A DNA stretch of 62,409 nucleotides, filler included, from Sphacelaria rigidula (lineage: Eukaryota): NCBI GenBank assembly GCA_964200075.2. It is 5 parts of 5 records of this genome, joined end to end, with 100 filler letters (N's around TTAATTAATTAA, not from the genome) between each part and the next. Parts side by side here need not be neighbours in the genome. Positions count along the whole stretch, not along the records: positions 12,504 to 24,906 come from CAXNAA020003811.1; 4 more parts are not named here. The stretch is one strand, 5' to 3'. The notes under the pieces are model-generated. The model was given only the letters and a program-made list of their open reading frames with translations. It ran no database searches and was not told the DNA's origin. Within the stretch, counting starts at the first letter, position 1. Each line of letters begins with the position of its first letter. Below, piece after piece: positions 1 through 62,409 of this stretch. A program made the translations under genes and the position numbers.

Positions 1-43
1 CCGTGATTGGGCAGGTCGCTCGAAGACTTGTTTATTATTATTT

Positions 44-73
44 CACTAACACAGGGTCAACCCTGTGTTAGTG
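44..73. repeat. Perfect palindrome/hairpin (14-bp stem, 2-nt loop)
   Basis: CACTAACACAGGGT-CA-ACCCTGTGTTAGTG. Confidence 0.9.
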
Positions 74-138
74 GGGGGTCGGTCCCAAAAGGGTTAAAGG
101 CATCCAATAATTTTTATGCACGTGTTCCCAAATGAAGG

Positions 139-670
139 CCGAGGTTACTAGTGTCCGGATGTTTTCTTTTCACTGAGTTTCACCGGTTTCTTTGGCCATA
201 CTGTGAGTCGCAAAAACTCCGGGTTTCGGAAAATTTCAACGTTTGCTCAAGACCTCAACGTGCCTGCTGTGAGGGGTAAAAGACGAAGTTCGGCACACGC
301 ATACCTAGAGGCAAGACCGAGGTCGCCAGTGTCCGGATAATTGGAGTTCCGGCCGATCTCATCCGTTTCTTGGGATCGTAAGCCGCAGAGATCGGCTGGG
401 AACCCCAGATTCTCGGAACGAATTCACGTTTTCTTCAAAACTTGACGCCAGAATTGATATTCAGGAGACAAAATTTGACACGCGTATTCCTGACGGCCAG
501 CCTGGGGTCGCCACTGTGCAGTTGGTCTGAGTTTCAGTTGGTTCAACTGATTTCTTGGGGTTATGAGCCGCCGAATATGGCGGTAGACGCCATCAAATCA
601 GTGAAACCCACCGGAATTCCCACCACCTCGACACTAGCGACCTCGGGCTTGCCTACAGGAATACATGAAT
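139..670. repeat. Degenerate ~180-bp tandem units plus one inverted partial unit; probably a DNA-transposon subterminal region
   Basis: The motif CCGAGGTCGCCAGTGTCCGGAT recurs near 139, 317 and 501. Its reverse complement (GACACTAGCGACCTCGG) is near 630. Confidence 0.6.
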
Positions 671-744
671 GACAATTCGGACCCCAACCATCGAAGCAGG
701 TGTGACATTTGCCCGCCGAGTAGGTGTTTTACACGTCCAACGAC

Positions 745-1660
745 CACGACTCTGAGTTGTTCAAGTCTTAGCCGTTTAATTGGCCGTCATTTTTCTATTT
801 TACTCGTAAGAGTCGACGCTTAGTCTTCCCTCATTTCTCGAATTTCGCTCCTAGGAGTCGACTCTGAGTCGTCCCTTATTTCCCGGATTCAGTCGTCGGA
901 GTCGACGCTGGGCCGTCCGTCATTTTCCGAGTTTAGCCGCATATCAACTCTGAGTCGTCCCTCATTATCCGAATTTAATCGTATGAAATGAAGGTCACGA
1001 CGGAAGAGTCGTTGGGCGCGTGAATCTACTCCCCCCAATTTATACAAAGTGGGCGTACTCATGGCAACGCACGGTGATATGCCGGGAGACGTTTGATCGC
1101 TTCGAGACCCAAGCAGTGGAGAGAGAGTGTCATGAGAGCATAGACCGTACTTGCACTTGCAGCAGCTTCATTGCGCAGGCGGTTCACAGATTGCGCGGGG
1201 TTTGACAGAAGATGAAGTAGATAAGTAAATGCCATGCCCTTCAACGAGGGCTACTCGCATCAAGGTTCCATGTGTTGTACTGTACCGTGGCTGAAGGGTA
1301 ATGCACGGTACTTACAGGATAATTCACTGGCTGCTCTTTGTGCCGAAGTATGTGCTGATCAATACGCATCCTTTCGAAACAAATGTATGAATATCGAATG
1401 TGTCAACCAAGGTACTCGCCCCCAGAGATTTTGATGACATCCCAACCCCACGAACCTGAATTTGCGTATAGATTCAGATGTGTGGGCGCCATTAAAGCTC
1501 ACCTTGGTCGCATGACTCGACTCTGAGTCACTCCTCGCTTTCCTCAATTTAGTCATTGCAGTCGACTCTGAGTCGTATCCCATATTTCGATTTCGATCGT
1601 AGCGGTGGACCCTGAGTCGTCGCTTCTTTTCCGACTTAAATTGTAGGAGTCGACTATGAT
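745..1660. repeat. Two clusters (~745-990 and ~1515-1660) of ~44-bp repeats with a palindromic GACTCTGAGTC core; probable non-autonomous DNA transposon
   Basis: GGAGTCGACTCTGAGTCGTCCCTCATTTTCCGAATTT-like units repeat on both sides of a unique ~500-bp middle. TIR and TSD were not resolved. Confidence 0.6.
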
Positions 1661-2343
1661 ATTGATGCAGCTCCCTTCAGGGCGTTCTAACTATTACAAG
1701 CCACTAAGGTGTGTATCAGAAACGCTCGTTTGCCCGCTATTTTTTCAATCTTACGCTTCTGGTACCTTGCAAGTCCTCGTTCGCTACTCTTTAGGGCATT
1801 CACCACAAGGCGTGTGACTCCGGAATTTTCCACGGGTGCGCAGGTCTGACAAATCCGCATTTAGGCAAAAGTATCAGATAAACACTGAGAATTTATCAAC
1901 CATGGATGGAAAATTGTCAGTCGGAAATCATCAGCCTAGAGGTCTCCAGATCTGAAGGGGCTGAAAGGGGGCAGCGGGAAGCATGTGTTTGGGGTTCTCA
2001 GACAATTGCTCGAATGCCTACAAGTAGAACACCGGCCTTAGACTTCTTCCGCCGATGGCTCAAAGGACTCTTTCTGCCAACAACAGCACCATGCCGGGCG
2101 ATGGCTCTCTGGGCCAGGACAAACAAACAGGAAACAAGACGATCTTGTTGTTATCCAGACACAGCCTGCCGTGCTCGATGTGCGCACCTCTCGTCTGTGT
2201 AGTAAGTGGCAGTACCGTTGTCCCATTCTGTACTTTAGCGCTTTCATGTACCTGATGGTTCGGCCAGCGTTTTATTTTATCTCCCTTGCCTCCATGTTTT
2301 TACCCTTCATACTGTGCTCTACGCCGTTTTTTCCCACGAGCAG

Positions 2344-2646
2344 ACGGCGACGACGACACTCTACAACACCAGGCACGGCCTCCGCCGTCATGATGGCGGG
2401 GCCCAACCAAGGCAAGCCGGCCTCCTTCTTCGCCGACTGGCCCACGTTGGAAGCGGAGGTGAAGGCATACCTTGCCGAGCGAGAAGCTGGGGTAGCCCCA
2501 AGTGAGGACGGAAAACCGCGTCGCAGAGACGCGGTGTTAGAGTTTCTCTCTGTGGATCCCGTAAAAATGGCTCTCGAGGGCGGCCCTCAAGACGTCGATC
2601 AGTATGAAGGGGAGGTGAACATACTTTCCTATTCCGAACTCACGCG
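2344..2646 (+). CDS. Gene 1 exon A: unknown membrane protein, possibly plastid. Start uncertain: in-frame ATG at 2246/2255 or an upstream exon
   Basis: Open frame ...MMAGPNQGK...NILSYSELTR. Pyrimidine tract plus CAG at 2341-2343 and donor CG|GTGAGA at 2647; phase 2 matches the next exon. Confidence 0.75.
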
Positions 2647-3274
2647 GTGAGAGATTACGACTTCCAACCCCCTCGGCCCGCTTTTTTTTTTGTCCTACCC
2701 GTTCTTGGCCCTTTGTCAAGAACTGGGCGTTTTCACGATGTGTACTCCTAGAAGGGGGGGGGAAGGGTTATACTTCTGCTGTAACTTCGAACCAGCAGGT
2801 GCACGGTGCGAGGTTGAGGTTGGTTTCGATTGATGTAATCTCTGTGGCGGGTTCAACAGTTGATACGCCTCTGACGCACGGAAGACATCGAGGGTCCTAC
2901 AGTAACTCGCTGTCTTGCTGACGCGGAAGTGGGAACTCGTAACAAGAGCCGCTACGTCCCCCGTGACTTTTTTTTTTACTCAAGCAGGAAAAAGCAACTG
3001 TCATGGCGGCAACTAGAATATTCGCGTGCAAAGTATAGAAAATGCGCGAGATGATATGATGGCAGGATAATGCTTTTTTTATAACAGGTCAGTCTACTCG
3101 TTACGTCAGTGTGCGCAGGTCATTTTGTCATTTCATACGCCGTTGGCACTCTTATCGAGGAGAACAGCCTACAACCGTGCACTAACCCACGTCTCCCGAC
3201 TGAATGACTATTTTACCCTAAAATTGACACGAATCATGCGTGCTTGTCAAACCGATGCGGATCTCTGGCTTCAG

Positions 3275-3454
3275 GTTTGGATACGATTATCTCATCGAGC
3301 CTATGATGGCGATTGGCGGTTACACGGCGGTGTCAGAGCGCATGGGCATTGCCCTGAACGAGCGGACTTTGAAGGATCGGGAGTATTACGAGATTCGAGG
3401 CATGAAGCTGACCCCTCAAAAAGTGGAAATCGACGGGTTCCTCACGCTCGGGAG
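3275..3454 (+). CDS. Gene 1 exon B
   Basis: Acceptor TTCAG|G, then FGYDYLIEPMMAIGGY...GFLTLGR, then donor AG|GCAAGT (GC donor, phase 2). Confidence 0.8.
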
Positions 3455-3800
3455 GCAAGTATTATCGATTTCCTCGTACTGTGGTTAATTGCTGGTATCC
3501 GTTATCGTCGGTGCAGATTGTTCTTCTTTTGATGTCGCGTTTACCGATATAAAGTCAGGGGCTTGGTCTTGTCACCCAGCCCCGAAATAAGCGGAATGAA
3601 CTAATCTGATGTTTTCCCTTGCGTTGGGTCAACGCAATACAAGAAGCAAGCCTTGACGTCATCGACACTGAAGGGCAGCCCTTCGTCTCTACATATATGC
3701 CCCCCAATTGCGCTAGCCTGCGCTATACACAGCTCGTGTATTTTTGGGTAGCACAGTCTTCTCCGGGGTGGGTGCAGGAGAGACGGTGTAGTGTTCTGAG

Positions 3801-4880
3801 TAGTGTTGCCTATCGAACCACCAATCCAGTTCGATACGATACGGCCTCGAAGCCGTTGATATCAATTTGATTGCAATAAAATGTGTTGACCGCAGCGAGC
3901 CGGGCAAGTGCACAGTGAGCGATCGAGCGAATGCGAGGGCGCTCGCTGTGCAAGCCCCTATCGCCCCTATCGCCCCCGGCTGACGAGGGGGGCCCGCTGG
4001 AGACACAAAAAAATGCAGTTATGCATTTTGCCTGATCTCGGCCTCATTTCTCATCAAACGCGGCCCCGTTGAAACCACTTGAAGTTAGCAGTGGTGGTGG
4101 ACCTATACTCGGACAAGATGTTGGAAAAATATAAGAAAGCATATCACATATGACACTGCTACTTCTGAATAACACGATGAGGGAGCAGCTCCTGGTTGAA
4201 ATCTTCACGTCAAGTGTCCTAATTTCTGCTTCAAGCCTTGTTGACCGCTTGCAGCTGCAAAATCTACGATGCACCATGCCATTGTGCGGAAAAGAGATGA
4301 AAATATGCTCGATGGTACGCTGTGGCTTCCACGTACAACATTGTTTTCGTGATATTGATAGTCTAGGATATGATTGGGAGTGAGAAGCGGTCAATTACTG
4401 AATGAAATAGTTTCTCTTCCGAAATGCTCCTCAGGGCCTTGTACCAGGCCCGACACGCTTTCTGCCGTAACTTGCCACTGAAGCCTTTCATATCCCTGGG
4501 TAACATATTGACGTGTAGCTGTAGGCACACGACAGTGATAGAGGCAAAGAAAAGCACACACATGATACAAGATTGTCAAGTTGAAGCGAATAATAAAACT
4601 CATTCTCAAACAACGCTACGCGAAATATTGTAGTACTTCAAACCACGAACACATTATGCACTCAGAAACACCAGCGCGTCCGCAAAGATATGTTGCCGAT
4701 AACTAATGCAAACACGATACACTTCTGCACAACTTTCGACAGTAATCCTCAACTCTCAACTGCAATAATATCCCGTCCATCCTCAATGATATCGAAACAT
4801 CGATAACATTTCGATACGATATTCGATTCGATATGTTTCGGTACGGTGTATGGCAACTTTCGGTCCGGTGTACAACACTA
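3801..4880. mobile_element. Non-autonomous hAT-type DNA transposon (1080 bp) in a gene 1 intron
   Basis: Termini TAGTGTTG...CAACACTA (imperfect ~19-bp TIR). Perfect 8-bp TSD GTTCTGAG at 3793-3800 and 4881-4888. Subterminal TCGATA repeats at both ends. Confidence 0.88.
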
Positions 4881-5064
4881 GTTCTGAGTATCGTGAGATT
4901 TGCATGGTTTCATGTTTGGTTTGCGCCCCGATAGTACCCAAAATATCATGGAACTGTTAGCCGCAGCTTAATTTTACGATGGTTGTTCTGGAAGTGCATA
5001 TGCTTTCAACTTGACGTCCAAATTTTGTCCTCGACTTCATGGTTGCAACCATCCATCCGTGCAG

Positions 5065-5713
5065 GGCGAGAGACGAAAGACTCGAATCCGTCGCAGACGT
5101 AGACCGCGAGGAAAAGCGAAAGGATCTCTTCAGCAAGCAAGCAATGATGGACAAAGACGCGCGCTCGCAGGCCTCCGAACAAGCATCTAAATCGAAGATG
5201 CTCAATGGCGCCCGCAAAAAGCAAACGTTGCGTTCCAACGCCTCCATCGTGAACAAGAACGAGAGCGGCGGTGGGAGCAGTGAGGAATCGTTCCGTGCTC
5301 CAGGTCTTCCCGAAGAGCTCAAGGGGCCAACTGCGTGGCAGGCGCCAACACCACTGGAAGGTGCGGCACCGCCGCAACCTTTGCTGCTCAATCTGCCGCA
5401 GCGGGTATATGCGGTTGCGGTGGTCGCTTGTTGCGCGTTGGCGTATGGACATGGTACCTCCGACGCTTTGGAAAGGGGGTATATCTCCTCAGATATACCA
5501 GCCACGGCGGAGACAGCGAGCCTATTTCTTGTTGGGTTGAATATTGTTAGTGCGGTGTTAGGTGCGTCGATCGCGAAGAACAAGAATCGGTCCGTCCCGT
5601 TGTGGGCGTTCAAGGGGTCTCTTGCGGGGATTACCAGTGTGCTTGAGCTCAAGGGGCTTCCAGATATTGTCTTGTCGCGGCCTAAATATGAGACGGGAGA
5701 TGATGCGGCATAA
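5065..5713 (+). CDS. Gene 1 terminal exon with 2-3 hydrophobic helices
   Basis: Acceptor GTGCAG|G in phase 2 continues RARDERLES. TM-like segments VYAVAVVACCALAYG and LFLVGLNIVSAVLGASIA are followed by KNRSVPLWAFKGSLAG. Stop TAA at 5711-5713. Confidence 0.8.
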
Positions 5714-6736
5714 TACCGCCGAGGTTTTGAACGTTCGTTTTATTTCGCGACGAACCGCGTCGGAAGCTTGATGTGGTTTCTTTAAGGTTGAGCCCGAGAG
5801 GCATTCGTGATCTTCAGCACACGGCAGGGTGGCGAAGTAATTTGGGAATGTTTGTGTTTTTCTCGTTTGGCGAAAAACTACTGCGCTTTGTTCGTAAGTT
5901 TCTCCTGAAGTGCAAGTCGCTGCCGTTGATTGATGCAGCAATACCCCCCCACACACACACGCACACTAGCCCCCAAAATGTCGCGAAGAAAATGGCCATA
6001 CAGCACATGACAGCTGATTTTAGACCGTATGTAGGTCTCATATGCGCGACATTGGCGAACACGATCCCAAGCGTGGGAGTTCCCAGCTGCTCGGTGTGCT
6101 CGGCTGTTGTCATTTTGATTCGTGTGGAGATATTGCCTCCTCAAACCAGTCAGTTTTCTAGGGGGGTGGGGGCGTGGGGGGGGGCTATCGCGGCATCACT
6201 CCGTTGCGCTTATAAGTAGAGCGCGATCCGATGATCGCGAAGCACGGTGAGTATTTGCTTATCATATGTGACGCGCAAGCACCTATGCTACCTTCGCCCT
6301 GCCGTACAAGACATCTTGACGCAAGCCTCGACTGCAAGACACTGCACTGCACCATTCCACTGATTGTGCTGTACTGTTGTTGTAGGCTTCTGTTTGGACT
6401 TGGAAAATATTGCTACCAGCGTCACTTCATCCTCGTCGACATACTCGTAGTTCTATCCAGAACATGAACTAATATCTTCGGCAGCTACCGTGATGGCACT
6501 ACGATCTTCCATAATACTACGGAAAGCATATAAGCAGCAGTTGCTCAATCTGATGAGGCTGCAAGGACCGCGCCTACGAAGTACAGGATAGGCGATCGAT
6601 CCCGCATGAAAATGATATCTTGGAGTGAACTGGCCGTTACAATGAGAACTCCAAAAGTCATACTCCATCTTCTCGAGCACACTCGATCTGGCAGACTTCA
6701 AAATATTGCCCTGTTACTTGGTGGAAGAAAAGACAG

Positions 6737-7013
6737 ATGCGTACCCTCGTACTTGAAGCCGTCACGGCCCTGCTGTGCGCAATCCTGACTGTCGGCGATG
6801 CCTTCATCACACCATCATTCCGCACAACGCCGTTCGCGTTGCGTCCAAACCGGGCTGTACACTCGGTGACCATGTCATCACGGTCGATCGAGACGACGAG
6901 GCGGGATTTCCTTGAGAATGCAATAGGTGTGGTCACTGCTGGAGTGCTTGGATCATCGCTATTGCTACCTGCCCCAACGTTTGCTGCTGCTTCTGGCAAG
7001 TCGGACCGAGAAG
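6737..7013 (+). CDS. FKBP: FKBP-type peptidyl-prolyl isomerase exon 1 (signal peptide, transit peptide and twin-arginine lumen signal)
   Basis: MRTLVLEAVTALLCAILTVGDAF (ASAF-like), a Ser/Thr/Arg-rich transit peptide, then TTRRDFL plus a hydrophobic stretch ending TFAA. Donor AG|GTATGT, phase 1. Confidence 0.9.
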
Positions 7014-7609
7014 GTATGTAGGAGAACTAAAAGTTGCAAAGTTGCAGTTGCTGTGTTGGTAGTGTTCGCTGTCTCCATTCCACCATGTTGTCTAAACTAC
7101 TGACTGTTGTCGAGAACTGTACGCTGTACTGTAGAGTCAGTACGAAACAGTCAGTTCGGTTCATGTTTGCTGCTAGGGACGGAGTATCTCGCATGTCGGT
7201 TCATGTTCAACACAGGCAGCGCGGTTGCTGTGGTATTCTCCGACATATCCAAGCGGGGCAGAGTAGGTATATGTCGCTCCTTTTTATTGGTGGTCAATAT
7301 CGCCCCCCCCCGTATTGTACTATGGTAGGCAGCTGCTCACGATGTTGTACTCGATCGTGTCACACGGCGTCAGTAACGCGTTTTGTTCTGACACTGACGT
7401 TGGGTGATCGTAACACGGCCAACAATCCACGATCAGAAAGCATAGGTCACTCTGAGCTGCGTGCTAGTATGGGGCCGGTTTCTTGTTTAGATATGTTCTT
7501 CGTAATTTTTTTGTGAAGCTACTATTTGCGTACTGTCTGTTTCAAAGCCACCGCGCAATTCCACTCACTCAATGCACTGGGCATAGCAGTACCGTAAGCA
7601 ATGTTTCCG

Positions 7610-7860
7610 GGAGATGAAAGTAGAAGATACGATCGAGAATGAAAAGCCGTCATATGAATGAATGAATCGTTTCAGTTCCGAGATGACCCTCCTCGGGGCA
7701 GGATACGCTTTCTGTAGTAGCTTGCCACTGAAGCCCTTGATATCCCTGAGTAGGTTATCCACGTGTAGCTGTCAGCACATGTCAGTGTTACAAGCAAAGA
7801 AAAAGACACACAATGAAAGGCTGGTCAAGGTAAAGCGAATGGTGAGACCCACTCTCAATC
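7610..7860 (-). repeat. Dispersed repeat homologous to 4365-4610; relic exon, possibly of a transposase
   Basis: Shared blocks such as ACGCTTTCTG...CTTGCCACTGAAGCC...ATATCCCTG...ACGTGTAGCTGT. Minus-strand peptides LHVNMLPRDMKGFSGKLRQKA and LHVDNLLRDIKGFSGKLLQKA. Confidence 0.75.
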
Positions 7861-8695
7861 AACCCTCTACTCTCAATCTCACGAGAGCATTATTCGTCCT
7901 GTATTGCATTCGACAGTACTTGCTCATTGCACCGCACCCCCGCCTCTGTAGTTCTGTTGGTGATTCAACTACATGCCGTGTCTGACGGAAGCGGAAAATC
8001 TGTTTGCTCGAAAAAATGTCATCTCTGATTGGTCGGTGCAATACCACCGAGAAAAAATGCTGTCTTCGCGAACCGGCAGTCTGCTCGCTCGAGGGGGGAC
8101 ATGAACGCGGGGCACAACGAAGGTGTGACACTTACAAGTGAAACGGAGGGCCCCAGTACCCCCCGCGGAAACAAGACGAATATCGCATACCTCAAGCCGT
8201 AACTACTGAGCAGCTTAGCACGCTGTGTCTTGTTCTGTTCAACTCGATTTAGAATTCGAGGAGAAACTTAAGTTTGTGTCAGACGCGCGCCGAAAACATC
8301 CACACATGGATCACCAATGGCACGTCCTCGGTTGAAGTTGACAGGCACGCGGCCGCCCTCCCCCCATACTGAACGGATCCCTTCAAGCAAAGACAGCTGC
8401 GTGTAGGTGGGCAAGGGCCAGCGGTGGAGCTAATGCGCATGGATGTTGGGTGTCTATCCGTCTTTGTTCTGGGCTCGGTACGTAAGTGACGATGTGCTTC
8501 CATTTCGCGTCGTTTCCTCTGCCAGCATAGAGATCTTGGACCAGCAGCCACTGCCAGGACCGCCGCATTTTTTAACCTGCGCCTAGATCTGCCTTATATC
8601 TGGAGAAGGAATGTCTTCTCGGCAAGACTGAAAGTGGTCGTTGTGGGCACACAAATATTTGTAACGTTTTGCAAACAGGTTTTACTGGGCTTCAT

Positions 8696-9250
8696 GAGAC
8701 CGCTTCTTATAGACCGAAAAAATTCTCTCTGAGAACTGCCCTTTTGAACCTTTCATCACGGATCATCAGCGGAATACGGGCCTTGGCGGATTTGGCCTCC
8801 TCGGAAAGATTTTCTATATTTTTCACGAGGATTCCAGCGCGCTTGTCCGATATTTCGTACTCCCAGTTCTACTCTTGGCCGGATTATGGATTTTTTCAGT
8901 CACCTAAAAAAACTTCGAGTGAAGAAGTACGGTCTTTTTCCCGACAACTGGACGATTTTCGGGGCGACTGAAAAAATCCAGCATCCGGCCAAGAGTAAAA
9001 CTGGGAGTACTTTTTCCCGACAACTGGACGATTTTCGTGGCGACTGAAAAAATCCAGAATCCGGCCAGAGTAAAACTGGGAGTACGAAAGATCGGACAAG
9101 CGCGCTGGAATCGTCGTGAAAAATGTAGCAAATCTTTCCGAGGAGGCCAAATCCACCAAGGCCCGTATTCCGCCAATAATCCGTAATGAAAGGTTCAAAA
9201 GAGCAATTCTCAGAGATACTTTTTTTCAGTCCATAACAAGCGACCTGAGA
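8696..9250. mobile_element. Foldback/MITE element with ~200-bp inverted arms in FKBP intron 1
   Basis: ~8700-8903 is the reverse complement of ~9040-9245, so near-identical peptides appear on opposite strands in the ORF track. Internal ~77-bp duplication. Confidence 0.85.
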
Positions 9251-9396
9251 CACGACTTTCGTATACCGGTTTGCTCTGCCATGATGCGCCGCAGTCAAGA
9301 GTACTAAGAATTTGGGCTGACACCATGACCACTGCGTCGCCACAGCGATCGCAGATTACCGTACAGATGTGCTCTTGCTGTAATGACAAAATATTC

Positions 9397-10420
9397 CAAG
9401 GGCAGGTCGAGTAGAGTATTATCAATTCTCAGTATTTTTGAAGAGTCATACTTCTAGTACTCAAAAATTGAGTAGAGTATTCGAGGCTGTACTCAACCTC
9501 CTCTAAATTTGAGTAGAGTATTTGAGGCCGTACTTGACCTACCCAAATTTTGAGCAGGTTATTTGAGGTCATACCCAATCTACTCGAAAGTTGGGTGGAG
9601 TATCTGAGGCCGGACCCGATGTACCACCGCTAACTCTCCCATGGAGGAGTCAAATGTGCGGCCAGTAGAGTCGCTCATTTTGATAATACCTACCAGACAA
9701 TCCGTCTACTCGACTACTCAATGATGATGAGTAGCGCTCTCTACTGAAAGTGATATCGAAGGAGTTGAGCAGGTGTTGAGTATGTACTTCCATGGGTGGG
9801 GGCAGGTGAGCTAGAGTAGGTAGGTTCATTCACCTGCACGCTTTTTTAGTTTTTTTATGGCCATCATTTGCTCATACTCATTGTACCATGACGTACCGCC
9901 ACTCATCTAATTGCCCATGTATTCATCACAGTCTATGAAGTGACGTCACGAAGTCACCGACGGTCACGGTTGCTCATCATGCCCAAGTGATACTATATAG
10001 TCGAGTATTAGTGAGAATGCTTACTCAATATTCGAGTAGAGTATTGGAGGTCGTACTCGATCTACTCAAAATTGAGTAGAGTATTTGAGGCCGTACTCGA
10101 CGTACTCAAAATTTCAGTAGAGTGTTGAGGTCATACCCAAGTGATACCTTATGCTCAAGTATCAGTGAAAGTGCTTACTCAATATTTGAGTAGAGTAGTG
10201 GAGGTCGTAATCAATCTACTCAGAATTTGAGTCGAGTAGTTGAGGCCATACTCAACCTACTCAAATTTTGAGTAGAGTATTTGAGGCCGTACTCGAACTA
10301 CTCAAAAACTTCGTAAATTATTTGAGACCGCACTCGACCTACTCGAAAATTGAGCAGAGTAAATACTCGGGTATTTTACTCGAGTACTCAAAAGCACATA
10401 CTCTACTCGACCTGCCCTTG
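9397..10420. mobile_element. Non-autonomous hAT-type DNA transposon (1024 bp) in FKBP intron 1
   Basis: Perfect 23-bp TIR CAAGGGCAGGTCGAGTAGAGTAT. 8-bp TSD AAATATTC at 9389-9396 and 10421-10428. ~41-bp subterminal repeats GAGTAGAGTATTTGAGGCCGTACTC at both ends. Confidence 0.93.
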
Positions 10421-10508
10421 AAATATTCGATCTGCTACTGTTTGACGCCACACTCCGCCCTGCGTATCTGGATGTCGCTCGTTGCCGCCTCTCGCATGTG
10501 CGCATCAG

Positions 10509-10605
10509 TCTTCACCACAAAAGGGGGAGTTAAATTCATCGTGCTGAAAGAAGGCACGGGGCCTGTTGCAAGGGATGGAGACTTCTGCATAGTCGAATTC
10601 ACAGG
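10509..10605 (+). CDS. FKBP: FKBP exon 2
   Basis: CAG acceptor, VFTTKGGVKFIVLKEGTGPVARDGDFCIVEFTG, donor GG|GTGAGT. Confidence 0.93.
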
Positions 10606-10763
10606 GTGAGTGTGTTAATTTTCTGCATGTCGTGCTACCCCATATGATCAGATTGTGTGCTGTGACACGCCGTACACACGCAGGCAATTGCGTATTTGAC
10701 ATGAGCAATTACCAACCAGGTTCTATTCTTGGTGCACACGTGCCTTAAAATGTGACCCCCAAG

Positions 10764-10884
10764 GTTTCTGCCAAATGGCGACGTGTTCGACGCCAGCAAC
10801 GCTCCCGGACGCAAACCCATTGCATTCAAGCTTGGCGCGAGGCAGGTTATCGCAGGGTGGGAGGAGGTTCTGCGCCTTATGAAC
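10764..10884 (+). CDS. FKBP: FKBP exon 3
   Basis: FLPNGDVFDASNAPGRKPIAFKLGARQVIAGWEEVLRLMN is the FKBP core. Donor AC|GTAAGT. Confidence 0.95.
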
Positions 10885-11343
10885 GTAAGTTGAAATGGGG
10901 TTCAGCGGTGTCCTGGCCGCCTTAGCATGGTGACGCACGTGTGTAATGTGCGCATTTTCTTGGCGGTCGTCCGTGTGCACGCTGTCCATCCCTTTTCCTG
11001 TTGTTCGACTGTGTACTGGTGACTTCCGGGGTATGTAGAAGAGCCACATGCTTTATGTAGGCCACTGTATCATACCGAGACCTGTGACTACCGTCTTGCC
11101 CCTGGTACTCATATCAACCAACCGTTCCTAGTGGTGACACTTTGTTATGACGGGCCGAAATAGCGTTAGAATGGCGCATCCTACCACGTATTCTCAAATC
11201 CGAGAGAGACGCTGATACTACAGAGGGGCGTACTATTGTAGTCCATTGACATGGTGTTCTCAGCTCACGGCACGTTATCTCAGCACTGTTCTCCCCACCC
11301 CTTGCTCGCGTTTACCTCGTGCCGACGGGTATTGTAATGGCAG

Positions 11344-11490
11344 GCCGGTGCCGAAGTGCAGATGGTTGTACCGGCATCAATGGCCTTCGGCGATAAGGGT
11401 ATTTGCATCGAAAGCGGGGAATGCCTGGTGAAGCCGGGACAGGAAGTACGCTACGACCTTCAGCTTAAGCGCGTGGCGGTGTCCCCCTAA
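11344..11490 (+). CDS. FKBP: FKBP exon 4 (terminal)
   Basis: CAG acceptor, AGAEVQMVVPASMAFGDKGICIESGECLVKPGQEVRYDLQLKRVAVSP, stop TAA. All three intron phases are consistent. Confidence 0.95.
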   Translation, partial: AGAEVQMVVPASMAFGDKGICIESGECLVKPGQEVRYDLQLKRVAVSP

Positions 11491-12180
11491 GACTTTTTCT
11501 ATCTCGTGCTGCAAGCCGAAATCAAATCACAATCTAGAGCCGGTAATCCATCGCTCCGTTTGATCTCGTGGCCATGATGAGCAGTTGTTTACCCCCAAGA
11601 GTTGTGCAGCGCGCGGCGTTGCTATAGACACTAGCGTCCGCGTCAAGAGCCTTCAGGCATTTAGTCAAATACGGGGACCGTGACGGGGGAAGTTCGTGTA
11701 GTATAGGTGTGGCCCCCAGGTGACTTTTCTCCTTTGTACGTGATACGCGGGCGCTGCAATTGGGCTTAACACCGGCCGGCTGTGACGCGTTTCTTGTCTT
11801 TTTTAAAGGTCTTCCTGAGCATACTAGATTGTTTTGGGAGTGACGCACCAAATATTACTAGACTGAGCCGTACGGTTACGTTACATGGGTGAGTCTACCA
11901 TTGGCATTTCTCAAACCGTAGCGTTTGTTGTGATACCCCTCGCAGATGATTCAGCTCTGCGCCTAGTTTGTTTGGGGCGCTCTAGCATTTTCGGTCCCAT
12001 AGAAGTAAGCGTTGGTGAGTCAAGTAGACATGGAATATGCAGTGATCTTGTCCACATAGCATCGTTGTTTATAGAGCAGCATCCGAGCAACACAGCTCAG
12101 GCGCTGCCATGGTGTGACCGTATACAATCTCGGGTCCCAAATAATCGGAGGTTGGCAAGGAATGTAGAAGGCACTGAAAC

Positions 12181-12403
12181 CGGTCGCCCCGGTGGCTCAG
12201 TTGGTAACCTCGTAACCTTGACGGTTGAGTTGAGGGGTTCGATTCCCGGAACGATCTGGGATTTTTTCTTACACCATGCTCAACACTGGAGAGCGACTAT
12301 GTCGTGGGTGCACAAATGCGACTTAACGGTCGACGAGGGAAAGGGACTGCTGAACCCCTCTCGCGATAAAAAATAAAAAGACAAGTACCGCAGAAGGAAG
12401 GTA
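12181..12403 (+). mobile_element. tRNA-derived SINE, copy 1 (cut by contig end)
   Basis: Pol III A box TGGCTCAGTTGG and B box GGTTCGATTCC, followed by a non-tRNA body that matches 36905-37150. Confidence 0.85.
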
Positions 12404-12503
12404 NNNNNNNNNNNNNNNNNNNNNNNNNNNNNNNNNNNNNNNNNNNNTTAATTAATTAANNNNNNNNNNNNNNNNNNNNNNNNNNNNNNNNNNNNNNNNN
12501 NNN
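12404..12503. other. Artificial contig spacer (N44-TTAATTAATTAA-N44)
   Basis: The same 100-bp spacer with a six-frame stop linker recurs four times. The segments between spacers are 12403, 12403, 12402, 12402 and 12399 bp, consistent with size-sorted contigs. Confidence 0.98.
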
Positions 12504-12504
12504 C

Positions 12505-15500
12505 GATTCATTCACTGATTGGCCGCTTTTCACTCTCAATCGTATCATCTACTCTCAATCTCACGAGAACACTGTTCTTAGTGATGATATGTGTCAAACA
12601 TACGTTCGCAATAGTATCGCTCAGCAATTTCCGACGCTAATGCCGTCTTTGTTTCCGGGCGCTTTGACGCACAAAGAGGTGCCTTACGCCTCCGTAGACG
12701 CGATGTGGAATGCGCTTGTAGATCAGGAACATAATTTGACGCCTGCCATTCGTGGCGCACAGTGTTTTTCTGGGTCTTCGCAGACCTTGCGTGCCGCACC
12801 AACGAGTACCTCCGGGCTTCGTGGACGCACTCAGACTTTCTCATATAATACTTGGACACCAAACTCTGTCGGTGGATCGGCCATGCCTGTTTGTAACAAA
12901 AGAGACCCGTTCCGTGCAAGCTTTGATGCTCGGCCTTTTTCGGCAGACACTTTTGATGACGTTTATGTCGTTTCCACGACTGCTTTAATCACCGATGACC
13001 CACATTTGTGGACCCCCTTGCTTTCGCCTTCGGCTCGCAGGGATGCTTTTCGTCGCCATGCTAACACATGCATTAACTGCAATGGTACCGGCCACAGTAT
13101 GCGAGATTGCGCTGAACCTTGCATCAATATTTTTTAGCTCATGAACCCTGAACTTCAAAGCAACAGGCAGGCGTGGCGCCGATGGCAAAAACGCATGCGC
13201 GAGTATACTCCACCTTCTCGCCACCCTCGCCAGCCTTACCAAAATAATAGCGACTCTCGCTCAAATCGCGACCGCCGCCACACCACTAACACAATCTCAG
13301 GTCCTCGCCATAGAGATAGTGTTTACCGCCCTTCTCAGTCTTCGCGTGGTCATCACCAGCGAACAGGGCCGACTCACAACAACACCAACCCCGATGCCAG
13401 AAACCCTGGTTCTTTCATGATGGATCGCAACGACCCATGACACGCCGACGACGGCGTGAAGTCTTCGGCGCCGCCAATAGCAGACTCGAAGACTCATCCA
13501 ACACACAACACCGCTCGGGTAACAAAACGTTCTCACCCATCACTATTCAGGAGATTTAATGACGGCCGCTCTTCTCGACCCCCGTCTTTATGTTCATCTA
13601 CGCAGCGTAACCGTTGTGTTGACTCACAACCCAGCTGTATGCTTGGCACCAGAATTGGTCCTCCGGAACTAGGTATAAATCTGAGGTATGGGAAGACCGA
13701 CCGCGGATCCTTGAGGCACAGGCTTCCCTCAACAACCGCACGCACCGGTTGTAGCAGGCTTCCTTCACCTAGTTCTGGCGTTGATAGTTCGAAACTGACC
13801 GCTTCAAACCTTTCGACTCCCACCCGGCCTGATCGTAGTCCTTTTTCGCGCCACTCTTCTGCTGCGAAACTACCCCGACATACAGCGGACAACACTCGTC
13901 CTCTTTCACATTTAGCAGTGCCCTTTGTACCGAGCTTGCCAGCGGACAGTCCACAAGTTTCGGCCGAGCATGCCCCGATGTTGACAACATCACCTCAACT
14001 GGGCGCAGTTGCAGTTTCTCAAGAAGTCTTGAAAGTTCCCAGTCATTTGTCATGGCACGAAAGGAAGTCTCGTCGTCATGCCCTCACGGAAGCGCGAGCA
14101 TTGACACGTCCCCCTCCCGTCAGAGGAAAATTCCGACCTCATTCTTCCCAAAAAGCGGCGACTTTGAGCTCGATGACATTGCCAGGCATCCTAGAGGAAT
14201 CCAAATCGGACCTTTCAGACGGTACCGCACCCTCCACCGATTACCCCTGTCACACTTCGCAGCAATCTCTATTCAACAATGATCCATGTTCTTCCAAGCC
14301 AGTGGTCTACGAGATTGATCAAAATCATTATTCATGCTGCTCTTCACGATCGGATCCGACCCCCACGATGTCTACCGATACCTTCGAACCCCCCGCGGAT
14401 CACCCGCCATCCGTTTTCACGGTCAGTCCAACTACTCCTGACCAATTCACCTTATCTGAACATGGCTCTGACCTTGTTGGTGGTAAGGTATCCGTTGATC
14501 CTGCCACCTTCACTACCCGCGTAGCATTACACTGCGGCCCTTACGCCACCGCGCGTGCCAAGTGCGTCTCGTTGTCAGATAGCTGAAGTCCACAGACATT
14601 CATCAAAGAATCCATGTGGAATCATCTGAAGCAGACTAGCGCTGCTTCCGATGTCTGCGAAATAACTACCCAACCTCGCGTTTGGGGCGGTTTCGGCGAC
14701 TCAAATTCACCCTTGACGACACGAAAATCTGTTCGTCTTAGTGTGCAGTTTTTCCAGCACGATACACGTTCGGCAAGTCTCGCAGTCCGGGCGTACATCG
14801 TCCCTGATAGCACCATGCATAATGCTCTCCTTCTTGGCAGATAGCTACATGCGGTTCGACCAACGTACGTACCGCACCCTCCTACCATTATCGCCTCAGT
14901 CGGGGCCTCGTGGAGAGCTCCAACTGGAACACTTTGGTTCCCTCAATGGTGCCTTAGCCTACAAAAAGAATGAGCAGGCTTCTGGAGCGGCTTACCATCT
15001 TCGGTACAATGGCAGTTCCGGCGTCACCCTTCCTGACGAGCCTCAACTCTTGGAAGTTTCGCTTGTTCGCCGCAACGGCATGCCTGCCCTCACCGGCCAC
15101 TACCTTGCGGAATTACTGCCCAAAGTCGGTGCGCCCGCTGGCACTGAGCATTTTGTCTCGGACGGCGACCAACTCCTGCCTCTCACAGGCCATGCTAAGC
15201 TCCTGCTAAATTGGAACCTGGCGATGTCTTGGGCATCGCCGCGGCTCCTCTTATGCACATTCCTCTGGAAACCTGTGTCGCCGACCCTCCGGCGCCTGCT
15301 CTTACGCCGCCGACTGACGGTTTTGTCCACTGCGTCCATGAGCCATACTTCGATCTCTCCGCCCCATCGCCGACTCAGATTTCTGCGGTGGAATCCGACA
15401 GACCCCCTGCTAAACCTCCTGATGAAGTGCTTCAACGCTTGTCAGTCGATTCTCGGGAACAATTCTTGCAAATGTGGCACCAACTTCCCCCTCATTTACG

Positions 15501-18500
15501 TGATATCCATTTTGACCTACATGATCCGGGCTGGGAGCCCGCCGTCATCCAAGAGCTACAAGATGTTCTCCTGGAATATCAGGACAGATTTTCGCTATCC
15601 AAGACGGATCTCGGGCATTGAAAAACATTGCCATTCGAGATAACACTGCAACCTGGCGTTTCGCCAATCTCATCTCGACCATATCGAACGAATCCCCTCC
15701 TCACCAAAAAAGTCAATGCTATTTTGGATCCCTACTTAGGAGCTGGTCTGATTCAACACTCGTCTTCGCCATGGGCCTCACCCCTCGTGTTCGTCCCCAA
15801 AAAAGATGGCAATACACGCATCACCGTGTACTACAAACGGCTGAACCGCGTCACTGTCGTGGGAAAACTCCCCATACCTCGCATCGACGAAGTCTTCGAC
15901 TCTCTTGGCGAAGGAAAAATATTCAGCACTTTCGATCTGGCATCTGGATTTTTCCAAAATGCAATTCACCCCGATATAGTTCCCTTGACAGCGTTCTGTA
16001 CATCTTCAGGGCTTTTTGAATGGCTTCGTATGCCACAAGGCGCTGCCACCGCACCTGGCTGCTTTCAACGCCTCATGCAACGCGTTACTGACGGTCTCGA
16101 GCATGTTATCATGTATCTAGACGATGCTATCGCTTTTGATGCCTCCCCCAAGGCGCATGTTCGCACTCTACGGGAATTTCTCTCCCGCTTGCGTACACAC
16201 GACTTGAAATTGTCTCCATCCAAAGCTCGACTCGGAGCCACTGAATTGGATTTCTTGGGACACTCTATCTCTTCTGCTGGATTGCACCCAGACACGAGCA
16301 AGGTCAAACCTATTACTGATATGCCCATGCCCACCCATATTTCCCAGCTTCGCTCGCTGTTAGGTGGACTTTCCTACTATCGCAAATTTTTGCCCAACTT
16401 GTCCAAGCGGATCCGGTCCATCATAGATTTACTGAAGAAAAACGTCCCGTTTGTCTTCACTAAAGACATGGAGGCCACAATCTGCGAACTACTCAAAACG
16501 ATGACCGAAAAAACGGTTCTTTGTTTTCCGGATTGGGATGCGGTACAAGACGGCTCACGTCTTTTCCAACTACACACCGATGCTAGCACCGATGGGTTTG
16601 GCGCCGTTTTGAACCAGCCTCAAGTGGATGGCTCTGTCCGACCTATTTTGTACATCAGCCGCGCAACCCTCCCAAACGAGGCAAACTAGAGTCCACTCGA
16701 ACTCGAAGGTGGAGTCATAACTTGGGCTATTAAAAGGCTTCGACAGTACTTGTTCCACGTGCCTTTTCACATCTATACAGAGCACGGAGCTGTTGAACAA
16801 CTCGCTAAGGTTGGAGAACATAACCCCCGCGTACAACGGTGGTTGGAGTTCTTGACTGCCCACCAGTACACTGTTAAACACCGTCCGGGCAAAACCAACG
16901 GCAATGCTGACCTCCTTTCGCGATTGCCTCTACCTCCTACAGCGGTAGATTTTAGTCCCTCTTGCCGCTTGACTGAACCTGACGAACCAGGCGTTTACCC
17001 CATTCGGCGTTTTTCTACGCCCATCTACGCACTCGACCTACAATGCCCCCAAACAGGTCTGCACATGGATGGCCCCCGCCCTCTGCCCCCTGATACAGTC
17101 TTGGATGGGTTAGCGCCCACGGCTGCTGATTTTGCCGACTTCCGCACTTTCGGCCCTCGCGCGAACATCTCGGCGCCGCCACCACCAACTATTCACTTCA
17201 TCTCCGACAACACGCGCTCTCGGTCGGCAGCTCGTGCTAATTCTTCGCGGGCTGTGATGCCACCACCGTCGCCGGCCGCTCGTAGTAATGCGTCGCCGCC
17301 GCCGCATCGTGCCCCCACGGGCCGTACCACGCCTCCAACCACCGACCGTATGCCCAGTGTTATACCAACACCGCCCGCGCCCCTTGTGCGCCCCACGCGC
17401 CGCTCGTGTTCACCAGTTCGCGCTACACCCACGCCTTCTTTTGGGAATTTCCAAGCACCTGCGCCTCTGACTCGCAATACACATGCGTCCGATCCACTCC
17501 CGGGTCAACCCGTTGACGTCGGCATATCTGCTTCTTCGCCTGTGCCATCCCCTCCTGAGCCACCGTGCCTGGTCGACTCTCCGACTAAAGGCCAACTTCG
17601 GGAATTTCTCGCTAGCTACTCTCACCGCGATTGGGCTCGCGACCAACAACAGGAACCGCTCTGCCGTGCGACAATGCGGTACTTGCGGCTTAACTGCCCC
17701 ACCCCTTTCCCGGCTGAGATCCTGACTCCCGTAGGCACTCTACCCGCCCCCGCCGCCTCTGATGTGCTCGAGCAGGCACGCGAAGGTACCCTCTTCACGA
17801 CTGACGAGGACGTTCATCTGCTTGTTCGCCGATCCAACTCCCAAGTGGGCACGGCTGCCGCAGTAAAAACTGCCACTTCGGCACATATGCGCCATGACGC
17901 CCCAGTTCGCATCTACGTCCCATCATGATGCGTCCGTGGGTCATGAAAGGCTGTCCCTCTGGTTTGTCCTGCCACTTAGGCGTCACGCGCACGTCAGCGC
18001 TCCTTGAACGTTTTTATTGGTGGATTGGCATGGTAGCATCCACGCGTTTTTGGGTCCACCGATGTTTCATATGTCAGGCTCGCAAAACCTCTCGACAGAC
18101 TGTGCGGTGGCCGGTGATTTCCATGGCGCTTCCAAACGCTCCTAGTCACTTCGTATCGTTCGACTAATTCGGCCCTTTACCCTCAACTGACCGTGGTAAT
18201 ACCTACATTCTACTCTTCACCGACCGCTTCAGCCGTCACGCGGCTATGTATGCTGTTCCTGTTAGCGATTTCACTGCTGCCGGCACAGCGGACGTTCTCA
18301 TCCATGACTACATTAAGCACTAGGGCTGCCCGAAACGGCTCCTCTCCGACAATGGTCAACAATTTTGCTCCGAACTCTCGGATGCTTTGTACAAGCTCCT
18401 CGGCATTCGCAAAATTGCCACGAGCGCCCACCACCCTAACGGTAACAGTGGGACTGAACGTGTGAACCACACCATGGCTCAAATGCTATACATGGTCGTC

Positions 18501-19780
18501 AACGACCGACAAAATGATTGGGACCTTCATCTCTCGCATGTCATGTTGTCTTACAACAATTCAGTTAACGCGGCTACGGGCCTCTCGCCCAACGAGCTGC
18601 ATCTTAGACGCTACCCTCGTCTGCCCATCACCGTTCTCGAACGACATACCTTCGATGGTCAACAAGGTCTGGAACAGGATCAGATGTCGCACCACGACCT
18701 CGACAGGCTCGTCAGCGCAAAGCTTTTACCTTGGTGCGCGAACAACACGCTATCAACGTCTCACGCCTTGAGAGATCCAATACCACCCTCTACAACTTGA
18801 TGTACAAACGCCCTGCTTGGAAGATCGGCGATTGGGTCTGGGTCTACAACAGCTTGTCCACCATCCGTCAAGGCGCTGACCGTACTGCCCAGGCAACAGT
18901 CTTGAAGACGAAACTGTTCCTCAATTGGACGGGTCCGTTCAAGATTCTCATAGTCGGACCCTCGCCGACATCTCCTGACGGCAAGCCCGTTGGCGACAAA
19001 CTCCTCTACCTCGACTTACCTCGTGACCTCCAGGGGCACGACGCTAAATCTCGCGTCTCTGTGCATCGTTGCAAGCCCTTCACGAACCCGCATGACACCA
19101 CGGACATGCCTCAATACCTGCCTGCAGGCCTCACCCAATACGTGCTCAACAGCTACTCAACAAAATCTCCACCGTACCACGTTATCACCGATGACGTCAC
19201 TGAACAACCTCTCCGCTTGGCCGTGTTCCACATTTCCGGCCACCAAATCACTCGAGGCCCTGGCGGCAAAGTTGCTGTCATGTACAAGACACACTGGCAA
19301 GGTCTTCGGCGTGCGTCTTGGGAACGACGCGAGTCCGACCTTCAACTGCACCGTCGTGCCATCCTTCTCTATTGGACACAATCCCCACAGCAACAGCTCG
19401 CTGACAACAAGGGATATCGCAACATGAGACGCGGCGCCGCAGCCCGCGAACTTCACCGCGACAAAGGACTACGTTTTGTAGCCGATGGTTACGAACTCGT
19501 ACCCACCAAACAATGGGACGAGAAGATTCGCGCAAAACAACAACCGCTCCCCAAAGGTGCCTACTTGTGGTATAAGGGCAGTGATTACCTCTGGTGGCTA
19601 GGTCAGATCCACTCCGTCGATGCCCTCGCGGTCGACACGTGCATCGTGCGTTTCCTCGACCACCCTGGCCCAGTTCAGCTCACGCTTCGCCCCGATTTTG
19701 ACACCACCAGCCCATCCGCACCCCGCGGTTCCTGGTGCCTACAACGCTTCAAGTCACACGGCTTACGCCGAGGTCTTTAG
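12505..19780 (+). pseudogene. gag-pol: G1 gag-pol with multiple stops and frameshifts
   Basis: Stops at 13135, 13438, 14584 (inside the DSGS protease motif), 16687, 18165 and 18321, plus several frameshifts. RT/RNase H ORF at 15628-16689; integrase C-terminus at 18731-19780. Confidence 0.92.
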
Positions 19781-20434
19781 CGCAATATCGATCGTACACA
19801 CGACATCAATGCGCCATCTTGAGTTCTATCTCTTCGCACTCCCTTTCTCGCAATTTGTATCTACCCTCCCAGTTTGGTTCTGGTACTTCCTTTGCCCCCC
19901 CTCAGGTACGCTCTACTCTTCACTGCTTTACCTACGCTGGCTCTCGTATCGCGGCTCATCACTGCCCTCATCAACCTCTTTAACGACTTCTTCTGGATCC
20001 CCTTCGCCCCCTTCCATTGGCCCCTACGCTGCCGCCGCTTTGTCTGGCTGGCACTCGACCCCATTCGGGTCCTTGAGTTTTGTCTCCTGCTTGAGACTAC
20101 CACTGTGTCCTTTGCGGGATTTTCCTTTGCTTTTTATCCAGCTAGCGCGTCAAAGCATTGTGTGCTTTTTCCGTTTGTTCGCTAGCTCACAGCTTCATTG
20201 TGTGCTCCTGCGCAGCCAACCGCAATTGCGTAATTGCGCTTTTTGAGGCACCTTTGGTTTTTCTTGTTTGAGGTGTGGGAGGATCGGGCACCAAGCTGGT
20301 CATTGCCCTCTTGTTTTTTTTCTTTTCCTTTTTCGCGGTGTCTCCTCATGACTTGATGGGTGAGACAAGCCTCAATTTTAGTTGCTCTGGAGATTTCATC
20401 GCAACTCAAATATAGGTTCGTCTGGGTGGGTGAG

Positions 20435-21014
20435 TGTCATGAGGAAGGAAGATAGAGAGGCGTTATTGGTACCCACAGACAACTTTGGGGCAGGTTGGCT
20501 TACAGATCATTCCATCTGTCCACGGGAATGCTCCCATAGTTCTGGGAAGATTAGTGTACAGACTGGTGTACCCTAGCTGAGGGAAGATTAGTGTACAGAC
20601 TGGCGTACCCTAGCTGGGGAAGAGTAGTGTACAGATTGGTGTGCCCTAGTCCCGGGGAGGCGAAACGCCTTCCCGGGCCGAGTTCAAAAATAGGTTTCTC
20701 TACCGTGCCTCATGCACCCTCGCTCACTCTTAAGCTACCCTTCGAGCCGGACCTTCTGCTCCTACTGTTACCTTTGGTGAGAACAGTGTGCTGGGCGATC
20801 AAGGGAATAGTCAGTGAGAGATTAAGAGATATCAAGCCTTTGAGCTCCCTTTTGTTTGGTTGCTACTGTAACCAACAGTCACGTGAATCTGCACGTGTGT
20901 ATCTGCAGCTTGTTTTACTCGGACACCTTGCGCGTTTATGCATCTATCCAAGCTTGCAGCACATAGATCATACCTAGGAGGGTGTGGAACCTGTCCCTAC
21001 CTCTCCGTATTACA
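20435..21014 (+). repeat. Probable 3' LTR of G1 containing a 36-37-bp tandem repeat x3 (20544-20655)
   Basis: Purine-rich GGGTGGGTGAG precedes TGTCA, and the segment ends ...TTACA. Repeat unit GGGAAGATTAGTGTACAGACTGGTGTACCCTAGCTG. No partner LTR in the contig. Confidence 0.6.
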
Positions 21015-21034
21015 GGTATGCGTGAACCAGCCTG

Positions 21035-22295
21035 TATAACAATTCAGTCAATGCCGCTACGGGATTGTCACCGAATGAAATTCATATTGGTCGCATGCCT
21101 AGGTTAGCTTTAACGGTATTCGAACGGAAAAATCAGGCGGACATTAGAGTCTGGATCGTGATGTTGTAGAGTATCATTTGTCGGTTAGCAATCGTCTTCG
21201 TCTTGCATATAAACTGGTACGAGAACAGAACCAAATCAATTTGGCTAAGGTGGCCAGGGCGAACTCGATTTTGGATGATGTAATACATAACCGCCCGGTG
21301 TGGAAGGTAGGCCAATGGGCATGGGTATATAACGATGTGAAGACCATCAATCAAGGGGCTAGCTCAAAATTATCCTCTTTGGACAAGGTGTTGAAGGCGA
21401 AACTATCCTTGAATTGGAGTGGTCCTTGGGAAATTTTAGCTGTTGGTCAAAGCGCTACCGCACCCGACAAGAGTCCGGTGGGAGCGAAACTTTTGTATTT
21501 GGATTTTCCCACGGATGAACCTGGTTTGAAACCGAAAAATCGCGTCTCGATGCTACGATGCAAACCGTGTATCCCCCCTCATGACTCCTCGGACATGCCC
21601 AAACAACTGCCGCTGGGGCTTAGCCAGTATGTGTTGACCAAGCATGCGATCAAAACTCCGCCGTATCATATGACGGTCGAGGATGCGGACGCACCCCTGA
21701 AACGCGTTGAGGTAGATAGGATTTCGGGCCAACAACTGGTTCGCGGTCGTGTTGGTAAGATAGCGGTAATGTAGCAACACACATTGGAAAGGTATCATGC
21801 GTGTTTCATGGGAGCGTGAAGTTGATTTGCGTCATTTTGGTCGGGAAATATTGCTGTACTGGGTAGGAGATGCCGTCCAACACCGCCCGGTGAATAAGAG
21901 ATATCGGTCGATGCACGAGGGAGCTGCCGCTCGGGAACTGGGACGTGAGCACTCAGCGCGGTTTGTTGTAAAAGACTATAGCCTTCTTTCGCATTCACAG
22001 TACATGCAGTCTTTTCACGGACAACGCTTGCCGAAGGGGGCATACTTTTGGTATAAGGCCTTGGATGTGGTGGTTAGGTAAGATTCATTTGATCGATCCT
22101 GCATCTGACGACTCCTACTTTATCCGCTTCCTCGATAACCCAAGCCCCGTCAAGATTCGCTTGGATGATGCCTACTACACCGAGGTGCCGACCGACCGCC
22201 GAGGATCCTGGTGCCTCCAACGACACGACCAAGGCGATCTCGACACAGCCGTTCTACGTAACACGGACACCGCTTGGGATGCAGAAGACTCATGA
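21035..22295 (+). pseudogene. Second, diverged Gypsy G2: integrase C-terminal fragment with chromo-like and Tudor-like tail
   Basis: YNNSVNAATGLSPNE, WKVGQWAWVYN, LNWSGPWEI, SWEREVDL, GAAAREL, WWLGKI, RGSWCLQ are collinear with G1. Frameshifts and stops are present. Confidence 0.92.
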
Positions 22296-22394
22296 TGCCA
22301 CATCCGAGTCTGCTTCCCCATTCACCTTGCGTAGTGTACCATGGTCGAGTCGCTTGTCTTGCGCCGTAGCGTCGTTGGAAAGCCATGTGTTCCC

Positions 22395-22900
22395 CCTCCC
22401 CCCCCCTTCCATTTTTTTTTCGTACTGATTAGCCCCGTGCTTGTAGTGGTTGTATTTCGTATTTCGTATTTCGTATTTTGTATTTTTTTCTTGTGTATGT
22501 GTGTGTTTTTTTGCTTTGGACCCTGACTTTGTGTTTGTTTTTCTTGGCTTTGCGTCATTTTGTTTCGATTTGTTCTTGTCTTTGTTTCTTCTTCCGTTTC
22601 TTTTCTTCTCTTTTCGCCTCGTGTTTTGTTTTCGATTTTTGTTTGTGTTAGATGAGTAATTTTCTTGGTTATTTCTGGGTTTATCTGGCAAAGTACAAGT
22701 AACGATCGTTCCATTCCTGAACCCGAGTCTGGAACCTTGAACCTCCGTCCTCCGCGCCGTACATTCACGGCCATTCCGTATACTGAAACGGTTGCCACGA
22801 GTTATTTTTTCTTTTTTTTCCATTTTTTTCTTTCTTTCTTTGTCGTACGCATCTTTTGTCTTGTTTTGTGTATTATGCTGTTTTTTTTGTTTGTTTTTTC
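22395..22900 (+). repeat. T-rich low-complexity tract with (TATTTCG)n in the G2 3' region
   Basis: Visible composition; it produces spurious K/N-rich antisense ORFs. Confidence 0.8.
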
Positions 22901-24906
22901 GGTCGAGAGTTTTCGGAGCGAACGCTGGATATACCTGACCCCCCGGTCTGGAATAACTGCGCTCTAGCCCAATCGCTCCGTACACGCATACCGCCTCCCT
23001 CTTCGGGATTGGTCGTGACGTGTCTCCTTTTTGCGTGCGCACCACTTTGCGTTTTATATGAACATGGGCGATAGTAACCGAAGCCGAGTGTCTGAAATGT
23101 TTTGAAATTCTTGGCTGAAACTTTTGACCCTACTCGCTTCGTACACACGATAACCGCTCCCGTCTACAAGGACGGTCGCCACGTGTTATTTTTCTGCTTC
23201 ATATTTCTGATATTTTGTTTTCGCTGTTGCCCAGCGTACTACTGGTTTTGTATTTATATTGTTTTGGCTTTTGCACCCATGTCGGCAAATTCGCCATGAG
23301 TGTCCCAACGTTCCTGACCCTCGAGTCTAAAACACTTGGCCTACTTTTTTTTCGCGAGCCCTCAACACGTGTGACCGACCTCGTTATAGGAGGGTCACGT
23401 GTAATGCGACGCAACGGATGATTTATACTTTGGTGATGAGTAAGGTACAACGAGGTCACCACTGGCCGTGTCGTACGTAGCGGTGTGGAGGAATTGTCAT
23501 TGAAGTCACGGTATAATTGGTTGCAAACATCTCCTCATACAGGACCATTACGTAGCGTGAAGGGATAGATTGCTCTTCCGGAACCGTCCGTTCCGGCATG
23601 TCGATATTCGACCATTGGTACAGCCTACAGGCCCAGAGTCCGCCACTCGCTATTTTCTTTGTCACTTTTTTCTGGTTTTTTGCGTACGGTTACCCGCCCA
23701 TAAAATCAGTCGGTGGTGTTTTGTTTTCATCAGTCAGGAGTTATTGGACGAAGTAACGTGACGTTGCGACCGGCTATGGTTTTTACTCCAGTTTGTGTTC
23801 GAGCCAGTCCCGTTTTAGTCCGAACGGGCGAATACTGTGAGGGGTGGACTGCGTTGGTCCTCTCTGTCCCGTGTATTTGTCGTGGTTCAGAAATGTGTTG
23901 GGCGATCCACCTCGGACTACGCAGTAGACCCGAAGGTTGTGTATTGACTCAACTACGTTTCTTTTGACGAGTACGGACACCCGACCTCACAAACCGGCCG
24001 GTTGTTTTCGTATCTCGTCGTGCGAGGGAAAAAAAAAGTGCTGCACGACTGGATCATCACCCAGACGTCCCTAGCAAGTCGTTGCTCTCACAAACATGTA
24101 CCGACAATGAACTCACGTCAAACGGGTTGATTTTTCCGTATCATGCGTATTTAGTTTTTTTCAACGTATGGTTCTAGCGGAAAACTACCTTTTTCGCGAC
24201 GAAATCGGCTGTACGTTAATGGCTTTTGCTGATTGACTGGGACGAGTGATTAGCATGAAATCGGTTATCGGAGTGATCTAATGCCTTGGCGGCCTTGCTT
24301 GTATCTTTTACCAATGGACCGAAACAAATTGGACATCCGGAAAAAAGTAAACCATTATAGTCATGGTATAGTTATGGCAGGGTATGATGATCGTTTCGAT
24401 TATGGGTCTCTGATTTCCTGTGACTGTTCCGGAAATTCTGACGGCATTCTGAGGACACTGCAATTATCTTTTTTTGTATATGGTTTCGATTGTTGATTTT
24501 TGATTGTTGATTTTTGGATGACACTTTCTACAATAGCCTCCCCTCCAAAACAGGCCAAAAAGGGCATCAAAGAGTTGCCCATATACGGCGTCAGAGCTGG
24601 TTTAGGATTCCACGGAACACTGCAGTCTTTGAGGTGTGGGCGTGATAGCTGGTTGAGGACTGCAAGGCGCGTCCTGAACCAGCGATACTGGCGAAAATGA
24701 CAATAAGCGCGACACTTCCCATCTACTAGGTGCGCGCGGCTTATCCTACTTTGACGCTTTTTATGCTGTTCGAAGGCTGGCGATTCGTCATGCGGGCAAT
24801 GTTAGAGCTGGAGGCACTCAGTTCCCCCCCCTGGACAGAAGCCCCCCCTCCTCCATGTCAAATCCACATGGAGGTTGGGGTCTCGTGGTGAGATACCTGT
24901 CAAACC

Positions 24907-25006
24907 NNNNNNNNNNNNNNNNNNNNNNNNNNNNNNNNNNNNNNNNNNNNTTAATTAATTAANNNNNNNNNNNNNNNNNNNNNNNNNNNNNNNNNNNNNN
25001 NNNNNN
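24907..25006. other. Artificial contig spacer
   Basis: N44-TTAATTAATTAA-N44. Confidence 0.98.
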
Positions 25007-26559
25007 AACGTCATTGGGCATCATCGCTGAAAGTGTGAGGAAAGCACTGTTTTAGGCTTGAACCTCATCTCAAAGTTAAACCTCAATTCGCACAATTTGT
25101 TGTTATCTACAGCCTGGGATGGTACCTATGAATCCTCTGCCCATACTGGGTACCACGGCACGGGGTGTATTATTACTGCAGGGGGAGAGAGGCGCGGCAC
25201 AGGGGTATCATGTGCTACCTGTATTAAACATGCAGTGTGTACAGAGTGGTTGTGTGCACGTGTGTGCCGAAAAAACCCGCCACGGCATCAGCCCGGGCTG
25301 GTCTAGATCCGGGATAATCGTGTACAGACAGCCTGTGAAAGCTCCGAGTGCTTGACTGCAACGTAGCCTGGTGTGAAAAAAAGTGCCGCGCCCGATAAAA
25401 AAGTCTTCGCGTACGAAGGGATGTCAGGACAGTAAACAAAACGGGGGATGTGGGTGTGGAGGATCAACCCACAGGGTAAAAGGGGTAGGATGGGAAGGAG
25501 GGGCACGCGTGTCATGCGAGAGAATACGTGATCGTGTGCACGTGTCACTGTGTAAAGAGCTACGAACGCATGTGTTTCATCAACGGCTGTTTTACCGAAG
25601 TTGGGAGGGGCACGTGTCTGGCTTTCAATATTTAGCGCACGAGCACGCATGTCCTCACGACGTTGGCGGCGCATGGAGAGTGCATCGATGTTGAGTGGGA
25701 GACCGCTTGACACATTCTTGGTCATCGCGAAGGGCGTTTACAAGCAAGGCAGCCGAGCCGATAAGTGTGTGCTTCGACAAAAAATAAGCGGCGCACTCGA
25801 CTGTATATATAGAGAGAACTGTACCGAAAAAAACCTCGGGTCATCCCCAAGATCAGAAAACAGACAGGGTCAACCGCAGCAGCAGCAGCACCGCAGCTGT
25901 AACACGCAAACATAAGATACAATCCCAGCTGAAGCCCCAAATGTCAAATAATATGATGAATTGTCACCGTAGCTGCTTGGCGCAGGGTAGTGATGACGGA
26001 AGTCCAAAGGATCCATGACTTTTCAATTGAATGCTTGCTACAGTTGGATGTACGCTTAGCTGGCGGAGCAATGAAACAGGTGTGTACCATTAGAGAAAGT
26101 GAGCAGAACAAAAGTTATATAGTGCACCCAGGGGAGACTCACTTATAGTCTCCTTGATCCTGAGGGCTCAATCTCCTCAGAAAAGGGATAGTTGAAGTCT
26201 ATCAGACGCTGCCGAAGTGTTGATTAGTCCTTTACTAGACTGCTGAGGCCTTGAGGCGGTGAGAAAGTGAGACCATGTGGCTTCCCTGCGGGGAACCCAT
26301 CATGCCCAATACCAAAACATAACCTCACTCAAGTGATAACTTAAATCCACGAACTCAAGTCAAATCATGTAGGCTTCAGTCTTCAAACAAGCTTACACAC
26401 AGATCTACCGATAAACGTCATACAATATGATAGCGACCAACTACGCACGTATCAACAATCCAACAACTGGCTTGTGGGGCATCCAAGCCGCCGAAATATT
26501 CGCCAAAGATATACAATTCTAGTACCCGCCGATCTATATTCAGAAAGCAGTAATTTGAC

Positions 26560-26848
26560 CCCTGTATCTCCCATCAAATTACATTTAGGGTTCGAGGCCG
26601 CAGACTAGCTACCCAACAACTGGGTAGACGAGGCGAGTCCGGAACCTATCTCGGCCAAAATTTGGGTACAGTATTTAGGTCATACTCAAGTGGTCCTCTT
26701 AACCCTCCTCTTCGTGGGAGTCCTTGCCCTAGGTTCGGGTGGATAATGTGAGGTCGTGTCCAATGTACCCGAAAAATAGGTAAGTGTTTGAGGCCGTACC
26801 CAATCTACCGTAAGGTCGGTGGGTACTTGACCCGAGTATTCAACACTG
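26560..26848. mobile_element. Right end of a hAT-like element related to 9397-10420
   Basis: TTTGAGGCCGTACCCAATCTAC-like subterminal motifs and terminus CAACACTG. Left end and TSD not found. Confidence 0.45.
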
Positions 26849-27619
26849 TATACTGTACCCGACCTGCCGTTCGAATCGTTGCTGTCTCTAGGGTAATTCG
26901 TGTTATTTCTTTTGCGTTCTCGTCAAAAATTGGTCGTCAACGTACTAAAACGCTCAAAAACAGTGAAAAAAAAACATGACCCATATTGTTTGGTTCATTA
27001 TGCCATAGTGAGATCCCACCCAACATTTCAATACACAAAACTCAAACGTGGGCCGGTATGTGGCCTGCAAACTACTGTTCCGATTTTTCACAGACGTATT
27101 CGTAATTTACCACTTTTGGAATTGAACCCTAAGTTTTGGTATGGAAAATGAATACGGTATGCTCATTGACACCATTTTGAACCAAATAAAGCGCACCGCG
27201 AGTGTGGCAGATCGTCTGACACACTTTTGAGAATCTTTTTTCGTGCAATCAAATACCCCCTCCTATCGTACGCCCCCCCCCCCATCGTAGGATGAATCTG
27301 TTGTTAATAAGTCAGCACCTCGAAATCAGCATATTTCCGTTGCTGGTGCCAAAAGGGTCAAAAAATGAAAAAACACTTGATTCATGCACAGTTTTTTTCA
27401 TTATTCCCCGTTGATTGTCCATACCAAATTTCGGAGTCCAATCTCAAGTATAAAATTGCGAATGGACCTGCAAACTTCAAATCCGCTTCGAGGCTGGCCC
27501 AGCTCGTACCACGAGTACTGTCTGTACTTTTATTGCTGTCAGATGCAATTCCTAATTCTACTGTTATTTTGTTCGTAATAATGTAAACATATTCGTTATA
27601 AATGCACCACACCCTGGAC

Positions 27620-27982
27620 AATAGACGGCATCTATTGCGATAACAATATCATCTGCTGCAGTAGATGCCAGTATTGTCGTCCGTAATGACCATCGATCGG
27701 CAAGCTTCTATTTCTATTGCCGTCGGCAATGTCTATCGATAGACCAGCTTCCCACACTCTTGTCTGGGCAGTAGTCTGCTGTGGCCCTTAACCGAAATCT
27801 ATTGCCGCCGACCAAATGCATCGATCGATAGTTTTCCAACTCTGTTGATGACGGCAATGGCTATCGATAGACCGCGTGCCAAATTTATTGATGACGACGA
27901 TGGCTATTGACAGATTGTACACCAAATCTATTGATGACAGCAATAGCTATTGATAGATTGCGCATCAATCTATTCATGGCGG
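27620..27982. repeat. ~43-bp tandem repeats with CTATCGATAG/CTATTGATAG palindromic cores
   Basis: Units start at about 27841, 27884, 27927 and 27969 (TCTATTGATGACGGCAATGGCTATCGATAGA...). More degenerate units lie upstream. Confidence 0.8.
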
Positions 27983-27989
27983 CACTGGA

Positions 27990-30400
27990 ACCACCACCTT
28001 CTGCACACCATAGAGCAACAATTCCTCTCATACGGTAGCTCCTAGCAGCCACCTCTAGCACCCCCATGGTGAATCTCAACATGCTACCAAACAGCATATC
28101 CTTACTGCTGAACCAACGCAACAAATACTCTGCCTCCACAGGAGGTTGCGCATCGAAGATTTCTCCTGTTTCAGACGCTTTTTTAGGGGAAACGAGAGGT
28201 GGAACGGGAACAACCATATAGTCCCGCATAGCGACAGCTCTCGAGGGCACCATACCATCCTCATTAAGCACCTGACCTGACATCATATGAGCAATATCAC
28301 GCATCATTCGCTTACATTTACGATGGGACAACAGCGAATTGACCATCCGAAATCTACGATCCATCAACGCCTTATTAAACGCTTTCACCGCACAATTCTT
28401 CACATGCCATCCCGTATCGCCGACCCATATCTCCGGCGACCCCATCGCTTTGGCTTTGAACCATGTCAGGAAATGCTCCACCTTCTTCGCCTCCACACTA
28501 GACTTTGCGGTCTCAAACCACACGAAGTCGCTCACATCGTCTTTGATCACCAAATTATCTTGGATCGGATCTCCGTCGTCCAACCCACCATTTTCCAGCT
28601 GACCACTCGCTCCATCGCTGAGGAAATTGAATTTCATCACCTCCTCCGGGCGAGTACCCTGCACCTTATCCCCACCATGCACCATATCCTCGTGGGGAGG
28701 GGGAATGTGCGCCCCCACCTTGGATTCGCTCACCCGCCGCGAGAAGAAATTTTCCGGCGTTTCCATCGCCGCTCTCTCCAAACTTGATTGCAAACTGCAG
28801 CACAGTAACACACACGCCACCTAAACTGCAACGCACGAAGCTAGCCACCCGGCCTTCACCGGGTCGTTGCAATTGGGCTGGGCCTTCACAGCCGTCGCCT
28901 GTGACTGTGGCTGCACCCTCATAGGCGGTATGGCTCCGCTCTCAGGAGCTTCCTCTTCATTTCCACCTGCATCCTTCTTGCTCTCACTTTGAAACGACCA
29001 CTCACGGACGATCACCCGCCTAGCCGGAAGATAACCAGGGTTGTTCACGCCGGTCTGCACCGGCACTGCACGCGGGCGTAACTTTTCCAAAGCCAGCGGA
29101 TACAAATGTACCCCGAGTTCCTTCATGGTCGCCATGCCAAACAACACCACGCTCTCATTGCCAGGCATGACCACGAAAGTGATTGGCGACATCTCCACAG
29201 CTCCCCACGGCGTTCGCACGCTTACAGCAATAGGCACCGTTTTATGAGAAATAGTCACGGGCGCACCCGTGGCGCTCTGTGCCATTTGCGGCCCATTTTC
29301 AAATGGTAGCTGTAGCTGGGCGTACCCAAACTGTCAAGACATCTGTTGCAGCAACCCCACACTTATTGATGTGATTGCTGATCCAGAGTCGAGAAAAACT
29401 CGAGCCATAAAAGAACCAACAGAACCTGGTATAGATAGATCAGCGCGCAACCATTCTGCGCTGCGGTCGACAGGTACCACACCTGCCGAAGAAAAACTCT
29501 GGTTAGTACCTAGAGTCACTCGACGCCAAGGCAGCGCTCCAGCACTTGACATCGATGTTTTTGCATTCGTCGCAACAGTGGATGATACACCCGACATGAA
29601 TCCTGCCGGGCCTATGGGTTGCGAGCCTTCCGCTCCAGCACTCCCCACCAGAGTATTACCTCCTCCCACATATGTTAGCCGCCCCGACACAGAAAAACCT
29701 GGAGATCTAGCGTCATCACTTGAAAGCACACTTAGGGATACAGTAGCGGCGCAATTACACTTCTCCGTCGCTTGGTTTCGGTTTTTGCCCCTGCCTCTTC
29801 ACCCGTATCTCTGGTTGCTCATACCTTGTCCGCCACAACGACCGCCTCGAGATCTTGACCTATCTCGCGCATTTCCGTGCGCAGCGCCTTTAGCGCGAGG
29901 CTTGGGGCAACTTCTTAAAATTTGCCCATGGTCTACATAATTGTAACATCGGCGAGTGAATAACGCTCGCGAAGTCGGCAGCTATTCCTGTTACATATGC
30001 TCGTCATACTTTGACGTTTGTAACGGTTTATCCCAAACCAGCGGCATCGTTGCCGCTTGAGCCATGTTCTCCATGACTCAAAAATCACGGATAGACTCTT
30101 GCCTTACTTGAGCGTCCCTCCAGCGAAGTGTGTTCCTCCAAACGCCGTGCGCTGTAAGCTGTCGTCCGTCTGCGAGCTGAACTAGCTCTATGCTGCAGCC
30201 CAATCCCTCCTCAGTTAAAACTCCTCTAACAGAGTGCCGAAGAATAATATCTAGATATTATAGCCTCTGCCAGACGATCTGGACAAGAGGGCTATTGAGT
30301 GAGGGACTTCTCCAGAATCCACTGGCCTCACGCTCGATAAGAACTTCTCTTAGAGCTCCCATTTACGAAATAAGCAGCTGCGGCCTGTACCTTCAGGCAT
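27990..30400 (-). mobile_element. Decayed, internally deleted Gypsy G3 (gag remnant, protease, integrase core; no RT/RNase H)
   Basis: Degenerate knuckle RRCYNYVDHGQILRSCP (~29905-29955). Protease VFLDSGSAITSIS (~29360-29405). Integrase-like LVIKDDVSDFVW...GSPEIWVGDTGWHVKN...CKRMMR (28280-28700). Confidence 0.85.
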
Positions 30401-30435
30401 AGGCTACACAGCAAGGGTCATCATCCACAGGATGC

Positions 30436-30502
30436 CCTTGTCCCCTGGTCATCCAGGATCCTACATGCTACATTTACCACGCCTTAGTGTATTTTGGCTA
30501 CA
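30436..30502 (+). repeat. Dispersed repeat also present at 50011-50079
   Basis: CTTGTCCCCTGGTCATCCAGGATCCTACATGCTACAT...GTGTATTTTGGCTACA occurs in both contigs. Confidence 0.85.
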
Positions 30503-31152
30503 GACTGCCCTGTCTAAATTTGCAACATTAAACACTTTCTTGTGCAATTAAATGAGATCATATGTTTTGAGGTTGGCGCTTTACTTGGCCGAACAAACAC
30601 AATAAAAAACTCGGTTCTTTATTAACGCAGAAACCAATAACAAGCGGATAGGCTTGATTGAGTGGAGAAAAAATGGAGAGTGACCACGAGGTGGCATCTC
30701 AGAAAAGGGTGCTATCTCAACCAAACATTTCGTACTATAAGCTGTACGACCTGAACTCTATGCCCATGCACTCTACATCCATAAACTCTTGATACTGTAG
30801 ACTGCTCGACTCAAGCCCTTTACTATTCTGACATAAACAGTCCGACCTATCCATGCATTAATCCTGCATAACCCGACAGCCAAAACCCCTTCATACTGTC
30901 TGTACTACGTTCTACGTATGTTGCTGTTCATGCTGAACCGTAACGTAATCTCCCGCTAAAGTTGTATGTATCCACGAAATAGATTTCCTTCCAACACACC
31001 CCCTGAAACCTATTTCTATATCTTGATTAAAAAATAAACATGACCATGCAGGAAACATGAGCAAACAGATGATAAAACTCTTCTGCATAAAAAGAAGTTA
31101 AATAAATTTCCCCGTAGATATCCACTCAATTATACTAGTTACCACGAAGTTG

Positions 31153-31662
31153 CTACATTTGCCACGAAGTTACCACATTCAGATCCTCATGATATATGCT
31201 TGAATGAAATATAGGTTGAGTGTTCGATCTTGTTGCATTGACCCTAGACACTATAGCTCCATGAACCATTCCCAGTAAAATAAAATCTAACTCGTCAAAA
31301 TTTTCCTTGTACCATGCCTTACATAAAAAGTTGAATATCTTTGGATCTAAAACGAGAAGTAAATCACTATTTTTATAAAGTGCTGGAAGACTCACAAGAA
31401 AGGTAAAAATTATAGGGTAAATACTGGTATCCATAACTCCTAGCCTTTTTAGATCGTGTACCATTTGCCTCCTTCCGAACTCTGACTGTCCTGGTACCAA
31501 CATATGCTCCACTATATTTTCTCTTTCTCCCCAAACACTCTTACTAGCTCCTTGTCTTGTGACGTTGTTTCTCGCGTGGTGGCGATACGAGTGTCGACGG
31601 TGACCAGAACGTCGCGTGGTGTTGTGGATGTTGTTGTCGTCGTTGCCGATGCGTCCATCCAT
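31153..31662 (-). CDS. Extra 169-aa ORF between the C1 pol stop and the PPT; function unknown
   Basis: ATG at 31662 and open to 31153. Basic/His-rich N-terminus and a hydrophobic segment IYPIIFTFLVSLPALY. Confidence 0.5.
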   Translation of the reverse strand: MDGRIGNDDNNIHNTTRRSGHRRHSYRHHARNNVTRQGASKSVWGERENIVEHMLVPGQSEFGRRQMVHDLKRLGVMDTSIYPIIFTFLVSLPALYKNSDLLLVLDPKIFNFLCKAWYKENFDELDFILLGMVHGAIVSRVNATRSNTQPIFHSSIYHEDLNVVTSWQM

Positions 31663-31733
31663 TTTTCTTGACTTGCAATGTTGCAAGCGATGCTGATCTC
31701 TTCTCCTCGTCAGTATCTGCTCCACTTGAATAG

Positions 31734-33645
31734 TTATTTCCCAAAGTCCTCCACCTGTTGCAAGAGTCTGTGGTGTACTATTTTCTCGCAATATTTGGGA
31801 AGGCTGTCAGCAAGTTGATTATTATTTGATCGTTTCTTATCATACCTTGGAGAGTTAAGAACTTTATAGCTAGATGATTGCTACTTGTGCTATAGTTGGA
31901 ATTTGATGATACATTCAGTGCCCCTTGAGAATCTGAGAGAATAGTGGGTGTTTTCATCGATGACCAGCCAAGTTCACGTACGAGATGCAGTAAATACATT
32001 CAGAACTTTCCACATCTGTAGCTAAAGCTATTAGTTCTGCTTCAGTAGTTGAAGAAGCCGTACTTTTCTGCAGACTTGAAGGAAAGTGAACTAATCCGTT
32101 AGCTAAAAAGAACATAGTCCCCGTGGTTGATTTCATTATACCTTGTGAACCTGAGTTACCGTATGAAGAATCACAAAATCCTCGTAGATTCAAGTTATTC
32201 TTCGAGAAGCGGTACGTGATAGGTAGATCCGGTATCCCTTTCAAGTACCGAAATACACGTTTCACTGCAACTACATGATGGGTACTTGGTTTTACTCATA
32301 TGGCGAGCTGCCTGAGTAACACTAAAAGCTATCTCGAATCTAGTGCATTGTGCTAGGAAAATCAGACTACCTACCATTGCTTGATATTGTTTTGTCTGTT
32401 CTTGGTCTAAAAACATTATTTCCGGTTCTTCTGTATATTGATTTGCTATACCTGGTGTATGTACGTTGTTGCAGGAGTCCATTTTGAACTTTTGTAGAAA
32501 ATTTAGTACATATTGATGCTGTGAAAGTTTTAGAAATCCTCTTTCAAAGTCCCTGATGACTTCCATACCTAAAAGAAGTGAAACAGGTCCTAACTGTGAT
32601 GTTGAAAAATTTGTTTTGAGAGTGTCTTGTACACTTTGTAAGGTTTCGATGGATGGTCCTGTAACTAGGATATCATCAACGAACAAAGTGATCAGGATAT
32701 CATGTTCTTGTTGCCCTCTTGTATAAAAACACAGACCACTTGCGGTCGCTTTGAAACCCAAGTTCTGTAGTTCAATGTCAATTGTAAAATTCCAAACATT
32801 AGGACTTTGGCGTAGTCCGTATAAAGCACGCCTAAGACGCATCACATGTGGTTTACCAGTATTCGGATCTGATGTTTCGAATCCAGGTGCTTGTTTACAG
32901 AACACAGTTTCTTTCAATCTGCCGTTTAAAAATGCGATCTGTACATCTAGAGCTATTATGGGCCAATTTTTAGCTGTAGCTATTGCTAATAAAATTATCT
33001 GACTTTCCAGTCGACATACAGGTGCGAAGGTACTTCCACAGTCAAATCCATGTTTCTGTGCCCAACCTTGGACATCTAAACGAGCCTTAAATCTTCCATC
33101 TGATTTAACTTTGTACCCCCAACGCGTACGAATTATGTTGTTGTTTGGGGGTACCAAACTTGTTGGAATAGTATCTGTCACTTTGTCATCCGATATGCTT
33201 TGTAGTTCGTCTAGCATGGCAGCTTTCCACTTTGTTGCAAATGGTGAAGATGACGCCTGTTTATAGGTATTTGGAACTGGGATGGATGCAGGTGGTACTA
33301 CATCTTCGATACCGATTACTCCTATCTATTGGGTAACACTATCGAGAATTATTTCCGAGTGTTGATAGTATTCAACAGAGTAGATAGCTAGTTTGCGCAA
33401 TTATCTGGCTTGGCGCGTGTTTATTTGTCGAGATGTATCATGATCTGGGCTACCCGCAGAACGAAGTCGCATCGGTGTAGTTTGCTCGGTAGATGAATGC
33501 TCTAATTGAGTAGTACCGTCGTATACATCGTTGTTCAAATTAAAATTTTCTTGCTGCTCATTATTTGGAAGTTCGAAAATATCATCTTCATTATCATCCC
33601 CGTTTTCTCTCCCCCATGTAGCATGTGTATCATTGGAGATGATTC
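31734..33645 (-). pseudogene. pol: C1 pol remnant (linker, RT, RNase H)
   Basis: ORFs 32195-33217, 31954-32265 and 31778-31999 are joined by frameshifts. It ends QLADSLPKY...EDFGK* at 31734. Confidence 0.92.
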
Positions 33646-33649
33646 TGGC

Positions 33650-33945
33650 TGCTTGCTGTATTTTTAATTAATCGCCTACCGCATATTGGCATTAATGGTG
33701 AAATTCCCTATCATCGAATCGGAAACATGTCAAATTATTATTTTAGCGCATAATCGGCTCGCGTGCTTTTGTGGACGTAGAACGCCATATTAATAAATTA
33801 GAGCAAAAGGCATGGGAAGGCGTCCTAGTAGGTTATGACCCTGACAGTCCGTCTTATCGTATATACAATCGAGAAACTGGTCGAATTGGAAGTTCGAGGT
33901 TTGTTACCTTCATAGAGCAAGCCAAAGCCATACTTTCAACACGTT
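33650..33945 (+). pseudogene. Inverted Copia integrase C-terminal/SH3-like fragment inside C1
   Basis: AVFLINRLPH...IIGSRAFV...KLEQKAWEGVLVGYDPDSPSYRIYN...SRFVTFIE is on the + strand, opposite to the RT. Confidence 0.88.
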
Positions 33946-36024
33946 ATGAGCCTCGAACTCTTGATACTGTAGACTTCTCGACTGAAGCCCTTCACTATTC
34001 TGACATAAACAGTCCGACCTATCCATGCATTAATCCTGCATAACCCTACGGCCAAAACTCCTTCATACTGTATGTACTACGTTCTACGTATGTTGCTGTT
34101 CATGCTGAACCGTAACGTAATCTCCCGCTAAAGTTGTATGTATCCACGAAATAGATTTCCTTCCAACACACCACAACGTACAGGCAAAGAAACGCATGCA
34201 TGGAGTAAGAATCGGTCAAGTCAAAGAGCGAATAAAAACTCAATCTCACTCACAATCAACGCTAGACTCTTTATCTCCCGAAAACATTAAGCGTAGGCCC
34301 AAACGGCCAGTAAACAAAAAATGTTCAAAAGTATAGATATATGTGCCATATGTACCTACAGCCTGTCCGCCTCGAAGATTCACAACCTACTCAGCCAGGT
34401 AGGTTTGGATACAGCTATGCTAGGCATTGTGCATGCCGTACGTGATCTGTTCGGTTGAGGTATATGTGATACACGCATTACATAGTATACTACTCCTGCA
34501 CTAGTCAGTGCGAAAGCGCGAAGCAGTACGACACCGCGAAGCAGGGTCAGCAGCAGAGGTTTGCACGAACGAAGACGAGTAAGCCCTGCACATAAACGGT
34601 CATCAAAATCAGTTAATATTTTTCTAGAACAACACATTTCAAACACGAAATACGCGCGAATCGGGCACAAACCAGGAAGATCGGAAAATCCTGGATACAT
34701 ATTGGTCGAACATTCCTCAGAGCGGGGAGACAAAATGTCCCACGACCAACCACTTCAAGCTCAAAATGCCAGACTTTCATTAGTCATGGAACTTGCCCTG
34801 GTTCGACCTAGCTCAGCCTTGACATGCCTGGTTGGAGTGGTGCTACACACTACTCTATCTCACCAACATGCCGCGATGAGCAACTGGTTGTGACGCGAAT
34901 ATTCTCGACTCTTTGACCTTCATCCTACACGCATATTTGTGTACTGATTTGTGAACGAAATTTCCCCGCAATGACTCGTCCCTGGACGCTTTCGACAAAT
35001 TCGCAACCAGGGCTTGCCAGTGCATGGCGCGGGCGACAGACGAGCGCACCTGCATACATGGGAGCAGCTGACAACCCCCTATTCCGTTGTATGTGGCGAA
35101 GGATAGATAGTTTTATCTTTTGTATTATTGGAGAGTGCCTAGACTGAATCGACCCTATGACTGAGGGATCAGATGTTGAGTGTGCTTAGCAGGCAGCGTG
35201 GTAGCTGCCATGAGCGGGGTACTGTAGTCACACACACTCGACTACCAGTACTCGCACGTCCGTATTAATCTATCCGCACATGTGCATGTTCACTCAGTGT
35301 ACCTGTTCACATGAACACCCCCTCCCCCCGCCTTATTTGAGTCTCGACGGCAGACTCTGGAAAAATCGGAATGTGAAGACTCGGAGACGGAAGGGCTAAG
35401 TGGCAAGAGAATCTACCATCTGTCCAACGCCGGGACTCAACTCGGATACGATGCTCGTCCCGGAATATATTATTCAAGGGTCAGTTCTTCAAAACAATCC
35501 CAGGACCTCGAGCGACAGGTCTTCTAGACGTAAAAGAAATGATCCACGTGACGGGAAAAGTTGCGATTCCATTTTTCTACAGTTTCTCGCAAAGCCTCAC
35601 ATATCTATCTCGCACAGAAAGCGCTCAGGTTCCACAAGTCATGATGCTGTACTAATTAATATTGCACGAGCATATCCTTCAGTGCCAAAATTCGGAAACA
35701 ACGGACAACGACAGAAAAATATGACAACTAGCACCCAAGATCGGGAATAATATGGCGTCTCCCGATCAACTCTCGTCTCGTGGGAAGACCCTGGAAAAGT
35801 CAGAATCGTAAGAGTTGGAGATGGAGAAGCTACGGACAAGAGAATTTCCCATGTCTCCGACGTCGAGGTGCAACTCGGATGCGATGCTTGTACCTGAAAA
35901 GAAATCCCAGGACCTGGAGCGATAAGTCAAGACCCATGCAAATTATGTGCTGTCTCGATACGTTGCTGTGGAGTCAAGAATAGGACACGTTCGATGCACC
36001 TGTCGTCTTCTGCGCCGTAACCCA

Positions 36025-36218
36025 GTACAAGACGTGAGAGGACTGCGTGCTTGGGGGACCGCATCGAAGTTCAAAACACCTCAGAATCGACGTTTTTCAA
36101 ATCCAATTGGGCCAGTCCCTACCCTAACCCCAACCCGAACCCTAACCTTACCCCTAACCATAGGGGTGTTTCAAATCCAATGCGGTCCAAAAAGCACACG
36201 ATCCGCTCGCGCATTACA
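36025..36218 (+). mobile_element. MITE with ~40-bp TIRs enclosing telomere-like (CCCTAA)n variants, copy 1
   Basis: Left ACGTGAGAGGACTGCGTGCTTGGGGGACCGCATCG and right CAATGCGGTCCAAAAAGCACACGATCCGCTCGCG are inverted copies. Core CCCTACCCTAACCCCAACCCGAACCCTAACCTTACCCCTAACC. Confidence 0.8.
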
Positions 36219-36904
36219 GTATCATTTTGTGCATGCCGCTGTCTTCAATCCTCACGTGAACTTCATCTCCCATAGTTGGCTGCTCGACACACGAATTGTG
36301 TGCTGTATAGTACTGGGCAGCGTCATCATTAGCGTTTGGTCCCAACACTGCAGTGGGCTTACCACTACAGTACAGGGGGGTTCCACTACGGTGCTACGGG
36401 TTGTCACCATGTCTTGCCCGCATCCGGTTCCAATACCGCACGATATTGGAGTGCAGTAGCAGAGCGTGAAAATAGTGAAGCGACGCGAACTCGTGGCAGA
36501 CGGTTTTGACCACAGCGAACTACATGGGGCCACAGAATGGTGGGAACCCTGTACTGCTATATGGTACGCCTTGCACAGGGCAGAGTTTAGTGGTTGGGGC
36601 GTCGTCGCAAAAGTTGGTTGAGTCAAAGCTAACCGCCAAACTTCCTGCTTTAGGATTTGTACTACTCCTTTTGCCATCCATTGCTAGTCATGCACACGCC
36701 GAAGATGTTGATCGTGAGGATACCGCAGCTATCGGACGGGAGGCTCGTTCGAGAATTCCTCAAGTAGTGTGAGGCTACCTGCCTGTGCTCGATCGCCACG
36801 TACCCTGCCGACGTAGTCGAAAGTGCACTTAACTCCCTGTGAAGTGATGTTTTCCTGATCCTTGAAGTCTGTCTCGGCTGCGGCCTACGAAGTTTAAGCG
36901 AGTG

Positions 36905-37150
36905 CGGTCGCCCCGATGGGTCAGTTGGTACTCTCGGAACCTCTCGGCGTTCGGGACGACGTGGGTTTGAATCTCGGTCACGTCTCACGATCTCGGATTT
37001 TTCCTCGCATTATGCCCAACAGTGGAGAGCGACTGTGTCGTGGGTACACAAAGATCGACTCCACGATCGACGAGGAAGGAACCGCTGAACCCTTGTCGAG
37101 ATAACGTAAGGTAAGCAGCACAGAGGGAAGGTGGAGTACCAAAAAAATAA
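36905..37150 (+). mobile_element. tRNA-derived SINE, copy 2
   Basis: Collinear with 12181-12403 (CGGTCGCCCCG..TCAGTTGGTA..GGAGAGCGACT.TGTCGTGGGT.CACAAA..GCTGAACCC) and has an A-rich tail. Confidence 0.85.
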
Positions 37151-37166
37151 CTTCTTTGTTGACCTT

Positions 37167-37333
37167 TGTGAACGTGAGAGGACCGCGTGCTTAGGGGACC
37201 GCATCGGATTTTAAACACCCCTATGATTAGGGTTGATTGGGGTCAGGGTTAGGGTCAGGGTCAGGGGCGCGGTACCTGTAGGGACTGACCCGAGCGGTCT
37301 TGAGAAACGTCAGTCCTGGGGTGTTTTGAACGT
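37167..37333 (-). mobile_element. Telomere-repeat MITE, copy 2 (inverted, one TIR truncated)
   Basis: Same TIR ACGTGAGAGGACCGCGTGCTTAGGGGACCGCATCG. Core has TTAGGG/TCAGGG repeats and is the reverse complement of copy 1. Confidence 0.8.
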
Positions 37334-37408
37334 TCATGTGTGTTGTTGTCGTCCCATTTATTCTGGGCGCCAGTCTACCCCTTTCGGGATATGTGGGGGC
37401 AGCAGCCA

Positions 37409-37508
37409 NNNNNNNNNNNNNNNNNNNNNNNNNNNNNNNNNNNNNNNNNNNNTTAATTAATTAANNNNNNNNNNNNNNNNNNNNNNNNNNNNNNNNNNNN
37501 NNNNNNNN
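37409..37508. other. Artificial contig spacer
   Basis: N44-TTAATTAATTAA-N44. Confidence 0.98.
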
Positions 37509-39742
37509 TTTTTTTTTTTGTATCGGCCCCCCCCCGCCCCTCCCCCCCCCCCCCCCCCCCCCCCCCCCCTCTCCTTCCCCCCCCCCCCCCCCCCCCCGGC
37601 TACGTCTCAGGGAACACGATTATTCAGAGCGGACTCACTGGATTAATACGACTTTCTCAGAAACATTGCTACTACGTACTGTATTAACGAAAGTTTTGCG
37701 GCAACTCCTACAACAGCATCCTCAACCCTTACACCCACCGCCTTGTAAAATCCTACAGCCAGCGACATGAAGGTGCATTTGGAAAATCGCGCCCATCAGG
37801 TGTAACTGGGAAGCCGGATATCCTACTCGCTCAGGGGACACTACTCGCTCTCCTGCCACCCTCCCCCCGTCATGATCGAAGTCACCCCTCATCTCCCATG
37901 CCATGGAATGGAACACATTTCTCGTATGAGCAACTCCAGGACTTCGAAAGAGAGACCTACTGCGCCGAGATTGTAGGCCTTATGACAATACAACAAGATG
38001 AGATTTTGCTACTACTGTCACGGGATTAGGGGGCGGAGGGGGACACCGCTTTTTAGAGTCTGGTGCGAGTACTAACAACGTAAAATAAAACTTGCACGAC
38101 ACAGACTACGTATTATTCTTCATGAGGCTGTTCTTCGTTAAGCTTGACATGGAAAGCCTTTTTTTGCCCCGAAAACATGAACAGAAAAGTCCCCAAGCCA
38201 TTTTCCTCATACTACTTACTAAAAGCCCTCCCGCCCTTGAATCTTGTAAGTAAATACGCCTGCGCTCAACGATTTACGTTTTTACAACTCATTACCGCGC
38301 ATCCTACGCGCTACCTATCTTCGGATCTCCCTCCCCCTCTCTCGCCACATAAATCCACATCGAAATGCTTAACTAGTCTCCATAGTAGCTGCTCGCCCGG
38401 GCCGTCACCGCTCGACACCCCAACGGTTGCCCTCCTAGGTATTTACATATCCATGTTCAGCTACTGTACTAGAGACGACACTCTGTTTGAGTCAGGAAAA
38501 ATCATTGATCCTACCATAACTCGCTTCTATAACACTAAACGAAACGTTCCCAGGCACGAATTTGGACACAAGAGGCGAAAGACAACGCTTTTTGGACCCC
38601 AATACAGCATGACGGGGCATGATAAACAGGCGCTAATTTCTGCGGCATGATTCCGCTTTTTATTTTTTAAATGTACAAACCGGGAAATTAGGCACCGTGT
38701 TCAACTTCCCCCGAGATACAAGTCGACCATGACAGTTTTCATTCGTTTTCGCATACTGTGTGATCGGCGCAACGATTGGCTGGGGCAATATTAACAAATA
38801 TACACCCAACGTTCAAGCTACTGTGGGTTCACGATGATGACCCTTCAGCTAAAATAAAATTCGCCGTGTCACAAGGGGCTGCGTAGACCCCCATCCCCCC
38901 TTTTCAACGTTATGCAATACAGCCATTGGCAAAAAACCACGAAGGAAGTAATATGAAGGCCTTTACAGGCAGCTACATTAGGTGCAGGAGTCATGTACAG
39001 TACATAGACAACTGGTTACGTGAGCTGATTTTTTCCTACACCTCTTCTCATAGGATGCGGTGCAACCAGGTCGCCACAAAAGTTAGCCACCTCAGTGGCG
39101 TTTTGCAATCACACTATCACTTCGATCTTTCTGGCTCGCGGTCACGTCGCATCAACCTCTCGAGAACAATGAACATGCTTGCGCCGATCCCAAAAACGTA
39201 CTTCTGATGAAAGAACCGGCCATAGTCTGACCACGTCTGGCAGACCAATTGCATGGATTTAGACAATCCCCCCTCGCGCGCCGCCGCCGAATGCACTTTT
39301 ACAGAAAAAATGCATGGGCATGATGCCTGGACTGAGATGTGCCACCGGGGGCATTCGGTGATAGCCGAGAATCAAACCTATTGCGCTGAATCAGAGATTT
39401 CCCCTTAACCTCCGACCCGCACCCTCCACAACGACAACATGGAAAAGAAAAAAAAAACTTCAAGAACTCGGAAACAGACCTTTTGCCGCCACTTACGCGA
39501 CGGAAGCCCGCTAGCAAGGCCTTGTGTACAAGAAAAGCTCGAACCAAAGGGCCATAAAGAGCCATGATACTGCGGTACACGACACGACACTCACCTACGA
39601 AACGCACACCACACACAATATTGATTTTCACGACGGCAGGCTACGGTGTACTACTTGTACTTTACTCGCAACAGACAGTTGCAACCTACGACATTCAAGG
39701 GGTGCAGAGCCATGACTGTACAGTGGTCTAACACTCAGATAT

Positions 39743-40036
39743 CTATACGCTCCACGTGTAGGATCCGTAGGACGCGTAGTTGTTGTTGGGATTCACCCAC
39801 GCATATCCGCCCGGGCCTGCAACAAGGGCGTAACCCCCGCCCAAGTTTAGGGGGGGCACCCCAGCTACGTACCCCCCCTGATAAGGGTACGCCGGAGGGC
39901 TCGGCTGTACGGCCATAGGTGTTGCCATGGGGCTCACGATGGGAGCTTGGGGTGCTAGCATCGGAGTGACCGCAGGGCTAGCGGGGGGGCTGCCGCCGAA
40001 GTTGCGGTATGCCCTCTCTCCCGTTGAATCGTTGAG
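39743..40036 (-). CDS. Possible terminal exon of a Pro/Gly/Tyr-rich protein
   Basis: Pyrimidine tract plus CAACACAG acceptor, then GGSPPASPAVTPMLAPQAP...PPAYPYQGGY...SYTWSV*. Confidence 0.4.
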   Translation of the reverse strand, partial: LNDSTGERAYRNFGGSPPASPAVTPMLAPQAPIVSPMATPMAVQPSPPAYPYQGGYVAGVPPLNLGGGYALVAGPGGYAWVNPNNNYASYGSYTWSV

Positions 40037-42036
40037 CCTGTGTTGCAGTAGTAGCAAAAGGAGGGTTGAAATTCGGACAGGCAATGATTGGCAATAACGG
40101 AGTCAGACTGGGGTATCATGCTCATTATGGTCAGGTACGAAGTGGGGGAAGGACTGATTGAATCCCAGCGGAGGGTTCGTGGCCTGGGAGGGATGAGGAT
40201 TGAAAACACCGTTTTCAGAAAATGACGCGGTGGGGGTATAGAGCGGTTGCGCATGATGGACTCAAAATATGTGTCCCGGCAGGTTGAAGCATATCTTTGA
40301 GTAGGACCGGAAGCGTTCAAGTGTGTTGCTGGTGACGGAAATGAGGTGGGTGGGATACCTGCGTTCGTGTCAAGGTCGTTCGTGGTGTATTCTTGTCGTG
40401 CAGAGATCCGTGGTGTTAGCTAGTACAGCCGTGGACAATGAGGTTCATGCAACCGGTATGTGCGGACAAAACAAAGCGAAAGAGCTAGCTATGTGATGTA
40501 CAAAACCACGGGGTGTAGACATCAAGACACGCATACAGGTCGTCTCGAAGACGGCCACCAAGCATGCGCTGCGAGGGCTCGACTCAGTTAGGGTTGCTCT
40601 CAACGATGGATGTACTTTTGAACCTTTCCTTGCACTTTCCCTTTTCCATTTCCCACCCGTGAGAAGAGGAAATATCTGGTTCATTCTAAAAGGTTTGGGG
40701 CCCACGTCCACATTCCACATGCCATCACATCGCCTTATGCCGGCAGCGCAAGGGCTCAAAAACATTAATGTCACCAAGAACAGCAAAGTCATATCCATGT
40801 GTAGTGCAGTCGTGGGGGTGTTCAGTGTAGGTACTGTGCGTGCCCCCAACTGCATGAACAAGCAGCAGTACTGATTTCCGGGTGTGCACAATTTCCAACT
40901 TGGAAACGCAAACGAACGACGCCATGGGCGAAAAGTCATACACGTTTCCGAATTAAAAAAGATAACTATGGGGAATGAAAAACGTGAAAAAAATTACCCT
41001 TTTCCCATATCGTTAATAGCGACCCTTACCATGTTACAGTGCACTCTTCCCAACTTGTAAACCACGTCAGTGACTGGAGCTGCCAAGGCTTTGTCAACCA
41101 AAGGTGGTAGACAGCAGCCACCGAAGACCTACGTCGAAAGTACCCCACAAACGATGATTATCGCGGAGGGCACCAGTCTACCAGCATGTATATGTATAGC
41201 CTACTTTGTGGTACAGGATCGCAGTGATCAGCTGAGACAGGAAGTGCAGTACGGTATGCAAAAGCCTCGTGAATAAACGATCACTTCAAGTTTCGTCCAA
41301 GGTTCTTCAATATTCAAATCTTCCGATCAGCCACAAACATGCCTCCTTGTATTCCGTACCCTGACATGGAGGATCCTTGAGTCAAGCTGTGCTACATGCT
41401 CAAGTTTTGCTGAAGGTGGATGGGTCAATCTGGGCATACATTCGACAGCTGAGGGTGAAGCGAGTGCTGCTGCAATACTGGACTGTCACTTTGAATATCT
41501 GGACACATACTCAACAGCTCTCACCAGCACTTGCGGCCGTTCGTGTCGTGGGTGGCGATCCAAGTCATTGTCTGTGCAGCAGTGAGTGCGAGGATGTGGG
41601 GCACCGGCGGCGGCGGAGACATCAAGACGAGGGGGGGAAATCGTCGTATTTCAACAATGTATTGCTTACCCTGACGACACTTGAGCGCCGCACAACTGTG
41701 GAAGAACCATTCAATTAACATTCGAGGGGTCGCTTTGCACATTACTGTAGCCACGAATCGCACGCGGTTGATGCTGGCCGAACTACGATATATTGGCGGC
41801 TCTTGGGTCCCGCAAGGCGCGCGAACGACGCGCGCGTGGGTCGCAGGTGGGGTACTCAACACGATTTTATGGGATACCGTTTGCGGGCTCAAATCTTCCT
41901 ACTTTCTTGTTTCCGGGTCGAAAAATGCCGTTCCCCCGAAAACATACACATAATTGTATCGTATGCATCCACATCTAATTTATGCGCAGAACCAAGTCTT
42001 GCAACATAACTTATCATTCATCGTTGTAAGTTGATG

Positions 42037-42256
42037 AAAGGACCGCGCACTTTCGAGAACAGTCGCGACCACACACACCCAAGGGGTGAACGGACTCCGT
42101 CTATCTCAATCATCACAACTGTCTGTTGTTAGCGTTGCAAATTTATTAAGGGACTGCGCGCCTTCGAAAACAATCGCGACCACACACGCACGAGGGGTGA
42201 ACGGATCACGCCCATCTCAATCACCACAACTGTCTGCTGGAAACGCTACGAAAGTT
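42037..42256 (+). repeat. ~111-bp tandem duplication
   Basis: GGACCGCGCACTTTCGAGAACAGTCGCGACCACACAC...CACAACTGTCTG occurs twice. Confidence 0.9.
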
Positions 42257-42434
42257 GCCCTACTGCGGGGAAAACATCCATCATGATCAACTTCAAGGTT
42301 ATGAGATTCTCTCCTGGTCCCTTTATAGATATCTTCAGTTCATTTGTTGTCAGTCACCCAGACGTCTTGTTCAACACTGGAGCATACAGCAACAATACAT
42401 GTGATTTGCTCATGTTATGACAACGTATCTGCAG

Positions 42435-42616
42435 GCTATCAGGTACCAGAGTCTACAACTGCCTCCCCCCCTCGCCCCCCCTATGATTATTCTACGGTTG
42501 TTGGTATCAATTCCTTCAAGACCGAGCGGCGAGCAGAGAGCCATTTGGGCCGATACTACCTCTATGAGAGTGCACCGCACTACGGGTACAAGCATGTTAC
42601 TCCTGTCTGCGATGCA
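42435..42616 (+). CDS. Probable exon of an SGNH/PC-esterase-like protein
   Basis: TCTGCAG acceptor and GCA|GTAAGT donor (phase 0). Encodes GINSFKTERRAESHLGRYYLYESAPHYGYKHVTPVCDA. Confidence 0.5.
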
Positions 42617-43546
42617 GTAAGTGTTCCCGGCTGTTGCGAGAGAGCGTGTCTAGGGGGCCCGCGAGCGCTGCCCAACGGAGGCCTTCCGCGCAGGGCGACA
42701 AGGACAGCAGAGAGCCAAAGACACCTGAAATATATATCTACAGTATGCACCTCGTGTGAGGTGCACGATTGCTACGATTACAAGGCGGGCTTATTGAGAG
42801 ACGAGGGCTGAACAACAGCAGGCCGAAACCGCCACACAGCGGCTCCGCTCGCGAGAAAATAAAACTTTGTATTACTAGTATGGCAGTTCGTTCCATGATC
42901 ATTAGTGATGGCACGATGACATCCGACGTTGCCTTGTGGTTCGGAGTTTTTCCCCTGCCAGTATACTATGAATCGATCATTCCCGATGCACCCGAAATTT
43001 TGATCCACATTCATGGACACAAAAAATGAACTCGACGTTGACTTCAACTTTCGCACAGTTCCTTCATGATACGAAGCAAAATTCAAATAAACAAGCCCGC
43101 CTAACCAACACGAGGCCTTGTGCAAGCGTGCCTACCCAACACCACCTACCTGCTACCGCACACACGATTCATTCGCTTTATCTGGAGACACACAGCATGA
43201 CAAGCGCAATTCGATGACTCGTGCATCTCGGTACTGTACATTATCCTGACAGCGGTGACGGCTTGACAGAGAAAACACGTCTTACTCGAACCATGTTCGT
43301 CACACACAGAATGGATCCAGCCAAGACACTGAAACGCACGGTGCCGCGCAGTGGCCGCTGCTGCATATATATCCATCCCGCCCTGATGGGCCACCCCGGC
43401 CGGCTTTCTTTCTCAATTTCACGAAAAGCGCTGATTGGTTTCAACCGGGTGTACAGGGTGTTGCTCACCGGTGTAGTGGCGAAGTAAACTGCGGTACTCT
43501 GGTGTCTTTGTTGTATCTCTGACGGAGGAGGAGGTACTTCAAACAG

Positions 43547-43652
43547 GTCGGGAAGCACGAATGTCGGTGGCGTGAAGAACTGCCGAAGCCCCAGATCGCG
43601 TTGGATGCGTTTCGCTCACAGCGCCCAGTGTATTTCGTGGCAGATAGTACAG
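43547..43652 (+). CDS. Probable exon with an SGNH block I-like motif (PVYFVADST)
   Basis: AAACAG acceptor in phase 0 with the previous exon, VGKHECRWREELPKPQIALDAFRSQRPVYFVADST, donor AG|GTAGGT. Confidence 0.55.
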
Positions 43653-44044
43653 GTAGGTACTTACTGTGCTTTTTTCGAGTTTGGTAGAGGAACGGGTTGT
43701 GGAATGTGCTTGTGCGGAAGGGTTGTGGTCGAGGGCGGGCAACTTGTCTGCATCCAGTTCGCAGGTAGGTCAACGGATGGGACGCAGGAACGCGGCGAAT
43801 ATTTCCCGACGGTTACACAAATGTGCTTGGTCGGTCCACTTCAATCGAAACGCCTCCAAGTAGGTGAGACGGACGGGACTTTTCTGTTCGTAGACGCTAC
43901 GAATGTACCGCGAAGACAAACAACAAGACGCTCGAAATAAACATTACAATAATAATAATGGTACGGACGAAACAACTGCGTGGGTCTGTGTTGTGGAGTG
44001 ACAGAATCGATAGGATATACCGCAATCAAAAGACACTAGATAAA

Positions 44045-44109
44045 TCTCAAACAAGAGGTTCCCGGTATATTTACCGTTGTTCAATATACCGGGAACCTCG
44101 AGTTTGAGA
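44045..44109. ncRNA. Long hairpin; candidate miRNA precursor or tiny MITE
   Basis: 27-bp arms (8 bp + 2 mismatches + 17 bp perfect: GAGGTTCCCGGTATATT / AATATACCGGGAACCTC) with an 11-nt loop. The structure is certain; the function is not. Confidence 0.4.
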
Positions 44110-46304
44110 GATACACGTCTACTGGACGGAGTTGATGATGCCGTCCTCTCCTCGTTTGGTGGCAGTTACCGTTGACTTTTTCAGAAAACCAACGGACACA
44201 CATATTCACCCATCACGGGCAGCATCCACGGTTCAAGTCTATTATGTACGACTCCGGTTCCGTACACAATCATGTTCAATTTGATAAAGAGGCTTTCACA
44301 CGGGTCCACAACAACAGAAGCAATTCAGCACGACTGCCTGTTGCACAGCTTTGCATCATGGAGGAGGAACGGAAGGATTTAGAAAGTGTACATTTAGTTC
44401 AAGTTATATAGTATACGTACTGGTACGCAGTTGCGAAATATGGTGATTGTAATAAAATAACGGATGCGTCTGTCTAATAGACACAGTACTAGTTTAATCT
44501 ATTACAGCCTATTACAGAGCAGTTTGTACTGTGTTTCTTACTGCTTCACAAGCGGGGTCCACAATCTCACGTACGGCCAGGGAGGGGGGGAACAGTACCT
44601 GTACTCCTCCAAAAACACCGCCCAGGGCCAAGGATCCTTTCACCCGTAGAATTTTACGATAAATTACAACCAATCATATCCTTCCAGCGCATTTGATCCC
44701 CTGACACCTTGCTGTAGGAAAACGCCTCCCATGCACGACACCGAACGTCGAGAAGCCAGACCCCGAAGTGGCGACATAATACAACGTAGACCATCTGCTT
44801 GCAACAATAGTAACGATTTACAGCTGCTGCTTTACTATCTCATTAGCCCTTCCGACTGCATCGTCTACCGGACCATACCGGGAGCATCGCGGCAACGAAT
44901 CTGTTCTATTTGCCGGTGCGCAGCTGACAAAAACGAGAGCACCAGGAACAACAGAAGAAAAAGCGGTTCCCCGACTTCAAACACAGGTGCAATACTAAAA
45001 CCAAGTGAGTTTGCAATATGGTATAAAATCTTCATCATGCCCTGGACGCAAAGTTGTACTGCACAACCTACAAATGCATACCGGTACATACGTGCTACTC
45101 GTATGGTATACTCGCGATCGATGATCTGCCCCGCCCTGGGTTGGGTACAGTGAACTCTGGGAACGTACACGTGCGGGGATCGCTGTCGGCGCATTCCATG
45201 TTCGATGACACCCCAAAAATGTACCGTTTTTGCATGTCTTTTTTTTGTATGTCTATCAAGCATTGTGAAGTTGCAGAGGGTCCGGGGCCCGTAAAGTTGG
45301 CACAGCGAACTTAGAGTACGCGGTGGAAGAGGAGCATGCAGCTAGCTGCCTGGTCGTGGAAGAGGTTGAAGGGTGATGTACATGGTACTAACGCAAAATT
45401 TTATTTTCAATGGGTGTTTACAGCAATTCAAGTAGTCGCCACAGCCGTGAATCCCATGCGGTCGTTTGAGGCCTTCTCGTAACTGTTTCACCGGCCGCAC
45501 CGAACGCCAGTGTGCACTGGCACGCCGATTCACAATTACATACAAAACGGACACTGAAGGGCAGCACAGACAGGGCGCGTGGCCATTTACCGGCTGTTTT
45601 CGCCCTGAGCTGCGTGAATTCGCATGCCTTGAAGTGATGACAGAGGAATGATACTCTGAATACTGCCTCGCCGCGTCGTGCATAGTTGCGCTTTTCCGTA
45701 CTTACACTAAGCGCAGTGGGGAACAAAATAGGGTTGCCGGTACGGTGGTGATCTTGTAATGACTTGGAAGCACGACGGATCAAATGTTCAACATAAAATC
45801 GGCATCAAAGCACGCCGACGGCGGCCCCCCTGATGCAGTCACGCACTCAATGCGCTCGGCAAGTGCTGGTCCATTTGATATTGGACACGAGTCACGGTAC
45901 AGACGGTTGTAGTTCAGTCCAGCTCAGACGCATGATAACTGTACCGGTCGGCGCGTTGCGCGTGTGATGACGCACTGCGAATCATTCCGGGGGGGGGAAG
46001 AGAAACTTGAAAAAACCGATCAGTGCCCCGGGTGTGAGAGAGTGTCAACGGAACAGTTATTTCGAAAGTTTGATTTAGAATTTGCAGAATCTCAAGCATT
46101 TTCTTTTCACTCTGCTCCGGAGGGCTGGGAGAACCTCACCGAAACTGCTGCAATCGATCAAGTACAAGTCCTTCAAACCACGTGGTTTTGTACTGCATTC
46201 TCTGTACTCATCGTAACTGACAGACAGGTTGTCTTCTTTTCGATATTTGTGGTCGTTGTTTATCCGCCCCGCTGGACACTGACGTTTTTCTCAGGGAACG
46301 AACG

Positions 46305-46369
46305 ATGTCCGAGCCGATCATCAACACGCAGTGGGTTTCCAAGGTGGACGCCAACGGCAAGCAATACTG
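46305..46369 (+). CDS. First coding exon of a WW-domain protein
   Basis: MSEPIINTQWVSKVDANGKQYW matches the WW N-terminal half. Upstream TTTTTCTCAG acceptor and donor TG|GTGAGA. Next exon not identified. Confidence 0.6.
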
Positions 46370-49300
46370 GTGAGACTGAATCACACAGTCCGTAGTGGTG
46401 CAGAACAGTAGTATATATTTCAAGGCAGAAACTCGTGTCGATCTGGAGCAGCGTGTGCTTTTCGATCGCTGTTTCGGGAAGGTCTTGCTGTACTATTCTA
46501 TCTCGTATTTCATTTTCCTTCTTCGTCGCTGCAACATGCTTTTTCGGCTACTGTAGAGTTCCTCCTCTCCCGTGCTGTACCGTTCTTCGCCGAAACGAAC
46601 GCACAACAAGACTGTGGGTATCATGTTTTGGTCACCCGGCCGGCGGCACCCCAGAGGCCTTTTGTATATATTTACCGAATCCCCCCCCCCCTTCCCCACC
46701 CGAGGCGTATTTATGTTCCCCTCATGTGCGTGCGCACCCACCTTCTGCTTTTGATCAAATTGACACAACTATTTTCCAATCTTCGTTTGAATTTGAATTA
46801 TTGCCAGCTTGCCTTTTGTCCCGGGCAACTTCAACATGCGACCGGCTCTCGCCCTCCACCGCTCACTCTGGCTCACTCATATGAAACACGACTTATCTCG
46901 CCCTTCATCCCGTCACAGGATAGCCGTTGAGGTTTGTACGTGAATACCGAACAGACCCACGGTCCGATACACCCGTGTTGAAGGAAACGAACTCTTGCCC
47001 CCTCCATCCCGCTTTCAAGCTGGGTGGTGTACCCTTGAACATTCGCGGACGGATAATCCTCATGCTCGTCAACTTTACTGTTATCTCATGTAACACTTGT
47101 AAGAACCCGCAAGGTGATGCCACCAAACCCTTGCCGATCGACTACTTCCTTGAGGTGTCGAAAGTTGAACCAGGAGAATGATCGTGCGCCGCGATATAGT
47201 TGCTGTGTCTGAATATTTTTTCCCGCAATGTGTCATCGACCCAAACACGACAATCTTCGACTTGTACCTACTACGACTACTACACCACGGTGGCTGTATA
47301 CTATGTAGTATTTTTGTCCTCGCACGGACCGCCTCTTTATACCCCGGTGTTCCAAGTGAAAGATCACTACTGCAGTAGTCAGTTAGTGCGCAAGGCCGTG
47401 GGTTGGAATCCGGACAGATATGGTGCCTCAGAGTAACGTGTGTCTTCCGTCCTGGAAAGCTTGGAAGATGCAAATATCAAAGAAATCAGGGAACGGAGGT
47501 GCCGTGAGATTCGATGATCGACTGGGGCGGAGATCGGTTGATTCGTCGAGCATAGCAGCTGCGGATTCGTTCCGAAGAGACAAGCGGTTGAACATACGAG
47601 GGGTAAAAGAGAAGGAGGATGCGTCGTGCTAAGAACTTCCTGACGTGTCACTGTCTGTACTGTTTGTATCATATCTTGAAATGTAACTGCCATGTTTTTT
47701 TCTTCTTACCAGGTTGGTTCTGGCGTTGATAGGTGAGACTGAGACTGTCATGGGCGCGCGCAAGCGTAGTGATCTTTGCCGCCATATCTTCCGGTCACGA
47801 ACCAACGTATCTGTGCACGCCTGATATTTTTGTCCCACAAGGAGGGCAAGCCTACCCGTTCCGTTGTCCGTTTCTAGCTGCGGACTTTGAGAGAACAACC
47901 CTCTCCTCGCGGAGTAGGCTTCTGAACCTTTGTCGTGTTTATTACTCGATTCTTATTTTTCATCTTGTTGTCCGTGGCATGTAAATAAGAGTTTTATGCG
48001 AGTTCTGAACTTGAAACTGGCGTTCTCAGTACACTAAAGATATACCGTCAACTGGCAGGAACCCAGACGCAGCGAGTCGGACCAAACCTACTTACTCCAT
48101 ATGCGTTTCAAATCCTCAAAGTATTCACCCGACACTTCAACCAAGAAAAAACAAGTGGTTCACTGCGTGAAACACGGAAAACAGCACACTGAGTAGAAAC
48201 CTGGGTGGACTCTGGTCTCACCTGCTGAGTAATTTTATTGGATATTTCGAGATTTAAGCGAGGAATTGCTTTTCGTTGTAATATTCGACCGTTGGCGGAA
48301 CGTTCCGCCGGGTTTTGAAGAATGACCACCGTAGCCGTAAATGATCGCTAGTAGGCCGGGTTACATGGCTGAGTGGGCGTTTTTTTTTTTTCTTGTCCGC
48401 GTGCTGAAAGAAAAACTCAGACATCAGTGATTCGAAATGCTGTCACTCAGACCACACCCGTCTCCCGGATCTCACAAACCTCAACTTCAATCAACACACC
48501 GTTATTATCACTTGAGCATGGATGTACTCGCCCTTGTACCTTTGCTGCTTCTCCCACACCGAACTGTCCCACCTGACTCATCACACAGGCAATAGTGCAA
48601 GACAGTGTGTTCTGAAATGGCTTCTAGGAATTGCAACCACCTTGAACATAGGGAAAAAATATTCCCGCTCCAGCACAAAACATCGATTTCTCCCGAACAC
48701 AGAATCGAGCCTTTTTATTGTCTGCATGCCAAAGGGGGAAGGTCGACCATGCCCCCCCCGCATCCCCGCATCCCCGACACTCCAACTCCGAGCTTCCGCT
48801 TGGGTAGCATGGTTGTGTGAGGCAGACGAGTTCACCGCTGCAGTTCCATGCGCATTCCTTGAGTGTATATTTCGACTCGTGATCGTTATATTTCAGCTAG
48901 CGGTGACGCAAGACAGACGAGTTTTCGGCAAAGCTCGGGGCACAACGTCCGAACACTATGCAACCACATCTGCCACGTCGAATCGCTCCTGAACATCACA
49001 CAGTTCACCCTACTGTACACCACATCATCCATTTTCTATTGCTGACGCTGTCACGGCTACTGTACTTTCGAAAACTTAGCTGTTGCCCTGAGGCTAGAAA
49101 CCACTGGTACTGGTGCCTCATGTATGAAAATCGATGACGCACAGTATAGGGTATATAGGGGTGATGGCGCTATTTTCCTCGTCGGAGTTGTCTGCACCAA
49201 TAATGACACTGCCAAACCCCAGCCTGATTCGAAAATCCGGCGTGCTCCGTCATGGCTTTGCAGGGACGGACTCCCTGTGGGGTTGGCGTCGGTCGGCGAT

Positions 49301-49910
49301 GACGCTGTAAAACACGTTTACTCACTGCGTAAGCTAGGCAAGCAGGTTACCATTTTTTTTTTGCGCGCTTGCGTTTTTTTTGCGGAAACCATGATTACGT
49401 GACTGTCGAGCTAGACAATATAGTGCTGGGTGGAAAAACGTGAACCCCGTGCAAAGGGAGATAATCATACTATATAGTGTTCAAATGGTAAGACCGTAAC
49501 CTGTGACTGTCTCTGGAAGTTGCGATACCAGAAAATAAAGCAACTCATTGTAGGCTGTCATCAATGCAAGATGATCAGTAAGTAGGCTTCGGGCCGAACA
49601 ATCGTAGCAGGATGCAGCTCACCGTTCATGCGACTCGCCGAACACATGACGGCGCTTCGCGCTTGGTGATTGATTGAGGGCCTGGTCCGGCGAAAACTCG
49701 GCGTGCGACGTCTCGGCTTTGTAGGGATGCGAGGTCAACGGTCTTATGACTACGGCATGAATCAGCATGGGTACGCCACCCTCCCCGTCCTCGATGAATA
49801 TATTATCGCTCCATCGATGTTCTTCTCTCCCCTCCCCCCCCCCCCCCCCCACCCCCCCCACAACCAAAACCACAAAAGACACAATAAACTCCTTCGTTGA
49901 AGAACCAGGA

Positions 49911-50010
49911 NNNNNNNNNNNNNNNNNNNNNNNNNNNNNNNNNNNNNNNNNNNNTTAATTAATTAANNNNNNNNNNNNNNNNNNNNNNNNNNNNNNNNNN
50001 NNNNNNNNNN
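49911..50010. other. Artificial contig spacer
   Basis: N44-TTAATTAATTAA-N44. Confidence 0.98.
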
Positions 50011-50423
50011 CTTGTCCCCTGGTCATCATCCAGGATCCTACATGCTACATCTACTACGCCTTGGTGTATTTTGGCTACAAGTTACATCATCTTGCAGCAC
50101 GCCTTTCCAGCACTTCTGAGTAGTCCCTGGAGGACAGACTTGGCCGGACAGCATGATAAATTGTTTTGCTGTGGCCGATATAAAGCCTGCACGCAGCGGC
50201 GTGTAGCAAGTCTGTCCAGCACTGATTAGAAGTGCCTGGGGGGCAGACTGCCAGACAGCGAGAGACTGCTGGGCCAAAACGAAGGCCTGCAGGAGTAAAT
50301 TACTACTACTGCTGTCGCAACGAAATCTGGACAGCACTACATTTGCGGGTCAAACGTTTAGTTTGGGCCGTTGAAACGTGCGTAGGACTAGCCTGCGCAC
50401 CTGACGCGTAGCACTCAAGCATC

Positions 50424-52300
50424 ATGGACAAGTCGACCAACGTGAACGACATACTCAAGACTATCCCCAAGTTCGGGGATAAAGGTTTTCGTGAGTGTAG
50501 CACGAAAGTGAGGATAAGCAGCGATACCAGACCATCATTGGTTCCGTCATGTACTTGGCTCAAATCACCCACTACGACATCATGTACTGCGCCAGTCAAC
50601 TTGCACGGGCGATGTCGAACATTTCAAAGATCCACATGGGAGCAGCAAAGCATCTTCTTCGCTACCTCTCCGGGTCTAGGGACTTCAGCATCATGTACAA
50701 GAAAGGAGTGATTGGACGTCTTACGAGCGGTCTGAAGACCCGCCATACCTGAGGTTTTGAAGAAGCTTCGAAACAGCAGGGAGCTGATGGATTTCGTGCT
50801 GCTGACATCTAGTGCAGACGCGTACTTGGTAAGGTGTTTGCTGCTGTAGATACCTCCAGTACTACAGCTGCCGATCTGAGATAAAGATGCTCGGGCGTGA
50901 ATTTTGAATTGTTTGAGAAGCCCGGAGAAAATGGTGGAAATGCGCGGTGTTTTGTTCATTCCCGAAGCTTGTCGAAGCAGGGGCGGGGTACAGCATGCTG
51001 TACTGTATGTGTGTTGAGTACGATTCGCGCTTCCCCTAGTTACGTGCTGCGCGTTTTCGGGGATGCTTACAGCATGCACTTGCCATCAGAACCGTCAATA
51101 CCATGATAAATTTATCGGAACCATTCTTGTGAGTGCAATGCAGCTATTACTCCGATATGCTGCAGGTCCTGTGCGGTACGATTGTCTGTACTGTAGAGTG
51201 ACTGACGGCTATAGGTGTTTGTGCTTCCTGGTTTTGGACAGTACGTGTGAACCGCAGTGCTGTTCGAGACGCATTTGCCGTTTCCCGACCTCCCTGTTGT
51301 GGCTGATAGGTATGCAGTAATCCATACAAGAAAACTGTTGTGTATTACGTTCTCTCACTAGGCTGAGTAGTGAGAATAAGACATCATGAATTTGAGCGTG
51401 ATATCAAATATACCATACTTTGCGGAGAAGTAAGTCTGACATAGGACGCCATTTTCGGTGCCTATATTTTTCATTGTGGTGACTTTGCTTACTGTGCGTC
51501 CTTTATACCCGTGATAAAACGAGGGTGGATGAGCGCTGGGATGCATTTTTCCACGACTAGACGCTGAGAGTACGAGTGAGTAGGGACCGTGGCTTTCAAA
51601 CTCGGGATGTTGGCAATAGTACGGTAGGGCATCGAGATTTTCTCTTGGTCCTGCTTATGGCCGGATTGGGGAGGAAACGTTCCTGGGGAAAACCACAACC
51701 GCAAAATTGGTGATGTTGGGTACTCCAAGCGAAGCTGCAGTAATCTAGAGGTAGTATTGTTTGCAGGATTTTGTTTCCCCGGTAGGAAAATTCATTCCCC
51801 GGATCAAAAGCTATATATTCGCTTCATATTCTGTAGTAACAGACCAGTTAGCTGCAGTTTAGGCAGCAAACTAGGATGATCGGTTTTCCGATGTCGTTGT
51901 TGAAGCAACGAGGTATTTTCGTGTTTGATCGTGGCATTGGCGGTAGACTGATATGCAGGTTCTGCTGATCTATATACAGCTTGTTGAGATCGTATGACGT
52001 ATGCTACAAGGGTTCTTGAAAATGATGGTTGCTAGATTGTTGAACCTACAAAATTCAGGGATCGCCCTGTTTTGACTTCGCAATTAGGGACTAATAGTCA
52101 TCAAGAGTCCAGTATTCGCTACTACGTAGTTTCGGCAATAATTTTACGTTGGATTATATACTTCGGTGTTTGGTACATCGATACAACGTATGGTCTAGGC
52201 TGCAGTATGTCTTTGGATGAATGTGAAGTATTTGTTGTTGGAGCACTGTAACATACTTCCATTGAGGGGGAGTGCTATGGATCAGCAAAACTACATGATG
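50424..52300 (+). mobile_element. Internally deleted Copia C2 (gag start fused to RT C-terminus, long 3' region, PPT, LTR stub)
   Basis: MDKSTNVNDILKTIPKF is followed by YQTIIGSVMYLAQITHYDIMYCASQLARAMS...AAKHLLRYL (50525-50710). PPT GAGGGGGAG at 52264-52272, then TG. Confidence 0.75.
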
Positions 52301-53023
52301 CTACGTTCAGCTCTCGTACCAAGCACATAGCACTCCGCTACTTCTTCGTGAGGGAGCTCATCAAGCGGAACCAGATCAGGCTCCATCACTAGCCCAGCGA
52401 GAAACAGCTCGCTGACTTGGCAACAAAGCATCTACCGAAGCACCGTTTCGCTTCAATTGTGAAACAGATCAAGGACTTCAGTTGTTGAATAAAGGACGTG
52501 AAACAGTCATGTAGGCTTGGATAGGCGCAAACGATCTGCACCGGATAAGTGTTTTTTGTCTCTGTAGTTTTGATACGTAGCCAACTAAGGGGTCGAGGAG
52601 GATGATGACTGGCCGAGTCGTTATACCTGGTGTATTTTTTCCATGATCAGGAATCGGTCGTGTGTGGTGGAACACTTTTCATACGATACTAGCCAAGGAG
52701 TCGAGGCAGCTGGCAAGCTTTGCAATGCTCCCTCTATTATCTTGAACTAGTTGCCTGATCAAGGGGTCGTGTCAGGGAAGTGGTGTGTATGAATGCAAGC
52801 AATCAGACACAGATTTACCTTTGTTGACAATTGCAGCAACTAGTCTCAGCCTGGGCAGTAACAGCAGTAGCAGTACAGGTGCAACCAAGAGAAGGATCTG
52901 ACTAGTACACGGGTTGCTGTATCTCCGTAGAACTTGCTGTAAGTATGCTGAATTCTTCTGGAAACACTTCCAGAACGTTCTTCGTAGATCTAGATGATTC
53001 TGGATTCTGTGTATGTGGGGGAG
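52301..53023 (+). mobile_element. Copia C3 unit A (RNase H end, 3' UTR, PPT)
   Basis: Highly similar to 59359-60083; encodes SSRTKHIALRYFFVRE. Confidence 0.95.
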
Positions 53024-53488
53024 AGTTGGAATACACAGTGTCAGTCATTGGTAACGACTACCATCTATCGTAAGCTATCGTAAACAAGTTGGAAATCATT
53101 TGAGTGTTCCAGACATAGTCTGCGGTATATTCTGCGGTACATTATGTTTCCAGAACAAGTTGTCGGGGGATTAATCGGGAGTTATCGGTTGTAATATCCC
53201 GCGAGTGTTTTAGACTTGTGGAAGTTCTGGAAGTTCATTAGCTGATCGGTAAGCTCGCACACTTGGTGCTCGCCCTCCTCATCACTCCTCTACTACTTTT
53301 TTTCTTCTTCATCATCAGCGAAAACTTGACTTCGGGAGTCAGTCAATGATACACATCTTCATTTCTTCAGCCAAATTCTCTGACGGACCAAACCGTGGCC
53401 CGAATGTGATTCTCCACTGTAGGCTACTCAGTCTACAAAGCACACGCAGCACAGCACCGCTGCAGCTGCAGGACGCTTTACTCTCTCA
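53024..53488 (+). repeat. C3 LTR1 (465 bp), shared by units A and B
   Basis: Preceded by PPT GTGGGGGAG, ends CTCA, followed by PBS GGTTATGAGCC. Collinear with 60084-60544. Confidence 0.93.
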
Positions 53489-53499
53489 GGTTATGAGCC
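53489..53499 (+). promoter_or_regulatory. Primer-binding site, copia/Hemivirus type (internal half of initiator tRNA-Met)
   Basis: GGTTATGAGCC immediately follows the LTR and contains the complement of the CAU anticodon. No TGG start. Confidence 0.8.
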
Positions 53500-53874
53500 T
53501 CGCTTAAACGCGTACACGACGAGCTGCAGACATCACGTGGAGGTCAAAACAAGCCTTCTCGCTCGATATCAAAATTTGTCTGTGGACACGAGAAGAAATG
53601 TTCTCGGAGATCTTCGGAGATTGCGGCACCGTCAGCGGTCAACGGCAACAAAAGTAAGCGCGCAAATTTGGTCATCTACACCAAGGTGCTGGGAATTCAC
53701 CTTTGGTATACACACATCACTACTACTGCGGCAGTACTGGGTGCATCTGTGGTGAGCCATCAGCAAGTTTTCGTCGCGTGGGAAAGCCTCGAGTTTCTTA
53801 CACTTCGAGCAAGTTCCTTTGCGGCAGAAGGAAACACGACTACTGGTGTATCTACACAGCAGTGGAAAAGACGA

Positions 53875-54081
53875 TCAACAACCGGAGTCCTCTACATCAT
53901 TAGCAGGAGCGGGATCGGGAAAAGACAATCAGCAACCTGAGTCCTCTACAACGTTAGCAGGAGCGGGATCGGGAAAAAACGGTCAACAACTGGAGTCCTC
54001 TACATCGTTAGCAGGAGCGGGGTCGGGAAGACGACCTACAACCGGAGTCCTCTATATCACTAGCAGGAGCGGGGTCGGGAA
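53875..54081 (+). repeat. 54-bp tandem repeat x4 in the C3 5' leader (also 60963-61170)
   Basis: Unit ACAACCGGAGTCCTCTACATCGTTAGCAGGAGCGGGATCGGGAAAAGACGATCA. Confidence 0.92.
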
Positions 54082-54189
54082 GCCTCGGGTACATACCTTG
54101 CCGCGAGCAATCACACTCCTGCAGCAGGAGCTAGATCTACACAGCAAAAGAGGAGACGAAGATTGCAAAGTCTTCGCTGGAAGCGAACA

Positions 54190-57100
54190 ATGACTGAGGC
54201 CTCAAGAAATTTCGGAGGCGGCATAGCTGTCGGAGCCGATAGCTCCACCAACCTGGGCAACGTCATCAGAGGGCTCAAGAAGTTCGACGGAAAGGATCCG
54301 GCTGAATTCAAGAACTGGATGAAAAAGCTGTGCGTTGTCTTGGGAGTAACACGGAGGGACATTTTGCCACTCCTCAAGGACGAAAGGAAGCCAGATCTAA
54401 GTGACACCGAAGCTATTGAGGCATACAAAAGTTCGAACGAAGACCTCTACGCCGTCCTGTTTCTACTCGTCGAACTACCGGCCGCCTTTTCGGTACACAA
54501 GGATGAAGATGACAGCGGCATCAGCGGCGACGGACAGGTAGCCTTCAAAGAGCTCTGCAGCGACTACGACAGAGTGACCAATGAGGTGATTCGAGCAAAG
54601 ATGTCGGAGCTGGAGAACTCCCCTATGAATACTGGTGAGAATCCCGACGACTACTCCAACCAGAAACATCTTCTTCGTGCACAAATCGAGAAAATGGGGG
54701 AAACTATCTCCAATCGTCGATTCAAGGACATCTGCGTGCGAGGTTTCTCCGACGAGTACAACGACGTCAAGATGATGGTGTTTCGCGACCCCACGTTCGA
54801 CGTGCTACAAATGCAATCGACATTGCGCAACATTTTTATGGACGCGCAATCACGCAAAGGCTCGAACGGGCGAATTACCGGTCGAGGATTTGCAATGACT
54901 ACTGCGATGTCTGAAGTGGTCTGTCACGACTGCAACGAAAGCGGGCACATCAGGAGGAACTGTCCGAGGTTTAAGCCCAAAGTGAAGAAGAAAACGAAGC
55001 CCGCTGGAGCTAAAAATGGTGCGCCAACCACAACACCACGATTCACTCGGAAGAAGAATGCTACAAGCAAGGAGCAAAGCGACCCGAAGAGACGAAGGAA
55101 GCAAGCAAGGCATTCTCGGCATGCTCGCACTGCGCTCACTACGCATCATTTTTGACAACCAAACAAACGAGCAAAGAGACGGCAGCTTTTGATTTCACCG
55201 GCGAAGAGGACGACTTCGACAGCGGCTTCATGTTCGCTACGTGCTCTCCGAATAGAGGATGGAACTTCACAGCGAGCGCCACAAGAACGCCATTTCCGGT
55301 AGACTCGGGCGCATCAGAGATCATGTTCGATGACAGACTCATCTCGAGGAGACACATCCGCGATTACAAGGAGCGCTCCACGCCGAAGATTGTCGAGGTA
55401 GCGGGTCACGGTCAACTGAAAGGAACGGCGACAGGGATCCTACACTGCACAATCAAGGACGACAATGGGCATCAACTGCCAGTACGAATACAGGGCCTCA
55501 TCGTTCCAGGTCTGAGACGCAACATCTTCTCGCCCACATCGCTTCTGAAGAAGGGACTTAGATTCGTCGTCGAAGAGGACACTCCACACCTCACAATGCA
55601 TGGCGCAGTCGTACCTCTCACACAGGATCCGCAAGACCAAGGGATGTGCACACTGGACGTCGGCTTCGAGGAAAACATCACACCTGCGACATCCGTCTCC
55701 AAGCCACCGAGGAAGGAGGCCGGACCGAGCGCCTTCGGAAGATCCGAAACCAAAACGCTGGTCAACAAACCCAGTGCGGTGTGTTCTCTCGCGGAAAGCG
55801 CAGACATTTGGCAACGGAGACTTGGACACCTCAATCAGCGCAGCATGGACATCTTGCGCCGGAAAAAAGACACCGGCGTCGAATACTAGGACAAACCATC
55901 ACCCTGCGACGTATGCGAAGTTGCCAACCACAAGCAAACTTCTCATCCGAAGAAAACCACTCGCGAGCTGTCTCGACCAGGACAACTGGTATACATCAAC
56001 AACATGGAACCGATCCAGCCACCTGCGAGGTTGAAAGGAGGCACATTCTCCTATGTGTGCAAGTTCACTGATGGTGACTCAAAAATGAAGGAAGCGTTCC
56101 TGCTCCGCCACAAGACCGAGACAACGGAAGCCCTGCACGGCTACAACATGCAAGTGGCGGCTGCCGGGGGCTACCGCATTGAAATTATCCGATGCGACAA
56201 AGGATGGGAGAATACCGGGGAGGAGTTCCGCACCTACTGCAAGGACTCTGGAATCAAGATCGAGTACGCCGCCACCAATACCCCTCAACAAATCGGTGTG
56301 CCAGAGAGAGACGGCCAGACCCTGGCAGGGATCACAACATGGTGTCTCTCACGAGATGGAGACTTTCCGCCGTTCATGTGGGGCGAACTGATGCTCACTG
56401 CGGCATATCTGGCCAACAGATCGCCGCACTCGGCGTTAGGAGGAGCTACGCCGTACTCGAGGACGTATAACAAAACGCCCGACCTCTCCTTTGCGTCATC
56501 GGAGCCCGCCCATTTGTCCATCACGAGCGGTACAAGAAGAAGCTGGAAGACAGGGCTTTCGAGGGCAAACTCTGTAGATTCGGACTGGACAGCAAGACTT
56601 ACCGCGTCCACAACCCATCCAACGGAAGTGTGGTCGAAAGCCGAAACGTGACTTTCATTGAAACATCGGCTCGGACCGTCCCCTACCAATTCTCCGATGA
56701 AGACCATGGCTACGAAAGTGATGTCCTGAGGTTTACTTCCTTGCTTGGGAACGACGGATCGACGGATGACTTCAGTGGATCGCACGTTGACGAGTTGGAC
56801 TTCCAGACCAAGAACGGGCTTCTTCGACAGGAAATTAGGAGCATGCAACGAGACAACATCGCTCGGGAAGAGCTGCGCGTTGATGCAGCAAGCGATGCTG
56901 GATATCATGATCATCTCGCCTCCGACAGTGACCAGAGTCCTTCGATTTCTCCATCTCCGGAACATGGATCAACCACGCCGGGATCATCAACGATGCCGCA
57001 CAACACCGGAAACGCTACAACAGCTGGAGGTTCGCCGGGACCATCGGCTGCCCCGTCGGGCATGCGACTCTTTGAGGTGACTCGCGCCGCCACACGCAGG

Positions 57101-59546
57101 AATGTGACTCTCGACGATCCTGTCGACCTTGATTTTGTTCCAAGCTCTCTGGAAGTGAACATGAAGGACAGCGGCCGCTCCCACTTGGCCGTCAGCCGGA
57201 TCGATCCCACCGGCCTCACTTCTCCCCAGTTGGCGGAGATTGCCGAACAAGCACACCGCCCGTGCCCTGGTAACGTCGAGGATTTCGCCCATTTTGATGA
57301 AGACCCTTTTCTAAATTCTCAGACTTACGTGTACGCCACGAGCAATACTCTGAAAGGACTCTTGGAGGAGACAAAACAAGCGATCGAGATTCCCAGCACC
57401 TACACCGAAGCCATGGACTCCCCTGAACACAAGGAATGGAAAGGCGCACGCGGGAAAGAAATGGACAGCCTACAGAAATACCACGTCTACAACCGCGTTC
57501 CACTTAGTAGCGTACCCAAGGGAGAAAAGATCCTTCCCACAAAGTTCGTCTTCAAGCAAAAGGTGGATGGTTGCTTCAAAGCACCCTTGGTCGTCGGTGG
57601 ACACCTACAAGAAGCAGGACATGACTACGGGAGGAGTTACGTGCCAGTATGTCGTCTTGGGAGCATTCGTATGGTGCTGGCCGTAGCCTGCGACAAAGGA
57701 TGGCCAATTTATCAAATGGACGTGGTGGTGGCATTCCTGAACGCTCACTGCAACAGAGACGTGTACGTCAAACCCGTCCCAGGCGACAGGCTCAAGAACC
57801 CCGTGACAGGCGAGTCAGTAGTTTACAAGCCAGAGTGCAGCCTCTACGGATTGTCACAGTCCCCGATTTTGTGGAACGACACTCTGGACGAAGTACTCGT
57901 CGTGTTCGAATGGAAACGTACGCAGTCAGACCCCTGCGTATATGTCTACGGAAGCGGCGACACTCTGGTAATCCTCACCGTATACGTCGACGATATCCTC
58001 ATCACTGGAAAGGATCAGGACTTGGTCAAGAAGAAGAAGAAGGAACTCACGGATCGGTTCGAGATGACCGACATGGGAGAAGTGAAGCGCATTCTTGGCA
58101 TCTAGGTCCAGAGGGACTACGAACGCGGGACGATGGCTATCTCGCAAGGGGACTACGTCGCCACGATTCTGGAACGATTTGGAATGCAAGAGGCCAATCC
58201 GGTTAGCACGCCAGGAAACAGAGGAGAGCTCACCACGGATCAACCTCAAGATCAGCTTCTTGGAGTCGCAGACAAGAAATTGTACCAGTCCATCACGGGG
58301 AGCCTGCTCTACCTTGCTCAATGCACAAGATACTACCTGTGTTATGCAGCTCACCAACAAACGAGAGCATGCAACAACCCAGCACAGGTGCACCTGACTG
58401 CAGCCAAGCATGTGCTACTTCCTCTGTCCCACAAGTAAAGTCCGTTATGGAGGACAGGCCGTACCTCGCCAACGGAGGTGCTCACGATATTATGGTCAAG
58501 TTCGTTGAAACTAGATAGTTGTGGAGATGACCACTGGAAAAAATAAAACAAAAAAAACAACTTACAGCTTTGGAATCGTTGGGTCGAACATGGCCAATTT
58601 TCGACCAAATTCCGTCCAATCTGTGCATTTACGGCCGAATTTCGATGATTTTGGCTTGTTTTGAAGTAATTGAAGGCTGCAAGGTAAATGAGTAGTTTCA
58701 GACGAGGCGTAGCTATCGTATGCTAGCGATGAACCGGAGAAAAAGAGCCAGTAATGTTTTTTTTCACGACTTTTGCCGTTTCCGGGTCCCCAGAATTCGT
58801 CTGTGTTTTGGAAAAGGGGCGAAATATAGCCATTTCTGGGCCGACTGATCGTTTATCGGCCGTTCACGCACGCTGGCTGCTGCGCAACCCGGAGAAAAAG
58901 AAGACGTGGTTCAACGGAAAAAAAACCCTGAAGATTAAAAAAAGAAATTCGTCTACGACATTGGACACGGTTATGGGTCCGTGCGATCACAACGGACTTT
59001 ACTTATGGGACAGAGGAAGTACGATACCTTCGCGGCGCCCCGGAACTTCCCATCGTCTTCAAGCAGGGACAATTCCGACTCATGATATTCGACGACTCAT
59101 CCTTTGGAGCAAACCCAGACAACGGGAAATCCACTACAGGATACCTCTTCTTTCTGGGAGGGGGACTCATCAGCTTCGGGTCCAAGACTCAGCCTCTCAC
59201 CTCACAGAGCACTGTCGAAGCTGAGCTTCAAGTGCTTAGCTTTGGTGCCAGGGAAGCGGTTTATCTCTCGAACTTCATGAGGGAACTTGGATTCAAGACC
59301 TTCGGATCGGTGCCTATCAACAGCGACAGCACCGGAGCTTTGACTGTGGCAGGGAATACTATGTTCAGCTCTCGTGCCAAGCACATAGCACTCCGCTACT
59401 TCTTCGTGAGGGAGCTCATCAAGCGGAACCAGATCAGGCGCCATCACTAGCCCAGCAAGAAACAGCTCGCTGACTTGGCAACAAAGCATCTACCGAAGCA
59501 CCGTTTCGCTTCAATTGTGAAACAGATCAAGGACTTCCGTTGTTGA
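54190..59546 (+). pseudogene. gag-pol: C3 unit B gag-pol (full length, disrupted)
   Basis: gag with CHDCNESGHIRRNC; protease VDSGAS; WQRRLGH; integrase (RCDKG, PQQIGVPER); RT (YVDD); RNase H (STVEAE, INSDS). Several stops and frameshifts plus a MITE insertion. Confidence 0.96.
58418..59019. mobile_element. Stowaway-like Tc1/mariner MITE (602 bp) inserted in the C3-B RT
   Basis: 29-bp TIR CTTCCTCTGTCCCA(C/T)AAGTAAAGTCCGTT with 1 mismatch. TA TSD at 58416-58417 and 59020-59021. Excising it restores KHVLRYL. Confidence 0.96.
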
Positions 59547-60083
59547 ATAAAGGACGTGAAACACTCATGCAGACTTGGATAGGCGCAAAAGGTCTGCACC
59601 GGATAAGTGTTTTTTGTCTCTTTAGTTTTGATACGTAGCCAACTAAGGGGTCGAAGAGGATAATGACTGGACGAGTCGTTATACCTGGTGTATTTTTCCA
59701 TAACCAGGAATCGGTCGTGTGTGGTAGATGACTTTTGATACGATATTAGCCAAGGGGTCGAGGCAGTTGGCAAGCTTTGCAATGCTCCCTCTACTATCTT
59801 GAACTAGTTGCCTGATCGAGGAGTCGTGTCAGGGAAACGGTATGTATGAATGCAAGCAATCAGACACAGAGTTGCCTTTGTTGACGATTGCAGCAACTAG
59901 TCTCAGCCTGGGCAGTGACAACAGTAGCAGTACAGGTGCAACCAAGAGAAGGATCTGACTAGTACACGGGTTGCTGTATCTCCGTAGAACTTGCTGTAAG
60001 TATGCTGAATTCTTCTGGAAACACTTCCAGAACGTTCTTCGTAGATCTAGAAGATGATTCTGGATTCTGTGTATGTGGGAAAG

Positions 60084-60544
60084 TGTTGGAATATTCAATG
60101 TCAGTCATCGGTAACGACTACTATCTATCGTAAGTTATCGTAAACAAGTAAGAAATCATTTGAGTGTTCCAGAAATAGTCTGCGGTATATTCTGCGGTAC
60201 ATTATGTTTCCATAACAAGTTGCCGGGGGATTAATCGGGAGTTATCGGTTGTAATATCCGTGTTCTAGACGTGTGGGAGTTCTGGAAGTTCATTAGCTGA
60301 TCGGTGGGCTCGCACACTTGGTGCTTGCCCACCTGATCACTCCTCTACTACTTCTCTTCTTCATCACCATCAGCGAAAACTTGACTTCGGGAGTCAGTCA
60401 ATAATAAACATCTTTTATTTCTTCAGTCAAATTATCGGACGGATCAAACCGTGGCCCGAGTGTAATCCTCCGCGGTAGGCTACTCGGTCTACAAAGCACA
60501 CGCAGCACAGCACCGCTGCAGCTGTAGGACGCTTTACACTCTCA
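60084..60544 (+). repeat. C3 LTR2 (461 bp), shared by units B and C
   Basis: TGTTGG...CTCA, with a PPT before and PBS GGTTATGAGTC after. Confidence 0.94.
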
Positions 60545-62409
60545 GGTTATGAGTCTCGCTTAAACGCGTACACCACGAGTTGCGGACATCACGGGGAGGT
60601 CAAGACAAGCCTTCTCGCTGCATATCAAAATTGGTCTGTGGACACGAGAAAAAGTTGGTCTCGAAGATCTTCGGAGATTGCGGCGCCGTCAGCGGTCAAC
60701 GGCAACAAAAGTGACCGCGCAAATTTGGTCATCTACACCAGGGTGCTGGGAATTCACCTTTGATATACACATATCACCACTACTGCGGTAGTACTGGGTG
60801 CATCGGCGGTACTCATGATCATGCGTGCCATAGTCGGCGGTGAGCCATCAGCAAGTTTGCGTCGCGTGGGAAAGCCTCGAGTTTCTTACACTTCGAGCAA
60901 GTTTTTCTGCGGCAGAAGGAAACACGACTACTGGTGTATCTACACAGCAGTGGAAAAGACGATCAACAACCGGAGTCCTCTACATCGTCAGCAGGAGCGG
61001 GATCGGGAAAATACGATCAACAACCGGAGTCCTCTATATCGTCAGCAGGAGCGGGATCGGGAAAAGACGATCAACAACCGGAGTCCTCTACATCGTTAGC
61101 AGGAGCGGGATCGGGAAGACGACCTACAACCGGAGTCCTCTATATCACCAGCAGGGGCGAGGTCGGGAAGCCTCGGGTACATACTTTACCGCGAGCAATC
61201 ACACTCCTGCGGCAGGAGTTAGATCTACACAGCAAAACAGGAGATAAAGATCGCAAAGTCTTCGCTGGAAGCGAACAATGAGTGAGGCTTTAAGAAATTT
61301 CGGAGGCGGCATAGCTGTCGGAGCCGATAGCTCCACCAACCTGGGCAACGTCATCAGAGGGCTCGAGAAGTTCGACGGAAAGAATCCGGCTGAATCCAAG
61401 AACTGGATGAAGAAGCTGTGCGTTGTCTTGGGAGTAACACGGAGGGATATTTTGCCACTCCTCAAGGACGAAAGGAAGCCAGATCCAAGTGACACCAAAG
61501 CTGTTGAGGCATACACAAGGTCGAACGAAGATCTCTACGCCATCCTGTTTCTACTCGTCGAACTACGGGCCGCCTTGTCGGTACACAAGCATGAAGATGA
61601 CAGCGGGATCAGCGGCGACGGACAGGCAGCCTTCAAAGAGCTCTGCAGCAACTACGACAGAGTGACCGATAATGTGATTCGAGCAAAGATGTCGGAGCTG
61701 GAGAACTCCCCTATGAACACTGGTGAGAACCCGGACGACTACTTCAACCAGAAACATCTTCTTCGCGCACAGATCGAGAAAATGAGGAAACCTATCTCCG
61801 ATCGTCGATTCAAGGACATCTGTGTGCAAGGCTTCTCCGACGAGTACAACGACGTCAAGGTGATGGTGTTTCGCGACCCCACGTTCGACGTGCTACAAAT
61901 GCAATCGACATTGCGCAACATTTTTATGGACGCGCAATCACGCAAAGGCTCGAATGGGCGAATTACCGGTCGAGGATTTGCAATGACTACTGCGGTGTCT
62001 GAAGTGGTGTGTCACGACTGCAACAAAACCGGGCACATCAGGAGGAACTGTCCGAGGTGCAAGCCCAAAGGGAAGAAGAAAACGAAACCCGCTGGAGCTA
62101 CAAAATGGTGCGCCATCCACAACACCACGACTCACTCGGACGAAGAATGCTACAAGCAAGGAGCAAAGCGACCCGAAGAGACGAAGGAAGCAAGCGAGGC
62201 ATTCTCGGCATGCTCGCACTGCGCTCACTGCGCATCATTTTCGACAAGCAAAGAAACTAGCAACGAGAAGGCAGCTATCGACTTCACCCGCGAAGAGGAC
62301 GACTTTGACGGCGGCTTCATGTTCTCTACGTTCTCTTCGAATAGAGGATGGAACTTCACAGCAAGCGCCACAAGAACGCCATTTCTGGTAGACTCGGGCG
62401 CATCAGAGA
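60545..62409 (+). mobile_element. Copia C3 unit C (PBS, leader, gag, start of protease; cut by window end)
   Basis: Collinear with 53489-55319. gag starts near 61278 with an early TAA and ends at LVDSGASE. Confidence 0.95.

Follow-up and report, generated by a model that had tools for sequence, protein, structure and literature searches.

In the brown alga Sphacelaria rigidula, a dead Ty3/gypsy LTR retrotransposon copy (G1) encodes at the 3' end of its pol (positions 18731-19822) an integrase tail composed of a chromodomain, helices and a Tudor-type barrel, which in active copies probably steers insertion by way of chromatin. As part of the same explanation, in which we are fairly confident as a whole, G1 belongs to, or adjoins, the brown-algal Gypsy lineage with NADAR and a C-terminal chromodomain. 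Integrases fused to chromatin readers are the clearest cases of transposons picking their landing sites, and brown-algal Gypsy elements keep reader domains although the marks of classical chromodomains are absent there. Positions are given along the window, i.e. the whole stretch of 62,409 nucleotides that was analysed.

Position and decay of the pol remnant

The remnant of the G1 pol extends over 14392..19822 on the + strand, as located by tblastn of the P0155, P0162, P0180 and L001 polyproteins against the window, and has the Ty3/gypsy order of RT, RNase H and integrase. Pfam detected RVT_1 (E 2.6e-26) and RT_RNaseH in the ORFs 15622-16689 and 16690-17928. The zinc-binding and catalytic-core region of the integrase follows on the + strand in frame 3 (17919..18701) and aligns to residues 991-1250 of P0155 with 59.6% identity; the matching part of P0155 carries Integrase_H2C2 (990-1047) and rve (1063-1163), and the ORF 18324-18800 gave a weak rve match in Pfam. 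The C-terminal region of the integrase (18710..19207, + strand), which contains the GPF motif (LNWTGPFKI, 18920-18946), lies upstream of the reader module and aligns to all full-length homologues, the integrase regions being collinear with theirs. The remnant is read in frames 1, 2, 1, 3 and 2 and therefore contains at least four frameshifts, and in-frame stops are also present. G1 is a pseudogene, and the window copy cannot work.

The tail lies in an open frame (frame 2, + strand) that runs from 18608 to a TAG at 19778-19780 (390 codons); 18731-19780 translates to 349 residues and the stop. This TAG, where the stretch given in the earlier note ends, is premature and private to G1; beyond it the frame stays open for another 13 codons, as far as a TGA at 19820-19822. 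At the first letter of the TAG the contigs of other copies differ in 57842 of 58005 depth units (run X1), with similar results in runs X2, X3 and X5, and tblastn alignments of homologues cross the TAG to reach 19792-19804. No NADAR match was obtained in G1 by tblastn: of the homologues with NADAR, P0180 aligned from residue 177 and L001 from residue 439, both alignments starting past the domain. No LTRs were found either, because the piece 12504-24906 begins inside gag; its self-comparison gave no long direct repeat. A purine run is present at 20441-20452.

The motifs that had been quoted for the tail were all present, each within about 10 bases of where they had been placed: VFHISGHQITRG at 19223-19258, MYKTHWQGLRRASWE at 19280-19324, LLYW at 19364-19375, YRNMRRGAAAREL at 19415-19453, GAYLWYKGSDYLWWLGQIHSV at 19556-19618, CIVRFLDHPGPV at 19640-19675 and RGSWCLQ at 19724-19744. 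A related element, G2, was found on the + strand at 21026..22280 by tblastn with P0001, P0155, P0162, P0180 and L001. It is a 5'-truncated and frameshifted fragment that holds the end of the integrase, the chromodomain, the helices and the Tudor domain in three frames, with 44-52% identity over the main segments. Within it, the segments at 21214-22223 follow the same order as in G1 with 48-52% amino-acid identity across the three frames (tblastn of P0001). The tail is thus more than chance, because this broken copy keeps the segment order and 429 homologues match (see below).

Folds of the integrase tail

We modelled the tail of the window copy (AF2, pLDDT 92.3, pTM 0.83) and of the intact relative L001 (pLDDT 91.9, pTM 0.80), and the order of secondary structure was the same. 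In both models, about 190 residues past the GPF region form a chromodomain, two conserved helices and an extended five-strand Tudor barrel. The chromodomain (19208..19381, + strand; model residues 9-66) is a three-stranded antiparallel sheet (strands 14-24, 30-38 and 45-47) with a C-terminal helix (50-65). VIA-align, in which all Z values were below 8 and so in the range the tool calls common, matched it to Chp1 (Z 6.8, rmsd 1.4 A, 53/55 residues), dHP1 (Z 6.3, 51/53) and Polycomb (Z 5.7, 49/51, 31% identity). Foldseek, with E values of 0.011-0.04 and none at or below 0.001, placed the L001 model with MPP8 (prob 1.00, 33% identity), and the family profile searched against 177,635 PDB sequences reached the chromodomain of Swi6 with E 0.02 and that of MPP8 with E 0.37. 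The earlier note's assignment of the first segment to the chromodomain fold is therefore borne out by Chp1, dHP1, MPP8 and Swi6 together. Pfam (E<=1) reported no family on P0001 or on 19184-19780; in one of five full-length homologues a Chromo match of 13 bits (E 0.098) was seen, which stayed below the cut-off of 25.1.

The segment between the two folds had been regarded as a linker. It is actually conserved and models as helices. The second of these, YRNMRRGAAARELHRDKG (19409..19462, + strand; model residues 76-93), is helical by DSSP, with a block pLDDT of 89-96, and keeps A86 in 141/159, R88 in 139/158 and A85 in 121/159 homologues. Chromoshadow domains end in two C-terminal helices, and a second helix after the first, together with the missing cage residues described below, would also suit a tail that serves integrase assembly over targeting, in which a chromoshadow-like first domain dimerises and the Tudor is an extra C-terminal domain that stabilises the intasome. 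The HP1 chromoshadow does align (VIA: 9cea, Z 6.3, rmsd 2.5 A, 54/60; 8jzw, Z 6.0; 6fto, Z 5.0). However, the chromodomain fit is better (rmsd 1.4 A versus 2.5 A) and the profile matches the chromodomains of Swi6 and MPP8 and not shadow domains, and we regard an assembly role as improbable.

The Tudor domain begins with an N-terminal extension (19481..19540, + strand; model residues 100-119) made of a strand (GYELV, 103-105) and a helix (108-116), and several VIA matches begin at residues 99-103. The non-pol proteins P0076 and P0081 have the module in common from this extension onward; a word-based search for relatives of P0081 returned P0081 itself only. The bent five-stranded beta-barrel follows (19544..19756, + strand; model residues 121-191; strands 127-131, 137-145, 152-157, 163-167 and 184-189), and its closest relative is the Polycomb-like PHF19/PHF1 Tudor. 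This was the first Foldseek match of the window model, at E 0.016 and prob 1.00, with 46 columns superposed at an rmsd of 1.6 A, 28% identity and TM(target) 0.63-0.68, and was repeated with the L001 model (E 0.011). VIA matched RDM15 (Z 6.0, 56/58), PHF19 (Z 5.7, 56/57) and SMN (Z 5.1, 55/56), and the family profile reached the PHF19 Tudor among PDB sequences with E 0.0075-0.0095 and PHF1 with E about 1. The last segment accordingly models as a Tudor barrel, as had been proposed, with PHF19/PHF1 at the top of Foldseek in either model (rmsd 1.6-2.1 A, prob 1.00) and a profile E of 0.0075. No Tudor-clan family of Pfam was found on the window protein, and Agenet appeared on P0176 only, where its 14.2 bits (E 0.064) fell short of the cut-off of 27. 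A protein atlas search gave leads at or below 0.83 only, mostly to Tudor-like families.

Methyl-lysine cages and the reading of marks

In place of the methyl-lysine cage Y-W-Y of HP1-type domains, the chromodomain keeps the central Trp only (L-W-L). With cage positions assigned from the Swi6 alignment, G1 has L12, W38 and L41, and the homologues have L/I/V at position 1 in 70/81 (F in 3), W at position 2 in 105/119 and L/I at position 3 in 99/122 (F in 6). For the Tudor domain we aligned the family to PHF19, whose cage we take to be W50, Y56, F74 and Y80 (numbering checked against the printed alignment only). Two of the four positions are aromatic, W138 (100/122) and F157 (91/116), while the residue matching W50 is A/S/G in 103/136 and the one matching Y80 is P in 92/109. 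Judging from the residues alone, the conserved aromatics W129, Y/F130, W137 and W184 near the Tudor cage might substitute. In a diverged branch (P0056, P0075), Q and M/L replace the two aromatic cage-equivalent residues of the Tudor, yet W137, G182, W184 and C185 are kept, a pattern that points to conservation of the structural core and less of the cage. The lack of an aromatic cage, which the earlier note had named as grounds against its own reading, was thus found in part, L/I/V-W-L/I replacing Y-W-Y in the chromodomain and half of the positions remaining aromatic in the Tudor. As to its proposal that two Royal-family modules read histone marks, both folds stand; since both cages are incomplete, we only infer the reading of marks.

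Incomplete cages in both domains are also what would be expected of an adaptor that has both folds and reads no mark but docks the integrase on nucleosomal DNA or RNA, or on a chromatin protein of the host. Docking of this kind has precedents, as the Ty5 integrase docks via Sir4 and the C-terminal SH3-like domains of retroviral integrases contact DNA and histones. The P0056/P0075 branch keeps its core residues without cage aromatics, and the aromatic residues 1 and 3 are missing from group II chromodomains too (PMC3605345). The L001 model also gave Foldseek rows to retroviral integrase chains, to which we attach very little weight because of their low probability (prob 0.2-0.4) and rmsd of about 20 A. 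Set against the adaptor are the closest relatives of known structure, which for both folds are methyl-lysine readers, and the conservation of W129, Y/F130, W137, W138, F157, D159 and W184 in the Tudor, which could build a non-canonical pocket; moreover, no partner is known. We consider such an adaptor possible, if doubtful.

We compared the tail across the family. When 1.84 billion representative proteins were searched by phmmer with 19184-19777, 429 matched at E<=0.001, 160 of them with E<=1e-10, and the whole tail was covered in 24 of the 35 long homologues (P0001 to residue 344 or beyond). Those named came from Ectocarpus sp., together with an Undaria model; looking up the clusters of eight proteins yielded no names. 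Among six full-length pols, the chromodomain had a block identity of 0.66 and the Tudor one of 0.50-0.57, as compared to 0.55-0.76 for RT and 0.33-0.49 for the spacer between RNase H and integrase. Of 210 variant places, 40 were listed; among these, variants common to the genomic copies fell on the three codon positions as 5/2/17 (n=24, binomial p 1.9e-4) and those private to G1 as 6/6/4 (n=16); the only indel among the listed variants was of 3 bases. L001 has an uninterrupted frame of 2349 codons with NADAR (E 1.8e-45), RT, RNase H, integrase and the full module. NADAR was also found in the Ectocarpus sp. pol P0180 (E 1.9e-40), and Pfam found none in P0155, P0162, P0166 and P0173, the closest full-length relatives of G1. 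A metagenome scan with P0001 returned one locus at 57%, too distant for dN/dS. The module is maintained across a very large and diverged family, with conservation close to that of RT and integrase.

Neutral evolution of the tail had been named as a further ground against the reading, and block identity and the bias in codon position indicate that the tail is not neutral. The same results bear on the tail being a neutral relic or a captured host fragment with a frame open by chance. Frameshifts and a stop make G1 a pseudogene and Pfam finds nothing on the tail, as a relic would have it. However, there are 429 homologues, most long ones complete in the tail, and L001 keeps the module; conservation is well above that of the spacer, the variants common to copies show an excess at third codon positions, and two confident AF2 models have the same fold. 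A relic is hence very hard to credit.

The explanation that we favour remains a tail that steers insertion through chromatin. In active copies, the module would tether the complex of integrase and cDNA to chromatin and bias the choice of insertion sites, as the chromodomains of chromoviruses do, and the Tudor would supply or add recognition that the cage-poor chromodomain alone cannot give. The ligand may be a methylated histone tail (H3K36me3, H4K20me3 or H3K79me2), a chromatin protein or nucleosomal DNA; these three marks are put forward since brown algae largely lack methylation at H3K9 and H3K27. A more specific form of this explanation, which seems unlikely to us, is that the tail is a two-part reader for brown-algal chromatin, in which a Polycomb-like Tudor and the cage-poor chromodomain recognise H3K36me3, H4K20me3 or H3K79me2 and steer integration, the extended Tudor having also moved between the transposon family and the non-pol P0076/P0081 type. 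If this were true, host and parasite would have a lineage-specific chromatin module in common. Brown algae are without PRC2 (PMC13076208) and, from this paper and the available part of a second one, without the marks read by classical chromodomains (PMC13076208; PMC12477816). 5mC and H3K27 methylation are absent from brown-algal chromatin, and H3K9 methylation is mostly absent. A very abundant family whose chromodomain lacks two of three cage residues and whose Tudor is well conserved is a testable candidate for targeting in such chromatin, and annotation at the level of Pfam under-reports the reader content of brown-algal Gypsy elements.

Comparison with known systems

The available part of a 2025 study of Ectocarpus (PMC12477816) describes reader fusions in all four Gypsy lineages, of which three have a C-terminal chromodomain, one of these with NADAR in addition, and a separate one has a Tudor; it gives the chromodomain lineages as unrelated to chromoviruses or Chronos. 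The claim of an undescribed system was therefore overstated, at least by what this part of the study reports on chromodomain and, separately, Tudor lineages (PMC12477816). The NADAR-chromodomain lineage (e.g. Gypsy-12_Ec32), whose NADAR is of the YbiA type and N-terminal in Pol, is of the same kind, from the same host group and with its chromodomain after the integrase; its description in the main text names the chromodomain only, whereas the G1 family adds a Tudor barrel and G1 itself is without NADAR (PMC12477816). P0180 and L001, which are relatives of the G1 tail, carry NADAR, a likeness in domain content. The Tudor lineage (Gypsy-10_Ec32) likewise has a Tudor-type reader at the C-terminus of a brown-algal Gypsy pol; compared by description only, it is separate from the three chromodomain lineages, and the available text mentions no chromodomain for it (PMC12477816). 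In the literature searched we found no description of a chromodomain and Tudor in tandem on a Gypsy integrase, although the supplementary figures of the study, which lie outside its available part, may already show the Tudor (PMC12477816). Any novelty would be limited to the tandem, as each fusion singly was already published in 2025.

Foldseek against BFVD gave no convincing match to the whole module, the rows being either short and confined to one domain or full-length with rmsd of about 10-20 A. Among the Foldseek rows, known tandem readers (Spindlin, SHH1 SAWADEE, SGF29 and the CHD tandem chromodomains) aligned over their full length either with an rmsd of about 3.3-19 A or at low probability. 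None of the rows was recognised as a known tandem-reader arrangement, and such absence is not proof of a new arrangement.

The Tudor domains of the Polycomb-like proteins PHF1, MTF2 and PHF19 are readers of H3K36me3. They are the best match to the G1 Tudor in both structure and sequence (24-29% identity, with most chains at an rmsd of 1.6-2.1 A), and PHF19/PHF1 have the GK(I) turn and the (V/L)xFxD strand in common with it. The G1 Tudor differs from PHF19/PHF1 in that only two of four cage positions are aromatic, a strand and a helix are added at its N-terminus, and it forms part of a transposon integrase.

Chromoviruses, both of group I (e.g. MAGGY) and of group II (the plant Tekay, Reina and Galadriel), have a chromodomain after the GPF region of the integrase, as here. 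According to the available part of one study, the MAGGY chromodomain targets H3K9me regions (10.1101/2021.11.30.470311). The L-W-L positions of our chromodomain fit the definition of group II, which had been seen only in plants (PMC3605345). In chromoviruses nothing comes after the chromodomain or CR motif, whereas the tail of G1 goes on with two helices and a Tudor domain.

Copies G1 and G2

The window is discontinuous: four spacers of the form N44-TTAATTAATTAA-N44 (12404-12503, 24907-25006, 37409-37508 and 49911-50010) separate five pieces of about 12.4 kb each, and adjacent pieces are not necessarily neighbours in the genome. The pol tail under study, which follows the GPF region of the integrase in the Ty3/gypsy copy G1, falls within the piece 12504-24906. 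On the + strand, frame 2 is open from 18608 to the TAG at 19778-19780 (390 codons), and translation of 18731-19780 gives the 349 residues (P0001) quoted in the earlier note; all eight motifs that it quoted for the tail were found, each within about 10 bases of the place given for it. Upstream of the tail, G1 carries RVT_1 (Pfam, E 2.6e-26) and RNase H, and full-length pols align collinearly with it between 14392 and about 19800, in frames 1, 2, 1, 3 and 2. There are therefore at least four frameshifts, in addition to in-frame stops, and G1 is a dead copy. The related copy G2 (21026-22280) is 5'-truncated and frameshifted and retains this tail, in which its amino-acid identity to G1 is 48-52%.

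Several other features of the region were recorded. The 5' LTR of G1 is absent because the piece begins inside gag, and a Gag-type CCHC zinc knuckle (CINCNGTGHSMRDC; 12985-13137, + strand) lies 5' of the pol at the start of the piece. A weakly conserved spacer of about 300 residues, rich in Pro/Ser/Thr/Ala, runs from RNase H to the integrase zinc-binding domain (16900-17900, + strand). Compared with most other copies, an extra codon at 19324-19326 adds an Arg in WERRESDL; its 3 letters are missing from 37017 of the 61745 depth units of X1, a public sequencing run. The piece preceding that of G1 holds, at 9417-10383, two blocks of direct repeats with 41-base spacing and a repeat pair of 97 bases (9977-10227), none of which has a relation to the pol tail.

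Fold of the tail

Pfam reported no family for the window protein at E<=1. We then built a profile from 60 family members and ran it against all PDB chain sequences, where its positions 142-182 matched the Tudor domain of PHF19 (E 0.0075-0.0095) and its positions 34-90 the chromodomain of Swi6 (E 0.02); chromodomains of MPP8 and Tudor domains of PHF1 came next. AlphaFold2 on the 60-member alignment gave a mean pLDDT of 92.3 and a pTM of 0.83, with no segment below a pLDDT of 50. In this model, numbered from 19184, residues 14-65 form three strands and a helix, 76-93 a second helix, 103-116 a short strand and a helix, and 127-189 five strands. Foldseek against the PDB placed the PHF19 and PHF1 Tudor domains on top (prob 1.00, E 0.016-0.03, every Foldseek E-value being above 0.001), with rmsd of 1.6-2.5 A over 46-48 columns at 27-29% identity. 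A second structural aligner, independent of Foldseek, was used to search 48,161 chains and returned Z values in a range that is common by its own scale: residues 9-66 (19208-19381) matched chromodomains (Chp1, Z 6.8, rmsd 1.4 A, 53/55; dHP1, Z 6.3; Polycomb, Z 5.7, 31% identity), and residues 115-191 matched Tudor domains (RDM15, Z 6.0; PHF19, Z 5.7, 56/57; TDRD3; SMN). A second AlphaFold2 model, of L001, an intact relative on a metagenome contig, had a pLDDT of 91.9 and a pTM of 0.80; Foldseek again put the PHF19 Tudor first (E 0.011) and found the MPP8 and Chp1 chromodomains with prob 1.00.

The case for the fold is made jointly by low-rmsd matches that cover small domains almost entirely, by their agreement with the independent sequence matches, and by replication. 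A chromodomain followed by a Tudor-like fold, as had been proposed, is thus supported, and the observation itself is confirmed. The intervening segment, earlier read as a linker, is no linker: its predicted helix is among the best-conserved parts of the tail (A86 in 141/159, R88 in 139/158). The high pTM suggests that the two predicted folds form one body. Weak leads in the same direction came from Pfam Chromo in one of five full-length homologues (E 0.098), Pfam Agenet in the homologue P0176 (E 0.064), and protein atlas neighbours at 0.78-0.83, mostly of Chromo and Tudor-like families.

Homologues and constraint

The 198-aa translation of 19184-19777 was compared by phmmer with 1.84 billion representative proteins. 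It matched 429 of them at E<=0.001, of which 160 also reach E<=1e-10 and 6 reach E<=1e-30; the majority of the 429 are short fragments, as expected of decayed transposon copies. A search among longer proteins gave 35 matches, 24 of which align with P0001 through residue 344 or further and include full pols of 1618-1848 aa. The remaining 11 mostly stop near the end of the protein model itself, pass into unrelated sequence, as P0176 does, or stem from chimeric gene models. Of the homologues, those with names are two proteins from Ectocarpus sp. CCAP 1310/34 and one Undaria gene model. L001 is one stop-free open frame of 2349 codons that encodes NADAR (E 1.8e-45), RT, RNase H, integrase and the entire tail; the frame (1-7047), gag-pol-like and belonging to the NADAR Gypsy lineage, is uninterrupted and stays open to either end of the locus. 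It looks like an intact and possibly active copy.

Some homologues are not pols. P0076 (828 aa), P0187 (832 aa) and P0081 (612 aa) have an N-terminal part resembling a coiled coil and a Ser/Arg-rich stretch, and they end in the same extended Tudor (corresponding to 19457-19798) without a chromodomain. Homology between P0076 and P0081 spans their full length (E 5e-62 at 29% identity), and conservation is by far the highest in the Tudor. P0029 (626 aa) has another non-pol N-terminus, then chromodomain and Tudor. Each of these four may be a host gene, the ORF of another element or a chimeric gene model. The gene models P0012 (TIMP and WSC) and P0177 (Undaria; cNMP-binding and protein kinase) join host domains to pieces of the transposon tail and are probably annotation chimeras arising from transposon fragments.

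Pairwise identity between six full-length pols, averaged over blocks of 40 residues, was 0.66 in the chromodomain, 0.50 in the helices and 0.50-0.57 in the Tudor; the corresponding values were 0.55-0.76 for RT, 0.62-0.78 for the integrase core and 0.33-0.49 for the RNase H-integrase spacer. Contigs of four public runs aligned on 18731-19830 at >=80% likeness show a highly repeated family, with 1531 in X1, 1146 in X2 (the same organism as X1), 1067 in X3 (labelled algae metagenome) and 67 in X5. Codon positions were counted for the 40 listed of 210 variant places. Sixteen of them were counted as private to G1 because at least 90% of X1 depth reads another letter; their 6/6/4 spread over codon positions is as expected for decay after insertion. 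Several strike family-conserved Tudor residues (model residues 153, 160 and 173), and the TAG at 19778 is itself private, homologue alignments passing through it. The other 24 are shared polymorphisms with a 5/2/17 spread (binomial p 1.9e-4), or 3/2/8 among the listed places inside 19211-19830 (p 0.035), and the sole indel among those listed is of 3 bases. A tail evolving neutrally in the family is disfavoured.

Aromatic cages, function and known systems

HMMER alignment to Swi6 places the chromodomain cage at L12, W38 and L41. Over the homologues covering each column, the first position is L/I/V in 70/81 (F in 3), the second W in 105/119, and the third L/I in 99/122 (F in 6). For the Tudor, we take the PHF19 cage to be W50, Y56, F74 and Y80, a numbering compared with the printed PHF19 alignment alone; the equivalents are A/S/G in 103/136, W in 100/122, F in 91/116 and P in 92/109, respectively. 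Conserved aromatics lie nearby (W129 in 112/137, Y/F130 in 109/137, W137 in 109/127, W184 in 72/83), D159 is kept in 93/115, and in a diverged branch (P0056, P0075) Q and M/L replace W138 and F157. Methyl-lysine reading is therefore possible, yet the canonical signature gives no indication of it. Of the earlier proposal of two reader modules for histone marks, the folds are supported, and the functional part is plausible but unproven.

By analogy with chromoviruses, the tail would most likely hold the integration complex on chromatin; in MAGGY, it is H3K9me regions that the chromodomain targets (10.1101/2021.11.30.470311). Brown algae are described as without H3K27 methylation or PRC2 and with H3K9 methylation mostly undetected, H3K36me3 marking active chromatin and H3K79me2 and H4K20me3 lying on repressed or repeat chromatin (PMC13076208, PMC12477816). 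Recognition may have moved to the Tudor, a shift that a cage-less chromodomain and a PCL-like Tudor would fit. The main rival to tethering by mark recognition is a cage-less adaptor docking a host protein or DNA; less probable is that the tail serves the assembly of integrase.

In Ectocarpus, four Gypsy lineages each have reader domains, three of them C-terminal chromodomains, and one of these, Gypsy-12_Ec32, also an N-terminal NADAR; a separate lineage has a Tudor domain at the C-terminus (PMC12477816, Genome Biol 2025). L001 and the full-length pol P0180 connect the studied tail with this NADAR lineage; no NADAR was found in G1 or its nearest full-length relatives. The tandem, put forward earlier as the best candidate for an undescribed system, was not found described in full-text searches, in which PMC12477816 was the only source found to describe a transposon Tudor domain; the tandem may already be visible in the alignments and tree of its supplement. 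The chromodomain lineage was already known from that paper, and the novelty lies in the tandem architecture alone. The cage pattern of the chromodomain is the defining pattern of plant 'group II' chromodomains, which, according to PMC3605345, had been seen in plants alone. As to the NADAR-chromodomain lineage, the main text of PMC12477816 mentions no Tudor after the chromodomain.
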